A stretch of 64,000 nt of DNA from Patescibacteria group bacterium. GTDB lineage: Bacteria > Patescibacteriota > Saccharimonadia > Saccharimonadales > JAUPVS01. Location of the stretch: assembly GCA_030916945.1 (NCBI GenBank), contig JAUPVS010000001.1, forward strand, positions 2,138 to 66,137. Reading direction: 5' to 3'. Under the pieces are notes generated by a model that saw only the letters and a program-made list of their open reading frames with translations, did no database searches and was not told the origin of the DNA. The translations under genes and the position numbers were made by a program. Position 1 is the first letter of the stretch, and every line of letters starts with the position of its first letter. Shown here piece after piece: positions 1 to 64,000 of this stretch.

Positions 1-1586
1 TGCAAGCCAGCGCCCAAACAAATTGGGTGCCAAAAACGCTTAAAGAAGGTCGTTTTGCTAACATTATCGACTCCGCGCCTGACTGGAACTTATCGCGCGA
101 TCGTTACTGGGCTACGCCTATCCCTGTTTGGGAAGGCATGCGCCCCGATGGCACAAAGATTGTCAAAGTCATTGGCTCATACCAAGAATTTGAAGAATTA
201 ACAGGCAAAAAACTCGACGACTACCATCTGCCTAAAGTCATGAATGTTGAGTTCGAAGTTGATGGCGTCATGCTCAAGCACATTGGCAAAGTTTTGGATT
301 GCTGGTTCGAAAGCGGTTCCATGCCGTTCGCCCAGTTCCACTATCCATTCCAAAACAAACAAAAGTTCGAAAATAGCTACCCAGCCGACTTTATTGTCGA
401 AGCCATCGACCAAACCCGTGGTTGGTTCTACTCGCTAACGGCTGTTAACGTCGGTTTGTTCGGCACCTCGCCGTTCAAGAATCTAATCTGTACTGGCTTT
501 ATTAACGCTGCCGATGGCCGTAAAATGGCCAAGAAACTCAAGAATTACACCGATCCACTGGAATTAATGGACAAGGTTAGTGCCGATGCCTTCCGTTACG
601 CTTTGCTAACCTCACCAGTTGTAGCGGGCGAAGATATGAACCTGGCCGACAAAGACGTCGTTACCATGGAACGCAAGCTAACCATGATGTACAACGTGCT
701 CGACTTTTTCTTAATGTATGCCTCGGTTGATGGTTGGCAGCCCGATCAAGACACCTTAAACCCCGAACACCCATTGGACCAGTGGATTCTTAGCAAGTTT
801 CAGACACTTATTAAGGATGTGTCAGAAAATATGAACGGCTACGATTTAATGCGGGCCACTCGCCCAATTATGGAATTCTTGGATGGGCTTAGCAACTGGT
901 ACATCCGTCGCAGCCGCAAGCGTTTCTGGAAGAGCGAAAACGACACCGACAAAGACCAAGCCTACCACACCCTATACTTCGTTTTAACCGAACTAAGCAA
1001 GCTGATGGCGCCATTCACGCCCTTCATGTCCGAAGACATTTATCAAACCTTAACAGGGAAGGAATCGGTCCATTTGGAAGACTTTCCAACTTACCAGACC
1101 CGGTTAGTGAACACAGAAGTTGAGCAAGAAATGGATGCCGTGCGCGACTACATCACCGAAGGTTTGTCATTGCGAGCCAAGGCACAACTGAAGGTTCGCC
1201 AGCCAATTGCCTCAATCACTACGCCCGAGTTCCCGGAGCTTTATAAAGAAATCGTGCTCGAAGAATTGAATGCCAAAGAAGTAAAGTGGGGCAAGGCAGT
1301 GGCGATTGACACCAAGCTCACCCCAGCTCTAAAGCAAGAAGGCTTAATGCGCGAAGTTATTCGCCAGGTTCAAAATGCCCGTAAACAGGCCGACTTACAG
1401 GTCGACGACCGGATTGAATTACGTCTGTCTGCTTCTGATGAAGACTTGCAAAAAGCCCTGAAGACCCACAGTGATGAGATTATGGCCGAAACGCTTACCA
1501 CCAAGTTATCCGACAAAGTGCTCAAGCACACTTCCGAAACCAAAGTCGAAGGCGCCAAGCTGACGATCAGCCTACAGAAATCCTAA
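1..1586 (+). CDS. ileS: Isoleucyl-tRNA synthetase, C-terminal part (5' end outside window)
   Basis: Reading frame of ORF 27..1586 is open to the left window edge. Class-Ia aaRS motifs DQTRGWFYS and a KMSKS-like GRKMAKKLKNY are followed by an IleRS-type anticodon-binding region. Confidence 0.9.
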   Translation, partial: QASAQTNWVPKTLKEGRFANIIDSAPDWNLSRDRYWATPIPVWEGMRPDGTKIVKVIGSYQEFEELTGKKLDDYHLPKVMNVEFEVDGVMLKHIGKVLDCWFESGSMPFAQFHYPFQNKQKFENSYPADFIVEAIDQTRGWFYSLTAVNVGLFGTSPFKNLICTGFINAADGRKMAKKLKNYTDPLELMDKVSADAFRYALLTSPVVAGEDMNLADKDVVTMERKLTMMYNVLDFFLMYASVDGWQPDQDTLNPEHPLDQWILSKFQTLIKDVSENMNGYDLMRATRPIMEFLDGLSNWYIRRSRKRFWKSENDTDKDQAYHTLYFVLTELSKLMAPFTPFMSEDIYQTLTGKESVHLEDFPTYQTRLVNTEVEQEMDAVRDYITEGLSLRAKAQLKVRQPIASITTPEFPELYKEIVLEELNAKEVKWGKAVAIDTKLTPALKQEGLMREVIRQVQNARKQADLQVDDRIELRLSASDEDLQKALKTHSDEIMAETLTTKLSDKVLKHTSETKVEGAKLTISLQKS

Positions 1587-1628
1587 ACTCGAATACCTAA
1601 ATACTAAAAAGTATTAACAGAACGGGTG

Positions 1629-1657
1629 TTGACCAAGGGCTGCCAATCTGTTAGAAT
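1629..1657 (+). promoter_or_regulatory. sigma70-type promoter of rplU
   Basis: TTGACC (1629-1634), 17-nt spacer, TGtTAGAAT extended -10 (TAGAAT 1652-1657), 14 nt upstream of the rplU ATG. Confidence 0.6.
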
Positions 1658-1671
1658 CACTTGGTATCTTT

Positions 1672-1980
1672 ATGAAAAAAGCAATTATCGCCACTGGTGG
1701 CAAACAATATATCGTAACCGAAGGTGAAACCCTAGAGGTTGAGTTATTGCATGCCGACAAAAAATCGGTTAGCTTTGACGCTCTACTAGTTATCGATGGT
1801 GACAAGACAACGGTTGGTGCGCCAACAGTTGCTGGTGCCAAGGTCACAGCCGAGGTTGTTAACGAAGACGTAGCTGGCGACAAAGTTACCGCTATCCGTT
1901 ACAAGCCAAAGAAGCGGGTCCACAAAGTTCATGGTCATCGCCAACACCACACCATTCTCAAGATTACCAAAATTGCTTAA
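1672..1980 (+). CDS. rplU: 50S ribosomal protein L21
   Basis: 102 aa; N-terminus MKKAIIATGGKQYIVTEGETLEVE and C-terminal HRQHHT are typical of L21. Confidence 0.95.
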   Translation: MKKAIIATGGKQYIVTEGETLEVELLHADKKSVSFDALLVIDGDKTTVGAPTVAGAKVTAEVVNEDVAGDKVTAIRYKPKKRVHKVHGHRQHHTILKITKIA

Positions 1981-2014
1981 CAGCCAATAGTTAAGAACTT
2001 TTTAATAGTTACCA

Positions 2015-2040
2015 AGACTCACCCAGGTGAGTCTTTTCTT
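2015..2040 (+). terminator. Intrinsic terminator after rplU
   Basis: Stem agactcac (2015-2022) / gtgagtct (2027-2034), 4-nt loop, followed by ttttctt. Confidence 0.7.
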
Positions 2041-2140
2041 ATGTCGCACAATACTGGTAAAAACTAGGCCGACCGTTGCCGCTAATCAGATAAGATGGTA
2101 AGCTAATGCTTAGATAGGTAGAGGGAAAACACATATAGCC

Positions 2141-2899
2141 ATGTCGCAAACCATTGCAATTCTGAATCAAAAGGGCGGAGTTGGTAAAACCACCACCGCG
2201 ATTAACCTGGCCGCTTATTTACAGAAGCTGGGTAAATCGGTTTTGCTGGTTGATCTTGATCCACAGGGTAACGCCACCAGTGGTCTTGGTATCGACAAAA
2301 CCACCGTCGACAGTGGTACTTATGAGCTACTACTAGGGCAGATCCAGCTGGCCGACGCTATAAAACCAGTCCACGACAGCGGCATCTTTATTGTGCCCAC
2401 CAATGCCAACCTGGCAGCCGTTGAAGTTGAGTTGGTCAACAAGCCTAACCGAGAACAGGCTCTCAAAGCCGCCTTAGACAAAGCCGCCTATGATTATGTC
2501 TTAATTGATTGCCCGCCAGCTTTAAGTTTGCTGACCATCAACGCCTTAACGGCGGCTGATAGTATTATAATTCCGGTTCAGGCCGAATATTATGCGCTCG
2601 AGGGCTTAGGTCAATTACTGCAGGTATTTCAACAGGTAAAAGGCGGTCTTAACCCGCAACTCGAAATTATGGGTGTGGTGGTAACCATGTACGACAGTCG
2701 AACCAGTTTATCGGACCAGGTACTAAAGGAACTTCAGAAGCACTTTGCCGATAAGTTGTTTAAAACGGTCATTCCGCGTAATGTTCGCTTGGCCGAAGCT
2801 CCCAGCTACGGTCAGTCAATTATGCAACATGATAAGTGGTCAAAAGGCGCCCGCGCCTACAAGCAATTAGCCAAGGAGGTAGTGGAACGTGGCAACTAA
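2141..2899 (+). CDS. parA: Chromosome partitioning ATPase ParA/Soj
   Basis: Deviant Walker A NQKGGVGKTTT, DLDPQGN and CPP motifs; directly followed by parB. Confidence 0.9.
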   Translation: MSQTIAILNQKGGVGKTTTAINLAAYLQKLGKSVLLVDLDPQGNATSGLGIDKTTVDSGTYELLLGQIQLADAIKPVHDSGIFIVPTNANLAAVEVELVNKPNREQALKAALDKAAYDYVLIDCPPALSLLTINALTAADSIIIPVQAEYYALEGLGQLLQVFQQVKGGLNPQLEIMGVVVTMYDSRTSLSDQVLKELQKHFADKLFKTVIPRNVRLAEAPSYGQSIMQHDKWSKGARAYKQLAKEVVERGN

Positions 2900-3755
2900 A
2901 AAAACCAGTGGATTGGGCAGGGGATTCAGCACGCTCATTCCCGATAACTTCGATAGCTCACTGTTAACGGACGAGCAAAATCGAATACAAAAATTACTCA
3001 TTAGCGATATTAAGCCGGGCAAACAACAGCCCCGTAGCGAATTTAACGAAACCCAGCTTAAAGAACTAGCCTCATCAATTAAGCAGCACGGTATTCTTCA
3101 GCCCTTGATTGTGCGAGTTGACGGCACGACCTATTACATTGTGGCCGGCGAAAGACGGTGGCGCGCCGCCCAACTAGCTGGGATGACTCATGTTCCGGCG
3201 ATTGTGCGTAGCATGGAAGAACTCGAAGAATTAGAGTTAGCCTTGGTGGAAAATGTCCAGCGCGAAGATTTGTCGCCCCTCGATCAAGCCCTGTCTATCT
3301 ATCGACTGGTTAATCAGTTCAACCTAAGCCTCGAAACCGTTGCCAAACGCCTCGGCAAAGCCGTGCCGACGGTGGGTAACATTGTTCGTCTGCTTAATTT
3401 GCCAGAAGATGCCCAAACCGCTCTGCGCGATGGAGTTATTAGCGAAGGGCATGCCCGGGCCGTACTGGCTCTAAAAGACAAGCCCGACAAACAAGCCGAG
3501 CTCCTAAAGCTGATTATCGCTAACAAGTGGACCGTTCGCCAGGCCGAACAGTTTGTGGTGGCGACGCGCAAGGGTGCCCAGAGTGAATCTGCCAAGCAGC
3601 AATTGGCCACCACCACCCCCGCTACCCAAAAACTAAGCCAACGGATTGGCGCACCGGTGTCGATTAGGCGAACCGCTAAGGGCGGCAAGCTCGAAATCGC
3701 TTTTACTTCTAACAAAGAGCTCGATGAACTAGTTAAAAAACTTTCGTCTGATTAA
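2889..3755 (+). CDS. parB: Chromosome partitioning protein ParB/Spo0J
   Basis: GTG start overlapping parA by 11 nt; ParB box GERRWRAA, LQPLIVR, HTH region. Confidence 0.9.
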   Translation: MATKKTSGLGRGFSTLIPDNFDSSLLTDEQNRIQKLLISDIKPGKQQPRSEFNETQLKELASSIKQHGILQPLIVRVDGTTYYIVAGERRWRAAQLAGMTHVPAIVRSMEELEELELALVENVQREDLSPLDQALSIYRLVNQFNLSLETVAKRLGKAVPTVGNIVRLLNLPEDAQTALRDGVISEGHARAVLALKDKPDKQAELLKLIIANKWTVRQAEQFVVATRKGAQSESAKQQLATTTPATQKLSQRIGAPVSIRRTAKGGKLEIAFTSNKELDELVKKLSSD

Positions 3756-4365
3756 ACGGGTAGACCCGTAAACCAAGCTTACCAACGATATCGCTAGCTG
3801 GCAGGGTGCCAAAATAGCGGGAATCAAGCGAGTTGCCGCGGTTGTCGCCGAGTACAAAGACCTCATTAGCGGGAACGGTCATATCAACTTCACCTTCGGT
3901 TTGGTTGATGACTTTGCCGTAAGGCAGGGTTTTATCGGGCGAAAAGCCATTCGGATTCTCTTCGTTATAAACCGTTACGTAGCCGTTGGTTATGACAACT
4001 CGCTCGCCGGGCAGAGCGACGACTCGCTTAATAAGTTGGCGCTTCGAGGTGCCTTCTAAAGAACTGTTGGGTTGGTTAAAGATTATGACGTCGCCTCGGT
4101 TAGGTATGTAGTCGTTGCCGGTCAGTCGTGACCAAGTTCGTTGTAGCTTTACGACAACCAGGCGATCTTGGTTATACAAAGTTGTTTCCATGCTAGGACC
4201 GTCAACTTCGTAAGACTGAAAGATAAAACTGGTGAGAAAGATCGCTAACAGGGGTGCCAGAATTAGTAACCCGAGTGTTGTCAGGATACTCTTAAGACCT
4301 TCCTTGTTGTCTTTGGGCGCTGGAGCCGGCTGGTTGTGATGAGGATGGGGAGTGCTATGTTCCAT
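3733..4365 (-). CDS. lepB: Signal peptidase I (S26)
   Basis: N-terminal TM; catalytic boxes GPSMETTL, KRVVALPGE, GDNRGNSLDSRYFG. Convergent 23-nt overlap with the parB end. Confidence 0.9.
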   Translation of the reverse strand: MEHSTPHPHHNQPAPAPKDNKEGLKSILTTLGLLILAPLLAIFLTSFIFQSYEVDGPSMETTLYNQDRLVVVKLQRTWSRLTGNDYIPNRGDVIIFNQPNSSLEGTSKRQLIKRVVALPGERVVITNGYVTVYNEENPNGFSPDKTLPYGKVINQTEGEVDMTVPANEVFVLGDNRGNSLDSRYFGTLPASDIVGKLGLRVYPFNQTKVF

Positions 4366-4371
4366 AATCGT

Positions 4372-4466
4372 GTGGTCTTACTATACCGTATTCGTCCGAC
4401 CACTCCTATTATTAGGCTTATGTATAGGTTTACGCGGAGCACTATAATCGTTATACTTAAGACCAC
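4372..4466. promoter_or_regulatory. Symmetric divergent promoter region lepB / LCP gene
   Basis: Minus strand: TATAGT (4385-4380) + 14 nt + ATG 4365. Plus strand: TATACT (4452-4457) + 14 nt + ATG 4472. Both short leaders contain TAAGACCAC (4380-4372 on the minus strand, 4458-4466 on the plus strand). Confidence 0.5.
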
Positions 4467-4471
4467 TTGCT

Positions 4472-6127
4472 ATGGATAATTTTAGACGACCCAAACGTTC
4501 CAAACGCGGCTTTGCTATAGACGGTATGCTGCGCTCACCGCGGCCATCTGGTGGTGTTGGTGATTTTCACCGTAAACCAGTTCCGACTGTCACGCGCCGT
4601 CAGCAGCCAGAACGCCGCCCACAACTGGGAAACTTTAAGCAAACCGATGGCTTTAAGGCTAGCGCGCAGCCCACATTACCATCGGCCACGCCGTTTAAAA
4701 AGGCGGTCGACAAGCAGTTGGCCGAGGAACCAGTTCAAAAGAAGAAGCGCGGACTACACCGGCGTAGTAAAGCCGACCGAAAAGCCCGCCGCAGTCAGCA
4801 CAAGTGGCGAACCCTGGCCAAACGTACCAGTCTGGCGTTGATGGTGCTAGTGCTGGTCGGTGGTGGCTTTGTGGGGGCTAAAGCCTACATGAAGTCGCGC
4901 AAGGTGCTACAGGGTGGCGGTTCGGCCGTTGCTTTGCAGGAAAACGTCGACCCGTCACAGCTTAAGGTAGAGGGCGATGGCCGGATTAACATTTTGCTAT
5001 TGGGTCGGGGCGGCGATGGTCACGAAGGACCCGATCTAACCGATACTCTATTGGTCGCCAGTATCGACCCAATTAGCAAAGAAGCTGGCCTGGTTAGTAT
5101 CCCGCGTGATATGTGGGTCAAGCCAGCCGGGGCCAGTTACACCAAGATTAACGCTGTTTACGCCAACGCCAAGTACAAGGTGCAGGATGGTAAAAAAATC
5201 CCTAACCAAGCCCAAGAGGCCGAAAAAGCCGGTCAGGCCGCCATCGAAAAGACTGTCGAAGACACCCTTGGGATCCCAATTCACTACCATGTGATGGTCG
5301 ACTTCGAAGCTTTCCGCAAATCGATCGATACCGTGGGCGGAGTTGATATCAATGTTAAAAACCAGCTGTACGACCCATCGGTAGCCTGGGAAAACAACTG
5401 GAACCCGCTAATAGCGGCCGTTGGCCAGCAGAAGTTTAACGGTAATAAAGCCTTGCTGTACGTACGTTCGCGTCATGGCAGTGCCCGCGGTGACTTTGAC
5501 CGTGCCGAACGCCAGCGTGAAATGTTAGTGGCCCTAAAAGATAAAGTGCTAAGTTTGGGGACATTTGGTAACCCAGTAAAAGTGTCACAGTTGTTGGACG
5601 CTTTTGGTGATCACGTCGAGACAAACTTTGGTAGTGGTGAAGTCATGAAGCTGTATAACATTGCTAAACAGATTCCTTCTAACAAGGTGGTCTCGGTTGG
5701 CCTAGCCGATCCACCTAACGACTTTATTACCACCGATATGGTGGCTGGCCAATCGGTGGTTGTGCCCAAGGCCGGTATTGGTGATTATGCAGCAATTCAA
5801 AGCTACATCCGCAACACCTTAAAAGACAGCTACATTAAGGACGAAAACGCTGCCATCCTGGTGTTTAACGGCACCAATAAGGCTGGCTTGGCAACAACTA
5901 AAGCCAACCTGCTGAAATCGTATGGCTATAATGTTGGTGAAGTTGCCGATGCGCCTACTAAGGACTACACCAAAACTCAGTTAATTGATCTGCGCGATGG
6001 CAAAAAGAAGTACACCAAACACTATTTACAGAAGCGCCTAGGCGTCAATGCTACCACCAAGCTACCGGAAGGCATTAACCCCGGTACGGCTGATTTTGTG
6101 ATAGTATTAGGGCAGCAAACGGAGTAA
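4472..6127 (+). CDS. LytR-CpsA-Psr (LCP) family cell-envelope phosphotransferase
   Basis: Very basic N-terminal tail, one TM, LCP core INILLLGRGGDG...DLTDTLLVASIDP...SIPRD, C-terminal LytR_C-like domain. Confidence 0.85.
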   Translation: MDNFRRPKRSKRGFAIDGMLRSPRPSGGVGDFHRKPVPTVTRRQQPERRPQLGNFKQTDGFKASAQPTLPSATPFKKAVDKQLAEEPVQKKKRGLHRRSKADRKARRSQHKWRTLAKRTSLALMVLVLVGGGFVGAKAYMKSRKVLQGGGSAVALQENVDPSQLKVEGDGRINILLLGRGGDGHEGPDLTDTLLVASIDPISKEAGLVSIPRDMWVKPAGASYTKINAVYANAKYKVQDGKKIPNQAQEAEKAGQAAIEKTVEDTLGIPIHYHVMVDFEAFRKSIDTVGGVDINVKNQLYDPSVAWENNWNPLIAAVGQQKFNGNKALLYVRSRHGSARGDFDRAERQREMLVALKDKVLSLGTFGNPVKVSQLLDAFGDHVETNFGSGEVMKLYNIAKQIPSNKVVSVGLADPPNDFITTDMVAGQSVVVPKAGIGDYAAIQSYIRNTLKDSYIKDENAAILVFNGTNKAGLATTKANLLKSYGYNVGEVADAPTKDYTKTQLIDLRDGKKKYTKHYLQKRLGVNATTKLPEGINPGTADFVIVLGQQTE

Positions 6128-6136
6128 ATAGATCTT

Positions 6137-6898
6137 ATGGCAAAGCTGCCGACTAAACGGTTCAAGAAAATTCGTCCCAAAAATGGTGTGGCGCACGCCC
6201 TCCATCTATTGTTGACGTTACTACTGCCGATTTTGGTTTATGTGCTGGTCCGCATCCATTTTGCCCAGCTTGCCTTATTGCTTATTTTGCTTAGTAAATG
6301 GCGCATGTGGGCAGTCAAGCCGCGCCACTGGCCAGCCAACATCCGTGCCAACGCCATCGATATTATTGTCGGAGTTTCGCTGTTGGTGTTTATGATTCAA
6401 GCCGACTCTCAGCTGTTCCAGCTTATCTGGGCGGCTGTCTATGCCGTCTGGTTACTGTTTATTAAGCCGGGATCGCAGGTTATATCGGTATCGGCTCAGG
6501 CTTTAATTGGGCAGTTCGTTGGTCTAACAGCTTTATTCTTGCGCTATGGCGACATGAATGCCCTTGGTCTAATTGTTGCCAGCTGGGCAATCTGCTACCT
6601 GGCGGCAAGGCACTTTTTGGCCAGTTTTGACGAGCCGCAAACCCGCTTCTTCTCTTACCTGTGGGGCTATTTTGGTGCCGCCTTGGTTTGGATATTGAGC
6701 CACTGGCTACTATTCTATGGTCCAATCGCCCAACCAACCTTATTGATATCGGTAATTGGTTTTGGTTTGGCTACCCTGTACTATCTACACGAAACCGACC
6801 GGCTGTCGACATTTTTCCAGCGGCAGATACTGTTTATTATGTTGGCAATTGTCGTGATACTCATTGTTTTCTCAGACTGGGGTGATAAAACTGTCTAA
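6137..6898 (+). CDS. Hypothetical polytopic membrane protein
   Basis: 253 aa with about 7 hydrophobic segments; 9 nt after the LCP gene. No motif recognised. Confidence 0.6.
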   Translation: MAKLPTKRFKKIRPKNGVAHALHLLLTLLLPILVYVLVRIHFAQLALLLILLSKWRMWAVKPRHWPANIRANAIDIIVGVSLLVFMIQADSQLFQLIWAAVYAVWLLFIKPGSQVISVSAQALIGQFVGLTALFLRYGDMNALGLIVASWAICYLAARHFLASFDEPQTRFFSYLWGYFGAALVWILSHWLLFYGPIAQPTLLISVIGFGLATLYYLHETDRLSTFFQRQILFIMLAIVVILIVFSDWGDKTV

Positions 6899-6926
6899 AA
6901 CAAACTAGGGTAAAGAGGGGTGCGTA

Positions 6927-8108
6927 GTGAACGAAGAAACAGTTGCAAAAAAACGTAGTTGGCGACCATCGCGGCGCGGCCTTGGCTTATTAGGTGCCGG
7001 TGTATTTTTACTGGCTAGCCTGGCAGCCGGTTATACCGGTAGCTGGATTCAAAATCGCAATGGCGGAGAACTGAGCACGTCTACTCAAAAGCAGGTCATT
7101 TCTTCAGAGAGTAACCTAATAAGTCAGATTGCCAAAGATGTTGGACCGAGCGTGGTATCGGTCAATGTCACCAGCGCCGCGGCCGCTAGTGCCGAAGATA
7201 GTTTCTTTGGTAGAAGTCTTGGCGAAGCCGAAAGTGCGGGCACCGGCTTTATTGTTAGCGCCGATGGTGTAATTGTAACTAACCGCCACGTCGTGCCAGC
7301 CGGAACCACCAAAGTTAATGTGGTGTTGTCGGACGGCACTAAGTTAACTAACGTGTCGGTAATTGGGCGGACCAACGATAGTGACTCGCTAGACATCGCG
7401 TTCTTAAAGGTTAACGACAAACAAGGTAAGACGCTGACACCGGCCAAGCTGGGCGATTCATCCAAGATGCAGGTGGGTGACAAAGTCGTTGCTATTGGTA
7501 ATGCGCTTGGTCAGTTCCAGAACACTGTAACCTCAGGTATTATCTCGGGTTATGGCCGCGATGTTGAGGCTGGCGATAGCTCGGGTAGTGGCGTTACCGA
7601 ACAACTGCAGGACCTGTTTCAAACCGACGCCGCCATCAACCAAGGCAACTCTGGCGGGCCACTAGTTAATATTAATGGCGAGGTGATTGGCATCAACACG
7701 GCTGTGGCCGGCGATGCCCAGAATATTGGTTTCTCGATTCCAATTAATGATGTGACCAGTATGATCAAGAGCGTCCTGGCCAAGGGTAAGCTGGAACGAC
7801 CATACTTGGGTGTGCGCTACATATCGATTACCGATGATTACGCTACCACCAAAAACCTGCCAACCAAACGCGGCGCCTTTGTACTCGATAGTGCTGACTC
7901 GGTTGTAGCCGGTAGTCCGGCCGCTAGTGCCGGTATCAAGCCGGGCGATATTATTACCAAGGTGAATGGTAAAACAATTGACGAAAATAACAGTTTGTCG
8001 ACCGTACTGGGTCGCTTGTCAGTAGACGAAAAGGTAACCTTAACAATTATCCGCGACGGTAAAACCCAGGATATTAGCGTTACTTTGGCCGCTGCGCCGC
8101 AAAGTTAG
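6927..8108 (+). CDS. htrA: HtrA/DegP-family serine protease with PDZ domain
   Basis: GTG start after AAGAGGGG; triad contexts TNRHVV, DIAFLKV, GNSGGPL; C-terminal PDZ (GIKPGDIITKVNG). Confidence 0.9.
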   Translation: MNEETVAKKRSWRPSRRGLGLLGAGVFLLASLAAGYTGSWIQNRNGGELSTSTQKQVISSESNLISQIAKDVGPSVVSVNVTSAAAASAEDSFFGRSLGEAESAGTGFIVSADGVIVTNRHVVPAGTTKVNVVLSDGTKLTNVSVIGRTNDSDSLDIAFLKVNDKQGKTLTPAKLGDSSKMQVGDKVVAIGNALGQFQNTVTSGIISGYGRDVEAGDSSGSGVTEQLQDLFQTDAAINQGNSGGPLVNINGEVIGINTAVAGDAQNIGFSIPINDVTSMIKSVLAKGKLERPYLGVRYISITDDYATTKNLPTKRGAFVLDSADSVVAGSPAASAGIKPGDIITKVNGKTIDENNSLSTVLGRLSVDEKVTLTIIRDGKTQDISVTLAAAPQS

Positions 8109-8902
8109 GCCAAGAATACCTGAATGAAGTCGGCGCTGTCTTGGAGTTTGTAGCCATGTTTCTGGGCAATCTCGGCCAGCGTGGCGTGTTGAAAGGGCAG
8201 CGACTCGGTTAGCACGTAACCGTTATGGCCTTTAAGCTGAGTAAATAGCTCACGGTAAAGGTCGAGGCCATCGGGGCCACCAAAGATGGCCTGATGAGGC
8301 TCCTGCAAGGCTGCCAAGTTAACAGTGTGATCATCGGGCACATAAGGAAGATTAGCCAGAATAGTGGCGTTAGCGGGTAGTTTAACGCCCTCTAATAAAT
8401 TAGTTTGCTTCAGGTCAACGGTGGCTTGGTGTTTTTGGCAGTTTTGGCGGGCTACTTTTAGGCAACTGGGGTCAATATCAGTGGCAATCGTCTGGACCTC
8501 ATGCAGTTCGCAAGCGGCGGTGATGGCTAGCGCGCCCGAGCCGGTACCGACATCAACCACGGCCTTATGGTATTTAGCGGGCAGTTTTAAGAGTAGCTCA
8601 ATCATAGTCTCGGACTCCGGTCGGGGCACCAAAACAGCCGATGTCACCATGAACTCACGCCCATAGAACTCGCATTTCTGGCGGATGTAGGCCAGCGGTT
8701 CGTGCTGGCTACGACGCTCAACCAGAACGTTCAACTTCTTTTGTTGTTCATTGGTCAGCTGGTCGGTCGGCTCGGCCAATAGTTGAGCACTATTCTTATT
8801 CAATAGGTCGCCTAGCAGTACCAGGGCATCTAATCGAGCCGTGCCAATGCCGGCTTGATCTAGTTGCTGAGTGGTCTGCTGTAACCAGTCGTTAACCGTC
8901 AT
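8105..8902 (-). CDS. prmC: Release factor glutamine N5-methyltransferase PrmC/HemK
   Basis: SAM motif [11 protein letters not shown]; position directly downstream of and overlapping prfA; catalytic tetrapeptide reads NLPY instead of NPPY. Confidence 0.85.
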
Positions 8903-9950
8903 GACTGATCAGTTCGCGCTCATAAGCCTGAAGGTGCTCGACTAGATCGTCGATTTCACCGTTCAGCGCCACTGGTATGTTACTGCGACTGTAGTTAATA
9001 CGGTGGTCGGTGATGCGGTCCTGTGGGAAGTTATAGGTGCGAATCTTTTCGGAACGGTCACCGGAGCCGATTAATTTTTTACGGGCGTCAGACAGCTCTT
9101 TCTGTTCTTCATCGAGCTTGAGCTGTAGCAAGCGCGACCGTAGTACGCTCATGGCCTTGGCCTTGTTCTTAATCTGCGACTTTTCGTCTTGGTTAGAAAC
9201 CACCAGACCAGATGGTAGGTGGGTAATGCGGACGGCCGAGTCGGTAGTGTTAACCGATTGACCACCATGACCACCAGATCGATAAACATCAATCCGCAGG
9301 TCGTTAGGGTTAATTTCGATATCTGACTCTTCAGCCTCTGGCAGAACAGCCACGGTTACGGTAGAAGTATGAATCCGCCCCTGACTTTCGGTGGCTGGAA
9401 CACGTTGGACCCGGTGTACGCCAGCTTCGAACTTAAAAGTGCGGTAGGCCTCCAGCCCACGCACCGCGAAGACGACTTCTTTAAAGCCACCAACTTCGTT
9501 AGGACTTTCGTTGAGCAGCTCAATTTTATAACCGCGTCGTTCAGCTAGCCGGGCGTACATCCGGTATAGTTCACCGGCAAATAAACTAGATTCGTCACCA
9601 CCGGCCGCACCGCGAATTTCGATAATGCAGTCGCGTTCGTCATTGGGGTCTTTAGGGGTGAGGGCTTCGTCTAGGGCGGTGTTAACTTCTAGTAAAGTGG
9701 CCTCGAGCTCGGCCAGTTCGGCGCGGGCCATGTCGGCCAGTTCGGCATCGGAACCTTGAGCCATTTCTTTAGAAGAAGCCTGGGCCTTAAGAGCGGCCGA
9801 GCGGCGATCAAATAACTCAAGTAGGTTGTCGAGCTGACTCTGACGACGGGCCAACTTGGGGTATTCGGGCGCACTAAAAATGGCCGGGTCTTGTAACTTG
9901 GCTTGCAGTTCTTGATATTCTTGGCGCAGGCTGGCTTCTTTATCTTCCAT
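8892..9950 (-). CDS. prfA: Peptide chain release factor 1
   Basis: GGQ motif ([24 protein letters not shown]) and RF1-type PxT tripeptide ([12 protein letters not shown]). Confidence 0.95.
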
Positions 9951-9970
9951 ACTTATCCTTTAGTATATAC

Positions 9971-10005
9971 AAAAACCGCCTAGTTCAAGTGAAAAGGCGG
10001 TTTTA
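9971..10005 (-). terminator. Intrinsic terminator after rpmE
   Basis: On the minus strand: aaaaccgcc / ggcggtttt 9-bp stem with 15-nt loop, followed by a T-run. Confidence 0.7.
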
Positions 10006-10018
10006 TGAGTTAACGTAG

Positions 10019-10348
10019 TTATTTATCAGCAGTGGCTGCTTCGTCGGCTGGTTTGCGGGCGCGAACTTTGCCTGCGGCCTTTTTGCGAGCGTCCAAGGCT
10101 TTCTGAGCAGCTTCGCGGCGGGCCTTAAACTTATCGACGCGACCTTCGATGTCAACAATGCGCTCTTCACCGGTGAAGAAGGGGTGTGAGCTGCTGCTGA
10201 TGTGCACCTTTACCAAAGGGTATTCAACGCCATCAATCGTCACGCTTTCTTCGGCGTCAACGGTTGAACGGGTCAAATAGCGGGTACCGTTATTAAGGTC
10301 CTCAAAGACGACCGGGCGGTAATTGGTAGGGTGTAAATCTTTTTTCAT
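10019..10348 (-). CDS. rpmE: 50S ribosomal protein L31, type B (no Cys motif)
   Basis: [16 protein letters not shown]-terminus; no CxxC pairs; Lys/Ala-rich C-terminal extension. Start taken at the internal ATG 10348 of ORF 10019..10369. Confidence 0.9.
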
Positions 10349-10360
10349 AGTCAGGTGGCA

Positions 10361-10389
10361 ATTATACACATCTGTTAGCTTTTGGTCAA
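10361..10389 (-). promoter_or_regulatory. sigma70-type promoter of rpmE
   Basis: Minus strand TTGACC (10389-10384), 17-nt spacer, TATAAT (10366-10361), 12 nt upstream of ATG 10348. Confidence 0.6.
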
Positions 10390-10406
10390 GAGGTGAAACA
10401 GCGTAG

Positions 10407-10435
10407 TTGGCAAATCACTCCACATCTGTTACAAT
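10407..10435 (+). promoter_or_regulatory. sigma70-type promoter of rpsB
   Basis: TTGGCA (10407-10412), 17-nt spacer, TGtTACAAT (TACAAT 10430-10435). Predicts a leader of about 105 nt ending in AAGGAG. Confidence 0.6.
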
Positions 10436-10547
10436 AGCCGAGTAACAAATTAAAGCAGTTTGGGATTAGATCCTCCAAAGCAAGTCTCTCCAAGGCAAGC
10501 TACGGCACCCAAATGAAGGTCAAGGATCAAGAAAGAAGGAGTAAAAC

Positions 10548-11282
10548 ATGGCTACAGACGTAGACATTAAAAAACTATTAGAAGCTGGTGCCCACTTTGG
10601 TCACAAGAGCAGTCGTTGGCACCCTAAAATGGCGCCTTACATTCACAGCAAGCGTAACGGCAGTCATATCATTGACTTAACCAAGACAGTCGAAGAACTC
10701 GACACCGCTCTAGGTTTCTTGCAGCGCGTCGCTCAAGACGGCAAGCAGATTATCTTTGCCGGTACTAAGCGCCAGGCCAAGGACATTCTTAAAGCTGCCG
10801 CTGTTGAAACCAACATGCCTTACGTTACCGAACGTTGGGTTGGCGGTATGCTCACCAACAAAGCAACCATTGGCGGCCGCATCAAGCACCTCAAAGACCT
10901 CGAAGCCAAAATGGAATCTGGTCAGCTCGAAGCTAAGTACAACAAGCTCGAGGTTCAACGTTTCCAAGAAGAAATCGACGACATGAACCACAACTACAGT
11001 GGTATCAAAGATCTTAACGCCAAGCCCGGCGCCATCTTCATCATCGATATTAACGAAGAAGTTAACGCCGTCCGCGAAGCTCGCAAACTAGGTATCCCAA
11101 TTGTAGCCGTGGTCGATACCAACACCGACCCAAGCCTAATCGACTACCCAATCCCCGCCAACGACGATGCTCTAAAAACCATCCAGCTGATTACCGACTA
11201 CGTAGTAGCCGCTATCAAGGCCGGCAAAGCCAAGGCTAAGCCAGTTGACGACAAGGACAAAGACGAAGAAGAAAAATCCTAA
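10548..11282 (+). CDS. rpsB: 30S ribosomal protein S2
   Basis: LLEAGAHFGHKSSRWHPKM signature; acidic/lysine C-terminal tail; AAGGAG SD. Confidence 0.95.
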   Translation: MATDVDIKKLLEAGAHFGHKSSRWHPKMAPYIHSKRNGSHIIDLTKTVEELDTALGFLQRVAQDGKQIIFAGTKRQAKDILKAAAVETNMPYVTERWVGGMLTNKATIGGRIKHLKDLEAKMESGQLEAKYNKLEVQRFQEEIDDMNHNYSGIKDLNAKPGAIFIIDINEEVNAVREARKLGIPIVAVVDTNTDPSLIDYPIPANDDALKTIQLITDYVVAAIKAGKAKAKPVDDKDKDEEEKS

Positions 11283-11345
11283 TAATTAAATCCTAAATTT
11301 AGTATTTCAGTATTCGAAATTCGAATTTAGACCGAAGGGAATAAT

Positions 11346-11942
11346 ATGGCAGTAAAGATCGAAGAAGTAAAACGACTCAAAGACCTAACCGGTGTTGGTT
11401 TAACCGACGCCAAAAAAGCTTTAGAAGAAGCTAACGGCGACTTCGACAAAGCTCTCGCCGCTATGCGCAAAAAGGGCCTAACCAAGGCCGAAAAGCGTGG
11501 CGAACGCGAAGCCCGAGCTGGCATCGTTGGTACCTACAACCATGACAACCGGATCGGTGTATTAGTAGAAGTAAACTGCGAAACCGACTTTGTGGCTCGT
11601 AACGACGTGTTCGTTAACTTTGTTAAAGACGTCGCCATGCACATTGCGGCTTCATCGCCATTGTACGTTTCGGCCGAAGATGTTCCAGCTGACGACCGTG
11701 CTAAAGTTGCGGCCGAATTTGCCGACAAGGCTAAGGCCGAAGGCAAGCCCGAAAACATGCTCGACAAGATTGTCGACGGCATGCTGGCTAAATACTTTGC
11801 CGAGCGCTGCTTGCTCGATCAACCGTTCGTTAAGAATCCTGACCTAACAGTTGGCGAATACGTTAAAGAAAACGCCGCTAAGCTGGGCGAAAACGTCGTA
11901 GTGCGTCGCTTTAGCCGCATTGCTTTGGGCGAAGTCGCCTAG
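11346..11942 (+). CDS. tsf: Elongation factor Ts (short form)
   Basis: N-terminal UBA-like LKDLTGVGLTDAKKALEEANGD; CETDFVARN core; follows rpsB. Confidence 0.9.
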   Translation: MAVKIEEVKRLKDLTGVGLTDAKKALEEANGDFDKALAAMRKKGLTKAEKRGEREARAGIVGTYNHDNRIGVLVEVNCETDFVARNDVFVNFVKDVAMHIAASSPLYVSAEDVPADDRAKVAAEFADKAKAEGKPENMLDKIVDGMLAKYFAERCLLDQPFVKNPDLTVGEYVKENAAKLGENVVVRRFSRIALGEVA

Positions 11943-11989
11943 AGCACTCCACTATATTCAAAAGCGGTAATAACAGTTAGAATATACTC

Positions 11990-12556
11990 ATGAATCCAAA
12001 CGATGTCGTCACTCAAGCCAAAACCAAGTTCGCCAATACTATTACTCACTTCGAAGAAGAACTAAAAAAACTGCGGACTGGTCGCGCTCATGCCGGTATG
12101 CTCGATGGTTTAATCGTAACAGCTTACGGCACGCCGATGCCGCTTAACCAAGTAGCTAGTGTTAGTGCGCCCGAGGCTCAGCTACTTCAGATTACCCCGT
12201 TTGATCCCAGCAGTAACATCGAAGCCATCTCGGCTGCTGTTCGTGACAACCAAAGCATGGGGCTGAACCCTAGCGATGACGGCCGCGTAGTACGCATTCC
12301 AATTCCGCCATTAAACGAAGAACGACGTCGTGACATAACCAAGCAGGTTGGTGCCAAGCTCGAAGAGTGCATGATTGCTATGCGTGGGACTCGGCACGAG
12401 GCTTTGGATACGCTAGCCGAAGCCAAGAAAGACAAAGATATCAGCGAAGACGAGGCCAAGCGGCTTGGTCAGCAGATTGAAGAGGCGATGACTCAGGCTA
12501 AGAGTCAGGCCGAAGCTACCGCTCGGGCCAAAGAACAAGAAATCATGACTGTTTAA
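11990..12556 (+). CDS. frr: Ribosome recycling factor
   Basis: 188 aa; LKKLRTGRAHAGMLD, IPIPPLNEERRRD; TAGAAT 6 nt upstream of the ATG. Confidence 0.95.
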   Translation: MNPNDVVTQAKTKFANTITHFEEELKKLRTGRAHAGMLDGLIVTAYGTPMPLNQVASVSAPEAQLLQITPFDPSSNIEAISAAVRDNQSMGLNPSDDGRVVRIPIPPLNEERRRDITKQVGAKLEECMIAMRGTRHEALDTLAEAKKDKDISEDEAKRLGQQIEEAMTQAKSQAEATARAKEQEIMTV

Positions 12557-12568
12557 GGGGAAGGGTAT

Positions 12569-13255
12569 ATGACGGACGCCGCATCGGTTCCAAACCATAT
12601 TGGCTATATACTGGACGGCAACCGCCGTTGGGCTAAACAGCATGGCCGACCCACGCTCGAGGGACATAGGCAAGGTCTAGAAACTTTTAAAAACATTGCC
12701 CTGGCTAGTTTTGACCGGGGTATCAAAGTAGTGTCGGCCTACGTCTTTTCGACCGAGAATTGGCAACGCACTCAAGAAGAAGTGTCATACCTGATGAGGC
12801 TGGTGGTGAAGGGTGTCGAAAAGCACCTGACAACTTTCCATAAGGCCGGCATTCGCTTGGTTATGTTAGGTAGTCGCGACGGCTTGGACGCCAAAATTCT
12901 GCAAACCATCGACCGCGCCGTCCAAACTACCAAGGACAATACTAAAGGAACACTGGCGATTTGCTTTAACTATGGTGGCCAGCAAGAAATTGTTGATGCC
13001 GCTAACGCTGCCACGGCGGCTGGCCAGCCGCTAACCATCCAAAGCTTGCAGGCTAACTTATACGAGCCAGATTTGCCAGCGGTAGATTTTGTTATTCGCA
13101 CTTCGGGTGAACAGCGCATCAGTAACTTTATGTTGTGGCGGGCTGCTTACAGCGAACTATATTTTACCGACAAGCTGTGGCCCGACTTTAACGAGGCTGA
13201 CTTAGATCAAGCCCTAGCTGAATATCAACAACGACAACGGAGGTACGGCCAGTAA
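12569..13255 (+). CDS. uppS: Undecaprenyl-diphosphate synthase (cis-prenyltransferase)
   Basis: ILDGNRRWA, FSTENWQR, RTSGEQRISNFMLW motifs. Confidence 0.9.
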   Translation: MTDAASVPNHIGYILDGNRRWAKQHGRPTLEGHRQGLETFKNIALASFDRGIKVVSAYVFSTENWQRTQEEVSYLMRLVVKGVEKHLTTFHKAGIRLVMLGSRDGLDAKILQTIDRAVQTTKDNTKGTLAICFNYGGQQEIVDAANAATAAGQPLTIQSLQANLYEPDLPAVDFVIRTSGEQRISNFMLWRAAYSELYFTDKLWPDFNEADLDQALAEYQQRQRRYGQ

Positions 13256-14382
13256 TGTCATTATTCTTATTAATTCTTGGTTTAGTGCTATTTGTTGGCT
13301 TAGTGGTAGTACACGAATTTGGTCACTTCATAGCCGCCCGACGCAATGATATAGAAGTTGAAGAATTTGGCGTTGGCTTTCCGCCGCGCGCCAAAGTTAT
13401 CACTACCAAAAAAGGTACAGTCTACACCTTAAATTGGCTACCGCTGGGCGGATTCGTAAAGCTTAAAGGCGAACATGATGCCGATACTACGAAGGGGAGT
13501 TTTGGCGCCGCCAGCTTGAGCGCCAAGGTCAAGGTGATGGTGGCCGGAGTGGGCATGAATCTAGCCACGGCTTTCGTGATCTTTACTTTCTTGGCCTTGG
13601 TCGGCATGCCCAAGCTAATCGATAACCAGTTTACGATAGCCAGCGACACCAAAGTTGTTAAGCAACAGGTGCTAGTCGGTTACGTCCAGCCCGATTCACC
13701 GGCCGCTAAGGCCGGCCTGGAACAGCGTGACCAGCTAGTGGCGATTAGTGCTCCCGGTAAGTCGGCCGTGGCCATAACCAGCCAAGATCAGTTGCCAGCT
13801 GCCACCAAGCAGTTCGCTGGCCAATCGGCTCAAGTCGAAATTGTCAGGAACGGCGAGACTAGCCAAAAGACCGTCGTGTTGCGTTCGCAGCAAGAAGTTG
13901 ATGCCAGCCAAAATACCGCCGAACCCAAGGGCTACTTGGGCGTCAGCCCGACCGAATACGTTTTGCAGCGTTCAACTTGGTCGGCACCAGTGGTGGCGGC
14001 CGGGCTGATTGTGCAATTGACCGAAGCTACTCTAAAAGGCCTAGGCAGTGCCGTTAGCAATTTGGTGCAGGGTAATGCTGGCCAGGCCAGCGCTCAAGTA
14101 TCCGGCCCGGTTGGCATCTTCGTGCTCATAAAGGACGGAAGCCTGCTGGGTTATCAGTTCATACTGCTGATTATTGCCGTAATCTCGCTGACCTTGGCCA
14201 TCATGAACATACTACCAATTCCGGCCCTGGATGGCGGTAGGCTCTTCACATTATTATTCTACAAACTTATTAAAAAGCCCTTAACTCCAGAGCGCGAAGA
14301 CATGATTAACAGCATTGGGTTTATAACCCTAATGGCGTTATTTGTTCTTATAACCATAGTTGATGTAAAGCGGAACTTTTAA
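13255..14382 (+). CDS. rseP: Site-2 (RIP) zinc metalloprotease RseP family
   Basis: HEFGH zinc motif in TM1, central PDZ, NILPIPALDGG motif; TAATG overlap with uppS. Confidence 0.9.
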   Translation: MSLFLLILGLVLFVGLVVVHEFGHFIAARRNDIEVEEFGVGFPPRAKVITTKKGTVYTLNWLPLGGFVKLKGEHDADTTKGSFGAASLSAKVKVMVAGVGMNLATAFVIFTFLALVGMPKLIDNQFTIASDTKVVKQQVLVGYVQPDSPAAKAGLEQRDQLVAISAPGKSAVAITSQDQLPAATKQFAGQSAQVEIVRNGETSQKTVVLRSQQEVDASQNTAEPKGYLGVSPTEYVLQRSTWSAPVVAAGLIVQLTEATLKGLGSAVSNLVQGNAGQASAQVSGPVGIFVLIKDGSLLGYQFILLIIAVISLTLAIMNILPIPALDGGRLFTLLFYKLIKKPLTPEREDMINSIGFITLMALFVLITIVDVKRNF

Positions 14383-15179
14383 TGCCGCAGGTTAAAACCC
14401 CCAAGGCCGACCAGCAACTCGACCACGTAATTGACCTACCCGACGGCCGCCCGATCACCTGGGGACCACTAATGGCCGTAGCCTTTACGGTGGTTATGTA
14501 CTTCCTGTCACAGTTCCTGGGCAGTCTGATTATCTTAGGTATCGCCAACGGAAAGGGCTGGACGGCCGACCAAATTGACCAATGGGTTGAACAAACCAAT
14601 GTACAATTCTTTTACGTTCTGATTGTCGAAGCCACCACCTTGGGTCTGTTAGCGATTTTCCTTAAAACCCACCGGGCCAGCTTTAAAACGCTGGGTCTAA
14701 CCAAGCCCCAGTGGGTTGATGCCGCCTACGCCCTAATCGGTTTTGGCATGTATTTTCCAATCGTCATCATCTCGAGCTTAATCATGAAACAATGGTTCCC
14801 GCAGATTGATCTTGATCAGCAGCAACAAATTGGCTTTGAGTCAGCCCGGGGCATGGCCCTAGTACTGGTGTTTGCCAGTCTGGTGATTTTACCGCCCGTC
14901 ACCGAAGAAATCGTCACCCGCGGTTTCTTGTTCTTGGGTCTTAAGTCCAAGCTACCGCTATTCGCGGCAGCCATTATCACCAGCCTGATTTTCGCCTTGG
15001 CCCACCTGCAGTTTGGTAGTGGTGCGCCACTGTTATGGTCGGCTGCTATCGACACCTTTATCTTATCGTTGGTGCTAATCTTCTTGCGTCAAAAAACCGG
15101 CCGCCTGTGGGCACCAATCGGCTTGCATATGCTCAAAAATGGGATTGCCTTTATGGCGCTCTTTATTTTTGTCAGATAA
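14382..15179 (+). CDS. CPBP (CAAX-protease-like) intramembrane glutamic endopeptidase
   Basis: Polytopic; EEIVTRGF (EExxxR) and FALAHLQF (FxxxH) motifs; 1-nt TAATG overlap with rseP. Confidence 0.75.
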   Translation: MPQVKTPKADQQLDHVIDLPDGRPITWGPLMAVAFTVVMYFLSQFLGSLIILGIANGKGWTADQIDQWVEQTNVQFFYVLIVEATTLGLLAIFLKTHRASFKTLGLTKPQWVDAAYALIGFGMYFPIVIISSLIMKQWFPQIDLDQQQQIGFESARGMALVLVFASLVILPPVTEEIVTRGFLFLGLKSKLPLFAAAIITSLIFALAHLQFGSGAPLLWSAAIDTFILSLVLIFLRQKTGRLWAPIGLHMLKNGIAFMALFIFVR

Positions 15180-15294
15180 TGCAGTAGCATGAGGGTGTGC
15201 AACAACAATATACAATCATTACTTCTCTCAAGCCCAAGATGCCGCGACGCTTAGGGGCTGATGTTTAATTATATTGTAGAATAAGCAAACAACA

Positions 15295-15322
15295 CCCCTC
15301 GCTCCAAACGAGGGGATTTTTA
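15295..15322 (+). terminator. GC hairpin plus U-tract immediately upstream of proS (terminator or attenuator)
   Basis: cccctcg (15295-15301) / cgagggg (15309-15315) followed by attttt; lies 15 nt before the proS ATG and just downstream of a TAGAAT box. Confidence 0.55.
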
Positions 15323-15336
15323 ATAAAAGGAATCAC

Positions 15337-17046
15337 ATGCGCGTCACACAATTATTTACCAAAACCCGCAAGCAGGCTCCCGCCGACGAGGTGGCCCTCA
15401 ATGCCCAGCTATTAATCAAAGCTGGCTATATTCATAAAGAAATGGCCGGCGTGTATGCATACTTGCCGTTGGGTCTGAAAGTTCTAGAAAATATTAAACA
15501 AATTGTTCGAGAAGAGATGGATGCCATTGGCGGGCAAGAGCTTATTATGACCAGCCTCCAGCGCAAAGAAATTTGGGAACACACCGATCGTTGGGACGAT
15601 GAAAAGGTTGATGTTTGGTTTAAGTCGAAGCTGCAGAACGGTACCGAAGTTGGCTTTGGCTGGTCTCACGAAGAGCCAATAACAGAAATGATGAAGAATT
15701 ACGTAACCAGCTATAAGGATCTACCTGTGGTTGTGCATCAATTCCAGACAAAACTGCGGAATGAAGTTCGAGCCAAAAGTGGCATTATGCGTGGTCGTGA
15801 ATTCGTCATGAACGATATGTATGGCTACTTCTACGACGAAAAGAAACATCTTGAATTTTATGAAAAGTCTAAGGAAGCCTACATGAACGTCTACCGCCGG
15901 GTTGGCTTGGGAGACATCACATTTATCACCTACGCTTCGGGTGGTGCCTTCACCAAGTTTAGTCACGAGTTTCAGACATTAACCGATGCCGGTGAAGACA
16001 CGCTTTTCCAGGTACCAAGCACAAAAGCGATGTTTAACGAAGAGATTACTCCCTCCCAAGCGCCTCCCGTTACAAGTAATGATGACCCGAAGCCGATGGA
16101 AGAAGTAGAAGGCAAGGGCTTGATTGGTGTGGAGCCACTGGCTAAGTTTCTTAAGATCCCGGTTGAGAAAACAACCAAAACGATGCTGTACAAAACCGAT
16201 AAAGGTAAGTTAGTGGCGGCAGCTGTCCGAGGCGGCTACAACATAAATGAGGATAAGCTAAAAGATATCTTAGGTGTTAAAAGCTTGCAGCTTGCTGACG
16301 AAGGAACTGTTAAGCGTGTCACCAAGGCAGAGATCGGATACGCTGGAATTATTAACTTGCCAGAAGATGTTGAAATCATTGTGGATGAATCTTGTTCAAA
16401 CCGCACCAACTTTGAGATGGGTGCTAACCGAACCAACTACCACAGCATTAATGTTAACTGGGGTAGGGATTTACCGGAACCAAAACAGTACTACGATATT
16501 AAGGTTGCTAAAAAGGGTGATTTCCACCCCGAAACTGGAGAGGAATACACTGTACACAAAGCAGCTGAAGTCGGCAATATCTTCAACTTTGGTACGGCCA
16601 AATGCGACGATGTTGGACTGTTCGTAAATGACGAGAACGGCAAGCTAGTGTCAGTCTATCTTGGCTCATACGGGATAGGTGTAACTAGACTAATGGGTGT
16701 AGTGGCCGAACATTTTGCTGACGACCGTGGCTTAGTTTGGCCGGCTAACATCGCCCCAGCCACCGTTTACTTGGCTCGACTGGGCGAAGACGAAGCCGTC
16801 GTCAACGCGGCCGATCAGCTCTATCAAGACCTGGAGGATGCCGGTATCGAGACGCTTTATGATGATCGTGATGTCCGGGCCGGCGAAAAGTTTGCCGATG
16901 CCGATTTGCTAGGTATTCCATACCGTTTGGTAGTAAGCGCCAAGTCGTTGCAGAATGGCCAGGTGGAGCTCAAGGAGCGCACCTCTAGTGACGTGACGAT
17001 GGTAGGGGTAGAAGAAGTTGTAAAAAGCCTGGGGAAGGCTAAATAG
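15337..17046 (+). CDS. proS: Prolyl-tRNA synthetase, bacterial type with INS editing domain
   Basis: Class II motifs, YbaK-like insertion (residues about 230-400), C-terminal anticodon-binding domain. Confidence 0.9.
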   Translation: MRVTQLFTKTRKQAPADEVALNAQLLIKAGYIHKEMAGVYAYLPLGLKVLENIKQIVREEMDAIGGQELIMTSLQRKEIWEHTDRWDDEKVDVWFKSKLQNGTEVGFGWSHEEPITEMMKNYVTSYKDLPVVVHQFQTKLRNEVRAKSGIMRGREFVMNDMYGYFYDEKKHLEFYEKSKEAYMNVYRRVGLGDITFITYASGGAFTKFSHEFQTLTDAGEDTLFQVPSTKAMFNEEITPSQAPPVTSNDDPKPMEEVEGKGLIGVEPLAKFLKIPVEKTTKTMLYKTDKGKLVAAAVRGGYNINEDKLKDILGVKSLQLADEGTVKRVTKAEIGYAGIINLPEDVEIIVDESCSNRTNFEMGANRTNYHSINVNWGRDLPEPKQYYDIKVAKKGDFHPETGEEYTVHKAAEVGNIFNFGTAKCDDVGLFVNDENGKLVSVYLGSYGIGVTRLMGVVAEHFADDRGLVWPANIAPATVYLARLGEDEAVVNAADQLYQDLEDAGIETLYDDRDVRAGEKFADADLLGIPYRLVVSAKSLQNGQVELKERTSSDVTMVGVEEVVKSLGKAK

Positions 17047-17105
17047 TTTGTTATAATAAGGCGCCTACAGACGTGTGCCCCTAAAGAAAAGAGAGGATAA
17101 ACTCC

Positions 17106-17564
17106 ATGAAGAAATCATTCCACCTGACTGCCGAAGGCATTGCCGAACTCAAAGCCGAACATAAAGAATTAGTTGCCCAACGTGGTCCTGTCGCCGAACG
17201 CATTAAGGCTGCCCGTGAATTTGGCGATCTCGCCGAAAACGCCGAGTACAGCTCGGCCCGCCAAGAACAAGAACGTGTCGAAACCCGCATTGGCGAAATC
17301 GAGCACATTCTGCAAAACGTCGAAGTCATCAAAAAGCCCAAGGGCGACAGCAAGGTCCAACTTGGCTCCCGCGTCACTCTTAAGGCTAATGGTAAAAGTA
17401 AAGAATTCCAGGTTGTCGGTACCGTCGAAGCCGACCCGCTTAACGGTAAAATCTCTGACGAATCACCAATCGGCCAAGCCTTACTAGGTAAAAAAGTCGG
17501 CGACGAAGTCGAAATCAAAACACCAGCCGAATCGGCAACCTACAAAATCGCCGCTATTGGCTAG
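17106..17564 (+). CDS. greA: Transcription elongation factor GreA
   Basis: Coiled-coil N-domain with GDLAENAEY, C-terminal ISDESPIGQALLGKKVGDEVE; TGtTATAAT promoter at 17049-17057 and a GAGAGGA SD. Confidence 0.9.
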   Translation: MKKSFHLTAEGIAELKAEHKELVAQRGPVAERIKAAREFGDLAENAEYSSARQEQERVETRIGEIEHILQNVEVIKKPKGDSKVQLGSRVTLKANGKSKEFQVVGTVEADPLNGKISDESPIGQALLGKKVGDEVEIKTPAESATYKIAAIG

Positions 17565-17588
17565 CCAATAAAGGGGTACAATATATCC

Positions 17589-19121
17589 ATGCAGTGGCTA
17601 CAAGCACTCGTTGATGAGTTAATTACCAAACACCCGGATGGTGAGATTCTGGTGTCGTCTGGTGCTTCGCCGTCGGGCACTTACCATGTTGGCCATCTGC
17701 GCGAAATTATTACCTGCGACGCTATTCTACTGGAACTACGCCGCCGTGGCCGCCAAGCCCGCCATGTGCACTTTGCCGACGACCTTGATGGCCTACGTAA
17801 AATACCGGGCAACATACCGGCCGAGTACGAAAAGTATTTGGGCAAGCCGCTCTGTGATATTCCGGCCCCTGATGGCACCGACCGTAGCTATGCCGACTAT
17901 TTTCTGGATGACTTTATTGCCAGTGCCCAGGCCCTGGGCATTGAAATGGAAGTTGTATACAGCCATCAAAAGTATCGCCAAGGCTTCTTTGTGCCGGCTA
18001 TCGAGCGCTGTCTTGAACACATGGCTGCCGCCAAACAGACCCTCGAAACCGTGGCTGGACGCCAGCTTGATGAACACTGGTCACCGATTCAAATTATGGA
18101 AGACGGCTACCTTAAAAACCGACCGTTTCTGAGCATCGATACTAAAGCCAAAACTCTCAGCTACCAAGATAAAGAGGGGAAGACCCAAACCGTGGCTTAC
18201 GATAAGGGCGCTGTTAAGTTGGATTGGCGTCTAGATTGGCCCGGCCGCTGGTGGCTGCTGGGTGTTAATGCCGAGCCATTTGGTCGTGACCACGCCACTA
18301 AGGGTGGTTCTTTCGACACCGGCGTTGGCATGATGGAACAAATTTATAAGGCCGATCCGCCGATTCCCGTGCCGTATGATTTTGTGAACCTAGCTGGTGA
18401 TAATAAAAAGATGAGCGCCAGCCGGGGAACCGGTATTCAAGCTACAGAAATTATTAAGGTGTTACCAGCCGAGGTGACGCGCTTTTTTATGTTGCGCTAC
18501 GCTCCAGCCAAACGCCTCTACTTTGACCAAACTGACGGCACCATTAAACTGGTCGACGAATATGCTGCACTCAGTAGCCAGCCCGAGCTGTCCGAGTCGG
18601 ACCAGCAGCTGCTGTATGTTTGCAGTCGCGGCAGCCAAGAAAAAACCGTTAGCCGGGTGCCATTTTCTCACCTAGTTGCCAGTTACCAGGCAGCCCTAAA
18701 AGACGCCGAAAAGACTCTCCAAATCCTGGGCCGTACCGAATACAGCCAGGTTGTAAAGGAAGACCGCGACATTATTATTAGGGAACTGGCTTTTATCCAC
18801 GAGTGGCTTAAGCTGTGGGCTCCCGAAGACGTTAAGTTTGAACCATTACAAACCCTAGAGGTAGCTTCATTGTCCGTTGCCCAGAAAACCTATCTGCAGC
18901 AGTTGGGTCAGAAAGTCGCCGATGCTCCTCAAGACGCCGATGGCGCGTGGTTCCACCAAGCCATCTACGAATTTAAAGACCAGACCGACCTAGCACCTAA
19001 AGAGCTATTCACCACACTCTACCAAGTCTTAATCGGCAAAGACTCCGGACCGCGCGCTGGCTGGTTCTTGAGTATGCTACCGCGCGACTGGTTGGTAAAG
19101 CGCCTTAAGCTCGAAGCCTAA
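17589..19121 (+). CDS. lysK: Lysyl-tRNA synthetase, class I
   Basis: SGTYHVGHLRE (HIGH-type) and KMSASRG (KMSKS-type) motifs; about 510 aa, typical of class-I LysRS. Confidence 0.85.
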   Translation: MQWLQALVDELITKHPDGEILVSSGASPSGTYHVGHLREIITCDAILLELRRRGRQARHVHFADDLDGLRKIPGNIPAEYEKYLGKPLCDIPAPDGTDRSYADYFLDDFIASAQALGIEMEVVYSHQKYRQGFFVPAIERCLEHMAAAKQTLETVAGRQLDEHWSPIQIMEDGYLKNRPFLSIDTKAKTLSYQDKEGKTQTVAYDKGAVKLDWRLDWPGRWWLLGVNAEPFGRDHATKGGSFDTGVGMMEQIYKADPPIPVPYDFVNLAGDNKKMSASRGTGIQATEIIKVLPAEVTRFFMLRYAPAKRLYFDQTDGTIKLVDEYAALSSQPELSESDQQLLYVCSRGSQEKTVSRVPFSHLVASYQAALKDAEKTLQILGRTEYSQVVKEDRDIIIRELAFIHEWLKLWAPEDVKFEPLQTLEVASLSVAQKTYLQQLGQKVADAPQDADGAWFHQAIYEFKDQTDLAPKELFTTLYQVLIGKDSGPRAGWFLSMLPRDWLVKRLKLEA

Positions 19122-19125
19122 CACC

Positions 19126-19500
19126 ATGCCTGTAGCCATACCTACCGACGACGAATTCGATGTAATTGTCGGCCAGGCCCTCGATTCTTTGCCTAAAAAG
19201 TACACCCAAAAACTCGACAACGTGGCCATTGTCTACGCCGATGACCCGACGCCCGAACAACACTACCAGCTCAAATTACGCCATGACCAAACACTGCTTG
19301 GCTTATATGAAGGCGTCCCGCTGCCAGCCCGCGGCGGCATGACCAAGTTGATGCCCGACAAAATAACCTTGTTCAAGCACCCGTTGGCTTACAAAAGTAA
19401 CTCACCCCAAGAGTTGCAAGAAAACGTCCGCCACACCCTGTGGCACGAAATGGCGCACTACTTTGGGCTCGACCACCCGCAAATACACGCCCTCGAATAG
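19126..19500 (+). CDS. Zincin-like metallopeptidase family protein (DUF1025-like)
   Basis: 124 aa; HEMAHYFG (HExxH) near the C-terminus. Confidence 0.65.
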   Translation: MPVAIPTDDEFDVIVGQALDSLPKKYTQKLDNVAIVYADDPTPEQHYQLKLRHDQTLLGLYEGVPLPARGGMTKLMPDKITLFKHPLAYKSNSPQELQENVRHTLWHEMAHYFGLDHPQIHALE

Positions 19501-19514
19501 CGTATAATATAAGC

Positions 19515-19817
19515 ATGAAAGCAATCTGGAATAATAAAACAGTAGCCGAAGCCCCCAAAGAAGATCTAATCTATATAGAAGGGAATTGGTATTTTCCGCC
19601 AGCCAGCGTTAAGACCGAGTTCTTAGAAAAAAGTGACACGCCCTATACTTGCCCATGGAAGGGTGTCTGCCAGTACTTTAACGTTGTCCAAGGCGATAAG
19701 ACCAGTAAGGACAGCGCCTGGAGCTACCCAGAACCCAAGCCTAGCGCCATCGATGCCGTCAAAAAAGACTTCAGTAATTACGTGGCTTTTTGGCAAGACG
19801 TCCAGGTCCAAGAATAG
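19515..19817 (+). CDS. DUF427 domain protein
   Basis: 100 aa; GNWYFP...CPWKG.CQYF...AWSYPEP pattern. Start set at ATG 19515, 6 nt after TATAAT, not at the upstream in-frame ATG 19440 that overlaps the previous gene. Confidence 0.7.
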   Translation: MKAIWNNKTVAEAPKEDLIYIEGNWYFPPASVKTEFLEKSDTPYTCPWKGVCQYFNVVQGDKTSKDSAWSYPEPKPSAIDAVKKDFSNYVAFWQDVQVQE

Positions 19818-19904
19818 GCCAAAAAATACAACATGCTTCTGCTTGCATTTCCCCTGAATGCGGTGCATTATTGGGTTATAGAGACCAAATAAGGAGGACC
19901 ATTC

Positions 19905-20459
19905 ATGGCAAAGAAAGTAGCAGATAATCTCGCTGTAAATTGGTGGGCTTTAACGCTCCGCGGTATCGCGACATTAATGTTTGGTGTAGCCGCCGTTTTC
20001 TGGCCAGGCCTAACACTAGTTACATTGGTGTACCTAGTTAGTGCGTTCGTAATGTTCGCAGGTGTTCTTAATGTGTTTCAGGGCCTTATGTCAATCGGTC
20101 AACACCGTGGCTGGCCACTAACCGTATTGCTTGGTGTAGTTGAAGCAGCCGTTGGTTTGTACTTGGTGCGACACCCACGCGTTACCTTTGCAACCTTCGT
20201 ACTGGTAGTCGGTCTGACATTTGTAGCTCGCGGTATTTTTGAAGTCGTCGTGGCTTTTGCCGAAGACGGTCTCAGTGCCACTGGCCGCATGCTTACCATC
20301 CTCGCTGGTTTGGTAGCATTCTTGGTTGGTATTTTGGTACTGTTCCAACCGGCCTCAAGCGGCGTGGCTTTCGTATGGCTCTTTGGCTTGTACAGCCTTA
20401 TCGCCGGACCGCTGATGATCGCGCTATCACTCGACGTCAAAAAAACACTCGACCAATAA
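19905..20459 (+). CDS. HdeD/DUF308 family membrane protein
   Basis: 184 aa with 6 TM segments; W..L.L.G...I..G pattern; strong AAGGAGG SD. Confidence 0.65.
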   Translation: MAKKVADNLAVNWWALTLRGIATLMFGVAAVFWPGLTLVTLVYLVSAFVMFAGVLNVFQGLMSIGQHRGWPLTVLLGVVEAAVGLYLVRHPRVTFATFVLVVGLTFVARGIFEVVVAFAEDGLSATGRMLTILAGLVAFLVGILVLFQPASSGVAFVWLFGLYSLIAGPLMIALSLDVKKTLDQ

Positions 20460-20497
20460 TACTAAAATTCAGTCCATTCGGTCTCTTGCCGAGAACT

Positions 20498-20529
20498 CCA
20501 GCCCTACACAATAGGGCTGGTTTCTTTTT
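20498..20529 (+). terminator. Intrinsic terminator after the DUF308 gene
   Basis: ccagcccta (20498-20506) / tagggctgg (20512-20520) followed by tttcttttt. Confidence 0.75.
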
Positions 20530-20546
20530 AAGCTATACTGACTAAC

Positions 20547-21032
20547 ATGGAACAAGCAATTTTTGCGGCCGGCTGCTTTTGGGGAGTTCAGTACTATTTT
20601 GACCAAATCCCCGGTGTTACTAAAACCACAGCTGGCTATACCGGCGGACACACCCAAGACCCCACCTACGAACAGGTCTGCACCCACACCACCGGCCATG
20701 CCGAAGCCGTCCAGGTCACCTTTGACTCAGCCAAGGTAAGCTACCAAACGCTACTGCAGCACTTCTTTAGAATGCACGACCCGACCCAGCTTAATCGCCA
20801 AGGTCCCGATGTTGGCGATAGCTATCGCAGTGCCATTTTCTACCTGGATAAAACTCAAGAAAAGGCGGCCCAGGCAGCCAAGCTGGATGCCCAAAACAAC
20901 TGGACTGAACCAATTGTCACCCAAATAGTGCCGGCTGGCCCGTTTTATCCGGCCGAAGACTATCATCAGAAGTTTGCCGAGCGCACCGGCAGGGGAATGT
21001 GCCATATTCCATACCAACCGCTGGAGACTTAG
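20547..21032 (+). CDS. msrA: Peptide methionine (S)-sulfoxide reductase MsrA
   Basis: AAGCFWGVQ active-site motif, GYTGG, HDPT, YHQ. Confidence 0.95.
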
Positions 21033-21085
21033 GATACCTTAAAATAAACTTGCAAAATTAACCCGTTTATGCTAGTATAACACCT

Positions 21086-22588
21086 ATGACAAATCTACGT
21101 TTTCCTTCAGCAGGGCCTGGCCCCGAAGCCGGTCCAGGTTCGCCTACTGTAAATTGGGACGAAGTTCAGATGCCCAAAGCGCCACCAGTACAAGCTGGTG
21201 CAGAGCCTGTCTCGACTGAGCAGACTCAAGAACAAGGTGAACCCATTTACTTGGTTGACGGTATTGGTATTGATATAAACGATGGTGTTGAAGTTAAAGC
21301 TCTTGCTGAAATTCTTGGCGTAACCCCCGAAGAGGTAAAAGACAGGTTAGAACAGGGTCTTCAGGCTGGTGAGCGAGGTGCGACCTTATGGAATCGTCTG
21401 ACTCCAGAGGCTCAAGAACGCCATCGCGCAGAAGCGAAAGCCGCAGCGAAATCTGCTGATGTAGACGAATCTACTCCAGAACCACTTTTGACCCGGTCTG
21501 TACTAACTCCGCCAGCTGCCCCTGCGCCGGCCCGCGATGTAAAGATGCGCGTGGTAGGTGCTAATGACGGCGAGACCCAGGTAATTCCAGCTGTCCCAAG
21601 CCACCCTGCAAAACGCGTAGTTAAGAAAACTCACCGCCCAGCGGCTACTCCAGCTACACCTGCAACACCAGATCTTGCTAAGCCAACTGACGGTCAAGCC
21701 ACCGGTACCGAAGCACCAAAGTTCTATAAACGAACCGACAACAAAGCCGCCGAAAAATTCTTCACCAAAAAGAAGCATCACGACAAGGTTCTCACCGAAG
21801 AGCAGTTTAGGGAATTCTTTGGTGACGATGCCATAGCTGCAGACCCTGATCTTAAAGCCGAATACCAATCTGTTCATCCGGTCTATCTGTACAGCCCAGA
21901 GGAACGATCGATGGGTTCTTATAGAGCCATACATGAGCGTGATAATGTGCTTGGTTGGCGTCGTGATACGATCCGCGATGAACATGGTAATAAGATAAAA
22001 TTACCACCAAGCCTAGTACCAGAAGACAGTATCACTCCCGATATTGATAATACGCCGGTAGTACGTCGCCGCAAACGTGACGTTTCTCCGACTGAACCAG
22101 CCGCCGAAATCCCCAAGATTCTAAGAGACGACGATGAACCAGCCGCCGAACCAGCGGAAGCAAAAGCTTCTGTTAGCGACACCCCAGAACCATTAGGCAG
22201 AGAAGATGTTTATGCCTACTTCGCCCAAAAAGAAAAAGAACTTGCCCAAAAAGAAGAAGAATTCCTGGCAAGAATGGAATCATTATTCGACTCAAAGATG
22301 GCCACATTTGATAGCCAGGTTGAAGCAGAAGTCCAACGCCGATTAGCTGAGCTTGGCGTACAAGTTGCTGGCAATCCGCAGGTAGCTCCTGAGGTAACTG
22401 CTGCCCAGGCAGTTGTTGAACAGACTGCTGGCGCAGAAAACGATGCTGATTCTGCAGAGACGACCGCGGCAAGTAAAGCTACAGAAAAACGCCGTCGGCA
22501 ACTAGTACGAGCTGCTAAAGTCGCTGGTGTTGCCGCCATTGCCGGTATGGGTGTGGCCGTAGCCGCTGTTCGTCAGCACAACCGCTAA
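21086..22588 (+). CDS. Hypothetical tail-anchored, largely disordered Pro/Ala/Glu-rich protein
   Basis: 500 aa; single C-terminal TM (VAGVAAIAGMGVAVAAV) preceded by KRRRQLVRAAK; coiled-coil segment near residue 380; atypical codon usage (6 AGR and 4 ATA codons in frame). Confidence 0.65.
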   Translation: MTNLRFPSAGPGPEAGPGSPTVNWDEVQMPKAPPVQAGAEPVSTEQTQEQGEPIYLVDGIGIDINDGVEVKALAEILGVTPEEVKDRLEQGLQAGERGATLWNRLTPEAQERHRAEAKAAAKSADVDESTPEPLLTRSVLTPPAAPAPARDVKMRVVGANDGETQVIPAVPSHPAKRVVKKTHRPAATPATPATPDLAKPTDGQATGTEAPKFYKRTDNKAAEKFFTKKKHHDKVLTEEQFREFFGDDAIAADPDLKAEYQSVHPVYLYSPEERSMGSYRAIHERDNVLGWRRDTIRDEHGNKIKLPPSLVPEDSITPDIDNTPVVRRRKRDVSPTEPAAEIPKILRDDDEPAAEPAEAKASVSDTPEPLGREDVYAYFAQKEKELAQKEEEFLARMESLFDSKMATFDSQVEAEVQRRLAELGVQVAGNPQVAPEVTAAQAVVEQTAGAENDADSAETTAASKATEKRRRQLVRAAKVAGVAAIAGMGVAVAAVRQHNR

Positions 22589-22618
22589 ATCTTCTCTGTT
22601 TTATGCTAAAGTAGAGGC

Positions 22619-23452
22619 ATGGCAAAAAAATCTACAACCAAGACAGTAAAGACCACTAAGAAAACGTCAAAAAAATCTAAAATCAGTTTGGCCAGTTTAA
22701 ACAGCTGGAACCTGGTGATGGCTGGTCTGCATTTTGTGCAAGGTGCGGCCGTGGTTCTACTTAGCCAAAGTTCAACTTTGCCAGTGACCACCAACTATTT
22801 GACGCTGGACACGCTGGCGTCGCAAAGTGGTAATCCGGTTCTGGTGTCAGCTAGCCGGCACCTGTTTGATGTTAATCTGGCTTACTTAGTGGCGGCCTTC
22901 TTCTTTATGTCAGCTATTGCGCACCTAGTGATTGCAACAGTTTATCGAAAAACTTACGAAGCCGACCTTAAGAAGGGGATCAACAAAGCCCGTTGGTTTG
23001 AGTACGGTATTAGTGCCAGTACCATGATGGTGGCGATCGCCATGTTGAGTGGCGTTTATGATTTGTCTAGCTTGCTGATGATCTTTGCGCTGGACTTCAT
23101 CATGAATATGATGGGCTTGGTCATGGAGATTCACAACCAGACGACTAAAAAGACTAGCTGGCTTAGCTACAACATTGGTTGTTTGGCCGGCATAGTGCCC
23201 TGGGCGGTCTTTGGTATTTATGTGGCTGGCGCTTCGGCCTATGGTAGTGGTCAGATCCCGAGCTTTGTCTATTGGATATACCTAAGCATGTTCCTATTCT
23301 TTATGAGCTTTGCGGTCAATATGTATCTGCAATACAAAAAGGTAGGCAAGTGGGCCGACTATTTGTATGGCGAGCGAGTCTATATGATTTTGAGTTTGGT
23401 GGCCAAATCAGCCTTGGCCTGGCAGGTATTCTTTGGGACGCTTCGACCTTAA
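22619..23452 (+). CDS. Heliorhodopsin
   Basis: 277 aa, 7 TM. Colinear by eye with heliorhodopsin 48C12: RWFEY (counter-ion Glu, E128), GCLAGIVPW, FLFF, LQYKK.GKW, GERVYMILSLVAKSALAWQVFFGTL (Schiff-base Lys K263, codon 23405-23407), conserved His H38 and H102. Confidence 0.85.
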   Translation: MAKKSTTKTVKTTKKTSKKSKISLASLNSWNLVMAGLHFVQGAAVVLLSQSSTLPVTTNYLTLDTLASQSGNPVLVSASRHLFDVNLAYLVAAFFFMSAIAHLVIATVYRKTYEADLKKGINKARWFEYGISASTMMVAIAMLSGVYDLSSLLMIFALDFIMNMMGLVMEIHNQTTKKTSWLSYNIGCLAGIVPWAVFGIYVAGASAYGSGQIPSFVYWIYLSMFLFFMSFAVNMYLQYKKVGKWADYLYGERVYMILSLVAKSALAWQVFFGTLRP

Positions 23453-23461
23453 GGCAGGCTC

Positions 23462-24103
23462 ATGAAGCATGTCATCTTCGACTTTGACGGCACGCTAGTA
23501 GATAGCCTGCCGCTGGCCGTCAGCATTGCTGGCCAGATGGTGCCGGGTTTAGACCTGAGCGACCAAGAGTTGGCCAAATTCCGCGAGATGCCGGCCCGCG
23601 AGATCATTAAATACAGTGGCGTGCCATACTGGCAGCTGTTGCGTTTAATGATTAAAGGCAAGAAGTTACTGGGCGCGCGGTTGGATGAGCTCAAGGCTTT
23701 TCCGGGCATGGATGCTGTGGTCAAAACTCTGCACGACCAAGGTTTCCAGATTTCGGTGGTCAGTTCTAACAGCGAAGACAACATCCGCAAGGTGCTCGGT
23801 CGTGAAAAAATCGAGCAATATGTTGATCGAGTTTACGGCAATGTTGGTTTGTTCAGTAAATCGCGTGTCTTTAAGGTTGTCTTAAAAGACCAGAAGGCTA
23901 AAGTTAACGATGCCATTTATATCGGTGACGAGGTGCGCGACATCGAGGCCGCTCATAAGAGTCGAATTGCGGTCGTGGCTGTGACGTGGGGCTACAACGG
24001 CGAAACCATTCTCAAGAAGTACCAGCCCGATTACGTGGCCCACACGCCCAAGGAACTGGTTACTATCTTGACCAAGCAAGCCTTTGGGGGCGACCAAGGG
24101 TGA
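23462..24103 (+). CDS. HAD-superfamily phosphatase (phosphoglycolate-phosphatase-like)
   Basis: DFDGTLVDS motif I, SSN motif II, GDEVRD motif IV; 9 nt after the heliorhodopsin stop. Confidence 0.8.
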   Translation: MKHVIFDFDGTLVDSLPLAVSIAGQMVPGLDLSDQELAKFREMPAREIIKYSGVPYWQLLRLMIKGKKLLGARLDELKAFPGMDAVVKTLHDQGFQISVVSSNSEDNIRKVLGREKIEQYVDRVYGNVGLFSKSRVFKVVLKDQKAKVNDAIYIGDEVRDIEAAHKSRIAVVAVTWGYNGETILKKYQPDYVAHTPKELVTILTKQAFGGDQG

Positions 24104-24792
24104 GACTACATCGTTTTTATACTGGTCCCGAACTGCATTTGGGCCATTATGTTGAAGTTCGCGAGCAGCGCTTAGTTGATCAGTGGCGTAAGGTGTTGCG
24201 CTTTCGGGTTGGCCAAGAAGTGGTGCTGTTCGATGGTCAGGGTCACGAAAAACTGTATAGCTTGAACGAATTAGCCAAGGATCATGCCAAGCTCGAATTA
24301 TTAACCGACTTTGTGGCCAAGTTGCCAAGTAAAGATGTCTACTTGTTTTGGTCGCTGCTGAAGAAGGACAAGAATGACTGGGTTATGCAGAAGGCGACCG
24401 AGCTGGGCGTCAGCCACTTGGTACCGGTGCTAGCCGAGCGCTCCGAGAAGACCGGTTTTAACCAAGAGAGAGCCCAGAAAATTATTATCGAAGCGGCCGA
24501 ACAATGTGGCCGGGGTGACATCCCCAAGCTTCGTCAGCCACTGCTATTGCAAACCGCTCTGCATGAGTTTGCCGGCAAAGTGCCGTTGTTTGTCTGCGAG
24601 CAGCATGAGTTAACCAAGCCGCGCCAGCCAAACTACAGCGAAGTTGGAGTGCTGATCGGGCCCGAAGGTGGCTGGAGCGATCAAGAGAAGCAACTATTTG
24701 TGACGCAAGAAATTGGCCGTCTTCCTTTGGGTGACTTTACGCTGCGGGCCGAAACTGCCGCTGTTGCCGCCGCCGCCAAACTGCTACAATAA
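24100..24792 (+). CDS. rsmE: 16S rRNA (uracil1498-N3)-methyltransferase RsmE
   Basis: RLHRFY N-terminus, SPOUT C-terminal LIGPEGGWSDQE...LRAETAA. GTG start in a GTGA overlap with the HAD stop; the longer ORF from 23986 overlaps the HAD gene. Confidence 0.85.
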   Translation: MRLHRFYTGPELHLGHYVEVREQRLVDQWRKVLRFRVGQEVVLFDGQGHEKLYSLNELAKDHAKLELLTDFVAKLPSKDVYLFWSLLKKDKNDWVMQKATELGVSHLVPVLAERSEKTGFNQERAQKIIIEAAEQCGRGDIPKLRQPLLLQTALHEFAGKVPLFVCEQHELTKPRQPNYSEVGVLIGPEGGWSDQEKQLFVTQEIGRLPLGDFTLRAETAAVAAAAKLLQ

Positions 24793-24799
24793 GACCCTC

Positions 24800-25579
24800 A
24801 TGGGGAACTACTGGCAAGAACGAAACAAACCGTATCAGCCCGGCCAAGCCGAGGCCTTTAAGGTTAGTCGCAGCAAAATCGAACTGTTTATGCAGTGCCC
24901 GCGTTGTTTTTGGCTGGATGCCCGGCTCAAAATTAAGCGACCCAACGGGCCACCCTTCAACATCAACAAAACCATCGACGAACTGTATAAAAAAGAATTC
25001 GACCGCCACCGTCAGGCTGGTACGCCGCATAAAATTATGGCCGACAATCAAATTAAGGCCGTGCCCATGCAGCACGACAGCTTGGACCAGTGGCGTCACA
25101 ACTTTACAGGTATCGTAGCCGTTCATCAGCCGACTAACTTGCACGTTTTTGGCGCGATTGATGACTTGTGGGTAGACGACCAAGGTAATGCCATCGTGGT
25201 CGACTACAAAGCCACTTCTAAAGATAAAGAAGTGTCGATTGATTCGGACTGGCAGATTAGCTACAAGCGTCAATTGGAGGTCTACCAATGGCTACTCAGG
25301 CAGAACGGTCTGCCGGTTAGCGACACCGGCTATTTTGTGTACACCAACGCCCGGATTGACGTTGACGGTTTTAATGATCACCTAGAATTCCGCACCAAAC
25401 TAATTCCATACAAGGGAAGTGATGCCTGGGTCGAACCGACCTTGGTAAAAATGAAGCAATGTTTGGACGGCGACATGCCAGCCGTGGGCATGGCGGCCAT
25501 GGGGGGTGAGTGCGACTTTTGTTTATACGCTCGCCAACGGACTGAACTGACGCTTAAAGCTCTAAAAAAGAAATCCTAA
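24800..25579 (+). CDS. PD-(D/E)XK nuclease, Cas4/RecB-like with Cys cluster
   Basis: N-terminal CPRC, C-terminal C-x20-CDFC, IDD...VVDYK and QLEVYQ (QxxxY) motifs. Start at ATG 24800, 7 nt after the rsmE stop. Confidence 0.7.
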   Translation: MGNYWQERNKPYQPGQAEAFKVSRSKIELFMQCPRCFWLDARLKIKRPNGPPFNINKTIDELYKKEFDRHRQAGTPHKIMADNQIKAVPMQHDSLDQWRHNFTGIVAVHQPTNLHVFGAIDDLWVDDQGNAIVVDYKATSKDKEVSIDSDWQISYKRQLEVYQWLLRQNGLPVSDTGYFVYTNARIDVDGFNDHLEFRTKLIPYKGSDAWVEPTLVKMKQCLDGDMPAVGMAAMGGECDFCLYARQRTELTLKALKKKS

Positions 25580-25618
25580 ATCCTAAGCAGTCTAGCCAGA
25601 TAGCTGTATAATATAAGT

Positions 25619-26911
25619 ATGTTAGACATTCAGTACATCCGTGATAATCCAGAAGTGGTAGCCCAGAAGGCCAAACAAAAAAACGTCAAAGTCGACATCC
25701 CTAAATTGCTCGAAGTTGACGCTCAAAGACGCCAGCTATTAGGTGATGCCGAATTACTGCGCCAGTTGCGTAATCAGCAAGCCGCTAGCACGAAGGGGCA
25801 GAAACCCAGTCCTGAACAAATCGAGCAGGGTAAGGTTCTAAAAACTAAACTGGCTAAAATCGAAGCCGAGCTAGAAGCCGTCGAAACTAAATTCAACGAC
25901 CTGCATAAAAAGGTGCCGAATGTTTCGCTCGATACAGTACCGGTTGGTGCTACCGAAGATGAAAATGTGGTGGTTAAGACAGTCGGTGAACCGCCCAAGT
26001 TTAGCTTTAAGGCCAAAAGTGATGCCGAACTGGGTAGCCTGCATGACACCATCGACAAAGAGCGCGCTGCCAAAGTGGCCGGTGCTCGCTTTGCCTACTT
26101 GAAGGGTGATGTAGTGCGCTTGCAGTTTGCCATCATGCAATTTGTGATGGATTCCTTGAGTGACGAAAAACTGATCGCTCGTTTGGTGAAAGAAAATAAT
26201 CTTAAGGTAAGCAGCAAACCATTTACACCAGTTCTGCCGCCGGCCATGGTCAAGACCGAGCCTTACGAGGCGTCGGCTCGACTTGATGCCGAAGAGGTGA
26301 CCTATAAGTTGGCGCAAGACGATTTGTGGATGAACGCCAGTGCCGAACATAGTTTGTGCACGATGTACATGAACGAAATTCTCGATGAAAAAGATCTGCC
26401 GATCCGTTACCTGGGTTATGCCACCAGTTTTCGTCGTGAGGCTGGTAGCTACGGTAAGGACACCGAGGGCATCTTCCGCATGCATCAGTTCGATAAGATG
26501 GAGATGGAAGTTTTTAGCACCGCCGAAACCGGTCTGGATGAGCATAAATTACTGGTGGCCATTCAAGAATACCTAGTCCAACAACTCGAATTACCATATC
26601 AGTTGATCCAAAAATGTACCGCCGATATTGGCAAACCCAATGCGCAGGGTGTCGATATCAATACCTGGATGCCCGCGCAACAGCAGTACCGCGAAACGCA
26701 TACTGCCGATTATATGACCGACTACCAAGCCCGCCGTTTACAAACTCGAGTCCGCCGTACCAGTGGTGCGGTCGAGCTGGTGCACACCAATGACGCCACG
26801 GCGTTCGCAATGGGTAGGATTCTCAAGGCCATCATGGAGAATTACCAAAAAGACGATGGCACTATTCGGGTTCCTAAAGTATTAAAACCATACATAGGAG
26901 GTAGGGCATGA
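25619..26911 (+). CDS. serS: Seryl-tRNA synthetase
   Basis: N-terminal coiled-coil arm, class II motifs (FRREAGS, TSGAVELVHTNDATAFA region). Confidence 0.95.
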   Translation: MLDIQYIRDNPEVVAQKAKQKNVKVDIPKLLEVDAQRRQLLGDAELLRQLRNQQAASTKGQKPSPEQIEQGKVLKTKLAKIEAELEAVETKFNDLHKKVPNVSLDTVPVGATEDENVVVKTVGEPPKFSFKAKSDAELGSLHDTIDKERAAKVAGARFAYLKGDVVRLQFAIMQFVMDSLSDEKLIARLVKENNLKVSSKPFTPVLPPAMVKTEPYEASARLDAEEVTYKLAQDDLWMNASAEHSLCTMYMNEILDEKDLPIRYLGYATSFRREAGSYGKDTEGIFRMHQFDKMEMEVFSTAETGLDEHKLLVAIQEYLVQQLELPYQLIQKCTADIGKPNAQGVDINTWMPAQQQYRETHTADYMTDYQARRLQTRVRRTSGAVELVHTNDATAFAMGRILKAIMENYQKDDGTIRVPKVLKPYIGGRA

Positions 26912-27267
26912 TTCAAAAAATCGAAATCAACGGCGTTCACTTCCAAGTCGACGAAGATTTAGAAAAGTATACCAAGCGCAAAATTGGTCATCTTGATAAG
27001 TATATGTCTAAGCATGCCAAGGTGTCGGCCCATGCCGAAGTTAAGCTCAAAGAGAGCAAGGCTAAAGACAAGAAACAGTGCCAGTGCGAGGTGATTCTGC
27101 ACCTTCCTAAAGAAACCCTAATGGTCAAAGAGACGACAATTAATATGTATGCCGCCGTTGACATCGTCGAGGCCAAGCTCAAGAACCAAATTAAGAAGTA
27201 TAAAGACACCCAAGAGTCGGCCAAATTCCACCAGCGCGTGATTCGTCGATTTCGGCGTGAATTATAG
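26908..27267 (+). CDS. hpf: Ribosome hibernation promoting factor (short HPF/RaiA)
   Basis: 119 aa; LEKYTKRKIGHLDKY...DMYAAVDIVEAKLKNQIKKYK pattern; ATGA overlap with serS. Confidence 0.85.
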   Translation: MIQKIEINGVHFQVDEDLEKYTKRKIGHLDKYMSKHAKVSAHAEVKLKESKAKDKKQCQCEVILHLPKETLMVKETTINMYAAVDIVEAKLKNQIKKYKDTQESAKFHQRVIRRFRREL

Positions 27268-27346
27268 TTCGGACTAAGCTACAATAGACAGATAGCTCCA
27301 CCGGGTGGGTACGGTTGCTTAATAACAATGAGGAAAAACTGCGCGC

Positions 27347-29959
27347 ATGAAGAAAATTTTCAAAAAAGTACTCGGCGATCCCCAGGCCAAAACACTAAAG
27401 CGTTTGCAAAAACGAGTGGCGGTCGTCAACAATCTTGGTCCAAAGTACAAAAAAATGACCGACGCGCAGCTCAAAGAGCAAACCGCTAAACTTAAAAAAC
27501 GACTTAAAAAAGAAAGTCTTGATGCCATCTTGCCCGACGCTTTTGCGCTGGTCCGAGAAGCGGCTAGTCGTACCATCGGCCAACGACACTTTGATGTGCA
27601 ATTGATTGGCGGTATGGCTTTACACGAGGGAAGTGTGGCCGAAATGAAAACTGGTGAAGGTAAAACTTTGGTAGCTACCTTGCCAGTTTACTTGAACGCA
27701 TTGACCGAAAAAGGTGTTCACGTGGTGACCGTTAACGACTATCTGGCTCAGCTCCACGCTGGTTGGATGGGCGAAGTTTACGCCTTCTTAGGTCTTACCA
27801 CTGCTGTTATTATTGCCGAAGAATCATATATTTATGATGCTAACTTCACCAACAAGAATCATTACGACAAGCGTATGCATCCGCTTAAGCCTTGCACCCG
27901 CCAAGAAGCCTACGCCGCCGACGTTACTTATGGTACTAACAACGAGTTTGGTTTTGACTACCTGCGCGACAACATGGTTCGCGAAGTTGAACAGCTTCGT
28001 CAGCGCGAACTGCACTTTGCCATCGTCGACGAAGTCGACTCTATCTTGATTGACGAAGCCCGTACGCCGCTGATTATTTCGGCGCCATCAAGTACAAGTG
28101 CCAGCGCCTACTTGCAGTTTAGTAAGGTGGCCCGCCAGCTCAAAAAAGATGATCACTTCGAAATTGACGAAAAGCGCAAAGCCGTTGTCCTAACCGACGA
28201 AGGCGTCGAGCACGTCGAGAAAATTCTTGGCATCGACAACTTATATGCCACCGATAACATCCGTACCATCTACCACCTGGAGCAAGCCCTGCGCGCCGAA
28301 GCTCTATTTAAACGCGACAAGGACTATGTGGTAACAACTGACGGTGAAGTGGTGATTGTCGACGAGTTTACCGGACGCTTGCTTAAAGGCCGGCGCTATA
28401 ACGAAGGTTTACACCAAGCCATCGAAGCTAAAGAAAGCGTTGATGTCCAAGAAGAATCAATGACCTTGGCGACAATTTCTTTCCAGAACTACTTCCGTTT
28501 GTACGAAAAGTTGTCGGGTATGACCGGTACGGCCGAAACCGAGAGCGAAGAGTTCCACCAGATTTACGAACTAAGCGTCCTGCAAATTCCTTCTAACAAA
28601 AAGGTTATTCGTGAGGACCGACCAGACCGCATTTATAAATCCGAAGAAGGTAAGTTTGCCGCCATTATCAAAGAAGTCCGCGTCTTACAGCAGAAAGGTC
28701 AGCCGGTTTTGATCGGTTCGGCCTCGATCGAAAAGAACGAACGTTTGGCGCAGCTCTTAAAGAAGTCGGGCATCAAGCACGAAATCCTGAACGCCAAGAA
28801 CAACGAACGCGAAGCCGCCATTGTGGCCAAGGCTGGCCAAAAGGGAGCCGTAACGCTGGCTACCAACATTGCTGGTCGTGGTACTGACATTATGCTCGAC
28901 GAAGACGTCAAGAAATTAGGCGGTTTGTTCATTCTTGGTTCGGAACGACACGAGTCGCGCCGGATTGATAACCAGTTGCGCGGACGGGCCGGTCGCCAAG
29001 GCGATCCTGGTATTACCCAGTTCTTTGTAAGCACTGATGATGACCTGATGCGGGTGTTCGGTGGTGATCGGATTGCCTCGATTATGCAACGCATGAATGT
29101 TCCCGAAGATATGCCGATCGAAAACCGCATCATCTCACGCAGCCTAGAATCGGCCCAAAAGAAAGTTGAAGGCCGCAACTTTGATATGCGTAAAAACGTC
29201 GTTCAATACGACGATGTTATGAACCGCCACCGCCGCGCCATCTACACTATGCGTAAAGAGATTCTGCATCGAGCCGACATCGAAAAACGCATCCGTATCT
29301 TTATCGAACAAGAAGCCCGGGTTCTAGCCGCCTCGCCACTAGCTACTAGCGACGCTTACGAGGCATTGATTGTTGAGGCCTTTGCCTTTGACGACGCTAC
29401 CTTGGATCGTCTGTTCGACACCGAAGCTAGTGCTTTCGAAAAGGTCTTGGTTCAGGAGTCGATTAGCCTATACGAATCACGGACGGCCGCTTTTGGCCCG
29501 GACAACATGCGCAAGGTGGAACGCGACATTTACTTGCAGGTGCTTGATAACCTCTGGATGCAACACCTCGAAAACATGGAACACTTGCGCGAGGGCATTG
29601 GTTGGATCAGTGTTGGTCAGCGTGACCCATTGGTAGAGTACCGCCGCCAAGGTCAGATTTTGTTTGAAACCATGCAAGAGACGTTAAGACACGACGTAGT
29701 CCGGACACTTTTGCATGCCGAACCGGTTGCCAGCGACTACGACGAACCAATCGAAACCGAACTAACCCGAGCCGCCCGCCGCTCGATTGATAACGCCGAC
29801 AAGGTGATCGAGTCAGACGAGTTTGTCGAAACCGATTTTAAGGTGGCTGCGCAGGGAAGTTTACCAACTAGTAGCACCAAAAAGGTTGTATCGTCGAACG
29901 CCCGCAAGAAGGCTCGAAAAGCTGAGCGCAAGCGCAAGAACAAGGCTAGGAAGAAATAG
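27347..29959 (+). CDS. secA: Preprotein translocase ATPase SecA
   Basis: MKTGEGKTLVATLP Walker A, DEVDSILIDEARTPLIIS, ATNIAGRGTDI. The C-terminus is a Lys/Arg-rich tail and I see no Cys/His zinc-finger motif. Confidence 0.95.
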   Translation: MKKIFKKVLGDPQAKTLKRLQKRVAVVNNLGPKYKKMTDAQLKEQTAKLKKRLKKESLDAILPDAFALVREAASRTIGQRHFDVQLIGGMALHEGSVAEMKTGEGKTLVATLPVYLNALTEKGVHVVTVNDYLAQLHAGWMGEVYAFLGLTTAVIIAEESYIYDANFTNKNHYDKRMHPLKPCTRQEAYAADVTYGTNNEFGFDYLRDNMVREVEQLRQRELHFAIVDEVDSILIDEARTPLIISAPSSTSASAYLQFSKVARQLKKDDHFEIDEKRKAVVLTDEGVEHVEKILGIDNLYATDNIRTIYHLEQALRAEALFKRDKDYVVTTDGEVVIVDEFTGRLLKGRRYNEGLHQAIEAKESVDVQEESMTLATISFQNYFRLYEKLSGMTGTAETESEEFHQIYELSVLQIPSNKKVIREDRPDRIYKSEEGKFAAIIKEVRVLQQKGQPVLIGSASIEKNERLAQLLKKSGIKHEILNAKNNEREAAIVAKAGQKGAVTLATNIAGRGTDIMLDEDVKKLGGLFILGSERHESRRIDNQLRGRAGRQGDPGITQFFVSTDDDLMRVFGGDRIASIMQRMNVPEDMPIENRIISRSLESAQKKVEGRNFDMRKNVVQYDDVMNRHRRAIYTMRKEILHRADIEKRIRIFIEQEARVLAASPLATSDAYEALIVEAFAFDDATLDRLFDTEASAFEKVLVQESISLYESRTAAFGPDNMRKVERDIYLQVLDNLWMQHLENMEHLREGIGWISVGQRDPLVEYRRQGQILFETMQETLRHDVVRTLLHAEPVASDYDEPIETELTRAARRSIDNADKVIESDEFVETDFKVAAQGSLPTSSTKKVVSSNARKKARKAERKRKNKARKK

Positions 29960-29960
29960 T

Positions 29961-30043
29961 GCCTTCCGCCTCAACTTTCCCTCAAGACCAGAGTCCTCGG
30001 CCTTCGGCCTGCGGGTGGCCTTTCGGAATAGTTGAGCGGAAGC
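29961..30043 (+). other. Long imperfect GC-rich hairpin downstream of secA
   Basis: cttccgcctcaact (29963-29976) pairs with agttgagcggaag (30030-30042) with one bulge; ttcc (29977-29980) pairs with ggaa (30025-30028); inner ggcc-ttc-ggcc hairpin at 29999-30009. Confidence 0.5.
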
Positions 30044-30095
30044 ATTCTTCCTTTAGTTCGAAGCCGCAGTGGCAGGGAAGGCTGGAGACAACCTA

Positions 30096-31382
30096 ATGAA
30101 GCATTCAGTATCAGAGATAAAAACTAAGAATGGTGCCAGAGGGTTGCTGGTTCATATTCCTGATGCCACGGTTATGACCTTTGACTTTAATTTTAGAGCC
30201 GGCGAGTATTTGGTGGATCGAAAAATTTGGGAAACGCCGCACCTGATGGAACACATGTTGCTGGGCGCTAACCAGCTAATTCCTAAGGCCCGAGCCTTTC
30301 AAGCCGAGTTCGAAAAGAATGGTGCCTACTCTAATGCTTCGACCGGAACCTATGAAATCACCTATGAAGCCGAATGCGCCGATTTTGAATGGGACCGAAT
30401 TCTAGGTCTGCTGATTACATCAATAACCAAGCCTTTGTTTTTAGCCGAAGAGTTTCTGGCTGAGTCGGGCAATGTTCGCGAAGAGCTGATTTCACGATCT
30501 AACAGCCATTTCCGCCACTTGAGCTTGGCGCTACGCGAAGAGTACGGCTTTAAGGTTGTGACCGATCAAGAACGAATTCGTTTGATGGATAACGTTACCC
30601 TTGAGGATATTAATCGTCACTACAAACAAACCCATACTAGTAGTAATTTACGTTTTGTAATAGCTGGCAATATTACCCCAGAGCGTAAGGCGGCCATTAA
30701 AACCGTGATTGGGTCGATCGAGTTGCCAGAAGGTGATGGTCGTACCGCGTTGCCTGTCGAAGTGCCGCATCGACTCGACAAGCCGCTGTATGTTCCCAAA
30801 AAATCCGTCGACAACATTTACTTCTACCTGGATACTTTTAAATTGCGTCAACTGAGTGACCCAGAAGGCGATGCCTTGGGCCTGCTTAACACCATGTTAA
30901 CTGAGACGCTGTACTCACGTATTTGGGGAACGGCTCGCGAGAAGGGCTTAGTTTATAGCATGAGTTCTGGTCATTCAATTTTGGAGGCAAGTAGTAACTG
31001 GTGGTTCGGGGCTCAGGTGTCACCGGCTAACGCCAAGCCACTCTTCAATATAATTACTAAAGAGTTGGGGACTTTGTTTGGTGGCGATCTAGCTGACGAA
31101 GATGTCCAGGCTGCCAAGCAGTACTCGGTCGGTCGCTATCAGCGTAGTGCCCAGACGGTAGGTGGTACGGCCAGCGGCTATGCTAACCGCTATTTCTTCG
31201 ACGAAGTTATCGAAGACTTTTACCAATTGCCAACCCGCATAAAAGCCATTAACAAACAACGTATTATCAAAGTCGCTAACACCATGTTTGAGGATAATAT
31301 TTGGGGGCTAGGTTGTTTAAGTAACGCCGGTCCGGAGTTTGCCGATAACCTCTATAAGCAGGCCTCGCGATTGTGGCCGTAA
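30096..31382 (+). CDS. M16 (pitrilysin) family zinc peptidase
   Basis: Inverted zinc motif HLMEH (HxxEH) near the N-terminus; two-domain length of about 430 aa. An alternative GTG start lies at 30069. Confidence 0.75.
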   Translation: MKHSVSEIKTKNGARGLLVHIPDATVMTFDFNFRAGEYLVDRKIWETPHLMEHMLLGANQLIPKARAFQAEFEKNGAYSNASTGTYEITYEAECADFEWDRILGLLITSITKPLFLAEEFLAESGNVREELISRSNSHFRHLSLALREEYGFKVVTDQERIRLMDNVTLEDINRHYKQTHTSSNLRFVIAGNITPERKAAIKTVIGSIELPEGDGRTALPVEVPHRLDKPLYVPKKSVDNIYFYLDTFKLRQLSDPEGDALGLLNTMLTETLYSRIWGTAREKGLVYSMSSGHSILEASSNWWFGAQVSPANAKPLFNIITKELGTLFGGDLADEDVQAAKQYSVGRYQRSAQTVGGTASGYANRYFFDEVIEDFYQLPTRIKAINKQRIIKVANTMFEDNIWGLGCLSNAGPEFADNLYKQASRLWP

Positions 31383-31432
31383 TCATGCTTATGGTATGAT
31401 ACGAATAATGTAACTAAGCGAGAACTTAAACA

Positions 31433-32107
31433 ATGCCTCCACAAGAACCAACTAATGACCCAGTACCAACCACAACGCCGCCGCCAACTGACACGCCAGT
31501 TGATAGTGGGACTCCTATAAATGTCACTAGCACTGACACGCCAGCCCCTGACGACACACCGTCATTTGATAGCTCACCAGCTACTACGCCAACCGACAGT
31601 TTTTCAGCACCATCATCGGCTGAGACATCACCAATAACCGAAACCATGCCAGTTGATAGCCCGGTTACGCCAGCCATGCCTAGCGATCCAACCATGGCCG
31701 GCGTTAATGATACGGTTGGATTCGGCACTGAGCCAAGTAGTCTACCGACTACGCCAACCCCTCCAACCGACAGCTTTTCGACACCAGCGCCAGCCGGCGT
31801 AGGTGAGGCCCCAACAGCTGATGCTTACGGCGAAGGTTCAATGGGCGCGGCCACGGCAACGCCGTCGGCTCTCCCTAGCGACCCAGCCAACCCAGTGCCA
31901 GCCCCTGGCGCTAACGCCGGTATGCCGCTTCATCCTATGCATGCCGAAAAAGGTGGTAAAAAAGGCTTGATGATTGCCTTGATCGCCGGAGTTCTGATTA
32001 TCGCCGTAATGCTTCTGGCGGTCGTTGTACTCGGCGGCTCTTCTTCCGAAACAGATGCCACTACTACCGAAACAACCGAGTCTAGCACTACAACTACCCA
32101 AGAGTAG
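31433..32107 (+). CDS. Hypothetical Pro/Thr/Ser-rich tail-anchored protein
   Basis: 224 aa of low-complexity PT-rich sequence; KGGKKG + TM (LMIALIAGVLIIAVMLLAVVVLGG) + short Ser/Thr/Glu tail. Confidence 0.6.
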   Translation: MPPQEPTNDPVPTTTPPPTDTPVDSGTPINVTSTDTPAPDDTPSFDSSPATTPTDSFSAPSSAETSPITETMPVDSPVTPAMPSDPTMAGVNDTVGFGTEPSSLPTTPTPPTDSFSTPAPAGVGEAPTADAYGEGSMGAATATPSALPSDPANPVPAPGANAGMPLHPMHAEKGGKKGLMIALIAGVLIIAVMLLAVVVLGGSSSETDATTTETTESSTTTTQE

Positions 32108-32123
32108 GTTATAATCTGCAGTA

Positions 32124-33218
32124 ATGCAGGAACTAATTTCGCAATTTACCGAACTCAAAGCCCGGCTCGAAGAAGCGGTGGCTATTTTACAGATTTCAAA
32201 ACTAAAGTCTGAACAAGCCGAATTAACAAAGCGTAGCCAGGCAGCTGGATTTTGGGATGATCAAAATCAAGCCCAGCAGGTGATGAAGCAGTTAGCTAGT
32301 CTACAGGCGCGGGTTGAGCCGTGGCAGAAGTTGCAGAGCCAGGTAGACGAAGCCTTGGAACTGGCTCAGTTGAATGACGAAAGTGTTAAAAGTGATCTGG
32401 AAAAACAGTTGGTGGCTGCCCAGAACGAGATGAGTCAGCTCAAAAAACAACTACAGTTTAGCGGGCCATACGACCAACTCGGCGCCATTCTTTCTATTCA
32501 CGCCGGGGCTGGTGGCACAGACGCTCAGGACTGGGCTCAGATGCTACTACGTATGTATGTTCGTTGGGCCGAACAGCAGGGGTTTAGCGTCGAAACACTG
32601 GAACAGTCGCCCGGCGAGGAGGCCGGTCTTAAAAGTGTCACGATTGATATTAGCGGTGCTTTTGCCTACGGTAAACTACAATCCGAGCACGGCGTCCATC
32701 GACTAGTCAGATTGAGTCCGTTTAATTCCGACAACCTGCGCCAGACCAGTTTTGCCAAGGTCGAAGTTTTGCCTAAAGTCGAAGCCGACGCTAACTTAGC
32801 GCTTGACGAAAAAGATCTGAAAATTGATGTCTACCGGGCTGGTGGCCACGGCGGCCAATCAGTTAACACCACCGATTCAGCGGTTCGGATTACACATATA
32901 CCGTCGGGCATTACCGTTGCCATCCAGAACGAGCGCTCGCAACTGCAAAATAAAGAGACCGCCTTAACAATAATTCGGTCACGTCTAGCCCAGCTACAAA
33001 TTGAACAGCACAAAGAAAAACTAGCCGAAATTAAGGGACCAAACCAATCGGCCGAGTGGGGTAACCAGATTCGCAGCTATGTTCTGCACCCTTACAAGCA
33101 GGCCAAAGATCTGCGCACTCGCCACGAAACCAGCGATGTTGACGGGGTGCTGGCCGGTGATCTTAACCCGTTCATTGACGCCTATTTGGAAAAACAGCTC
33201 GGCAACCCGACCGCCTAG
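32124..33218 (+). CDS. prfB: Peptide chain release factor 2 (single uninterrupted ORF)
   Basis: SPF tripeptide (RLSPFNSD), GGQ ([24 protein letters not shown]). The full N-terminal domain is in frame, so there is no +1 frameshift site. Confidence 0.95.
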   Translation: MQELISQFTELKARLEEAVAILQISKLKSEQAELTKRSQAAGFWDDQNQAQQVMKQLASLQARVEPWQKLQSQVDEALELAQLNDESVKSDLEKQLVAAQNEMSQLKKQLQFSGPYDQLGAILSIHAGAGGTDAQDWAQMLLRMYVRWAEQQGFSVETLEQSPGEEAGLKSVTIDISGAFAYGKLQSEHGVHRLVRLSPFNSDNLRQTSFAKVEVLPKVEADANLALDEKDLKIDVYRAGGHGGQSVNTTDSAVRITHIPSGITVAIQNERSQLQNKETALTIIRSRLAQLQIEQHKEKLAEIKGPNQSAEWGNQIRSYVLHPYKQAKDLRTRHETSDVDGVLAGDLNPFIDAYLEKQLGNPTA

Positions 33219-33274
33219 TTGTAATATTTGCCAACCTTAAGAATTATTTAATCTTTGGTCGATATGCTATTTGT

Positions 33275-33595
33275 ATGACCGAGGAAATAGTTACCAATAA
33301 GACGATTCTGGACGCCGTAAGATCCATTGGCGTTAGGGTTGATGACTTGCAGGCATGGTGCACCCGCCAATTTGCCGGTATCGACCAACGCTTCGATGCT
33401 ATCGACCAGCGCTTTGATGCCATTGATCAACACCTGGAGCAGCAAGATTTGCGGCTGAGCAGCCTCGAGCACTTAGTGCGAAATCTTGGTTTTGAAATGA
33501 GTCTGGTAAAGAAGAAGGTAGACGAGGTCGACGGACGACTGATGGCGGTAGAGAACGACATTAAAGAAATCTATTTCCACTGGACTTTTGACTAG
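33275..33595 (+). CDS. Hypothetical small coiled-coil protein with IDQRFDA repeats
   Basis: 106 aa; in-frame 21-nt tandem repeat (33380-33421 plus a partial third copy) whose copies differ only at synonymous positions. Confidence 0.6.
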   Translation: MTEEIVTNKTILDAVRSIGVRVDDLQAWCTRQFAGIDQRFDAIDQRFDAIDQHLEQQDLRLSSLEHLVRNLGFEMSLVKKKVDEVDGRLMAVENDIKEIYFHWTFD

Positions 33596-33628
33596 ATTGC
33601 CTGCAATCACCTCACTGCGTTCGGTGGA

Positions 33629-33699
33629 AACAAACCCAGCATCACTTCGTGCTGCTTGCGAATTATAAATTCGCACAGCTTTCGCTGCCGGGGTTTGTT
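33629..33699 (+). other. Compact four-way-junction (cloverleaf-like) candidate RNA structure
   Basis: P1 33629-33637/33691-33699 (9 bp); P2 33638-41/33650-53; P3 33657-64/33668-75 (8 bp); P4 33676-79/33684-87. Paired by eye, not folded computationally. Confidence 0.35.
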
Positions 33700-33711
33700 A
33701 TAATAATGCTA

Positions 33712-34395
33712 ATGATTCTATTGGACCGAGTTAGCAAAGTTTACGGTAAGGGTATGTCGCCGGCACTAGACCGCATTAGTTTGCATGTCGAGCCGCGCGA
33801 ATTTGTGATCGTGGTTGGCTCGAGCGGCGCTGGTAAGTCGACGCTTTTAAAGCTACTTACCAGGGAAGAGAAGCCAACCAGTGGCAAGATTATTGTCGGT
33901 GGCATCGACTACGACAAACTTAAAGATAAAGAAATTCCGTATCTCCGCCGACGCATTGGTACCGTCTTCCAGGACTTTAAGCTGCTTCCCAATAAGACTG
34001 TTTTCGAAAACGTGGCCTTTGCTTTAGAAATTGTTGGTACTGGCAAGCAAGAGATTCGTTATACCGTGCCGCGCGTACTCGATATAGTTGGCTTAAAGGG
34101 TAAAGAAAAGCGAATGCCGATGGAGCTATCTGGTGGTGAACGTCAGCGGGTAGCCATCGCCCGAGCCATCGCCCGCCAGCCTAAGATCTTAATTGCCGAT
34201 GAGCCCACCGGTAACCTCGACCCCAAGCACGCTTGGGATGTAGTCAAGGTTCTCCAGAAAATTAACGAATACGGTACTACCGTCCTGCTGACCACACATA
34301 ACCAAGAAATTGTTAACAAGTTGAAGCGACGGGTGATTACCATCAATGATGGCAAGATCGCCAGCGATCGTGCTCAGGGAGCCTACAAGGGATGA
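33712..34395 (+). CDS. ftsE: Cell division ATP-binding protein FtsE
   Basis: Walker A GSSGAGKST, ABC signature LSGGERQRVAIARA, Walker B ILIADEPT. Start MILLDRVSKVYG at 33712, 7 nt after TGtTATAAT. Confidence 0.9.
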   Translation: MILLDRVSKVYGKGMSPALDRISLHVEPREFVIVVGSSGAGKSTLLKLLTREEKPTSGKIIVGGIDYDKLKDKEIPYLRRRIGTVFQDFKLLPNKTVFENVAFALEIVGTGKQEIRYTVPRVLDIVGLKGKEKRMPMELSGGERQRVAIARAIARQPKILIADEPTGNLDPKHAWDVVKVLQKINEYGTTVLLTTHNQEIVNKLKRRVITINDGKIASDRAQGAYKG

Positions 34396-35345
34396 AAAGC
34401 TTCCGCCGCAAACTGATTGTTATGGAGCGCATTTTTAAGGCCGGGGCTATTAACTTTGTCCGTAATGCCTGGCTGTCGGCCGCCGCCATTGCCGTAATGG
34501 TGATTACGCTAACCATCGTACTTTTTTCGGTGATTGCTCGAGCTACATTTAATAACACTATCGCCCAGATTAATGACAAAATTGATGTCTCGGTCTATCT
34601 TAAGGACGACGTCTCGACGCAGCAAAAGGACCGCCTGGTAAAACAAGCCTCCGACTTAAAAACTGTCAAATCGGTAACCTATGTTTCCAAACAGGAGGCG
34701 CTAGAAAAGTACAAGAAAGACAACCAAAATAATGCCGACTTGTTGGTGGCTATATCACAAACTGACAACCCGTTACCGGCTAGTCTTAAGATAAAACCAA
34801 ACGACCCCAACCAGCTCCAGGAGCTCAAGGTTTTTCTAGAAAAGCCGGAGAACAAGGCGCTTCAATCTGACGAAACTTCATATTCGGGCGATCGTAAAGA
34901 AGCTATCGATAAAATCAGCAATGCCACCAACTTTATTCAGAAGGGTGGATTGGTGGGGATTATCATATTTACCGTGATATCGATGCTGATTATCTTTAAC
35001 ACCATTCGAATGGCCATATTTAACCGTCGCGACGAATTGAATATTATGCGACTGCTAGGTGCTAGCACCTGGTTTATCAGGGGACCTTTCATTGTAGAAA
35101 CAATGCTTTACGGCTTAATTGCCGCGATTATATCGGTACTCATCTGTAACGCCTTGTTTAGTGTCTCCTCAACGACCTTCGAGGCCAGCAGTCTTGGTTT
35201 GCTCGACATTGGTTTTGCTAATGAATACTTCGTTAATCATTACTGGATTATCTTGACCGCGCAGATTGCTATCGGTATAGTTATTGGAGCCGCTTCTTCT
35301 TACTTTGCGACCCGGCGGTATCTCAAATTTAAATCGACAAAATAA
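34392..35345 (+). CDS. ftsX: Cell division permease FtsX
   Basis: 4 TM with a large first extracytoplasmic loop; RRDELNIMRLLGAS motif; ATGA overlap with ftsE. Confidence 0.9.
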   Translation: MKSFRRKLIVMERIFKAGAINFVRNAWLSAAAIAVMVITLTIVLFSVIARATFNNTIAQINDKIDVSVYLKDDVSTQQKDRLVKQASDLKTVKSVTYVSKQEALEKYKKDNQNNADLLVAISQTDNPLPASLKIKPNDPNQLQELKVFLEKPENKALQSDETSYSGDRKEAIDKISNATNFIQKGGLVGIIIFTVISMLIIFNTIRMAIFNRRDELNIMRLLGASTWFIRGPFIVETMLYGLIAAIISVLICNALFSVSSTTFEASSLGLLDIGFANEYFVNHYWIILTAQIAIGIVIGAASSYFATRRYLKFKSTK

Positions 35346-35405
35346 GCCATTATTCCTCTTTCAACATCTCGGTAGGGTAGGTTCAAAAGTATTGCGGAGT
35401 ATGTT

Positions 35406-36596
35406 ATGATAGATATGTTAAATCGTAAAAATCAAAAACAAATGAAACAAAAAGTTCACAAAACAACCGGTATGGTTCGACGTAACAGGCTAATTAAGTC
35501 ATTGGCCGTCGGGCTGTTGGTGATTGGCTTTGCCTTTAGTTCCATCGGGGCACCATTAGTGCGGGCTGATCGTTTTGAAGATGCTATTAACGCCTTGCGC
35601 GCCCAAAACGAACAAAACCAAGCCCAGGCTGGTCAGTTACAGGTTCAGGCCAGCAGCTACCAGGACGCCGTTGATAAGTTGCAAGCCCAAATTAATGCTC
35701 TTCAAGTTTCGATCGATGCCAATAAAGCCAAGCAAGCTGATCTGCAGAACCAAATCGCCGCTGCCGAAGCGGAGTTAGCTAAGCAGAAGAAGGTCTTGGG
35801 CGATAACATTCGTCAGATGTATCTAGAGGGCGAAATCAGCACTTTAGAGATGTTGGCTTCAAGCAAGGACCTCAGCCAATTTGTCGACAAGCAACAGTAT
35901 CGTAACTCGGTTCAGGCCAAGATCAAGGCTACGTTAGACCGCGTAACCGAATTGCGCCACCAGTTAGCAGCTCAAAAAGAAGAAGTCGAAAAGCTCCTAA
36001 AAGACCAAGAAGCCATGCAGGCTACCTTAGCTTCCCAGCGTAACGAGCAGAACAGCTTGCTAGCTTATACTCAAGCTCAGAAAGATCAGTTCGACCAAGC
36101 GACCCGGGCCAACAATAAAGAGATCGCCGCCCTGCGCGCCCAACAGGCCGCCGAGAATGCCCGTCTGTTTGGTGGCTCTAATCTAGTTCTAGGTACGGCT
36201 TGCGATACTAGCAAGGGCGACACCTATCCATCACCGTGGTGCTCATCGGCTCAAGATAGTCTGGTAGACCGTTGGGGCATGTTCAACCGCGAGTGTGTTA
36301 GCTACACCGCCTGGAAAGTCTACGAAAGCGGTCGTTACATGCCTTACTGGGGCGGAATTGGTAACGCTAACCAGTGGGACGACAACGCTCGGGCAGCTGG
36401 TATTCCGGTTGACGGTAGCCCGCGAGCTGGCGATGTGGCCATCAAGAACTCACAACCTTACGGTCATGCCATGTATGTCGAAAGTGTTAACCCTAACGGC
36501 ACCATTAATATTAGCCAGTATAACGCCAGCCTAGACGGACGATTTTCACTGGCCTACAATGTTTCGGCCAGCGGCCTAGTCTTCATACACTTCTAG
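35406..36596 (+). CDS. Coiled-coil + CHAP domain peptidoglycan hydrolase (PcsB/CwlO-like)
   Basis: N-terminal anchor, about 230 aa of Q/A/L-rich coiled coil, C-terminal CHAP (NRECVSYTAWKV ... GHAMYVESV). Confidence 0.8.
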   Translation: MIDMLNRKNQKQMKQKVHKTTGMVRRNRLIKSLAVGLLVIGFAFSSIGAPLVRADRFEDAINALRAQNEQNQAQAGQLQVQASSYQDAVDKLQAQINALQVSIDANKAKQADLQNQIAAAEAELAKQKKVLGDNIRQMYLEGEISTLEMLASSKDLSQFVDKQQYRNSVQAKIKATLDRVTELRHQLAAQKEEVEKLLKDQEAMQATLASQRNEQNSLLAYTQAQKDQFDQATRANNKEIAALRAQQAAENARLFGGSNLVLGTACDTSKGDTYPSPWCSSAQDSLVDRWGMFNRECVSYTAWKVYESGRYMPYWGGIGNANQWDDNARAAGIPVDGSPRAGDVAIKNSQPYGHAMYVESVNPNGTINISQYNASLDGRFSLAYNVSASGLVFIHF

Positions 36597-36655
36597 GCTC
36601 TTATGTGCCATAATAAATAGGCAAGCAGAAGCGTATTAATCTAATCTAGTGTGGA

Positions 36656-37900
36656 GTGTTAAAAAGCGTGACTCGGACCGATTCTGACCCTGATATTGCA
36701 GCCAAAAACAAACGACGGTTATCAAAACGCGCTCGCACCCGAATCAAGCGTTTTAGTTTAGTGCTGGCTGGTGTTTTAATATTTGCCTTCGGTATGAACG
36801 TCGGCAGTGGTCGCATAACTTTTACCGGCCAAACGGCTAATCAGAAGAGTCTACCGGCCAGCCTAGATTTTACGGCTGTCCAAGAAGTGTACAAACAGCT
36901 CAAGGCTAACTTTGATGGCGAACTCGATGCCAACTCCCTGAACGAGGGCATGAAAAGGGGACTGGTTAAAGCGGCTGGTAACCCTTACACCGAATACCTA
37001 ACCGCCAAAGAGTACCAAGAGTTTAATAACGAATTAAGTGGTTCATTTACCGGTATTGGTGCCGAGCTAACCAAAGATGACAAAGATAACATTATAGTGC
37101 TGGCGCCGATTGCCGGTTTCCCGGCCGAAAAAGCTGGTCTGAAGCCCAAAGATATCGTCGCCGAAGTCGATGGCACTTCAACTAATGGTTTGAGTGTATC
37201 CGAAGTGGTCGACAAAATTCGTGGCCCCAAAGACACCACCGTAAAACTTAAGATAGTGCGCGACGGGCAGGTGTCTGATGTTACCATTACCCGCCAAGAT
37301 ATTTCGATTCCGAGTGTCGAGAGTAAGATCGTCAATAACATTGGCTACCTAAAGATTAGTCGCTTCGGTGATGATACTACTGACTTGGCCAAAAAAGCTG
37401 CCCAAGACTTTAAAAACAACAACGTCAAGGGCGTCGTCTTAGATGTGCGCAGCAACCCTGGTGGTTTGCTCGATTCGGCGGTTGATGTTTCTAGCCTGTG
37501 GCTACCTAGTGGCAAAACTGTTCTGACCGAGCGGCGTGACGGCGTTGTGACTAGTACATTTAAGGCCAGTGGTGAATCGCCGCTACAGGGCATACCAACG
37601 GTTGTATTAATTGACGAGGGTAGCGCCAGTGCTAGCGAAATTGTCGCCGGCGCGCTTAAAGACCAAGGCGCAGCCACTCTTATTGGTCAAAAGTCATACG
37701 GCAAGGGCAGCGTCCAGCAGCTAATTAAGCTGAATGACGGCGGTGTTCTTAAAGTAACCATCGCGCGCTGGTTTACGCCTAACGGCAAGAATATCGATAA
37801 GGCCGGCATAACCCCCGACAAAGTCGTCGAAATTAGCAGCGAACAAATCAAGAACCAGCAAGACCCCCAAAAAGACGCCGCTTTCCAGGCCCTTCAGTAG
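36656..37900 (+). CDS. S41 C-terminal processing peptidase with PDZ
   Basis: TM anchor, PDZ (AGLKPKDIVAEVDG), VLDVRSNPGG, DEGSASASEI (Ser) and K-containing SYGKGSVQ motifs. Confidence 0.85.
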   Translation: MLKSVTRTDSDPDIAAKNKRRLSKRARTRIKRFSLVLAGVLIFAFGMNVGSGRITFTGQTANQKSLPASLDFTAVQEVYKQLKANFDGELDANSLNEGMKRGLVKAAGNPYTEYLTAKEYQEFNNELSGSFTGIGAELTKDDKDNIIVLAPIAGFPAEKAGLKPKDIVAEVDGTSTNGLSVSEVVDKIRGPKDTTVKLKIVRDGQVSDVTITRQDISIPSVESKIVNNIGYLKISRFGDDTTDLAKKAAQDFKNNNVKGVVLDVRSNPGGLLDSAVDVSSLWLPSGKTVLTERRDGVVTSTFKASGESPLQGIPTVVLIDEGSASASEIVAGALKDQGAATLIGQKSYGKGSVQQLIKLNDGGVLKVTIARWFTPNGKNIDKAGITPDKVVEISSEQIKNQQDPQKDAAFQALQ

Positions 37901-37992
37901 TAAACAGTGTAATTATTACCAGCGGATTACTTGGTTTTAGCCCAGTAATGCGGTAGCATAAAAGGGATAATTTGTAAGAGGGTAGATAAGAG

Positions 37993-39612
37993 GTGGCAAG
38001 CATCAAGAAGCGACCAACTAAGTTTATATTTGTAACCGGCGGAGTACTGTCTGGGCTCGGCAAGGGCATCACCGCCGCCTCTATCGGTAATCTCTTAAAG
38101 GCCCGCGGCCTCAAAGTCAATCTTCAAAAATGTGATCCCTATCTTAACGTCGATGCCGGCACGCTTAATCCGCGCGAACACGGTGAGTGTTTTGTTACTA
38201 AAGATGGTGCCGAAACCGACCTCGACCTAGGCCACTACGAACGCTTCATCGACCAAGAACTGACCCAGGCCAGCAGCCTCATGTCCGGTCGGGTCTTGCA
38301 GCAAATCATCCAAGACGAGCGGGCCGGTTTGTACGCTGGCGAAGATGTTCAGATTATCCCGCACTTAACTGGTCTTATCGCCGACTACATCCAAAAAGCC
38401 GGCCAGGGTTTTGACGTTCATTTGGTAGAAATTGGCGGTACGGTGGGGGACTACGAAAGCCTCAGCTTTATCGAAGCGATTCGTGAACTAGGTATACGGG
38501 TTGGCCTAGAAAACTGTCTTTATGTTCATGTGGTGTACTTACCATACTTAGGCGCTAGCCAGGAAACCAAGACCAAGCCAGCCCAGAACTCGGTGCGCGA
38601 CCTGCGCGGCTTGGGCATAGCGCCGGATATATTGGTGGGGCGGAGCGAAAACCCAGCCAACGAAAGCGTTAAAGAAAAACTAAGCCTATTCTGTGGTGTC
38701 GGCACCGACGCGATTGCTCTGTTACCCAATGCCTCCTCTATCTACCAGGTGCCGCTAACGCTAGAAGACACCGGTATTGCCGATGTAATTGCCAAACGGC
38801 TTGATCTAAAGGTCGCTAAGCCACATTTGAAAGAATGGCGCTCAGTTGTCGACAGTGCCACCAAACAGCGTAGCAAGCGCGTTAAAGTCGGTGTGGTGGC
38901 CAAGTATATGGATAACCAAGACACCTACATGTCGGTCTTCGAAGCTTTGCGCTCGGCCGCCTGGGCTAACGACGTAGCGGTTGACATTGAATGGATAGAA
39001 GCTGAGTCGGTCGAAAAAGCCAGCCCCGACCAACGCGCCAAACTGCTCGAAGCGGTTGATGGCATTGTGGTACCGGGCGGTTTTGGTACCCGCGGCCTCG
39101 AAGGCAAGATTGCCGCCGCCCAGTATTGTTTGGCTAAGAAGAAGTCTTACCTGGGTCTTTGTTTAGGTTTGCAGATGGCCGTCATTGCCGCCGCCCGCAA
39201 CGCCGGCCTAAAAGATGCTACCAGCCGCGAGCTCGACCCGGACAGTCCAACCAAAGTCATCGACTTTATGGCCGGCCAAGAAGGCAAAGAAAACACTGGC
39301 GGCACCATGCGTTTGGGCGACTACCCATGCGTACTGGCCAAAGACAGCCAGGCCGCTAAGCTCTATGGTAAAAAAGACATTGTCGAGCGCCACCGCCACC
39401 GTTACGAATGTAATAACGACTACCGCGACCAATACCAAAAGTGGGGCATTCGCGCCGTTGGTACCTCGCCCGACGACAAACTGGTTGAGATTATCGAAGC
39501 TATCGATCATCCTTTCATGATGGCCAGCCAGTTCCATCCCGAATTCAAGTCACGACCTAACCGCGCCCACCCCATGTTCGATGGCTTCATCAAATCACTC
39601 TTGCAGAAATAG
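37993..39612 (+). CDS. pyrG: CTP synthase
   Basis: GTG start after AAGAGG; FVTGGVLSGLGKG, GATase GLCLGLQ, HRHRYE. Confidence 0.95.
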   Translation: MASIKKRPTKFIFVTGGVLSGLGKGITAASIGNLLKARGLKVNLQKCDPYLNVDAGTLNPREHGECFVTKDGAETDLDLGHYERFIDQELTQASSLMSGRVLQQIIQDERAGLYAGEDVQIIPHLTGLIADYIQKAGQGFDVHLVEIGGTVGDYESLSFIEAIRELGIRVGLENCLYVHVVYLPYLGASQETKTKPAQNSVRDLRGLGIAPDILVGRSENPANESVKEKLSLFCGVGTDAIALLPNASSIYQVPLTLEDTGIADVIAKRLDLKVAKPHLKEWRSVVDSATKQRSKRVKVGVVAKYMDNQDTYMSVFEALRSAAWANDVAVDIEWIEAESVEKASPDQRAKLLEAVDGIVVPGGFGTRGLEGKIAAAQYCLAKKKSYLGLCLGLQMAVIAAARNAGLKDATSRELDPDSPTKVIDFMAGQEGKENTGGTMRLGDYPCVLAKDSQAAKLYGKKDIVERHRHRYECNNDYRDQYQKWGIRAVGTSPDDKLVEIIEAIDHPFMMASQFHPEFKSRPNRAHPMFDGFIKSLLQK

Positions 39613-39627
39613 CCAAAAACTTGTAGC

Positions 39628-40119
39628 ATGAGTACTATGGATACAGATACACAAACACCTATACAAACACCCGATCCGGCCTCTCCCGAGCCCGTTCAGC
39701 CACCAGCTGCCGCACCAGTTGCACCAGCCGCTTCCACCACCGGTCCAGCCATGAAGAAAATCCTTCTGGTAGAAGACGACGACGCCCTAGCCAACGTTTA
39801 TGTCACCCGCCTGCAAGCCGAGAGCTTTGATGTTAAGCGCGTTCCCAACGGCGAAGAAGCCTTGTCGACGGCTTTGCAGTACAAACCTGATCTTATTTTG
39901 CTCGATGTCATGATGCCAAAGGTGAGTGGTTTTGATGTCCTCGACATCTTACGCAACACCCCCGAAACGGCCAATGTTAAGGTCATCATGCTGACCGCCC
40001 TTAGCCAAGACAGCGACAAAGACCGCGCCACCCAGCTTGGTGCCGACGACTACCTGGTTAAGTCCCAAGTTGTTATCGCCGACGTCGTCGACCGCATCCG
40101 CCACCACCTTGGTAACTAA
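39628..40119 (+). CDS. Stand-alone response-regulator receiver domain with Pro/Ala-rich N-extension
   Basis: Canonical receiver residues: VEDDD, LILLDVMMP (phospho-Asp), MLTAL, LVKS. No output domain. A possible leaderless start lies at ATG 39637. Confidence 0.8.
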   Translation: MSTMDTDTQTPIQTPDPASPEPVQPPAAAPVAPAASTTGPAMKKILLVEDDDALANVYVTRLQAESFDVKRVPNGEEALSTALQYKPDLILLDVMMPKVSGFDVLDILRNTPETANVKVIMLTALSQDSDKDRATQLGADDYLVKSQVVIADVVDRIRHHLGN

Positions 40120-40191
40120 CAGATTGACACAACGTCTCGCTTATGCTAATATAACAGTTAGTTATTAAAAACAAAAAAGGAAATAGATACT

Positions 40192-40545
40192 ATGTCAGAT
40201 CTTATCACCGGTGTACCAAGCGACTTACAAACTCCAGCAGCTCCAGACCAGTCTGAAGCTCAGGCACAAGAAGTTATTAGTCAGGTTCCCACCGAATCTA
40301 CTAACACTGAAGCTGTCGCTCCAGCTGAAGCGCCAGCCGTTATTGACGCCGTTCCAGGCATGGAAAGCACCACGCCAGTGGCAGAAGTTAATCGCGACCC
40401 AGTCGTAATCCCTGAAGATGAATTTAAGGGCGATCCCAGTCGTGTACCTGGCCATCCTAGCAACCCCAACACACCACTAGTGCAAGAGCCTCAGGCGCCA
40501 CAAGCACCGGAAGCGCCAGCTGACCAACTGCCACCACAGCAGTAA
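40192..40545 (+). CDS. Hypothetical acidic Pro/Ala/Glu-rich protein
   Basis: 117 aa, low complexity, AAGGAAA SD. Supported only by ORF length and context. Confidence 0.45.
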   Translation: MSDLITGVPSDLQTPAAPDQSEAQAQEVISQVPTESTNTEAVAPAEAPAVIDAVPGMESTTPVAEVNRDPVVIPEDEFKGDPSRVPGHPSNPNTPLVQEPQAPQAPEAPADQLPPQQ

Positions 40546-40567
40546 GTCAAATATTGGCTACATTAAG

Positions 40568-40598
40568 AAAAAAACCGCCTCTCGGGGCGGTTTTTTTA
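40568..40598. terminator. Bidirectional intrinsic terminator between orf40192 and rpmA
   Basis: aaaaaaa-ccgcc-tctcgg-ggcgg-ttttttt; A-run and T-run flank the stem. Confidence 0.8.
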
Positions 40599-40868
40599 TT
40601 GGACGGTGACTTCGGTGCGCTTGACGGTTTTGCCGGTGAAACGGCGGATCTTGCGGGTGCGGTAGGTGACGATGCCGTCACGGTCGGCGTGGATGGTGAA
40701 GTTGCGGCTCAGTTTGGTGCCTTCGCCGGCGCGCTTGGTGAGGCCAACTTGGCGGACGATGACCTGACCGGTCTTTACTTTTTCGCCACCAAATAGTTTA
40801 ACGCCAAGGCGTTGACCTGGGCTATCGTGAACGTTTTTGGCTGCTCCACCGGCTTTGACGTGTGACAT
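40596..40868 (-). CDS. rpmA: 50S ribosomal protein L27
   Basis: MSHVKAGGAAKNVHDSPGQRLGVKLFGGEKV; 90 aa; no N-terminal propeptide. Confidence 0.9.
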   Translation of the reverse strand: MSHVKAGGAAKNVHDSPGQRLGVKLFGGEKVKTGQVIVRQVGLTKRAGEGTKLSRNFTIHADRDGIVTYRTRKIRRFTGKTVKRTEVTVQ

Positions 40869-40878
40869 TGAATTACTT

Positions 40879-42045
40879 CTACTTCCTTATTAGTACTACG
40901 AGTTCACGGCCAACCACTTGGCCTGGGCGATAATAGACTAGGTCTGTATTGCCTGCGTGAACAAAACTCATCCGAGTATACCCTAAATCCTCGAGAGAAT
41001 CAAGGGTAGGGAGGTGCAAAATGCCATTTTTGGTAATCCAGGCTGGAACCGCCAAGCAGGCCCGAAAGCCGGGCTGAGTCTGGCGGGCCAGGTTTTTAAG
41101 GAATTTACGGTGAATCGTGTCGACATCACGCCGCACCTGACCGAGGATTTCGGCGGTTGGTTCGGCCGAGAAAGGTCGTCCCAGATAGGTTTCGCCGGCG
41201 ACCACGTCAAAGGGCTTGGACCACTGGTGGTCGGTGGCATCGCCCTCTTCAAGAGCTACTGTGCCCGAAAGTGTATATTTTTTCGCCAGCCAGTCGAGGT
41301 TGGTGCGCGAATAGTCGATCATGCGTGGTTCTAAGTCGCTGCCGTATGCATTATGGCCGTCGAGTAGGGCTTCTTGCAAAACTACGCCGGTACCGCAGAA
41401 GGGGTCCAAGACGGTGCCGGTATCGGTAGCGGCTAGGTTAACAATAATTTGAGCTAGCTTGGGTGGTAGCATGCCAACTCGGGCGTCACGCTTGGGGCGG
41501 GCTTGGTCGCGGGCGGCGTAGGCGTTGATGTCTTGTACGTTGGTGACTTGGGCCAGTAGGACGCCGGTGCCATCTTTGGCGACAATGAACTCCAAACCGG
41601 TGGGGCCGGTTAGCTGGTTGTGCAATGTTTGGGCGCTGTTGAGGTCGGGCGTGGTGTTGGGCACGACGCGCACCGAGCGGCCGGCTTTTTTGATGGCCTT
41701 TTTAACTTCTAGGGCGCTACGGTTGATTTCGGCGACGCTGGCATCCAGGCCATAGACGTTAAAGCCGAGGCGGATTTTTCCTTCTGGAATATATTGCAGG
41801 TGATCGGGAATGGTTTTGGCGATGTAACGCACGACTGATTGCCAGGAAGTGTTATTGAGACGGGTCAGGAGTTTGGCGAGCTTAACGGTGCCGCCAAGGC
41901 GGTCAAAGTTGATACTGACCGGGTCGACATCAAGCAATGCCACCTGGGCACTGACCCGGTGCAGGGCGGGAGCACCGTAGAGGCTTTCGAGTTCTGCCAA
42001 GCCCAGGGCGGGCTGGCGGCCTAAAATTACAACTGACTGATTCAT
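40879..42045 (-). CDS. SAM-dependent RNA methyltransferase, Trm11/UPF0020-like
   Basis: RPKRDARVGMLPPKLAQIIVNLA and VLDPFCGTGVVLQEA motifs. The position where DPPY is expected reads GETY (residues 284-287). Confidence 0.6.
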   Translation of the reverse strand: MNQSVVILGRQPALGLAELESLYGAPALHRVSAQVALLDVDPVSINFDRLGGTVKLAKLLTRLNNTSWQSVVRYIAKTIPDHLQYIPEGKIRLGFNVYGLDASVAEINRSALEVKKAIKKAGRSVRVVPNTTPDLNSAQTLHNQLTGPTGLEFIVAKDGTGVLLAQVTNVQDINAYAARDQARPKRDARVGMLPPKLAQIIVNLAATDTGTVLDPFCGTGVVLQEALLDGHNAYGSDLEPRMIDYSRTNLDWLAKKYTLSGTVALEEGDATDHQWSKPFDVVAGETYLGRPFSAEPTAEILGQVRRDVDTIHRKFLKNLARQTQPGFRACLAVPAWITKNGILHLPTLDSLEDLGYTRMSFVHAGNTDLVYYRPGQVVGRELVVLIRK

Positions 42046-42089
42046 TTAGCTACAGTATAGCGCGTTTTTGTGGGGTATAATGATTGCAA

Positions 42090-43136
42090 ATGAGCGATGC
42101 TGACAATAAGAAGCGCTGGAAACTGATTCTCAACCTGGTAACAGTTGGGGCGTTGCTGGCGTTATGTTATGTTTTGCGTGACCAAATTCTGGAAACCATT
42201 CAGAACGCCACCCGGGTAAATGCCTATGCCTTGCTGTTGATTATCCCGATTGAGCTGTGGAATTATGATGCCTATGCTCGAATGTATCGTTATCTGTTTG
42301 GTATTTTGGGAACTAAGGTGCGTTACCGCGAGATGTACAAGGTGGCACTTGAGCTTAATTTGGTAAACAACGTTTTCCCAAGTGGCGGTGTGTCCGGCTT
42401 TTCTTACTTTGGGGTGCGTATGAAGCAGCTCGAGGTGTCGACCGGTAAGGCGACACTGGTGCAGACGATGAAGTTCATCCTGTTGTTTACTAGTTTTGAA
42501 GTGTTGATTATCGTTGGCTTGATAATGTTAGCGATTGGCGGGCAGGCTAACAACTTTGTGCTGTTAATTGGTGGCTCAATCGCCACCTTTTTGTTTGTTG
42601 GAACACTGGGCGCGGCCTTTATCATTGGTAGTGAACGACGTATTAATAGCTTCTTTACCTATATAACACGGGTAGTGAACCGGGTTATCCATGTAGTGCG
42701 GCCTAAGCATCCCGAAACAATAAATATTGCCCGCGTTCAGGCCACCTTTAAAGACTTGCATGAAAATTACATCATTATTCGCAGTGACTATAAGCAATTA
42801 TTGGGTCCAGCCTTGTGCGCCTTGCTGGCTAACACCACCGAGATCGCGGCGATTTACGTGGTTTACATTGCCTTTGGGCAGTGGGTCAACCCGGGGGCGG
42901 TCATCTTGGCTTACGCTGTGGCTAACTTTGCCGGTATGATTTCGGTGTTGCCAGGCGGCGTCGGTATCTACGAAGCCTTGATGACTGGTACTTTGGCGGC
43001 GGCTGGTGTGCCGGCCTCGGTGAGCATTCCGGTAACCGTGATGTACCGCGTGATCAACATTACCTTGCAACTAATCCCAGGTTATTACTTCTACCATAAG
43101 GCGCTCCGACACGAGGGCCCGCCCAAACCGGCATGA
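42090..43136 (+). CDS. Polytopic membrane protein, flippase-like / LPG-synthase-TM (UPF0104-like)
   Basis: About 8 TM; LPGGVGIYEA-type motif. ATG 42090 lies 8 nt after TATAAT; the ORF track starts at TTG 42084. Confidence 0.55.
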   Translation: MSDADNKKRWKLILNLVTVGALLALCYVLRDQILETIQNATRVNAYALLLIIPIELWNYDAYARMYRYLFGILGTKVRYREMYKVALELNLVNNVFPSGGVSGFSYFGVRMKQLEVSTGKATLVQTMKFILLFTSFEVLIIVGLIMLAIGGQANNFVLLIGGSIATFLFVGTLGAAFIIGSERRINSFFTYITRVVNRVIHVVRPKHPETINIARVQATFKDLHENYIIIRSDYKQLLGPALCALLANTTEIAAIYVVYIAFGQWVNPGAVILAYAVANFAGMISVLPGGVGIYEALMTGTLAAAGVPASVSIPVTVMYRVINITLQLIPGYYFYHKALRHEGPPKPA

Positions 43137-44236
43137 CCGACGTCATCTTAAGTGTGTCCGATTTTGTAGGGGTGCTGAACCAAACCCTGGAAAATGCCTA
43201 CCCGAATGTCGTGATAGTGGGTGAGCTGGCCAACTTTAAGGTTAGTAAGAACCGCTGGGTGTATTTTGATCTAAAAGATGAGTATGCCAGCGTGCGCTTT
43301 TTTGGAACCGTCTACCAGCTGCCTGGGCCGCTAGAAGATGGCATGATGTTGCAGGTCCGCGGCAACCCGCGATTGCATCCGCAGTTTGGTTTTAGCGTGA
43401 CGATTGTGAATTTGCAGCCAGTTGGCGAGGGTTCTTTAAAGAAGGCCGCCGCGCTGTTGCAGGCCAAGCTGACGGCCGAGGGCTTGTTTGACGACAGCCG
43501 CAAGCGACCGTTGCCGTATTTACCAGAGCGGGTTGGCTTGATTACCTCGGGCGAGTCGGCGGCCTATGCCGATTTTGTAAAGATTATGAACGAACGCTGG
43601 GGCGGGGTAGACATGCAACTGGCTGATGTTCAGGTACAGGGCGAGCAAGCTCCGGCGCAGATTGTGCGCGCCATTGAGTACTTTAATGCTCATGCCCAAC
43701 CACCCGAGGTGCTGATCATCACTCGTGGCGGTGGCTCGGCCGAAGATTTGGCAGCTTTTAGCACCGAACAAGTTACCAGAGCGGTGGCGGCTAGCCGGAT
43801 TCCTACCATGGTGGCAATCGGTCACGAAGTTGACTTGAGTTTGGCCGAACTAGCCGCCGATCAACGCGCCAGTACGCCGAGTAATGCTGCTCAACTACTG
43901 GTGCCCGATAAAAAGCAGGAAAGAACCCACCTAAAAGCCAAGGCCGAGCAGCTGGGCTACTTGTTGCAGCAGCCACTGGTGGACGGTCGCCAACAGGTGT
44001 TGGCTAACCAAGACTGGCTACGCAAACGACTTTTACAGCTGTTTGAGCAAGCCGAACAAGATTTAGCGTCTCGCCGCCAGCTACTACAAGCCCTGAGTCC
44101 GCAGCAGGTCTTACGACGCGGCTATGCCGTGGTGCGTCGGGAAGGTAAGCCAGTAACAACTGCCAAGCAATTAAAACCAGCCGACAAAATCACCATCCAG
44201 TTTAGGGATGGCGACAGCGCAGCCACCATTAATTGA
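43133..44236 (+). CDS. xseA: Exodeoxyribonuclease VII large subunit
   Basis: N-terminal OB fold (VIVGELANFKVSKNRWVYFDLKD), ITRGGGSAEDL, GHEVD motifs; ATGA overlap with the upstream gene. Confidence 0.9.
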   Translation: MTDVILSVSDFVGVLNQTLENAYPNVVIVGELANFKVSKNRWVYFDLKDEYASVRFFGTVYQLPGPLEDGMMLQVRGNPRLHPQFGFSVTIVNLQPVGEGSLKKAAALLQAKLTAEGLFDDSRKRPLPYLPERVGLITSGESAAYADFVKIMNERWGGVDMQLADVQVQGEQAPAQIVRAIEYFNAHAQPPEVLIITRGGGSAEDLAAFSTEQVTRAVAASRIPTMVAIGHEVDLSLAELAADQRASTPSNAAQLLVPDKKQERTHLKAKAEQLGYLLQQPLVDGRQQVLANQDWLRKRLLQLFEQAEQDLASRRQLLQALSPQQVLRRGYAVVRREGKPVTTAKQLKPADKITIQFRDGDSAATIN

Positions 44237-44283
44237 TTACTTGCAACCATATGGTATAGTATGAATATTAAGGAGTTGTACTT

Positions 44284-44781
44284 ATGGAATTAACCGATAA
44301 CGCAGCTGGTGCGGCCATTGCCGAAGCCCGCCGCAAAGAAATTTTGAGACGTAGAGGCACGCCAGTTGAGCTGGTACGCCGACTATTTAAAAGCCGACCA
44401 GCGCCGGAAGGCCATGACCATGACGAAGGTTATATCATCGATGTTAAGCTTGCCGAGGGTACGGTTACTATTGACGGCGTTCCTGTAGAAGCCCATTTGG
44501 AACTAGATGATCATTGTGACGGTGTGACACCCATAGTAGTAAATTTACGCATTGGCAACTATGGTCCTGATGGAACCAGACATTATCTTGGTTCGGTGGT
44601 AAACCCGGACCTAGACGTGGAAACCGATGAGGATAAACAAATGGTTTACGTGCCACGACATGATCCTTACTACCGCGGGCCACACGAATCTTTACATGAG
44701 CAGCAACCACTTGACAGTGATAGTCAGATGAATTTGTACAGTCTTCTAAGCGATGCATTGATGCACCCGGCTACCCAGTAA
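44284..44781 (+). CDS. Hypothetical acidic protein inserted between xseA and xseB
   Basis: 165 aa; strong AAGGAG SD; atypical codons (3 AGA, 1 ATA, 4 CTA). No recognisable motif. Confidence 0.6.
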   Translation: MELTDNAAGAAIAEARRKEILRRRGTPVELVRRLFKSRPAPEGHDHDEGYIIDVKLAEGTVTIDGVPVEAHLELDDHCDGVTPIVVNLRIGNYGPDGTRHYLGSVVNPDLDVETDEDKQMVYVPRHDPYYRGPHESLHEQQPLDSDSQMNLYSLLSDALMHPATQ

Positions 44782-44814
44782 CATTTACGCAACCTTTCGA
44801 CTATACTGTTAGCT

Positions 44815-45021
44815 ATGGCTAAACAATCTTATAAAACTCTGCAAGCTCAACTAGACGCTGTTTTAACCGAAATGCAGTCTGATGACATTGATGTCGAGCG
44901 GGCACTGGAGTTATATGCCGACGGGCAGAAGATACTGGCCGAGCTCGAGGCCTATTTAAAGACGGCCGAAAACAAGGTTCAAAAGATTAAGGCCGACTGG
45001 ACCACGCCAGCCGCCTCATGA
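44815..45021 (+). CDS. xseB: Exodeoxyribonuclease VII small subunit
   Basis: 68 aa helical protein; LDAVLTEMQSDDIDVERALELYADGQKILAELEAYL pattern; TATACT 7 nt upstream of the ATG. Confidence 0.85.
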   Translation: MAKQSYKTLQAQLDAVLTEMQSDDIDVERALELYADGQKILAELEAYLKTAENKVQKIKADWTTPAAS

Positions 45022-45512
45022 ATCCGGTTGTCCTGACGGCCACGGTTATCTTCTTCATTTTTGCCTTTGTGATTTTGTTTGGGGCGCCCTATTTGCCAAC
45101 CATGAAGAAGCAGTCCGAAGAGGCTTTGGATATGTTGGCGTTGAAGCCAGGCCAAACCATGCTCGAACTGGGCTGTGGCGATGGGCGAGTGGCCAAGGCG
45201 GCGGCGCGGCGTGGCCTGAAGGTGGTGGGGTACGAGCTAAACCCGATTTTAGCCCTGATCGCCTGGCTGCAGACCTTAAAATACAGGGGTCAGGTAAAAA
45301 TTGTGTGGGGTAATTATTGGCGCCAAGATTGGCCCGACTGCGACGGGATATTCGTATTCTTGCTTGATAAATATATGAAAAAGTTGGATAAAAAAATTGT
45401 CCAAAAAAAGCAGCAGCAGGCTAAGCCAATCCGGCTTTTAAGCTACACATTTTTGGTGCCAGGGCGCAAAACAAGTGCTCAAAAGGGTGCTTTATTCTTG
45501 TATAAATACTAA
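45018..45512 (+). CDS. Class I SAM-dependent methyltransferase with N-terminal TM segment
   Basis: LELGCGDGRVA motif I; ATGA overlap with xseB. Confidence 0.7.
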   Translation: MNPVVLTATVIFFIFAFVILFGAPYLPTMKKQSEEALDMLALKPGQTMLELGCGDGRVAKAAARRGLKVVGYELNPILALIAWLQTLKYRGQVKIVWGNYWRQDWPDCDGIFVFLLDKYMKKLDKKIVQKKQQQAKPIRLLSYTFLVPGRKTSAQKGALFLYKY

Positions 45513-45524
45513 TTCTCGTTTAAC

Positions 45525-46196
45525 ATGAGCGGTATGAAACAACTCAATCAACGTGGTCATATGGACCCACTTTTGATTCCTCTTATTATTGCTGTGGTTT
45601 TCTTTGTAGCGGCCGGAAGTTTTGGCATCTGGGCCTTTATTAGTCGCCAGGATTACAAGAATAACAGTGACCAAAAAGCCGCCGCCGCGGTGGTAGTGGC
45701 CGAAGAAAAGACATCTAGCAAAAAAGATAATGAGTTTTTAGAAAAAGAGAAGCAACCCTACAAGCTGTATGAAGGGCCGAGTGCCTACGGTAGCTTAGTT
45801 GTCAGCTATCCAAAAACCTGGAGCGCTTATATTAGCGAAAAGACGACTGGTTCGACACCGCTTGATGCTTTCTTCCACCCGGGTTTTGTGCCAGCGGTTG
45901 ATGGCAACCCGGCTTACGCCTTACGCATCCAGGTGGTTGATCAGTCTTACGCCACGGTTCTGAAGTCGTTTGATTCATTTGTAAAATCGGGCAAAGTCAC
46001 GGCCGCCGCTTATGTGCCGCCCCAGGCTCCAACTATAACTGGAGTGCGCTTAGAAGGCGACATCGTGCCAAACAAGAAGGGTGCCATGATTTTACTGCCG
46101 ATCCGCGACAAAACGCTTAAGATTTGGGTAGAATCGCCCGACTTTGTAAAAGACCTCGATACTCATATTTTGCCCAATTATAAGTTCAGCCAGTAA
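45525..46196 (+). CDS. Hypothetical membrane-anchored extracytoplasmic protein
   Basis: One N-terminal TM (LLIPLIIAVVFFVAAGSFGIWAFI), then a soluble domain of about 170 aa. Alternative starts at 45534 and 45561. Confidence 0.6.
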   Translation: MSGMKQLNQRGHMDPLLIPLIIAVVFFVAAGSFGIWAFISRQDYKNNSDQKAAAAVVVAEEKTSSKKDNEFLEKEKQPYKLYEGPSAYGSLVVSYPKTWSAYISEKTTGSTPLDAFFHPGFVPAVDGNPAYALRIQVVDQSYATVLKSFDSFVKSGKVTAAAYVPPQAPTITGVRLEGDIVPNKKGAMILLPIRDKTLKIWVESPDFVKDLDTHILPNYKFSQ

Positions 46197-46240
46197 AAGT
46201 TTTTGCTATACTACCTGCAAGTAAGGCGGGTAAGAGGGGT

Positions 46241-46627
46241 ATGGCCAATATATTATTGTTAGAACCGGATGCAGGGCTGGCAGACAGCTACGCGCAGGCC
46301 TTTGCGGAGGCTGATCATCAGGTATTTTGGCGGACCGACGCCCAGGCGGCATTGGCGGTAATCGACGACCACGCCCCAGCCTTAGTAGTGCTAGAATTTC
46401 ACTTGCCCAAACACAACGGCGTAGAGTTTTTGTACGAAATTAGATCGTACCCGGACTGCGATGACATACCAGTGCTGCTGCACACCAACGTGCCCCAAGA
46501 CCACCCCGGCATTGGCCGTGACTACTGGCCGCAGCTGGGCATCCATGACTACTTATACAAGCCCGAAACCAGCTTGGATGAGCTGGTTAAGCGGGCGCTT
46601 GGCCTGATGACTCCGGCTGGCGTATGA
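46241..46627 (+). CDS. Atypical stand-alone receiver-like protein (Glu at phospho-acceptor position)
   Basis: Receiver fold pattern ILLLEPD ... LVVLEFHLPKHNG ... VLLHT ... YLYKP. The Asp normally found in the LLD.MP motif is Glu. Confidence 0.65.
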   Translation: MANILLLEPDAGLADSYAQAFAEADHQVFWRTDAQAALAVIDDHAPALVVLEFHLPKHNGVEFLYEIRSYPDCDDIPVLLHTNVPQDHPGIGRDYWPQLGIHDYLYKPETSLDELVKRALGLMTPAGV

Positions 46628-47325
46628 ACCCCAGCCGTAACCAGATTGTGACCCAGGGGATTGTGTTGGCCCGGACCAATTTTGGCGAAGCAGACCGCAT
46701 TATTACCATGCTAACGCCCGATCACGGTAAGGTTCGATTAATTGCCAAGGGCGTGCGCAAGATAAAAAGCAAACTGGCCGGTGGCATTGAACTGTTTAGC
46801 GTTAGCCAGATTACCTACTTGCCGGGCAAGAGCGAAATCCACACCCTTATTTCGTCGCGCCTGCAAAAACACTACGGCAACATTGTGCACGACATCGGTC
46901 GCACTATGCTGGGCTACGAGTTGCTGAAGCGCATCAACCGGGCCACCGAAGACGCCACCGAGAACGAGTATTTTGAACTGTTAGAAAGAACCTTGCAGGC
47001 GTTAGATGGGGGATTGTCGGAAGGCCTGCTAGAGCTGTGGTTCGACGCCCAGTTGCTACAAATCGCTGGTTTGCAGCCCAATCTAGCCAGCGATGCCGCC
47101 GGTGTTAAGCTAACGGCCGACCAGCGCTACAGTTTTGATTTTGACGGCATGTGCTTTGCGCCGGCCGACCAAGGCTTGCTGGGCGCTGACCACATTAAGC
47201 TGTTGCGCCTGGTGTTTGGTTTGCGTGACCCAGCCCGCCTGAGCGTCTTGGCAGATGCCGAAAAGGTGGTGGGGCCGTGCCGGCAATTGGTTCAAAGCAT
47301 CCGCCAACAGCATATCCGTGTCTAG
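46624..47325 (+). CDS. recO: DNA repair protein RecO
   Basis: OB-fold N-terminus (GIVLARTNFGEADRIITMLTPDHGKVRLIAKGVRK); ATGA overlap with the receiver-like gene. Confidence 0.85.
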   Translation: MNPSRNQIVTQGIVLARTNFGEADRIITMLTPDHGKVRLIAKGVRKIKSKLAGGIELFSVSQITYLPGKSEIHTLISSRLQKHYGNIVHDIGRTMLGYELLKRINRATEDATENEYFELLERTLQALDGGLSEGLLELWFDAQLLQIAGLQPNLASDAAGVKLTADQRYSFDFDGMCFAPADQGLLGADHIKLLRLVFGLRDPARLSVLADAEKVVGPCRQLVQSIRQQHIRV

Positions 47326-47370
47326 CCAACCCTAGTATTTAGAGTAAAAAAGTTGTACAATATGCGGATT

Positions 47371-47877
47371 ATGGGTTTGCATAGTGTTAAACAGGATGTT
47401 GGAGCTCGTTTACGCGAGATTAATTTGATGCGCATTGATAAGGCGTTAGATGCTCTAGAGCCAGACAGCCGTCAATTTGACGATGTAGTTCGCTTGCCAC
47501 TTTTACAGAACTGTTTGTGTGTGGGATTTATTTCTGTCGAGAACCCGGACCGGAAGTTTACACTCCGAGGCATGGCTCGTCTAACAGTACAGAAGGCTAC
47601 AGATGGCGCTACGGTTGTGGTCGACTCAATCCATGATCAGACAGGACAACCGATAAAGCCACCGACGATTGCTTTTCGTGATGCTAATCTTGGCATCGAA
47701 GACCACCCGGCAGTGCAGGGCTATGACGGTTTTAAGGTAACCATATCGCCAGAAGAAGAGCGACTATGGGGAATGGTTGGTAATTTCTGCATCCCAGTAG
47801 TACCGCCTAACGCTATCGAAGTTGAAGCATTCCTGAGCCCCTGTATAGGCGCTCTAGAACACCGCAGCCGTACGTAA
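47371..47877 (+). CDS. Hypothetical protein
   Basis: ORF track starts at TTG 47353. ATG 47371 lies 9 nt after TACAAT (47356-47361). Atypical codons (3 ATA, 4 GGA). No motif recognised. Confidence 0.55.
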   Translation: MGLHSVKQDVGARLREINLMRIDKALDALEPDSRQFDDVVRLPLLQNCLCVGFISVENPDRKFTLRGMARLTVQKATDGATVVVDSIHDQTGQPIKPPTIAFRDANLGIEDHPAVQGYDGFKVTISPEEERLWGMVGNFCIPVVPPNAIEVEAFLSPCIGALEHRSRT

Positions 47878-47896
47878 TCTGTTATAATACGGCGCA

Positions 47897-49204
47897 ATGA
47901 GTGATAAAAAAGTTAGTCTTGATGACATTGTCAGTTTATGTAAACGCCGTGGCTTTATCTACCAGGGTTCCGAAGTCTATGGTGGCCTAGCCGGAACCTG
48001 GGATTATGGTCCACTAGGACTAACACTTAAGCGCAACATCATGAACCTATGGTGGAAGACCTTTGTTGATGATAGAGAAGACATGTACGGCGTTGACGCC
48101 GCCATTCTTATGAACCAAAAAGTCTGGCAGGCCAGCGGTCACGTCGACACCTTTACCGATCCGTTAGTGGAGTGCAGCGAGTGTAAGTCACGCTTCCGCG
48201 AAGACCAGATCGATACCGCCAAGTGCCCAACTTGCGGCACGGCCGATTCTTTTGCCGAAGCCCGACAGTTCAATATGATGTTCAAAACTAACGTCGGTCC
48301 AGTTGATGACGAAAGTTCGGTCAGTTATCTTCGCCCCGAAACCGCCCAGGGTATCTTTACCAACTTCAAGAATGTGGTGGACAGCTTCTACCCAGATTTG
48401 CCGTTTGGTATTGCCCAGCAGGGTAAGGCATTTCGTAACGAAATCAGCCCGCGCGACTTTGTGTTTCGTTCACGCGAGTTCGAACAGATGGAAATTGAGT
48501 ATTTCATCGATCCCAAAGATTGGGAAAAGATTTTTGAGACCTGGGTTAACGACATCGAAGCTTTCTTGGAACAGCTTGGTTTGCCTAAAACTAGTGTTCA
48601 CAAACTAGAAGTGCCTAACGAAGACCGCGCCCACTACAGCAAACGAACCATCGACTTTGAGTTCGACTTTCCGATTGGCCGCAAAGAACTTTTAGGCTTG
48701 GCCTACCGCACCGATTTTGACCTCATGAACATCCAAAATAACAGTGGTAAAAGCATGGATTATCGGCCGAAAGATGGCAGCCCAGCTTTGGTGCCACACG
48801 TCATTGAGCCTAGTTTTGGTGTCGAGCGCACGCTGATGGCCGTTCTTACCAGTGCTTACACCCAAGACGAAGTGAACGGTGAGGAGCGTAGCTATCTCAA
48901 ATTACCGGTTCATTTGGCTCCAGTCCGTGTGGCCGTCTCGCCACTGTTAAAGAACAAACCAGAACTGGTCGCCAAGGCGCGCGAAGTCTACGCCATGCTT
49001 AAAAAAGAATATGGCAATGTTATGTGGGACGATAATGGCAACATTGGTAAGCGCTATCGACGCCAAGACGAAATTGGGACGCCGTACTGTGTGGTGGTAG
49101 ATTTTGATTCTTTAGAAGATGATTCGGTGACGGTACGCCACCGCGATACCACCAAGCAGGAACGGGTCAAGCTGGCGGAGCTGGTTGCTCGCGTAAAGGA
49201 GTAG
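47897..49204 (+). CDS. glyQS: Glycyl-tRNA synthetase, dimeric (alpha2) type
   Basis: Class II motifs (YLRPETAQGIF, FRNEISPR, GVERT), C-terminal anticodon-binding domain; TGtTATAAT 8 nt upstream of the ATG. Confidence 0.95.
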   Translation: MSDKKVSLDDIVSLCKRRGFIYQGSEVYGGLAGTWDYGPLGLTLKRNIMNLWWKTFVDDREDMYGVDAAILMNQKVWQASGHVDTFTDPLVECSECKSRFREDQIDTAKCPTCGTADSFAEARQFNMMFKTNVGPVDDESSVSYLRPETAQGIFTNFKNVVDSFYPDLPFGIAQQGKAFRNEISPRDFVFRSREFEQMEIEYFIDPKDWEKIFETWVNDIEAFLEQLGLPKTSVHKLEVPNEDRAHYSKRTIDFEFDFPIGRKELLGLAYRTDFDLMNIQNNSGKSMDYRPKDGSPALVPHVIEPSFGVERTLMAVLTSAYTQDEVNGEERSYLKLPVHLAPVRVAVSPLLKNKPELVAKAREVYAMLKKEYGNVMWDDNGNIGKRYRRQDEIGTPYCVVVDFDSLEDDSVTVRHRDTTKQERVKLAELVARVKE

Positions 49205-49206
49205 AT

Positions 49207-49905
49207 ATGCCCGACCCTTTAAAAGGATTTACACCGCAAGCCATCGCCTGGGACTTGGATGGTACGATTCTGGACAGCTTTAACATCTACATGGCGGTAA
49301 ATCGTGATGTCGCCCAGACCTTGGGGTTGGACGAACCGAGCGAGGAACTGGCTCGAAAGAACTATCATGGACTGCTCGGCGACTCAATCAAAGCCGCCTA
49401 CGGCGATGCCTTTGGTGACACTGATATTGACGAATACATCAGGCACTTTCTAGAAAAGCAAAGCGATCACTTTATTGAGGCCGAACAACATTTGCTAAAA
49501 GACGCCGTCCGGCTGTCGGCTCAAGCCGCCGCAAAAGGCATCCCGCAGGTGATTGTAACCAATCGCGATCACGAAGGGCGTGGTCATGGCAGCCCGCGCA
49601 GCATTGTCAGTAACACTAGCTTGGTTGATCATATCGACGAAATCATTTGCGGTGACGAAGGCAAGGGTTTTCGTAAGCCCGATCCGGCCGTTCTGGGCGA
49701 CCTGCTGGAACGCTGGCAGGTGGATCCAACCAAGCTGCTGGTAATTGGCGACCAACACGTTGATGCCCAATTTGCCCTTAACCTGAACGCCAAAGCAGTA
49801 ATTGTCTGTCGCGATGGTCCCGAATTCATGCATTCACATCTGCTCGACGACGGCTGGCAAGACCACGTTGCCGTGGTCGCCAGCTTGGATGAGGTGAAAC
49901 TCTAG
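49207..49905 (+). CDS. HAD-superfamily hydrolase
   Basis: WDLDGTILDS motif I, VTNR motif II, KPDP, GDQHVD motif IV. Confidence 0.75.
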   Translation: MPDPLKGFTPQAIAWDLDGTILDSFNIYMAVNRDVAQTLGLDEPSEELARKNYHGLLGDSIKAAYGDAFGDTDIDEYIRHFLEKQSDHFIEAEQHLLKDAVRLSAQAAAKGIPQVIVTNRDHEGRGHGSPRSIVSNTSLVDHIDEIICGDEGKGFRKPDPAVLGDLLERWQVDPTKLLVIGDQHVDAQFALNLNAKAVIVCRDGPEFMHSHLLDDGWQDHVAVVASLDEVKL

Positions 49906-49909
49906 GCTA

Positions 49910-50416
49910 ATGAAGCGCGTTGCCATAATTGGCTCACCGGGTGTGGGTAAGACTACCTTTAGCCGCCGACTACAGGAAAAAACCGGTTTACCGCTGATTC
50001 ATCTTGATTACTACTACCATCAAACCAAGCATGGCTACTACGATGACCGAGATAAATGGATTAAAAAGGTCGAACAGCTTATTAAGCCCGATCGCTGGAT
50101 AGTTGAGGGGAACTACAACTCATCCATGCCGCAACGCTGCGCCCGCGCCGACACCATCTTCTTTTTTGATCTACCACGTCGGGTTGCGCTGCGCGGGGTT
50201 ATTAAACGACGCATCCAGTACCGCAACAAGTTACGCGAAGAGATGCCCAGCGAGTGGAAAGAGAAGGCCAACTGGGGTTTTCTGAAATATGTCTGGAATT
50301 TTCGTCGCGATGTCCGCCCCAACACAGTCGAAATAATCTCAAAACTTGGCCCCAAAACAACCTTGATTACTTTCAAATCCAGAAAACAGATCAGGGATTA
50401 TCTAGCCAAACTCTAA
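49910..50416 (+). CDS. P-loop NTPase, adenylate-kinase-like (topology-modulation-protein-like)
   Basis: Walker A IIGSPGVGKTT at the N-terminus; 168 aa. Confidence 0.6.
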   Translation: MKRVAIIGSPGVGKTTFSRRLQEKTGLPLIHLDYYYHQTKHGYYDDRDKWIKKVEQLIKPDRWIVEGNYNSSMPQRCARADTIFFFDLPRRVALRGVIKRRIQYRNKLREEMPSEWKEKANWGFLKYVWNFRRDVRPNTVEIISKLGPKTTLITFKSRKQIRDYLAKL

Positions 50417-50457
50417 AACCCTTGTGCTTGCAAAAACGCCGCGGCTTTGACAGGCTA
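50416..50457 (+). repeat. 42-nt conserved intergenic motif, copy 1
   Basis: aaaacccttgtgcttgcaaaaacgccgcggctttgacaggct; 38/42 identical to copy 2. Forms a 9-bp imperfect hairpin, 50426-50434 / 50446-50455. Confidence 0.8.
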
Positions 50458-50491
50458 GGGTAATAAGCGCAGGTGGATAAGGGAGTACGTC

Positions 50492-51184
50492 GTGGATGTT
50501 CCAGACCCAAGGCCAGACCAAGACCCATTCGAGGCTATAACTAAGGCTAGCCCCGAGGCTATTCGTTTGTGCGAGTATGTTTTTGCTTCGGCTGCCGATG
50601 ATTTAGCCGAACAGAACTTTAGGGAATCCAAGGACTTAAAGCGCGTCGTTGGCGAGAAGACCTTTCATTATGAAGACGACTCTTCGCTGACGATACTTTT
50701 TAGTGCCGCCAAGTTTAAAGAAGCAGACGAAGAGGAAGGTGACGCCTCTATGCGGTATATCAAATATACGGTGGAGATTACTCGTCAACGACCACGTGAA
50801 GACCAAGCCTACTGGCCTGAGTCGACAGGCAGGTGGAGCAGCGATGACGAAGACGAAGCTGACGATGATGACAGAGTTTTCGAAACCACCACGTCAGCCG
50901 AACATGGTGATGTCTGCCAAGAAGTCCACCGTTTTTATATAGACGATGAGGACTACATCCCGGTAAGCGAACTAATCTTTCAGTATATTGACGACAGAGG
51001 TGTGATTTTAGAAGAAATTGATGCCTTTGGTGCTTTTTCGGTCAGAGAACAGCAACTTAGCGCTAACGAAGCTGACGATGACTCCTTGCACGAGTTCGAA
51101 GAATGGCTGTCGAGGTCGTTTAGCCAAGAAGAACAGGTCAAGATATACTCTGTTCTGGAACGATTAAAAATAAATGTTGCGTAG
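50492..51184 (+). CDS. Hypothetical highly acidic protein (paralog 1)
   Basis: 230 aa with long Asp/Glu runs; GTG start; 7 AGR and 5 ATA codons. C-terminal helix FSQEEQVKIYSVLERLKI resembles that of the next gene. Confidence 0.6.
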   Translation: MDVPDPRPDQDPFEAITKASPEAIRLCEYVFASAADDLAEQNFRESKDLKRVVGEKTFHYEDDSSLTILFSAAKFKEADEEEGDASMRYIKYTVEITRQRPREDQAYWPESTGRWSSDDEDEADDDDRVFETTTSAEHGDVCQEVHRFYIDDEDYIPVSELIFQYIDDRGVILEEIDAFGAFSVREQQLSANEADDDSLHEFEEWLSRSFSQEEQVKIYSVLERLKINVA

Positions 51185-51197
51185 CTACCGAAACCAC

Positions 51198-51239
51198 AAA
51201 ACCCTTGTGCTTGCAAAAACGTCCGAGCTTTGACAGGCT
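51198..51239 (+). repeat. 42-nt conserved intergenic motif, copy 2
   Basis: aaaacccttgtgcttgcaaaaacgtccgagctttgacaggct. All 4 differences from copy 1 fall in the predicted hairpin loop. Confidence 0.8.
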
Positions 51240-51245
51240 TACTTT

Positions 51246-51956
51246 ATGGCTATTCCAGACGAACACTTTTTACCCGGTCCCGGTGTAGACCCTGATACAG
51301 AGGTGTACCCAAGTGTTGTAAAGGGCTTTATGAGGCATACGATTTGGCCAGCCGTCAACACTTTATGGGGTGGCGATTTCCTGACGGATTCACTGCCGGA
51401 TGAGTATTTGTCAATTGAGCGCACGGTAGTGGACCGAGTCAGTCGTGAGCCCAGCGCCATTTATCGACTGTTGGCAAATTGTGGCCTGGATGCTGACCTA
51501 GAAAGTGATGAAGAGATAGTAGTTCGCTCAGCTCAAATATTTGTGGTTGAGCACGTACCCGACGCCACAGCCGGACTATTGGTAGATATTAACCGACAAT
51601 ACAAAGCTCTGGATAGGAAATCTGGCTTTCCGCTTGAACCGGTCGATGGCCTGTCGGCTTGGCTAAATAAAGAGTACACCTTTAGCGACGCCAAAGACCA
51701 GCCATTTCATGTCATGCCGTTTCTGGAGCTCCGCGCCAGTGATGATTTAGAGACACTCTGGGACCAAGAAACCCAAGATGAATTGCGGATTGACAGCCTT
51801 GAAGCCAAGGCCAAGTCGGCGGACCAAGAAGACCCCGAGCGACAGGATGAAGAGTACCTGTTGTTTATGCAATTCGAAGACGAGCTGCCACCAATCTTTA
51901 CAACCAAAGATTTGCGAGCGGTGTGCACGGCACTCGAAACTCTAAAACTATTGTAG
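51246..51956 (+). CDS. Hypothetical highly acidic protein (paralog 2)
   Basis: 236 aa, Asp/Glu rich; C-terminal FTTKDLRAVCTALETLKL aligns without gaps to the paralog 1 tail. Confidence 0.6.
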   Translation: MAIPDEHFLPGPGVDPDTEVYPSVVKGFMRHTIWPAVNTLWGGDFLTDSLPDEYLSIERTVVDRVSREPSAIYRLLANCGLDADLESDEEIVVRSAQIFVVEHVPDATAGLLVDINRQYKALDRKSGFPLEPVDGLSAWLNKEYTFSDAKDQPFHVMPFLELRASDDLETLWDQETQDELRIDSLEAKAKSADQEDPERQDEEYLLFMQFEDELPPIFTTKDLRAVCTALETLKLL

Positions 51957-51979
51957 TAGGTAGTATCATACATATCAGT

Positions 51980-52420
51980 ATGCCGACCATCTACGATGAA
52001 TTTACGCCTGATCTCACGCCCCAGCAGATGCTGGAGCTGGGTGTGTTTGGTGGCGCTTACTTTAATGAAGAAGAACGGGCCGAGTTTCCGCCAGAATGGT
52101 TTGCCAAAGCCCATCTGAGTACCGAAGGTCCGACCAAAGACTGTAACTACTTTGGGGTAATGGCCAGCCAGTCCCACCAAGAATGGGCCGAGAAGGGCTG
52201 GTTGAGCCAAGAAGATCCCTTGGGCTGGTTCCAGTGGTATTGTCGCTACACCATGGGTCGTCGACTGCCCCAAGAAGACGAACGCCAAATTAAACGCTGG
52301 AAGGCGATGCGTCGCCATGTTGGGCAAATTACAAAGGCATGTCACCCCGGTGATGCCACTTGTCACACCAAGCAACGGCAGGCCTTGCTGCACTGGGCTT
52401 ACGACAGCCGCCAGCTCTAG
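51980..52420 (+). CDS. Conserved-looking hypothetical protein
   Basis: 146 aa from ATG 51980; GVFGGAYF and GWFQWYCRYTMGRRLPQEDERQIKRW segments look like a conserved domain that I cannot name. The ORF track start 51923 overlaps the previous gene. Confidence 0.55.
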   Translation: MPTIYDEFTPDLTPQQMLELGVFGGAYFNEEERAEFPPEWFAKAHLSTEGPTKDCNYFGVMASQSHQEWAEKGWLSQEDPLGWFQWYCRYTMGRRLPQEDERQIKRWKAMRRHVGQITKACHPGDATCHTKQRQALLHWAYDSRQL

Positions 52421-53073
52421 CTACTAAGCGTGGCAACGGCGCGAGCCGCCACTAAGGCGATGGTTGCCAAAGACGCTAGGGCTTGAATGGTCATGAGTAG
52501 CTTGGCACGGTAGGTGATTGGGTAGGCATCGGTTGGGCTAAAAGCCGTGGCATTGGTAATCGACACATATAAGTAGTCAAAGAAGGTTGGATTCCAAGCG
52601 AATTGTTTAGTGACGGCTGGTGGCAGGGTTTGTTGCGGAAAAATGAAGTCGCGTTTTTCGTCGGGTTTACCGTCGGCAGTGTCTTCATCTATTTCCCAAT
52701 ACAGCAAGCCAAAAACAATAATGTTGGTGGCAAAGATAATTAATGCCGAGATGATCAGATCGTGTCCGCTAGTTGAGCCGTTAATTAGGGCATGACTGAC
52801 CAGTATTAACGATACGATGTTGGTAACGGTGATCATGGCTAGTAGCACCAACGACAAAAAGCGGCGGATAACCTGGCGGTTGTGATGTTTGTTGCTAACC
52901 CGGGCGGGTAGGCTGACAGCAATTAAAAGTAGCAACTCTAACCCAGCCAGAATATTGCGCGGCCCAACTACGTAGTCTTTGTTAAGGAATAGTTGCACGG
53001 CGATGGCAATACCAATGGCCAGCTGGACGTGCCAGATTGGTTCGGTTTTGCGGTGAATACGGGCCAGTTTCAT
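52417..53073 (-). CDS. DUF1345-like integral membrane protein
   Basis: About 6 TM; C-terminal FFDYLYVSITNATAFSPTD motif. Start set at ATG 53073, 7 nt after TATAAT; the 316-aa ORF extension overlaps the alkD-like gene. Confidence 0.6.
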   Translation of the reverse strand: MKLARIHRKTEPIWHVQLAIGIAIAVQLFLNKDYVVGPRNILAGLELLLLIAVSLPARVSNKHHNRQVIRRFLSLVLLAMITVTNIVSLILVSHALINGSTSGHDLIISALIIFATNIIVFGLLYWEIDEDTADGKPDEKRDFIFPQQTLPPAVTKQFAWNPTFFDYLYVSITNATAFSPTDAYPITYRAKLLMTIQALASLATIALVAARAVATLSS

Positions 53074-53080
53074 CATAAGC

Positions 53081-53095
53081 ATTATAGCGTACAAT
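53081..53095. promoter_or_regulatory. Back-to-back divergent -10 boxes
   Basis: Minus-strand TATAAT (53086-53081) and plus-strand TACAAT (53090-53095) are 3 bp apart. The start codons at 53073 (-) and 53102 (+) have only 28 bp between them. Confidence 0.55.
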
Positions 53096-53101
53096 AGCTG
53101 C

Positions 53102-53821
53102 ATGACAGCCACCCAGCTTATGACCGAACTGGACAAACGCGGTGATCCGCACGCCGCCCAGTTTGCCCAGCGCTTTTTTAAAACCGGTAAAGGGCAGTAC
53201 GGCGAAGACGACATCTTTATTGGCATCACCGTTCCCGTAACTCGCAAAGTTGCCGCCGACTTCAGGGATCTACCACTTAAAGAAATCGAGCAGGTATTGG
53301 AAAGTCCCATCCACGAACACCGCCTAGCGGCCGTTATTATCATGACCGAGCAAGCCAAGCGCACCAAGGATCCGGTTCTACAAAGAGACCTCTACGAACT
53401 GTACTTACGTCGCAGCGACCGCATCAACAACTGGGACCTGGTTGATGTTAGCTGCCGCCAAGTGGTCGGTGGCTACCTGATTGACAAGCCGCGCGACCCA
53501 CTCTATAAACTGGCTCGTTCCAAAAGTTTGTGGGAACGGCGTATTGCCATGGTCAGCACTTGGCAATTTATTCGAGCTGGCCAGCTGGCCGACACTTTTG
53601 CAATCGCCGAAATCCTGTTGGGCGACCAGCATGACCTGATGCACAAGGCAGTTGGTTGGATGCTACGCGAAGCTGGCAAAAAGAACCAAGACGCCTTGTG
53701 TGACTTCTTGGATCAGTACGCTGCCACCATGCCGCGGACCGCTCTGCGCTACGCTCTGGAACGCCTGGCGCCCGGCGAGCGCGACTATTATATGAAGCTC
53801 CGGCCGTCTGGTGTAAAGTAA
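53102..53821 (+). CDS. DNA alkylation repair protein (AlkD/AlkC-like HEAT-repeat glycosylase family)
   Basis: 239 aa; HEHRLAAVII, NNWDLVD, WERRIAMVSTW, HKAVGWMLRE segments typical of the family. Confidence 0.75.
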   Translation: MTATQLMTELDKRGDPHAAQFAQRFFKTGKGQYGEDDIFIGITVPVTRKVAADFRDLPLKEIEQVLESPIHEHRLAAVIIMTEQAKRTKDPVLQRDLYELYLRRSDRINNWDLVDVSCRQVVGGYLIDKPRDPLYKLARSKSLWERRIAMVSTWQFIRAGQLADTFAIAEILLGDQHDLMHKAVGWMLREAGKKNQDALCDFLDQYAATMPRTALRYALERLAPGERDYYMKLRPSGVK

Positions 53822-53826
53822 GAACC

Positions 53827-55077
53827 ATGGTTAAGCCGATCTTTCCAAAATCCTTTTACTGGGGCGCCAGCACGGCTGGGCACCAGGTCGAAGGTGGTCT
53901 GCACGATGACTGGACGGTGTGGGAACTGGCTCACGCCAAGGAACTAGCCGGCACCGCCCCCAAGCGCCTGAATTGGCTGCCCAACTGGGACGACATCAAG
54001 TCGCAAGCCACCGAACCCGACAACTATGTGTCCGGCAAGGGCGTCGACCACTACAACCGCTACAAAGAAGATTTTGACTTGTTGGAAGACATGAACATGA
54101 ATGCCTTTCGGTTTAGCATCGAATGGGCCCGCTTGGAGACCGAAGAAGGGGTGTGGGACGAAGACGCCGTGGCTCATTACCGCGACTATCTGGCCGAATT
54201 GCGTCGGCGCAAGATCGAACCGTTCTTAAATATTTGGCACTGGACGGTGCCGAACTGGTTTCAGGAGAAAGGTGCCTTTGCCAAGCGCACCAACCTCAAG
54301 TACTTTTTGAGATTCGTTCAAAAAATATCCGATGAGTATGGTGCCGATCTGGGCTACATCATTACCTTGAATGAGCCCAACGTCTACATGAGTCTCGGTT
54401 TTGTAACCGCCACCCGGCCGCCCCAAGAGAAGAACTTCTGGAAAGCCTTTACCAGTTATTGGAACCTACACTCGGCACACAAGCAATCTTATAAGTTACT
54501 CAAGAAGGCCCATCCGCACCTGCAGGTCGGCATTGCTGCCCAGCTGGGTAATATCCAGGCCAAGCGACCACACAATATTATTGATGAATCGGTGACTAAA
54601 GTGATGCGCTATGCCTGGAACTGGTGGTTCTTGCGCCGCACCCGCAACCAACAGGACTTCATCGGTATTAATTATTACTTTACCGATTACTACCAGCACT
54701 TTAAGCCCAACAACCCCAAGGTGCCGTTGAACGACTTGGGCTGGTACATGGAGCCAGAAGGGGTTTACCCGTTGTTGCTGCGAGCCTGGGCGCGCTATAA
54801 AAAGCCGATCTTTATTACCGAAAATGGCGTAGCTGACTCTCACGACCAATTCCGCCGTTGGTGGATCGAAGAAACGGTGGTGGCTATGGAACGGGCTCTG
54901 AGCGAAGGTGTTGACCTGCGCGGCTACTTCCACTGGAGCCTGTTGGACAACTTTGAATGGGAAGCTGGCTGGTGGCCCAAGTTTGGCCTAGTAGCGGTGG
55001 ATCGCAAAAATGGTATGAAGCGCAGTTTGCGCCCCAGCGCCAAGTGGTTTGGCGAACTTATCAAGCAATTACGCTAA
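53827..55077 (+). CDS. Glycoside hydrolase family 1 (beta-glucosidase-like)
   Basis: FYWGASTAGHQVEG, acid/base ITLNEPNVY, nucleophile IFITENGVAD, WSLLDNFEW. Confidence 0.9.
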   Translation: MVKPIFPKSFYWGASTAGHQVEGGLHDDWTVWELAHAKELAGTAPKRLNWLPNWDDIKSQATEPDNYVSGKGVDHYNRYKEDFDLLEDMNMNAFRFSIEWARLETEEGVWDEDAVAHYRDYLAELRRRKIEPFLNIWHWTVPNWFQEKGAFAKRTNLKYFLRFVQKISDEYGADLGYIITLNEPNVYMSLGFVTATRPPQEKNFWKAFTSYWNLHSAHKQSYKLLKKAHPHLQVGIAAQLGNIQAKRPHNIIDESVTKVMRYAWNWWFLRRTRNQQDFIGINYYFTDYYQHFKPNNPKVPLNDLGWYMEPEGVYPLLLRAWARYKKPIFITENGVADSHDQFRRWWIEETVVAMERALSEGVDLRGYFHWSLLDNFEWEAGWWPKFGLVAVDRKNGMKRSLRPSAKWFGELIKQLR

Positions 55078-55100
55078 CTCCTTTAGCTCAGCCAATATTA

Positions 55101-55129
55101 TTGACAAATAACAAAGCTTATGCTAGTAT
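55101..55129 (+). promoter_or_regulatory. Consensus sigma70 promoter of the LysM-like gene
   Basis: TTGACA (55101-55106), 17-nt spacer, TGcTAGTAT (TAGTAT 55124-55129), 7 nt upstream of ATG 55137. Confidence 0.7.
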
Positions 55130-55136
55130 GTTGGGT

Positions 55137-55535
55137 ATGATCGCCTCACACGAAAACTCAGTCGAAACCGCCAAACAACCTAGCTCACGCGTCAGTGAAG
55201 ACGTTCGCCGTGGTCGCAAAGTCTGGAACGCAGTCTTGCTGGCTAGTGCAGTAGCAGCCGCTACTGGAGGTGTTGCCAGCCGAGTAGGTGAGATTAACGA
55301 GTCTCGCCAAACCGAAATTCCTACTGTCGAAGAAGTTCAAGACAACCCCGATGCTTTTGTGGAACGAACCGTTAAGCCGGGTGACAGCTTTGATGGCATA
55401 GCCATGGAATATACACCGAACGGCCACGACTACAAAGCTGGTGCCTATAACTTAGACAGCCAGATTGACGGCAATCTAATGGCCGGCGACAAAGTTATGG
55501 TGCCGCCAACAACTACACCTCCTGCCGAAAGATAA
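55137..55535 (+). CDS. Membrane-anchored LysM-like domain protein
   Basis: TM (VWNAVLLASAVAAATGGVA) then TVKPGDSFDGIAMEY...GDKVMVP LysM-like pattern. The upstream part of ORF 54957..55535 overlaps the GH1 gene and is rejected. Confidence 0.65.
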   Translation: MIASHENSVETAKQPSSRVSEDVRRGRKVWNAVLLASAVAAATGGVASRVGEINESRQTEIPTVEEVQDNPDAFVERTVKPGDSFDGIAMEYTPNGHDYKAGAYNLDSQIDGNLMAGDKVMVPPTTTPPAER

Positions 55536-55554
55536 TTCCGTAAACCGGGCTTAG

Positions 55555-55583
55555 ACACCACACCTAGTGTGGTGTTTTTGTTT
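55555..55583 (+). terminator. Intrinsic terminator
   Basis: acaccacac (55555-55563) / gtgtggtgt (55567-55575) followed by ttttgttt. Confidence 0.8.
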
Positions 55584-55640
55584 GATGACACAACTGTGGA
55601 TAACTTTAGGCACTTTACCTATAAAAGGGGAGGAAAGGGC

Positions 55641-55694
55641 TTGCGTGTGGGTAAGGGTGGGTAGTATATTCAGGTCAGTGGGTAAAAGTGGGTA
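55641..55694 (+). promoter_or_regulatory. mraZ promoter with four GTGGGTA direct repeats (MraZ-box array)
   Basis: GTGGGTA at 55647, 55657, 55678 and 55688 (offsets 0/10/31/41). TAGTAT -10 at 55662-55667; TTGCGT at 55641-55646. Confidence 0.65.
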
Positions 55695-55769
55695 GCCAAA
55701 AAGATGGCTATCGCTCCACAAAACAAACACACAATTTACGTTCAACGTTCAGGTAAAAGAGGAACCACG

Positions 55770-56120
55770 GTGGATTATTTCGAAAGGAAACTTGATGACA
55801 AGCGGAGGCTGACTATTCCAGCCGAATTGCGTCACGAGTTTTTAACCGGAGTAGTCATTACCCAAGGTTTCCAGAAGTATCTGCACCTGTACCCTAAAAA
55901 GGTATGGGATGAAGAAGTTGAACCGCAACTCCAAGGTAATATCCTGGATGAGCGAACCGCCGATCTGAACGTGCAGTTCAGGATGGGAAAGTGTGATAAC
56001 GAGCTCGATCAAAAGCAGGGCCGCATCACGCTTGAACAGCATTTACTGGACTACGCTGGGATTACCCAGAAAGTAGTGGCAGTCCGGGCCGGCAAGTATT
56101 GGCGTTTGAAAGCAGCCTAA
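55770..56120 (+). CDS. mraZ: Transcriptional regulator MraZ
   Basis: Two SpoVT/AbrB-like halves (LDDKRRLTIPAELR and LDQKQGRITLEQHLLDYAGI). GTG 55770 follows an AAGAGGA SD and gives a typical N-terminus. An alternative ATG lies at 55704. Confidence 0.8.
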   Translation: MDYFERKLDDKRRLTIPAELRHEFLTGVVITQGFQKYLHLYPKKVWDEEVEPQLQGNILDERTADLNVQFRMGKCDNELDQKQGRITLEQHLLDYAGITQKVVAVRAGKYWRLKAA

Positions 56121-56187
56121 GCGGCCGCTGTTCAGTTCTTTAACAAATAGCATTCATACAACATCGAGCCATAAGTCTCGAGGTTAG

Positions 56188-56401
56188 CTAATTGGTAATC
56201 AGCAGTGATCCGGGATTCACTCAAATAAATCCTCGCACCTTTATCAAAACACCTCCCAAAACTCCACCTCACACATAAGTCTCTCTCAAAACGGTTATTT
56301 AGAAGAAGTACGTAGGGCAACCTACACCACACGTCTTTCAAATAACAGCTACAAAAACAAAAACGTTCCAAACAAAAAACAAAAAGCTGATTACCAATTA
56401 G
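56188..56401. repeat. Perfect 16-bp inverted repeat bracketing a 182-nt G-poor segment
   Basis: ctaattggtaatcagc (56188-56203) and gctgattaccaattag (56386-56401). The interior has about 19 G in 182 nt by my count. Confidence 0.8.
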
Positions 56402-56439
56402 GTGACCTTGTTAACAACAAACACCAAAACAAAAACAAA

Positions 56440-57321
56440 ATGGTAGACGATCCAAACAACCAAGAACATATACCCGTCTTGTTAGACGCGGTGCTGCAGT
56501 ATCTGGCCCCACAGGCCGGTGACAGCTACGTAGATATGACCGCCGGTTACGGTGGGCATGCTACAGCCGTGTTAGAAAAAACGGGCAACCCAGCAGGGAT
56601 GTGCTTGGTCGATCGCGACAGCCAGGCTATCGCCGCCTTAGAGCCACTGGTTAAACAGGGTGCCAAGGTAATCCACAGCGATTTTCTGCAGGCCAGTCAA
56701 CAACTGGCCGACGCTGACGAACAGTACGACATGGTACTGGCCGATCTGGGAGTATCGTCTCCGCACCTTAACATCACTAGTCGCGGCTTTAGCTTTGTCA
56801 ACGAAGCAGCCTTAGACATGCGCATGGATCAAAGCCAAGCCTTGTCAGCTGCTGACGTCGTCAACAGCTATAGCGAAGTTGAGCTGGCCGACATCCTGTG
56901 GCGCTTTGGGGAAGAACCCAAATCGCGTCAGATTGCCCGGTTGATTGTGCAGAACCGACCGTTCCGCACCACCACCGAGCTCGCCAAGGTTGTCGCCAAG
57001 GCCTGGCCGGGCCACAGTAAGGTTCATCCGGCAACGCGCAGTTTTCAGGCTATTCGGATCGTCGTTAATGACGAACTGAACTTGCTGGAACAGGCGTTAC
57101 CACTGTGGATAGACCTGCTTAAGCCAGGAGGCCGATTGGCCGTCATCAGTTTTCATAGCCTAGAGGATCGCGTTGTTAAGCGCACTCTGGCCGAATACGC
57201 TGAAGGCTACGAAGCTCGAATTGAGTTGCTTACCAAGAAGCCGGTAAGTGGCAGCGACGCCGAAATTGTTATTAATCCGCGCGCCCGGAGTGCAAAACTC
57301 CGAGCCGCAGTGAAAAAATAA
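56440..57321 (+). CDS. rsmH: 16S rRNA (cytosine1402-N4)-methyltransferase RsmH
   Basis: HIPVLL, DMTAGYGGH, DLGVSSPHL, ISFHSLEDR motifs. Confidence 0.95.
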   Translation: MVDDPNNQEHIPVLLDAVLQYLAPQAGDSYVDMTAGYGGHATAVLEKTGNPAGMCLVDRDSQAIAALEPLVKQGAKVIHSDFLQASQQLADADEQYDMVLADLGVSSPHLNITSRGFSFVNEAALDMRMDQSQALSAADVVNSYSEVELADILWRFGEEPKSRQIARLIVQNRPFRTTTELAKVVAKAWPGHSKVHPATRSFQAIRIVVNDELNLLEQALPLWIDLLKPGGRLAVISFHSLEDRVVKRTLAEYAEGYEARIELLTKKPVSGSDAEIVINPRARSAKLRAAVKK

Positions 57322-57414
57322 AAAAAGAAAGGGAAATACATGCCAATCCAGGTAAAAAGTAGCTCCCGAGCCTACAAAGTCCGCGTTAAAGTTCTTTAAC
57401 CGCACTGCGTAGAA

Positions 57415-57443
57415 GTGAGTCCCCGGTAAAACGGGGCACTCAC
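57415..57443 (+). other. GC hairpin in the rsmH-ftsL spacer
   Basis: gtgagtccccg / cggggcactcac (one bulged c), loop gtaaaa. No U-tract follows, so its terminator status is uncertain. Confidence 0.45.
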
Positions 57444-57519
57444 ATTAGAATTTAGTCATTAGGATTTAGAATTTCTAAGCACTAATATCGAAACACTAAA
57501 ATAAACAGAAAAAATAAAC

Positions 57520-57867
57520 ATGACATATTCCAGTACTTTGGCGACCAACCGACAGCGGTTTGGTCAACGCAACCAAAACAGCACTAGTTTTCAGCAGAAG
57601 GGCCGCACCATTGGTCCGGTTAGCAACACCATTATTTTGATTGTTTTGGCCTGTGTTTTGGGCTTGTTGTACCTGACCCAGGTAACTAAGACCAACGCCT
57701 ACGGTTATAAGATCAACAACCTGCAAGATCAGCAGTCGCAGTTGAAGGAAGAACACGACGACCTCGAAGTGGCCGCCGCTCGTTTGCAGGCCCTGGATCG
57801 TGTTCAGGCCAGCGAAGCCGCTAAGAACTTGGTTTCTGTGGCACCATCTGCTACCGTACAAAACTAG
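57520..57867 (+). CDS. ftsL: FtsL-like cell division protein
   Basis: 115 aa bitopic protein: basic N-terminus, one TM, coiled-coil (LQDQQSQLKEEHDDLEVAAARL); located between rsmH and ftsI. Confidence 0.6.
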   Translation: MTYSSTLATNRQRFGQRNQNSTSFQQKGRTIGPVSNTIILIVLACVLGLLYLTQVTKTNAYGYKINNLQDQQSQLKEEHDDLEVAAARLQALDRVQASEAAKNLVSVAPSATVQN

Positions 57868-57879
57868 ATCCTTTAGCCT

Positions 57880-59655
57880 ATGCATCCACGCAGCCCCATG
57901 CCTTCCACCGGTAGTAATCCTGCCGTGCAACGCTTACGTTTATGGTATAGCGTTTTTTTGCTTGTGGCGGCGGTTTTTATTGTGCGCTCCTTTTACCTAC
58001 AGGTCATTCGACACGACTACTATCGCCAGTTGGCCATGAACAGCCAACTAAAGGAATACCAGATTCCGGCCGAGCGCGGAGTGATTGCCGCTCATGATGG
58101 CGATACGGTAGTGCCGGTTGTCTTGAATCAAAAACTCTATACCTTATTTGCCGATCCTAAGTACATAAAAGACTCTTGGAAAGATGCCCACCAGATTGCT
58201 GACGCCATTGGTGGCGATGCCAGTTATTACGAGAAACAGATGAAGGTGAACAGCCGCTACTCAGTTCTAGCTAAAAAGCTCAATAAGGAACAGCGCGCCA
58301 AGGTAGAGAAGCTCAAGCTCAAAGGTGTTGGTACGCGCGAGACGACCTATCGGACTTATCCGCAGGGCCAATTAGCCGCTCAGCTGCTTGGTTTTGTGAA
58401 TGACGAAGGAGAAGGTAAGTATGGCCTAGAACAGGCCTTAGACAGCCAGCTGAAAGGTCAGGCGGGGGAATTGCGTGCCATCACCGACGCTCGCGGCATT
58501 CCGTTGGTAGCCAATAAAGACAACATAGTTAAAGAAGCCCAAGCTGGCAAGCGGGTGGTACTGACGATTGATATCGCCATGCAAAAACAGTTGGAGGATA
58601 ACCTGAAAGCTGGTTTGGAGCGGGCTAAGTCTAAGTCGGGTGACGCCATGATTATGGACCCTAATACTGGCGCCATCTTAGCCATGGCCAGTTTCCCAAC
58701 CTATAGCCCGGCCGATTTTTCTAAGGTCGAGGACGCCAACGTCTTTACTAATGCATCGGTTAGTTCAGCGCTAGAAGTTGGTTCTAGTATGAAGCCGCTA
58801 ACGGCGGCGGCGGCTTTGGATCAGGGCGTGGTTAAGCGCGAGACGACCTACTTTGACCCCAGTTTCTACGACATTGACGGCTACAAGATTACTAATATCG
58901 AAGAAGATGGTGGCGCCGGCACACGGTCGGTTTCTGACATTATTCAGCTGTCACTCAACACCGGTGCTACCTGGTTACTGATGCAAATGGGCGGCGGCCA
59001 GATTAACCAAAAGGCGCGCCAGACCTGGCACGGCTACATGGTTGATCGATATCAATTTGGTAAGCAAACCGGTATCGAGCAGGGTTACGAAACAGCCGGC
59101 ACAATCCCCGATCCGAATGACGGCTACGGCTTAAACTTGCAGTATGCCAACACCGCCTTTGGGCAGGGTATGACGGCCACGCCACTGCAGATGGCTGGCG
59201 CTCTGGCCAGTGTTGTTAACGGCGGAACCTACTACAAACCGCATCTGGTGGACGGCTACATGAACAAAGACAATCAGCTGGTTCAGCAAAAGCCCACGGT
59301 GGTAAAGGCCGGGGTGATTAAGCCGGAGGTTAGCCAAACCGTTAAAGAAATTATGCAGTACAGTTTTGAAAAGAATCATGTTGGCTACGGCATGCCGCGC
59401 TTGCCGGCCGGTTATAGTATTGGCGGTAAGACTGGAACTGCCCAGATAGCCAAACCGGGTGGCGGCTATTACGAGGACAAGTTCAATGGTACCTTTACCG
59501 GTTTTGTGGGTGGCGATAAGCCACAGTATATAATTGTTACCAGAGTTAATGAGCCCAAGATCCCTGGCTATGCCGGTTCTAAGGCGGCCGCACCGATGTT
59601 TGTTGATATGACCAACATGCTAATTAATAACTTTAACGTGACGCCAAAAAGCTAA
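57880..59655 (+). CDS. ftsI: Penicillin-binding protein 2x/3 type transpeptidase FtsI
   Basis: TM anchor, PBP dimerisation domain, SSMKP (SxxK), SLN (SxN), KTGT. Confidence 0.9.
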   Translation: MHPRSPMPSTGSNPAVQRLRLWYSVFLLVAAVFIVRSFYLQVIRHDYYRQLAMNSQLKEYQIPAERGVIAAHDGDTVVPVVLNQKLYTLFADPKYIKDSWKDAHQIADAIGGDASYYEKQMKVNSRYSVLAKKLNKEQRAKVEKLKLKGVGTRETTYRTYPQGQLAAQLLGFVNDEGEGKYGLEQALDSQLKGQAGELRAITDARGIPLVANKDNIVKEAQAGKRVVLTIDIAMQKQLEDNLKAGLERAKSKSGDAMIMDPNTGAILAMASFPTYSPADFSKVEDANVFTNASVSSALEVGSSMKPLTAAAALDQGVVKRETTYFDPSFYDIDGYKITNIEEDGGAGTRSVSDIIQLSLNTGATWLLMQMGGGQINQKARQTWHGYMVDRYQFGKQTGIEQGYETAGTIPDPNDGYGLNLQYANTAFGQGMTATPLQMAGALASVVNGGTYYKPHLVDGYMNKDNQLVQQKPTVVKAGVIKPEVSQTVKEIMQYSFEKNHVGYGMPRLPAGYSIGGKTGTAQIAKPGGGYYEDKFNGTFTGFVGGDKPQYIIVTRVNEPKIPGYAGSKAAAPMFVDMTNMLINNFNVTPKS

Positions 59656-59682
59656 TAAACAGGTATAATAGAAGGAATCCAA

Positions 59683-60723
59683 ATGAACTCCACAATCAAT
59701 CTCATCATCGACACCAACACGCTGGTACGCATCTTGTCCCTGGGCTTTCTAAGCTTCTTTATTAGCATGGCGATCACGCCGTTATACACCACCTTAGCTT
59801 ATAAAGGGCAGTGGTGGAAGAAGCCGCGCACCAAAACCGTTACCGGTGCACCGACCCCAATGCTGACCAAGCTGCACGGCGAAAAACACAAACGTTTGAT
59901 TCCGACCATGGCCGGCATTATCTTTGTGGTGGCCGTCGGCATTGTAACGGTGTTATTCAATCTCAGTCGGGGCGAAACTTGGCTTCCGTTGGCAGCCTTT
60001 TTGGGAGCCGGCTTTGTCGGCTTAATCGACGATATTATTAACGTCCGCGGTAGTGGCTTGGGTGTGGCCGGGCTACCTTCTAAATTAAAGCTACTACTGA
60101 TTACCTTAATTGCGCTGGTAGGCGGTCTATTCTTCCACTACAAACTTGATGTTTCTAGTATGCACATACCGGGCGGCGAGTTGCACTTGGGCTGGTTGAT
60201 CATCCCGTTATTCGTTTTAGTAGTGGTCGCAACTGCTAACGCTGTTAATATCACCGATGGACTAGATGGTCTAGCCGGTGGACTGTGTGCCATTGCTTTT
60301 GCAACTTACGCTATCATTGCGGTTCTGCAAGGACGTTTTGGGGTGGCTGGATTCTGTATGGCCATCGTCGGTGGATTGCTAAGTTACACCTGGTTTAATA
60401 TCTTTCCAGCCCGCTTCTTTATGGGTGATATCGGCTCGTTTTCGTTAGGAACGGCTTTGGGTGTAGTGGCGATGTTAACCGATACGGTTATTTTGTTGCC
60501 AATCATCGGTATTGTATTTGTGGCCGAGACCGGTTCGGTAATTTTGCAGCTGACCTCGAAAAAACTGCGTCATGGTAAAAAGATCTTTAAGATTTCTCCG
60601 GTGCACTTTCATTTTCAGGCCAGTGGTTGGCCCGAAGCCAAGGTGACCATGCGGTTCTGGATTATCGGCCAAGTAGCAGGCGTGGTGGGCTTAATCCTGT
60701 TTGTGGTCGGACAATGGCTATAG
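59683..60723 (+). CDS. mraY: Phospho-N-acetylmuramoyl-pentapeptide transferase MraY
   Basis: 10 TM; NAVNITDGLDGLA, MGDIGS, HHFE-like HFHF motif region. Confidence 0.9.
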   Translation: MNSTINLIIDTNTLVRILSLGFLSFFISMAITPLYTTLAYKGQWWKKPRTKTVTGAPTPMLTKLHGEKHKRLIPTMAGIIFVVAVGIVTVLFNLSRGETWLPLAAFLGAGFVGLIDDIINVRGSGLGVAGLPSKLKLLLITLIALVGGLFFHYKLDVSSMHIPGGELHLGWLIIPLFVLVVVATANAVNITDGLDGLAGGLCAIAFATYAIIAVLQGRFGVAGFCMAIVGGLLSYTWFNIFPARFFMGDIGSFSLGTALGVVAMLTDTVILLPIIGIVFVAETGSVILQLTSKKLRHGKKIFKISPVHFHFQASGWPEAKVTMRFWIIGQVAGVVGLILFVVGQWL

Positions 60724-61994
60724 GTAGCCTTAAGGCTCGTCAGCAGCCAACTGATCTAGATGGCCCCCGCCAACGGCGACACCGGCCTGACTATTGGTTG
60801 CTGTTGATTGCTACCGCCCTAATTGTGATCGGGCTGATCGTGCTCTATGCCATTAGCCCTGGACTAGCGATTCAAAAACAGGTGGGTGACAACTATTTTG
60901 TGAACAAGCAGATGATTGCGATTGCCCTGGGCATCGTAGCCTTTGTGGCCATGGCCAATATCCCGGTTAACTTTTGGCGCCACCTGCAACGACCGTTGTT
61001 AATTGCCGCTGCTTTGTCTGCCATAGCGGTGCGTCTATTTGGTGAGCGGGTCAATGGTGCCTATCGTTGGATCCAGGTTGGCGGGATGTCTTTTCAGGCC
61101 GCCGAACTAATTAAGTTTGCTCTGTTGATTTGGCTGGCCTGTTTCTTGGTAGAAAGAATCCAGGAAGGCAATCTGGGTGACGTTAAAAAAACGCTTCAGC
61201 CGCTAATTATAGCCATGGTGATCATTGGTTTGGTCGTCGGTAAGGTGCAGAGTGACTTTGGTTCGACCGCTGTTATGGTGGCGATGATCGGCTCGATGGC
61301 CTTTGTGGCTGGCATGCCGATGAAACGCGTTATGATGGTGGGCGCAATTGTCGCCATTGGCGGCCTGTTACTGATTGCTGGTAGTAGTTATCGGCGCGAC
61401 CGCCTAATGACCTTTATGCACCCCGAACAAGACTGCCAGAATGCCGGCTACCAAGTCTGCCAGGCGCTGATTACGGTTGGCTCGGGCGGCATGTTCGGCT
61501 TAGGTGTGGCTAACAGTGTGCAAGCCTATGGCTACTTGCCCGAGGCTGCCAACGACTCAATCTTTGCTATCCTGGCCGAGAAATTTGGCTTTATTGGTGT
61601 CACCGCGCTGGTGGCATTATTTGTGACTTTCTTTAGGAGGTTATTCCGTATTGCCGAACGGGCGCCTGATGACTACAGCCGTCTGCTGGTGGTGGGTATT
61701 TTGGCGTGGCTCAGCACCCAGGTGCTGATTAACGTCGGTGCCATGTTGGGTCTACTGCCACTGAAGGGCATCACACTGCCATTCATTAGCTACGGCGGTA
61801 CCAGCTTGGTATTTGTATTGGGAGCAGTTGGTTTAGTTTTCCAGATTTCGCGTTACACGGTATATCGAACGGCGGCGGTTAGCTCGCAGACTGGTCAAAC
61901 AACAAGGGAGGGAAGAGCCAATGAAAGTGCTCCTCACTGGCGGCGGAACGGGCGGGCACATAACCCCGCTGTTGGCCGTCGCTCACAAGCTTAA
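60714..61994 (+). CDS. ftsW: SEDS-family peptidoglycan polymerase FtsW
   Basis: Start ATG 60714 (10-nt overlap with mraY); RWIQVGGMSFQAAELIKF, LPEAANDSIFA, TLPFISYGGTS motifs. Confidence 0.85.
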   Translation: MAIGSLKARQQPTDLDGPRQRRHRPDYWLLLIATALIVIGLIVLYAISPGLAIQKQVGDNYFVNKQMIAIALGIVAFVAMANIPVNFWRHLQRPLLIAAALSAIAVRLFGERVNGAYRWIQVGGMSFQAAELIKFALLIWLACFLVERIQEGNLGDVKKTLQPLIIAMVIIGLVVGKVQSDFGSTAVMVAMIGSMAFVAGMPMKRVMMVGAIVAIGGLLLIAGSSYRRDRLMTFMHPEQDCQNAGYQVCQALITVGSGGMFGLGVANSVQAYGYLPEAANDSIFAILAEKFGFIGVTALVALFVTFFRRLFRIAERAPDDYSRLLVVGILAWLSTQVLINVGAMLGLLPLKGITLPFISYGGTSLVFVLGAVGLVFQISRYTVYRTAAVSSQTGQTTREGRANESAPHWRRNGRAHNPAVGRRSQA

Positions 61995-63084
61995 AGAACT
62001 CGACCCAACCACCGAGATTATTTATGTCGGTGAACGCGGTAGTCGTTTTAGCAGTATGACCAAAGGCCAGGCGGTGTTCGATCGTCAATACAAGATCTTT
62101 GCCGGCAAGTTTCGCCGTTACCACGGAGAGTCATGGTTTAAACGACTGCTAGATGTCAAAACCAACTTACGCAACCTGCGCGATTTGTTTTATGTCTTTT
62201 TGGGTATCATCGAAAGCTGGTTCTTGTTAAGGCGCCTAAAGCCAGACGTCATCTTGCTAAAGGGTGGTTTTGTGGGCGTCCCGATTGGCCTAGCCGCCCG
62301 TCATAAGTATCCGTTAGTAACCCATGATTCCGATGCCATTCCGGGTATGGCTAACCGCCTGGTTAGTCGTTGGGCGACTTATCACGCTACCGGTATGCCG
62401 CCCCAGTATTACAAGTATCCGTCTGAAAAGATGCGCTATACCGGCGTTATTGTGAGTGATAACTATCAGAAAGTAACCGGTAAGCTGCTGCAACAATACC
62501 GCCATGATCTGGACTTGCCGGCCGACGCCCAAGTGCTGATGATCACCGGTGGCAGCAATGGTGCTCAAAGCATTAACTTAGCCCTGGCCGGCTTTGCCGA
62601 CGATCTGTTAAAAGACATGTCTAAACTTCATATTATTCATCAGGTTGGGGTGGGGAATGAAACAGTCTACGGTCACTACACTCATAAACGTCTGCAGGTC
62701 TACGGCTTGATGCCCTACAGCGACCTCTATAAATACAGTGGTGCGGCCGACGTGATAGTGACACGGGCCGGTGCCAACACCATCGCCGAATATGGCATCC
62801 AGGCCAAGGCTTGCATTATCATCCCAAACCCTTTGCTGACTGGTGGCCATCAAACCAAGAATGCTCAATATCTTAAGGAAGAAGGTGCTGCCTTGATTCT
62901 GGACCAAGACCAGTTGGTGACTAACCATGGGCAGGCTCTAAAAGAAGCCATTACTGATCTGTTAAATGACCAAAAAAAGCGTCATGAGTTGGGGCAAAAA
63001 CTACATAATCTGGCTGTGCCAGAGGCCGCTTTGAGTCTGGCCCAGCTATTGGTAACGGCGGCCAAACGGGCAGGGGAGAAGTAG
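61921..63084 (+). CDS. murG: UDP-GlcNAc:lipid I GlcNAc transferase MurG
   Basis: LLTGGGTGGHITP N-terminus, C-terminal RAGANTIAE; GGGAGGG SD. Overlaps the ftsW 3' end by 74 nt. Confidence 0.9.
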   Translation: MKVLLTGGGTGGHITPLLAVAHKLKELDPTTEIIYVGERGSRFSSMTKGQAVFDRQYKIFAGKFRRYHGESWFKRLLDVKTNLRNLRDLFYVFLGIIESWFLLRRLKPDVILLKGGFVGVPIGLAARHKYPLVTHDSDAIPGMANRLVSRWATYHATGMPPQYYKYPSEKMRYTGVIVSDNYQKVTGKLLQQYRHDLDLPADAQVLMITGGSNGAQSINLALAGFADDLLKDMSKLHIIHQVGVGNETVYGHYTHKRLQVYGLMPYSDLYKYSGAADVIVTRAGANTIAEYGIQAKACIIIPNPLLTGGHQTKNAQYLKEEGAALILDQDQLVTNHGQALKEAITDLLNDQKKRHELGQKLHNLAVPEAALSLAQLLVTAAKRAGEK

Positions 63085-63087
63085 CTA

Positions 63088-64000
63088 GTGATTAAGTTCC
63101 GTCGCGCCAAACCAACGCCCGGTCGTCAAGAACGTAACCCAGGCCAGCCCAAAAAGCCGGTCTTTTCTTACAATACCAACCAGACAATTCGAGCATCTAG
63201 CCAGAGTAGGGAAGACAACGACCAGTCACGCCCGCGACCAGCTAAGACTAGCTCCAAAGCTGGTTCATTTTGGGAGAATAACTGGGTGCGAAACTTTCCG
63301 TCGTTAGTCGCGTTGGCAGCGGTTACGGTGAGCGTACTTTATTGTCTGGGCCTAACCACTAACCCCAAGGTCGTCGTTTCGGCGAATAGCCCGCAGGCCA
63401 TCGTGCTGCGTGACAAGGTTGACTACGAAGTTGGCGCCCAGAAGATTCTTAGCCAGTCGCTGCTTAGTCGGACGAAATTTACAGTTAACGCCGGAGGTTT
63501 TGAAAAAGCTTTTCGAGCTGAATTTCCTGAGGTCGACCAAGTGTCATTGACGTTGCCGCTGGTAAGTCGTCGCCCAATCGTAACCCTGAGTATTGCCCAG
63601 CCACAGCTCATCCTGACGGCTAATAGCCAGGCCTACGTATTGGACAAGCGTGGCACAGTAATCATGCCCGCCAAGGAACTCAGTTCGACAGTGCGGGCTA
63701 CCTTGCCGGTTGTTAACGACCAGAGTGGCTTAGAAGTGGCGACCGGTAAGACCGTGCTGCCAACTGAGGATATCCAGTTTATAACAGAGGTGGTAGCGCA
63801 GCTTAAAGCTAAACAAATCGGTATCGAGAGTATTACTCTGCCTAAGGTGGCTCAACAGGTTGATATTAAGATTGCTGGACAACCCTATTATGTAAAGTTC
63901 AGCGTTAACTCACAGGCTAGGGAAGCAGTTGGCACCTTTTTGGCCACCAAGAAAAAGTTAGAAGAAACCAAAGTCACGCCAAGTCAGTACATAGATGTCA
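63088..64000 (+). CDS. ftsQ: FtsQ/DivIB-like cell division protein (3' end outside window)
   Basis: Own translation from GTG 63088 is open to the window end (not in the ORF track because it has no stop). Basic N-terminus, one TM (FPSLVALAAVTVSVLYCLGL), beta-rich POTRA-like region; located after murG. Confidence 0.6.
   Translation, partial: MIKFRRAKPTPGRQERNPGQPKKPVFSYNTNQTIRASSQSREDNDQSRPRPAKTSSKAGSFWENNWVRNFPSLVALAAVTVSVLYCLGLTTNPKVVVSANSPQAIVLRDKVDYEVGAQKILSQSLLSRTKFTVNAGGFEKAFRAEFPEVDQVSLTLPLVSRRPIVTLSIAQPQLILTANSQAYVLDKRGTVIMPAKELSSTVRATLPVVNDQSGLEVATGKTVLPTEDIQFITEVVAQLKAKQIGIESITLPKVAQQVDIKIAGQPYYVKFSVNSQAREAVGTFLATKKKLEETKVTPSQYIDV

Follow-up and report, generated by a model that had tools for sequence, protein, structure and literature searches.

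Introduction

The best described counterparts of the heliorhodopsin (HeR) presented here are TaHeR from the Thermoplasmatales archaeon SG8-52-1 (PDB 6is6, 7u55 and 7clj) and the protein 48C12 from a freshwater actinobacterial fosmid (PDB 6su3 and 6uh3), both of them non-pumping. The host of TaHeR has no retinal pathway, and its apoprotein captures external retinal, the uptake proceeding via a lateral opening. Heliorhodopsins of the class Saccharimonadia have already been catalogued, with 80 occurrences and SLVAK as the commonest motif (Chiriac et al. 2022, PMC9166423), and rhodopsin-bearing Saccharibacteria are reported to be devoid of blh and to bind external retinal (PMC9296517). In two further types, MORN-HeR and Znf-HeR, the heliorhodopsin core carries a cytoplasmic N-terminal extension that has been suggested to convey output or to recruit a partner (Bulzu et al. 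2021, PMC8612252). As for the genomic context, ten groups of heliorhodopsin neighbours have been published, including glutamine synthetase, photolyase, ABC transporter and MerR, among others (PMC11109279).

The gene in focus is located in a 64-kb stretch of DNA (hereafter the window) originating from a metagenome-assembled genome of Candidatus Saccharimonadales (CPR/Patescibacteria). Its product is 50% identical to TaHeR throughout the core (E 5e-74), and its predicted fold superposes on that of TaHeR with a TM-score of 0.93–0.94 and an rmsd of 1.6–2.1 Å, the counter-ion, the Schiff-base lysine, the histidine pair, the SxxxK motif and the fenestration residues Y/C/G/F/A being common to both. 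The two differ in their hosts—an archaeon and a CPR bacterium—as well as in the N-terminus, which is short and non-basic in TaHeR whereas it spans 23–26 residues with nine lysines here, and in one position of the fenestration region, N204 of TaHeR corresponding to Met229. The protein 48C12, with which a previous sequence-only reading had found the window HeR colinear, is indeed so (40% identity, E 1e-50) and has the same motifs (E107/K241), but TaHeR is the nearer of the two, and 48C12 lacks a Lys-rich tail. The catalogued Saccharimonadia/CPR heliorhodopsins share with the window HeR the clade, the SLVAK motif (PMC9166423) and the retinal-auxotroph lifestyle (PMC9296517). [quoted passage not shown] Finally, the lysine-less type-1 opsins (Rh-noK, haloarchaeal and freshwater FArhodopsins) offer a parallel to the lysine-less HeR-like orthologues of Saccharimonadales, although theirs is another rhodopsin family and the window HeR itself keeps the lysine.

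Identity and predicted fold of the heliorhodopsin

The open reading frame was found exactly as reported by the sequence-only reading, including all the sequence strings quoted there; its position is given in Table 1 together with the other features of the locus. The best family in the profile search proposed by that reading is heliorhodopsin: the Pfam model PF18761 is matched over its entire length (positions 1–242 of 242; 312.6 bits, E 2.1e-93, cut-off 26.7), and so is the NCBIfam equivalog NF038020 (positions 1–244 of 244; 317.5 bits, cut-off 100). The AlphaFold2 model (pLDDT 93.3) consists of seven helices and a β-hairpin in ECL1 (strands 53–63 and 75–86), its best Foldseek matches being TaHeR and 48C12 with TMt of 0.87–0.94, while the first non-heliorhodopsin match follows at E 6e-3 and a TM-score of about 0.56. 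Lysines and arginines on the loops of the model are distributed 18 to 2 between the cytoplasmic side (N-tail and ICL1–3) and the outside (ECL/C-end), from which we infer an inverted topology with the N-terminus in the cytoplasm and the C-terminus outside, as had been assumed for the basic N-terminus beforehand.

A type-1 microbial rhodopsin was also considered and rejected, since the motif is SxxxK and not DxxxK, the charges indicate an N-in orientation and the structural likeness to type-1 rhodopsins (TM-score of about 0.5–0.6) is only that of generic seven-helix proteins; the family PF01036 (Bac_rhodopsin) of Pfam gave no match to the window HeR at E ≤ 1. Sequence profiles and the structural model together thus confirm a genuine full-length heliorhodopsin. 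It should be noted that the NCBI label of exactly this protein is still 'hypothetical protein QG553_28', whereas its relatives at 65–94% identity are annotated as 'heliorhodopsin HeR [Candidatus Saccharibacteria bacterium]'.

Table 1 Features of the heliorhodopsin locus in the window
Feature	Coordinates	Strand	Remarks
MsrA, peptide-methionine sulfoxide reductase	20547..21032	+	TIGR00401, 202 bits
Acidic protein of 500 aa	21086..22588	+	pI 5.2; C-terminal hydrophobic segment; no Pfam/NCBIfam family
Extended -10 promoter-like element TATGCTAAAGT	22602..22612	+	TRTGnTAnnnT; 6 nt before ATG
HeR gene	22619..23452	+	ATG start, 277 aa and stop; by profile, alignment and fold
Lys-rich cytoplasmic tail, residues 1–23	22619..22687	+	9 K, no D/E; predicted disordered
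H38 codon	22730..22732	+	TaHeR H23; H in 120/120 close relatives and 80/80 species loci
H102 codon	22922..22924	+	TaHeR H82; invariant in relatives
E128 codon, Schiff-base counter-ion	23000..23002	+	TaHeR E108; within RWFEY
TM5–TM6 stretch with lateral-fenestration residues	23168..23314	+	Y184, C188, G191, F228, A232
SLVAK motif, S259 to K263	23393..23407	+	S259/K263 correspond to TaHeR S234/K238
K263 codon, retinal Schiff-base Lys	23405-23407	+	TaHeR K238
HAD-IA hydrolase, phosphoglycolate-phosphatase-like	23462..24103	+	9 nt downstream of HeR

Retinal pocket and retinal supply

The residue positions were taken from a phmmer alignment to TaHeR (6is6, with the chain numbering equal to the native one plus 6). 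The intact pocket claimed by the earlier reading is borne out by this alignment, E128, K263, H38 and H102 falling on E108, K238, H23 and H82 of TaHeR, and the first two match the counter-ion and the Schiff-base lysine of the crystallised homologues, 48C12 included; the coordinates given for the codon of K263 agree as well. All four residues and S259 are invariant in the 120 close relatives and in the 80 species-level loci, the latter coming from a genome scan with a single protein that is biased towards keepers of the NKARWFEY-type motif and blind to lysine-less relatives. The pocket thus seems to be under selection in this clade; in more distant lineages K263 is readily lost.

Concerning the lateral fenestration, its residues as listed in the preprint 10.1101/2025.11.27.691015 correspond by alignment to Y164, C168, G171, F203 and A207 of TaHeR (for the window HeR, see Table 1). 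Among the 80 loci, G191 and F228 are kept without exception (80/80 each), position 184 is occupied by Y in 62 and F in 18, and position 229, the methionine mentioned above, where the asparagine of most heliorhodopsins lines the fenestration, is N in 54, S in 18 and M in three. The residues for the entry of retinal or the binding of a carotenoid between TM5 and TM6 are therefore in place, the opening itself being putative.

With regard to the origin of the chromophore, Pfam annotation of all the ORFs of the window revealed housekeeping families only, and none of the crt, blh/BCD and carotenoid-oxygenase families, in agreement with what had been seen before. Four ORFs were left without any family (6137-6898, 21086-22588, 31433-32107 and 50492-53367); the first of them, encoding a multi-TM protein of 253 aa, was weighed as a possible cryptic dioxygenase of the Blh type and rejected, there being no Pfam/NCBIfam match in support. 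The suggestion that the chromophore comes from elsewhere is supported, the absence of blh and crt genes referring to the 64-kb window and to the literature on related genomes.

Promoter and genomic neighbourhood

Lining up the upstream regions of the relatives revealed an extended -10 element. In 36 of the 80 species-level loci, with tails of 15 to 76 residues, the HeR ORF is introduced by the pattern TRTGnTAnnnT and, after 6–7 nt, an in-frame ATG; in the 64-kb window the pattern with an ATG occurs only four times. The HeR promoter escaped a generic sigma-70 scan, in which a -35 hexamer is required. With TATGCTAAAGT ending 6 nt upstream of the ATG, transcription is predicted to begin at the start codon itself and the mRNA to be leaderless. 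The first 70 nt of such an RNA (22619-22688) are essentially unstructured (MFE -0.5 kcal/mol), whereas the next two 70-nt segments reach -22.5 and -17.9 kcal/mol. A literature search on leaderless transcription in Saccharibacteria brought no relevant result, and the scans of the window for tRNA and Rfam families yielded nothing informative on taxonomy or regulation.

The housekeeping array around the gene, previously pointed out as a special feature, reflects no more than the conserved synteny of HeR, its ancestral slot being occupied in about 50 of the 80 species. Its conserved upstream neighbour in the clade is MsrA, found on the same strand in 33 of the 80 loci and directly adjoining HeR in the loci L007 and L009. 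In the window, a 500-aa acidic protein that has an extended -10 element of its own (21068-21078) is placed between the two genes; it has a counterpart only in L056 among the 80 loci and is unrelated to the occupant of the same slot in L010. Judged from this distribution, it is a lineage-specific insertion and no conserved partner of HeR. Downstream, the HAD-IA hydrolase gene, preceded by a Shine-Dalgarno-like site (AAGGCAGG), follows HeR in 27 of the 80 species loci and is probably co-transcribed with it; the start of the next gene, RsmE, overlaps it. None of the ten published neighbour groups (PMC11109279) adjoins HeR in the window.

Lys-rich N-terminal tail

The nine lysines that the sequence-only reading had counted among residues 1–21 are present, and this is the sole 21-residue stretch with at least nine lysines in the 71 ORFs of the window (19,402 residues), 0.046 such stretches being expected at the window lysine frequency of 6.4%. 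The DNA encoding the tail consists of 55% A and 12% G, and in the AlphaFold2 model the tail is a coil with pLDDT of 60–67. A Lys-rich tail occurs in 100 of 114 close relatives and in 65 of 143 diverse representatives. Its length spans 0 to 77 residues, and about 6 to 77 among species with an otherwise conserved core, the lengthening having taken place among the relatives by repeated independent expansions; TRF detected no tandem repeats in the tail-coding DNA, the sampled long-tail stretches covering the tails only partly. Pfam searches with isolated tails—that of the window and four long ones of relatives—gave nothing above the threshold.

A literature search on lysine-rich N-termini of heliorhodopsins was without relevant result, and neither the Lys-rich tails nor the leaderless promoter nor the syntenic slot were found described in the searchable literature. 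The tail is a clade-wide trait of labile length and without a domain signature, any dedicated binding role for it being putative. The novelty implied earlier has to be reduced accordingly: heliorhodopsins of Saccharimonadia are catalogued (PMC9166423), the absence of blh and the scavenging of retinal are published for the group (PMC9296517), and the find is mostly ordinary apart from the Lys-rich tail of variable length.

Proposed function and alternative explanations

Taken jointly, the features described above are likely to reflect a functional retinal-binding heliorhodopsin that relies on scavenged retinal, acts as a non-pumping sensor and has a tail of generic roles. The cell, presumably without retinal synthesis of its own, would take all-trans-retinal, perhaps along with a xanthophyll, from the host or the environment, capturing it via the lateral fenestration between TM5 and TM6, as does TaHeR. 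The resulting pigment would be a slow-cycling, non-pumping light sensor modulating a cytoplasmic or membrane partner, the contact being made via the conserved cytoplasmic face (Y113, N122, R125, W126, E170, W245, Y248 and E252). Pigment formation, a photocycle and the absence of pumping are what we infer for the window HeR from homology. The Lys-rich N-terminus would reach into the cytoplasm as an intrinsically disordered segment with no particular fold or motif, most likely serving two generic roles: as a strong positive-inside/anionic-lipid anchor fixing the N-in orientation and, at the RNA level, as an A-rich, G-poor and structure-free 5' end suiting a leaderless mRNA. Its length may drift by low-complexity expansion and contraction.

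Alternatively, the tail could be a histone H1-like module dedicated to the binding of polyanions and serve as the output domain of HeR, which is rather unlikely. The targets envisaged would be DNA, RNA, ribosomes, polyphosphate or an acidic protein tethered to the membrane, conceivably under the influence of light. The composition dominated by K/T/S/A with almost no D/E (net charge +9 in the window tail) is in favour of it, as are the tails of up to 76 residues with 26 lysines and the real N-terminal output domains (MORN and Zn-ribbon) of other heliorhodopsins (PMC8612252). All seven members of one monophyletic subclade have tails of 64–76 residues with 20–26 lysines, exceeding the needs of topology and of the 5' end, which hints at an additional function there, and the long tail of one relative exhibits a weak compositional match, below the threshold, to PF07382 (HC2, a histone H1-like nucleoprotein; E 0.041, 14.4 bits, cut-off 40). 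On the other hand, tails of just 6–20 residues are seen in sister species that share the conserved core, there is no conserved motif beyond MAKK/MATT among the relatives and no family at threshold, the identity of the tails drops to 0.40–0.66 where that of the core is 0.84–0.97, with frequent indels, and the adjoining acidic protein has its counterpart in only one of the 80 other loci. The idea of the tail as a contact module for a partner or nucleic acid, raised by the sequence-only reading, is weakened because the tail is labile in length, evolves faster than the core and belongs to no domain family. The acidic 500-aa protein was also examined as an electrostatic partner of the tail and rejected, having no family, just that single counterpart and no relationship to the slot protein of L010.

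Among the more distant heliorhodopsin-like cluster representatives, approximately half are without the retinal lysine, and two lysine-less representatives share the syntenic slot of HeR. Lysine-less orthologues match the Lys-bearing ones in their degree of conservation and retain the same residues on the cytoplasmic side; of the 67 representatives whose tails are Lys-rich, 40 have no Schiff-base lysine. A literature search for lysine-less heliorhodopsins was without relevant result. It is conceivable, though quite unlikely, that the HeR scaffold of Saccharimonadales has at its core a light-independent job at the membrane face, light sensing being optional where host-derived retinal is available and the tail being the effector. 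The lysine-less orthologues in the same slot, their equal conservation and the many long Lys-rich tails make such a reading compatible with the data. If it were true, the expandable Lys-rich tail would tether an anionic partner (nucleic acid, ribosome, polyphosphate or an anionic lipid domain), and the window HeR would be the light-regulated version of a protein whose lysine-less positional orthologues work constitutively.

It is highly improbable that the window HeR itself is not used as a photoreceptor, i.e. that it is a chromophore-free scaffold or regulator, or on the way to becoming a lysine-less opsin. The lack of a retinal pathway in the window and in related genomes would fit this, together with the fact that about half of the nearest representatives of 50%-identity clusters are without the Schiff-base lysine, yet equally conserved, two of them being in the same slot. 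The lysine, the counter-ion, both histidines, the serine of SxxxK and the glycine and phenylalanine of the fenestration are, however, invariant in the 120 plus 80 sequences down to about 53% identity, and such invariance of the pocket within its own clade is hard to explain without the use of a chromophore; moreover, in saccharibacterial opsins external retinal becomes bound in a matter of seconds.

A light-driven or light-gated ion transporter, similar to the proton-transporting viral heliorhodopsins, is a most improbable alternative: some heliorhodopsins do move protons, e.g. the viral V2HeR3, and the polar cytoplasmic cluster is conserved, but the closest characterised relatives—TaHeR and 48C12—do not pump, and the transporting HeRs form a viral subfamily without the fenestration site (preprint 10.1101/2025.11.27.691015), which the window HeR has. 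Lastly, that the tail is an annotation artefact, the real start lying downstream and the Lys-rich stretch not being made, is scarcely credible: despite the lack of a well-spaced Shine-Dalgarno sequence (AGAGG ends 1 nt before the ATG) and the presence of in-frame TTG (codon 24) and GTG/ATG (codons 33/34), TM1 begins with residue 24 and the Pfam core with residue 27, so that later starts would cut into TM1, the extended -10 element precedes exactly this ATG in the 36 loci counted above, and the frame of the relatives stays open and starts with MAKK/MATT whatever the tail length.

Conclusions

The window HeR, most plausibly a sensor using scavenged retinal, adds one more well-supported heliorhodopsin to an already catalogued clade and corroborates the published view of CPR bacteria that are auxotrophic for retinal and yet retain retinal proteins. 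Its fixed slot next to msrA, together with its own conserved and putatively leaderless promoter, would provide a clean transcription unit for expression studies, and the natural range of tails from 6 to 77 residues, along with the lysine-less positional orthologues, would offer a comparative series with and without the chromophore. Although the added value is modest, these details may make it easier to address the function of heliorhodopsins within the Saccharimonadales clade.

Identity and relatives of the heliorhodopsin

The ORF translates to the same sequence as that quoted in the sequence-only reading, which had called it a heliorhodopsin (HeR), had placed the K263 codon correctly and had named a profile search and the alignment of K263 and E128 as checks. 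The identification was right: Pfam PF18761 (Heliorhodopsin) gave 312.6 bits (E 2.1e-93), with model positions 1-242 of 242 covered by residues 27-275, and the NCBIfam equivalog NF038020 ('heliorhodopsin HeR') gave 317.5 bits at a cut-off of 100. The best solved-structure match is TaHeR, from Thermoplasmatales archaeon SG8-52-1 (6is6, E 5e-74), followed by the freshwater actinobacterial fosmid protein 48C12 (6su3, E 1e-50). In the alignment to 6is6, the chain numbering of which equals the native one plus 6, H38, H102 and S259 correspond to TaHeR H23, H82 and S234, K263 to the Schiff-base lysine K238 and E128 to the counter-ion E108. The AlphaFold2 model, with 47 homologues as input, has seven helices and the TM1-TM2 β-hairpin typical of heliorhodopsins (mean pLDDT 93.3, pTM 0.87); Foldseek superimposes it on TaHeR with TM 0.93-0.94 and rmsd 1.6-2.1 Å, the type-1 rhodopsins ranking behind at only about 0.5-0.6. 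The count of Lys plus Arg on the modelled loops, 18 on the N-terminal tail and ICL1-3 versus 2 outside, agrees with the N-in topology that characterises the family.

The identical NCBI protein is entered as 'MAG: hypothetical protein QG553_28 [Patescibacteria group bacterium]', the relatives of 65-94% identity as 'heliorhodopsin HeR [Candidatus Saccharimonadales / Saccharibacteria bacterium]'. When genomes were scanned, one for each species and with a bias towards sequences that keep motifs such as NKARWFEY, relatives turned up in 186 species. Saccharibacteria make up nearly all of the best 80, alongside a small number of Dojka-, Woyke- and Berkelbacteria and a Thermoplasmata archaeon. Eighty heliorhodopsins have been reported from Saccharimonadia, SLVAK being their commonest TM7 motif (Chiriac et al. 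2022, PMC9166423). It should be noted that the archaeal sequences (TaHeR, 50% identity; L090 from Thermoplasmata, 54%) nest among basal CPR ones, which suggests inter-domain transfer. The 1.6-kb contig carrying the copy of 'Candidatus Methanofastidiosum' (L060) may be mis-binned, because its N-terminus (MNEKLKG) is nearly identical to that of an unclassified bacterial MAG (L059, MSEKLKG) and both group with Saccharibacteria in the tree.

Start codon and promoter

No properly spaced Shine-Dalgarno site precedes the HeR ATG. The element TATGCTAAAGT upstream of it matches the extended -10 consensus, TRTGnTATAAT. In 36 loci of the best 80 of 186 species the HeR ORF begins at an in-frame ATG that follows a strict TRTGnTAnnnT match after 6-7 nt; the start is always ATG, and the spacing is 6 nt in 29 and 7 nt in seven, irrespective of whether the tail has 15 or 76 residues. 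From established promoter geometry, a -10 element this close to the start codon predicts transcription from the ATG itself and therefore a leaderless mRNA. This points strongly to ATG 22619 as the true start and to translation of the Lys-rich stretch; later in-frame starts (TTG at codon 24, GTG/ATG at codons 33/34) were rejected, as they would cut TM1, which begins at residue 24. Since it has its own promoter element, HeR is the predicted first gene of its own transcription unit; the HAD gene starts 9 nt past it, with the ribosome-binding-like site AAGGCAGG.

The strict pattern with ATG occurs only four times in the whole window, two of these being the starts of HeR and of the gene inserted upstream. 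Each of the -10-like elements tabulated for the window, of the form TRTGnTAnnnT or TGnTAnnnT, is separated by 6-7 nt from an ATG, so that a minority of the genome's genes are predicted to be transcribed without a leader. One of the ORFs concerned (132 aa, between a GH1 gene and mraZ) lies outside the longest-ORF map.

Coordinates of features in the window and at related loci (L0xx, species-level loci from the genome scan)
Feature	Location	Strand	Remark
HeR gene	22619-23452	+	ATG start, 277 aa (ORF listing, translation)
M229 codon	23303-23305	+	fenestration position
K263 codon	23405-23407	+	Schiff-base Lys
Extended -10-like element TATGCTAAAGT	22602-22612		ends 6 nt before HeR ATG
Extended -10-like element	21068-21078		upstream 500-aa gene
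Extended -10-like element	31390-31400		
Extended -10-like element	33696-33704		FtsE, start 33712
Extended -10-like element	55119-55129		ORF 55137-55535 (+)
Family-less acidic protein	21086-22588		directly upstream of HeR; 500 aa, pI 5.2, Pro/Ala/Glu-rich
Class I LysRS	17589-19121		PF01921
Class II LysRS	L007:2176-3693; L008:825-2342; L092:4412-5980		PF00152
Lysine-less HeR-like loci	L011:1439-2341; L092:6001-6918		

The lysine-rich tail

The nine Lys noticed earlier in the first 21 residues are present and form the sole such cluster among the 71 window ORFs (0.046 windows expected). Residues 1-23, devoid of acidic residues, are modelled as coil (AlphaFold2, pLDDT 60-67) on the cytoplasmic side. 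At least 15 residues with at least 20% Lys precede the Pfam core in 100 of 114 full-length close relatives (median tail 27 residues, K fraction 0.30, net charge +9) and in 65 of 143 diverse 50%-cluster representatives; the tail is thus a clade trait, not peculiar to the window gene. On a tree of the cores from 80 species-level loci (best 80 of 186 species), the basal and outgroup heliorhodopsins have tails of 6-14 residues, the subclade of HeR 23-50, and all seven members of one monophyletic subclade 64-76 with 20-26 Lys; two further lineages expanded it independently. Tail and core identities are 0.66 and 0.97 with L056, from which HeR also differs by a 6-residue tail indel, and 0.54 and 0.90 with L012, the tail thus evolving far more rapidly than the core.

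The DNA encoding the tail contains 55% A and 12% G, and the RNA folds with an MFE of -0.5 kcal/mol over the first 70 nt, the next two 70-nt segments giving -22.5 and -17.9. A-rich, unstructured RNA after a 5'-terminal AUG favours initiation, as with the downstream CA/A-rich enhancers of E. coli; selection on the RNA may thus account for part of the tail composition. The tail would be a generic basic, disordered cytoplasmic extension, acting as an anchor for topology and anionic lipids and providing a leaderless-friendly 5' end, while its length would drift. A dedicated polyanion-binding role, for which the very long tails maintained in one subclade are the chief support, is considered unlikely. 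No tail matches a Pfam family, and one relative's tail reaches only E 0.041 against the histone-H1-like HC2 model.

Retinal supply and the retinal pocket

Pfam annotation of every window ORF (precomputed matches for about 12.6-33.5 kb, further scans for the rest) revealed no crt, blh/BCD or carotenoid-oxygenase family, so that the earlier remark on the lack of a retinal pathway nearby holds for the 64 kb. Saccharibacteria that carry rhodopsins have no blh, and external retinal is loaded by their opsins within seconds, Actinobacteria hosts having been proposed as its source (Jaffe et al. 2022, PMC9296517); the TaHeR host also lacks the pathway, retinal being taken up via a lateral opening (PMC9296517). 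A heliorhodopsin without retinal genes in a streamlined genome is thus a documented state of the clade (PMC9166423; PMC9296517).

All of K263, E128, H38, H102 and S259 are retained in 120/120 close relatives and in 80/80 loci of the best 80 of 186 species. Such strict conservation of the pocket in its own clade, unlike in more distant lineages, argues that the chromophore is acquired and used. Concerning the fenestration, HeR 184, G191 and F228 correspond to TaHeR residues listed in preprint 10.1101/2025.11.27.691015; among the best 80 of 186 species the Gly and Phe never vary, and an aromatic residue always stands at 184. Met229 replaces a fenestration-lining Asn (TaHeR N204, 48C12 N207) found in most heliorhodopsins; the best 80 loci have Asn in 54, Ser in 18 and the rare Met in three (L012, L037 and L056, i.e. 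the two closest relatives and one long-tail locus). The substitution could alter retinal entry or carotenoid binding.

Genomic neighbourhood

The window is a compact housekeeping region with nearly all genes co-directional, encoding (Pfam) IleRS, L21, ParAB, signal peptidase, LCP, HtrA, PrmC, RF1, L31, S2, Tsf, UppS, RseP, ProRS, GreA, class-I LysRS, MsrA, SerRS, HPF, SecA, RF2, FtsEX, CTP synthase, L27, XseA, GlyRS, RecO, MraZ, RsmH, FtsI and FtsW. The housekeeping context pointed out previously is therefore real, but it is a conserved syntenic position and not peculiar to this copy. HeR is fixed within the array ...UppS-RseP-CPBP-ProRS-GreA-LysRS-(Zincin_1)-(DUF427)-(DUF308)-MsrA-[variable slot]-HeR-(HAD)-(TrmA-like)-RsmE-PDDEXK-SerRS-HPF-SecA. 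Among the best 80 of 186 species, same-strand PD-(D/E)XK and SerRS genes lie downstream in 48 and 41 loci, respectively, and HAD and RsmE genes in 27 each, while MsrA precedes HeR on that strand in 33. A link of heliorhodopsins to mitigation of oxidative stress has been suggested (Chiriac et al. 2022, PMC9166423). The recurrent MsrA neighbour agrees with the oxidative-stress idea of Bulzu et al.; it is weak evidence, the entire block being syntenic. Of the ten gene groups by which heliorhodopsin partners have been assigned (among them glutamine synthetase, photolyase and ABC transporter; PMC11109279), none adjoins HeR.

The 500-aa acidic protein, which has a hydrophobic C-terminal segment, matches neither Pfam nor NCBIfam families and is preceded by a promoter-like element of its own, was rejected as a partner; it is a lineage-specific insertion, found elsewhere among the best 80 loci only in L056, the closest relative (94% HeR identity). 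By species, the msrA-HeR slot holds nothing, an opposite-strand sortase or an unrelated 471-aa protein; the L010 protein in it is unrelated to the 500-aa one.

The LysRS of the window and of L009 is of class I, and class II enzymes occupy the same place after GreA in L007, L008, L010 and L092; class-I-type matches occur in 14 of the best 80 loci, and the switch looks like in-place non-orthologous displacement within Saccharimonadales. Family-less products also include a 253-aa multi-TM protein (6137-6898, no Pfam or NCBIfam match), a Pro/Thr/Ser-rich protein of 224 aa that has a single TM segment (31433-32107) and, at 50492-53367, three acidic proteins and then, encoded on the other strand, a membrane protein of 316 aa.

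Lysine-less relatives

Of the 150 top-ranking 50%-identity cluster representatives from an exhaustive search (related proteins P0128-P0270), 72 lack the Schiff-base Lys and 62 the counter-ion Glu. TM7 aligns without ambiguity (...YGERxYxxLSxVA[X]SALAWQVF...): where the Lys would stand there is Q, S, T, A, V, L, Y or another residue, and only one lysine-less sequence has a further Lys close by. Of 146 full-length representatives, the 70 lysine-less are as conserved as the 76 Lys-bearing, both keeping Y113, N122, R125, W126, G145, L152, E170, W245, Y248, E252 and W268, mostly in the cytoplasmic half. For two of these, P0128 and P0149, the genomic place could be assigned: both occupy the HeR syntenic slot (HeR-like-HAD-TrmA; full UppS...SecA block) and are positional orthologues in Saccharimonadales-type housekeeping blocks. 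The retinal-less type-1 opsins Rh-noK and FArhodopsins are comparable; a description of lysine-less heliorhodopsins was not found in the searchable literature, the coverage of which is incomplete.

These relatives leave the identity of HeR unchanged and suggest that the heliorhodopsin scaffold is of use beyond light sensing in this phylum. A scaffold function in which the tail would act as the effector, light being an optional influence on it, is considered unlikely. HeR is a Saccharimonadales heliorhodopsin at an ancestral housekeeping locus, in a lineage with documented retinal auxotrophy; the locus is not exceptional for its Lys-rich tail, conserved, predicted leaderless promoter and lysine-less orthologues, all of which are useful handles.

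Follow-up and report, generated by a model that had tools for sequence, protein, structure and literature searches.

A conserved, duplicated element ahead of two acidic protein genes resembles a promoter in a recombination-prone islet more than a new RNA hairpin

Two adjacent genes in the 64-kb stretch of Saccharibacteria (Patescibacteria) DNA analysed here (the window) encode strongly acidic proteins, and each is preceded by a copy of nearly the same 42-nt sequence, which raises the questions of what this sequence does and whether the two genes are related. The first-pass annotation described the sequence as a hairpin motif ahead of two orphan paralogs. Its report of two copies that are identical at 38 of the 42 positions, with all four differences in the central "loop", is borne out, as is the layout of the copies relative to the ORFs, although the range of copy 1 and the stem of copy 2 were each placed one base off. 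The cores occupy positions 50415-50456 and 51198-51239 of the plus strand, at an offset of 783 nt, and none of 100 shuffles equalled the match between them. The similarity extends to the left, to a total of 58 nt with 48 identities (50399-50456 versus 51182-51239, plus strand), which makes this the top direct repeat of the window. The left 16 nt of copy 1 are the 3' end of a P-loop kinase-like gene (AAA_18), and copy 2 starts at the stop codon of the first acidic gene, ORF1, so that ORF1 is flanked on both sides by the 58-nt direct repeat. The 42-nt repeat is real and locus-specific.

Both copies in the window lie at the acidic-gene locus, and a related Saccharibacteria genome (L001) contains a single copy, upstream of the ORF1 ortholog. 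A scan of genomes with the 5' 20-mer of the motif yields one true match in the whole of this related genome, along with two chance matches (Radiobacillus and Aerosakkonema), and a metagenome scan recovers only the same locus, in L012; two viral matches fall within a 410-aa ORF and were discarded as chance. This distribution upholds the claim that the motif is tied to both acidic genes, and a dispersed repeat of the REP or MITE type was rejected on these counts. The L001 copy is identical to the window core at 41 of 42 positions whereas the flanking synonymous sites differ by approximately 57% (pS of 0.58 for the neighboring HAD hydrolase gene and 0.57 for ORF1), so that the motif is a conserved cis element under purifying selection, to judge from a comparison of four distinct copies, which come from three lineages that are closely related. 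Directly 3' of the core, conservation falls to the chance level.

ORF1 (50492-51184, plus strand) encodes a protein of 230 aa with a GTG start and a Shine-Dalgarno sequence, AAGGGAG (50479-50485, plus strand), located 6 nt ahead of the start and retained in L001. ORF2 (51246-51956, plus strand) encodes a protein of 236 aa with an ATG start and no Shine-Dalgarno sequence. The positions and the strong acidity given for the two proteins hold (pI of 4.20 and net charge of -36 for ORF1, 4.26 and -28 for ORF2), and both ORFs are real genes that evolve under purifying selection (dN/dS of 0.18 and 0.15, respectively). The statement that they use codons absent from housekeeping genes proved wrong, given that every codon of ORF1 and ORF2 occurs among the 57 other genes; the GC3 values of the two acidic ORFs are 0.47 and 0.50, compared with 0.553 +/- 0.063 for the other genes.

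The label "orphan" does not apply to ORF1. An exhaustive HMMER search detects 22 relatives with E-values of 1e-3 or lower (the 70% ortholog and 21 others), 9 of these at 1e-10 or lower, and most of the 22 align over nearly the full length. The members range in size from 210 to 277 aa, occur once per locus and share the conserved blocks LEPAAD, RP..YWP, EVW.FYIDD..Y.PRK and SFSE.D...I.G.L..LG. Five multi-gene contigs were examined, and all share the same chromosomal neighborhood; two of them carry an annotation as Saccharibacteria or Saccharimonadales, and a cluster look-up returned no taxon names for the family members. In four loci (L001, L015, L017 and L022), the arrangement is RecO - GlyRS ... 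DNA_alkylation - GH1. By these similarities, ORF1 belongs to an unnamed, divergent family of acidic proteins that is syntenic in Saccharibacteria-type contigs. In distant genomes, the family adjoins genes for NYN nuclease-like proteins and PIF1 helicases, which are its recurrent neighbors.

For ORF2, the sole known homolog is encoded in L012 (60% amino acid identity), and no relatives were found at other loci, so by these comparisons it is a separate, lineage-restricted gene. The claim that ORF1 and ORF2 are paralogs was not sustained, and paralogy was rejected after four tests, none of which reached significance: BLASTP gives an E-value of 0.14; hhalign reports a probability of 0.4% and an E-value of 0.15 for a match limited to the 27 C-terminal residues; the ORF1-family HMM scores ORF2 at 3 bits, which places it 8th when ranked with 1000 shuffled sequences; and the local alignment of the two proteins has z = 1.9 against shuffles (p = 0.05). 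The observation that neither protein belongs to a recognised family was confirmed by sensitive profile searches, which matched no characterised family: searches of Pfam, PHROGs, PADLOC and NCBIfam, a profile search of the PDB and tblastn against phage genomes produced no matches for the acidic proteins, and Foldseek against the PDB found nothing at an E-value of 0.001 or lower. The AlphaFold2 models are of low confidence (pLDDT of 52.4 and pTM of 0.49 for ORF1, pLDDT of 36.7 for ORF2); the ORF1 model tentatively predicts a mixed alpha/beta fold.

Comparison of the genomic contexts shows that the two genes reside in a small variable islet. On the left, it is bordered by the conserved HAD hydrolase gene (49207-49905, plus strand), which is followed by the AAA_18 gene (49910-50416, plus strand), a part of the variable islet that is absent from L001; its similarity to the model PRK08118 ("DNA topology modulation protein") stays under the cut-off score of that model. 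Similarity to L001 picks up again at 51964, and a conserved gene encoding a 146-aa protein (51980-52420, plus strand) forms the right border. In L012, the order is AAA_18, motif and the ORF2 homolog, with ORF1 absent, and in L001 it is HAD, motif, the ORF1 ortholog and a NUDIX gene on the opposite strand. Compared with L012, the dS of ORF2 is 1.66 as against 0.18-0.41 for the flanking genes, and the divergence shifts abruptly at the 3' edge of the motif. Because of this change, and because either gene alone follows the motif elsewhere, the motif is also the junction at which recombination reshuffled the downstream genes. The resulting picture is a sharp recombination mosaic within a housekeeping synteny that is otherwise conserved: on crossing the motif, synonymous divergence rises from approximately 0.2-0.4 to 1.7.

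The geometry of the motif is compatible with a promoter for each of the two genes. The putative ORF1 promoter (50428-50456, plus strand) would consist of a -35 element TTGCAA (50428-50433), a 17-nt spacer with TG at 50448-50449, and the -10-like hexamer CAGGCT (50451-50456), as suggested by comparison with other promoters of the window; the corresponding elements of the putative ORF2 promoter (51211-51239, plus strand) are TTGCAA (51211-51216), TG (51231-51232) and CAGGCT (51234-51239), again separated by 17 nt. TTGCAA matches TTGACA at 5 of 6 positions and also serves as the -35 element of the apparent promoters at 21086 and 44284. The 17-nt spacer and the TG are present in all four motif copies, and the four differences between copies 1 and 2 all fall within the spacer; their confinement to the "loop" is accounted for equally well by a promoter spacer free of constraint. 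The weak point of this assignment is CAGGCT, which agrees with TATAAT at 2 of 6 positions (A2 and T6 only), compared with 4-6 for the other apparent promoters of the window. A consensus promoter scan called no promoter at the motif. The statement that a simple promoter is unlikely was correct in that no -10 element lies 16-18 nt from the embedded TTGACA, but the dismissal came too early, with TTGCAA at the 17-nt spacing left unconsidered. Among other possibilities, sigma-54, sigma-32, sigma-B, sigma-28 and minus-strand promoters were compared by eye with their consensus sequences, and none fits.

Several features of the surrounding genes favour the promoter interpretation. TAnAAT-type -10 elements are present in most intergenic gaps of the window. 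The ATG of ORF2 lies 6 nt past CAGGCT, and a -10 element that ends 6-8 nt ahead of the ATG, a leaderless-type spacing, is found for seven other genes of the window (those starting at 11990, 20547, 21086, 25619, 42090 and 53102, and the minus-strand gene at 40879-42045). The upstream region of the gene at 21086 has the form ACTTGCAAAA-17-TGCTAGTAT-7-ATG, which is near that of the motif. Distant members of the ORF1 family have ordinary promoters just upstream (TGCTTGCAA-17-TAGTGT-9-ATG in L018, TTGCAA-17-TACAGT in L020 and TATAAT-8-ATG in L015), and the hairpin partner is present in none of them.

These observations suggest, at about even odds, that each acidic gene has the motif as its promoter region, and that the motif is the core of a 58-nt segment duplicated in the variable islet. 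The 42-nt motif would be the selected part of this segment, with TTGCAA as the -35 element, a 17-nt spacer in which variation is tolerated at the centre alone, and TG-n-CAGGCT as an extended -10 element that keeps A(-11) and T(-7). Given that its ATG follows the -10 element by 6 nt, ORF2 would be transcribed as a leaderless mRNA, whereas transcription of ORF1 would start near 50463, giving a leader of approximately 29 nt that carries the Shine-Dalgarno sequence. A counterpoint is that nearly all 42 nt are conserved, beyond the needs of a promoter alone. As the conservation extends past the hexamers (AAAACCCTTGTG upstream and GCTTTGA before the -10 element), a regulator may bind there as well.

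This excess of conservation, together with the presence of the same element ahead of both genes, is also an argument for a protein-binding operator. Inspection of the motif reveals an imperfect 30-bp dyad (GCnTGnnAAA...TTTnnCAnGC), to which a dimeric regulator could bind and co-control both acidic genes, with the operator standing alone or overlapping the promoter. Such an arrangement is possible but rather unlikely: the half-sites are one base out of register owing to the "bulged A", an offset that a symmetric dimer would not readily accommodate on duplex DNA; none of the genes nearby encodes a DNA-binding regulator, and the response regulator next to the locus matches a receiver-domain family only; and the window has just two sites in its 64 kb, the related genome a single one. 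The same dyad underlies the original proposal of an RNA hairpin, in which the motif would be co-transcribed from upstream and fold to act as an mRNA processing site, a stabiliser or a translational element for the next gene. A 9-bp stem that includes one G-U pair and leaves an A bulged can indeed be drawn (50426-50455 in copy 1 and, as the same inverted repeat, 51209-51238 in copy 2, both on the plus strand), as it can in all four copies, with the differences restricted to the loop, and in copy 2 it ends 7 nt ahead of the ATG that lacks a Shine-Dalgarno sequence. The genes from 42084 to 52420 are all co-oriented and closely spaced, so that read-through is plausible and the motif could act as RNA. 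A stable structure was nevertheless rejected on the folding results. The energy is -5.6 kcal/mol, and 13% (copy 1) and 36% (copy 2) of shuffled sequences fold equally well, with z-scores of -0.98 (copy 1), +0.63 (copy 2) and +0.76; moreover, the copy 2 hairpin is missing from the minimum-free-energy fold of its 63-nt context. The proposed covariation check, run on the four distinct copies, has no variation to work with, all 9 of 9 pairs being invariant, and covariation is therefore 0. A search of Rfam over 49800-52200 at E-values up to 10 produced no match on the motif, at the gathering score nothing relevant to the motif was found in the whole window, and no tRNA genes were found. The hairpin also fails to account for the 11 unvarying nucleotides that precede the stem, and L018 has TGCTTGCAA but no complementary arm. 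Taken together, these results make a functional RNA hairpin unlikely.

The mosaic structure of the islet invites interpretations in which recombination itself accounts for the repeat. Under one of these, the 58-nt element would be an expression-and-exchange site, a promoter-anchored dock where recombination at the 3' edge lets Saccharibacteria strains exchange unrelated acidic genes; their products would mimic nucleic acids or inhibit nucleic-acid enzymes of the host or of phages. This scenario is regarded as improbable. Alternatively, the repeat could be a functionless leftover of a duplication or of illegitimate recombination that joined AAA_18-motif-ORF1 to AAA_18-motif-ORF2. The single-gene arrangements in L012 and L001 are compatible with such a scar, and there is a resemblance between the left 16 nt of copy 2 and the 3' end of AAA_18 (TAG CTA CCG AAA CCA CAA versus TAT CTA GCC AAA CTC TAA), but this likeness is weak (the far-left 9 nt match at 6 of 9 positions, with p ~0.01 by our own estimate). 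A scar is disfavoured and appears quite improbable, being already weakened by the conservation argument: the core is selected, as the strong divergence of the flanking synonymous sites indicates, and conservation ends right at its 3' edge. The location of the motif, which begins 0-14 nt past the stop codons of three different genes (AAA_18, ORF1 and, in L001, HAD), could also suggest a terminator of the upstream gene or, given that the surrounding gene content differs between genomes, an element of the mobile or cassette kind (REP, MITE or integron attC). Either would be very surprising. The sequence AGGGTAA or TACTTTA follows the motif, which has neither a U-tract nor a G+C-rich stem, and a terminator scan made no call. 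It is not dispersed, the attC core sites GTTRRRY and RYYYAAC are not seen in the sequence, and no integrase or transposase Pfam family is listed for the called genes of the ~20-kb L001 and L003 loci.

On balance, a duplicated promoter within a recombination-prone islet seems a better description of the motif than a new RNA hairpin, and such a promoter-like segment is an ordinary kind of feature. Current understanding is unchanged by these results, which mainly correct the first reading: the hairpin and the paralogy are not demonstrated, and ORF1 is not a full orphan. They also define a family of acidic proteins that had no name before and that keeps its syntenic position among Saccharibacteria-type contigs. 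If the promoter interpretation is true, the motif would represent a compact, strongly conserved but atypical promoter, in which a good -35 element is combined with an extended -10 element whose hexamer is degenerate, and which would drive, in Saccharibacteria, a leaderless gene as well as a gene with a leader. A search of the literature on leaderless mRNAs and promoters of Saccharibacteria turned up no published mapping of promoters or transcription starts in this group.

The locus shares features with several known systems. With integron cassettes and their attC sites, it has in common an inverted repeat that is imperfect, contains an extrahelical base and lies next to promoter-poor ORFs, and a gene content that varies between strains, but unlike these cassettes, it lacks attC core sites and an integrase, and the motif is located 5' of each gene, is missing after the last one and occurs at one locus only. 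The acidic proteins recall DNA-mimic and anti-restriction proteins such as ArdA and Ocr in their pI of ~4.2, net charges of -28 to -36 and Asp/Glu runs, in their fast evolution within a variable region and in the NYN nuclease-like and PIF1 helicase genes beside distant members of the ORF1 family; the resemblance would be one of composition only, as they show no sequence or fold similarity to such proteins in Pfam, PHROGs, PADLOC, NCBIfam, the PDB or phage genomes. Unlike the direct repeats of tandem arrays, in which duplicated promoter or 5' regions mediate gene gain and loss, the repeat described here precedes two genes that are not detectably homologous, and the L012 motif has the central bases of copy 1, so that a simple crossover would have to fall within the last 12 nt of the repeat. 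What they share is that the 58-nt repeat flanks ORF1 and that the natural variant L012 is missing exactly ORF1 and one copy of the repeat. From leaderless promoters of the sigma-70 extended -10 type, the motif differs in its poor -10 hexamer, CAGGCT, and in the conservation of ~40 nt instead of two hexamers, but it resembles them in TTGCAA, the 17-nt spacer, TG at -15/-14 and A(-11)/T(-7), and in the position of the ORF2 start, 6 nt past the -10 element with no Shine-Dalgarno sequence, a spacing of the kind seen at the seven other genes of the window.

The motif, a 42-nt sequence present twice in the window, occupies positions 50415–50456 (copy 1) and 51198–51239 (copy 2); the copies are identical at 38/42 positions, with the four differences clustered centrally (CGCCGCGG vs CGTCCGAG). 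The first-pass annotation had recognized this pair, although its range for copy 1 and its stem for copy 2 were each off by one base. A repeat search extends the similarity leftward to 58 nt (50399–50456 vs 51182–51239, 48/58), which makes this pair the top direct repeat of the 64-kb window, and rightward the similarity ends sharply past ...GACAGGCT, with 3/14 positions identical beyond. The motif is locus-specific and not dispersed, as shown by the scans for further copies that had been proposed: in species-representative genomes, the invariant 20-mer is found once in the whole related genome (the copy already known) and in two unrelated bacteria, by chance, and the metagenome scan finds the motif elsewhere only in the contig L012. 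Two viral matches to a shorter pattern were dismissed, being located inside a 410-aa ORF and lacking the flanking conserved bases. In L001, the locus from a related Saccharibacteria genome, the motif is 41/42 identical to copy 1, whereas synonymous differences between the window and L001 affect 57–58% of sites in the flanking genes (pS of 0.58 for the HAD hydrolase gene and 0.57 for ORF1). A neutral 42-mer would have diverged more, so that the motif core is, by this comparison, evidently under functional constraint.

Copy 1 precedes ORF1 (50492–51184, plus strand, 230 aa), which starts with GTG and has AAGGGAG 6 nt upstream; copy 2 precedes ORF2 (51246–51956, plus strand, 236 aa), the ATG of which lies 6 nt past the motif without a Shine-Dalgarno sequence. 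The gene calls agree with the earlier descriptions of both ORFs, and the proteins are indeed acidic (pI 4.20 and net charge −36 for ORF1; pI 4.26 and net charge −28 for ORF2). The claim that they use codons absent from housekeeping genes does not hold: every ORF1 and ORF2 codon also occurs somewhere among 57 other genes, and GC3 (0.47 and 0.50, respectively) is about 1 SD lower than the window average (0.553 +/- 0.063). The dN/dS values of 0.18 for ORF1 and 0.15 for ORF2 indicate that these are real, fast-evolving genes under purifying selection. As anticipated, neither protein hits a characterized family: searches of PHROGs, PADLOC, NCBIfam, PDB and phage genomes yield zero matches for both, and a Foldseek comparison with PDB, started from low-confidence structure models, gives nothing meaningful.

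The description of the two proteins as orphan paralogs needs revision in both parts. A word-indexed search with ORF1 retrieves a single homolog (70% identity), but an exhaustive HMMER search with a two-sequence ORF1 profile identifies 22 proteins with E <= 1e-3, 9 of these with E <= 1e-10, mostly of 210–277 aa and aligned end to end, whereas ORF2 homologs are seen in its own lineage and in L012 only. The ORF1 family shares the conserved blocks LEPAAD..AGE.F, RP.....YWP, EVW.FYIDD..Y.PRK..R.EYYD and SFSE.D...I.G.L..LG, with a variable acidic insert between the second and the third, and no member contains a Pfam domain; by these alignments, ORF1 defines an unnamed acidic family of Saccharibacteria-type contigs. 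In each of the five multi-gene contigs with available context, one member lies within the RecO-GlyRS ... DNA_alkylation-GH1 neighborhood or next to genes seen there, an arrangement that speaks for vertical descent and against a mobile cassette. In the more distant genomes, family genes often adjoin NYN (RNase-like) and PIF1 helicase genes, sometimes with CYTH (L017, 4440–7936; L018, 47–1880; L022, 7001–9905), a loose link, seen repeatedly, that may point to some nucleic acid-related role. On the JGI 3300048101 contig with P0013, a 210-aa family member follows an unannotated 210-aa gene after a 2-nt gap (1685–2317 and 2320–2952); the two may form a tandem pair, as ORF1 and ORF2 do.

Paralogy of ORF1 and ORF2 finds no significant backing in BLASTP (E 0.14, with the alignment confined to the last 27 residues), in the comparison of the ORF1-family profile with the ORF2 pair (probability 0.4%, E 0.15) or in shuffle tests, where 50/1000 shuffles reach the local alignment score and the ORF1-family HMM scores ORF2 at 3 bits, 8th among 1000 shuffles. 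Weak hints of a possible ancient common origin come from a pattern that the C-terminal helices share (F-[ST]-x-x-[DE]...L-E-x-L-K) and from the similar length and charge. To these can be added the first seven codons (50492–50512 vs 51246–51266), which agree at 14/21 nt and have an exact TTCCAGAC in common (it encodes M-x-[V/I]-P-D); ORF2', the L012 counterpart, reads TTTCAGGC instead, and the match may be accidental or else a remnant of shared ancestry or of gene conversion.

The ORF1 and ORF2 proteins have identical counterparts in a metagenome-assembled genome labelled 'Patescibacteria group bacterium', and the nearest other genome is GCA_964627095.1, labelled uncultured Candidatus Saccharibacteria. 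In the window, the gene order is RecO, 174-aa hypothetical, GlyRS, HAD, AAA_18 (kinase-like), motif, ORF1, motif, ORF2, a conserved 146-aa gene, DNA_alkylation, GH1, MraZ. The L001 locus reads HAD, motif, ORF1' (70% amino acid identity), NUDIX, 146-aa gene, without AAA_18, ORF2 and the second motif; the NUDIX gene (10742–11185, opposite strand) takes the place of ORF2. L012 reads AAA_18, motif, ORF2' (60% amino acid identity), with ORF1 missing, and its motif follows copy 1 at the left flank and in the centre but copy 2 at the right flank. Thus, either ORF can stand alone behind the motif, and the HAD-to-146-aa stretch is a small variable islet in which AAA_18 (49910–50416; similar to the 'DNA topology modulation protein' PRK08118, E 2.8e-47, below cut-off) also comes and goes. 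At about 5690–5826, the 3' end of L012 (WBZX01007190.1) turns abruptly G+C-rich and the similarity to ORF2 is lost; this end is probably an assembly chimera.

Between the window and L012, dS is 0.18–0.41 for AAA_18, HAD and GlyRS and 1.66 for ORF2, and the shift falls at the 3' edge of the motif. Positive selection on a protein cannot raise synonymous divergence; the two ORF2 alleles greatly predate the sequence around them, an indication of replacement by recombination. The far-left bases of copy 2 resemble the AAA_18 3' end (TAG CTA CCG AAA vs TAT CTA GCC AAA), a weak likeness (6/9, p about 0.01 by our estimate) that suggests an origin of copy 2 from an AAA_18-motif-gene junction joined behind ORF1. 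Called genes of the ~20-kb L001 and L003 loci have no integrase or transposase family among their listed Pfam families. Compared to L001, RecO, GH1 and the 146-aa gene are 94–98% identical. The 174-aa hypothetical (47353–47877) is hypervariable, at 41% amino acid identity next to RecO at 98%, with no blastn alignment to L012 or L001 and no match in Pfam, PHROGs, PADLOC or NCBIfam. GlyRS (47897–49204) is a mosaic: its amino acid identity to the L001 counterpart is 63%, amid genes at 94–98%, yet its identity to the L012 counterpart is 99%; at the nucleotide level, its 5' part is 64.5% and its 3' part about 85% identical to L001, which suggests that part of this essential gene was replaced by recombination.

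The motif had been read as an RNA hairpin or an inverted-repeat operator, and the proposed stem of 9 pairs (one G-U) with a bulged A can be drawn in all four distinct copies. Its energy is only −5.6 kcal/mol, however, and shuffled 42-mers fold as well in 13% of cases for copy 1 and in 36% for copy 2; the z-scores in 63-nt contexts are −0.98, +0.63 and +0.76, the minimum-free-energy structure of copy 2 in such a context lacks the hairpin, and an Rfam search finds no match. Covariation, the test that had been suggested, is zero, as all 9 pairs are invariant across the four copies, and so speaks neither for nor against pairing. Confinement of the differences to the loop does not discriminate either: all four positions at which the copies differ, like the single one that differs in L001, also lie within the 17-nt spacer between a putative −35 TTGCAA (50428–33 and 51211–16) and a putative −10 CAGGCT (50451–56 and 51234–39), with TG at −15/−14, and the spacer is the least constrained part of a promoter. 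The RNA-hairpin idea, graded as improbable, lacks support.

A promoter region, possibly regulated, is the reading to which we assign about an even chance. The layout is that of the leaderless-type promoters of the window, where a listing of all upstream regions shows a clear −10 of the TAnAAT type in most of them. For seven genes (starts 11990, 20547, 21086, 25619, 42090 and 53102, and minus-strand 40879–42045), the −10 ends 6–8 nt before ATG, the geometry of leaderless mRNAs; about a quarter of the window genes with an upstream gap show this arrangement, implying that such mRNAs are frequent in this genome. TTGCAA recurs as a −35, e.g., ACTTGCAAAA-17-TGCTAGTAT-7-ATG at gene 21086. Distant ORF1-family genes, too, are directly preceded by promoters (TGCTTGCAA-17-TAGTGT-9-ATG in L018, TTGCAA-17-TACAGT-11-ATG in L020, TATAAT-8-ATG in L015 and TGCTACAAT in L017), none of which has a complementary 3' arm. 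With CAGGCT 6 nt before the ORF2 ATG and 35 nt before the ORF1 GTG, which follows a Shine-Dalgarno sequence, ORF2 would be made from a leaderless transcript and ORF1 via a short leader, each from its own motif copy. The main weakness of the promoter is that CAGGCT retains only A(−11) and T(−7), whereas the other apparent −10 elements of the window all fit TATAAT at 4–6/6. A promoter by itself would not require AAAACCCTTGTG upstream or GCTTTGA in the spacer to be conserved, which makes a regulator site overlapping the promoter plausible; an operator alone, with an imperfect 30-bp dyad that is one base out of register, seems rather unlikely, if slightly less so than the hairpin. The remaining probability goes to a scar, a terminator or a mobile element; simple terminator and promoter scans both leave the motif uncalled.

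Altogether, the repeat is real, selected and locus-specific, and is best read, with confidence close to one half, as a promoter region, perhaps a regulated one, that was duplicated within an islet prone to recombination. The locus is a fresh instance of already known kinds of things.
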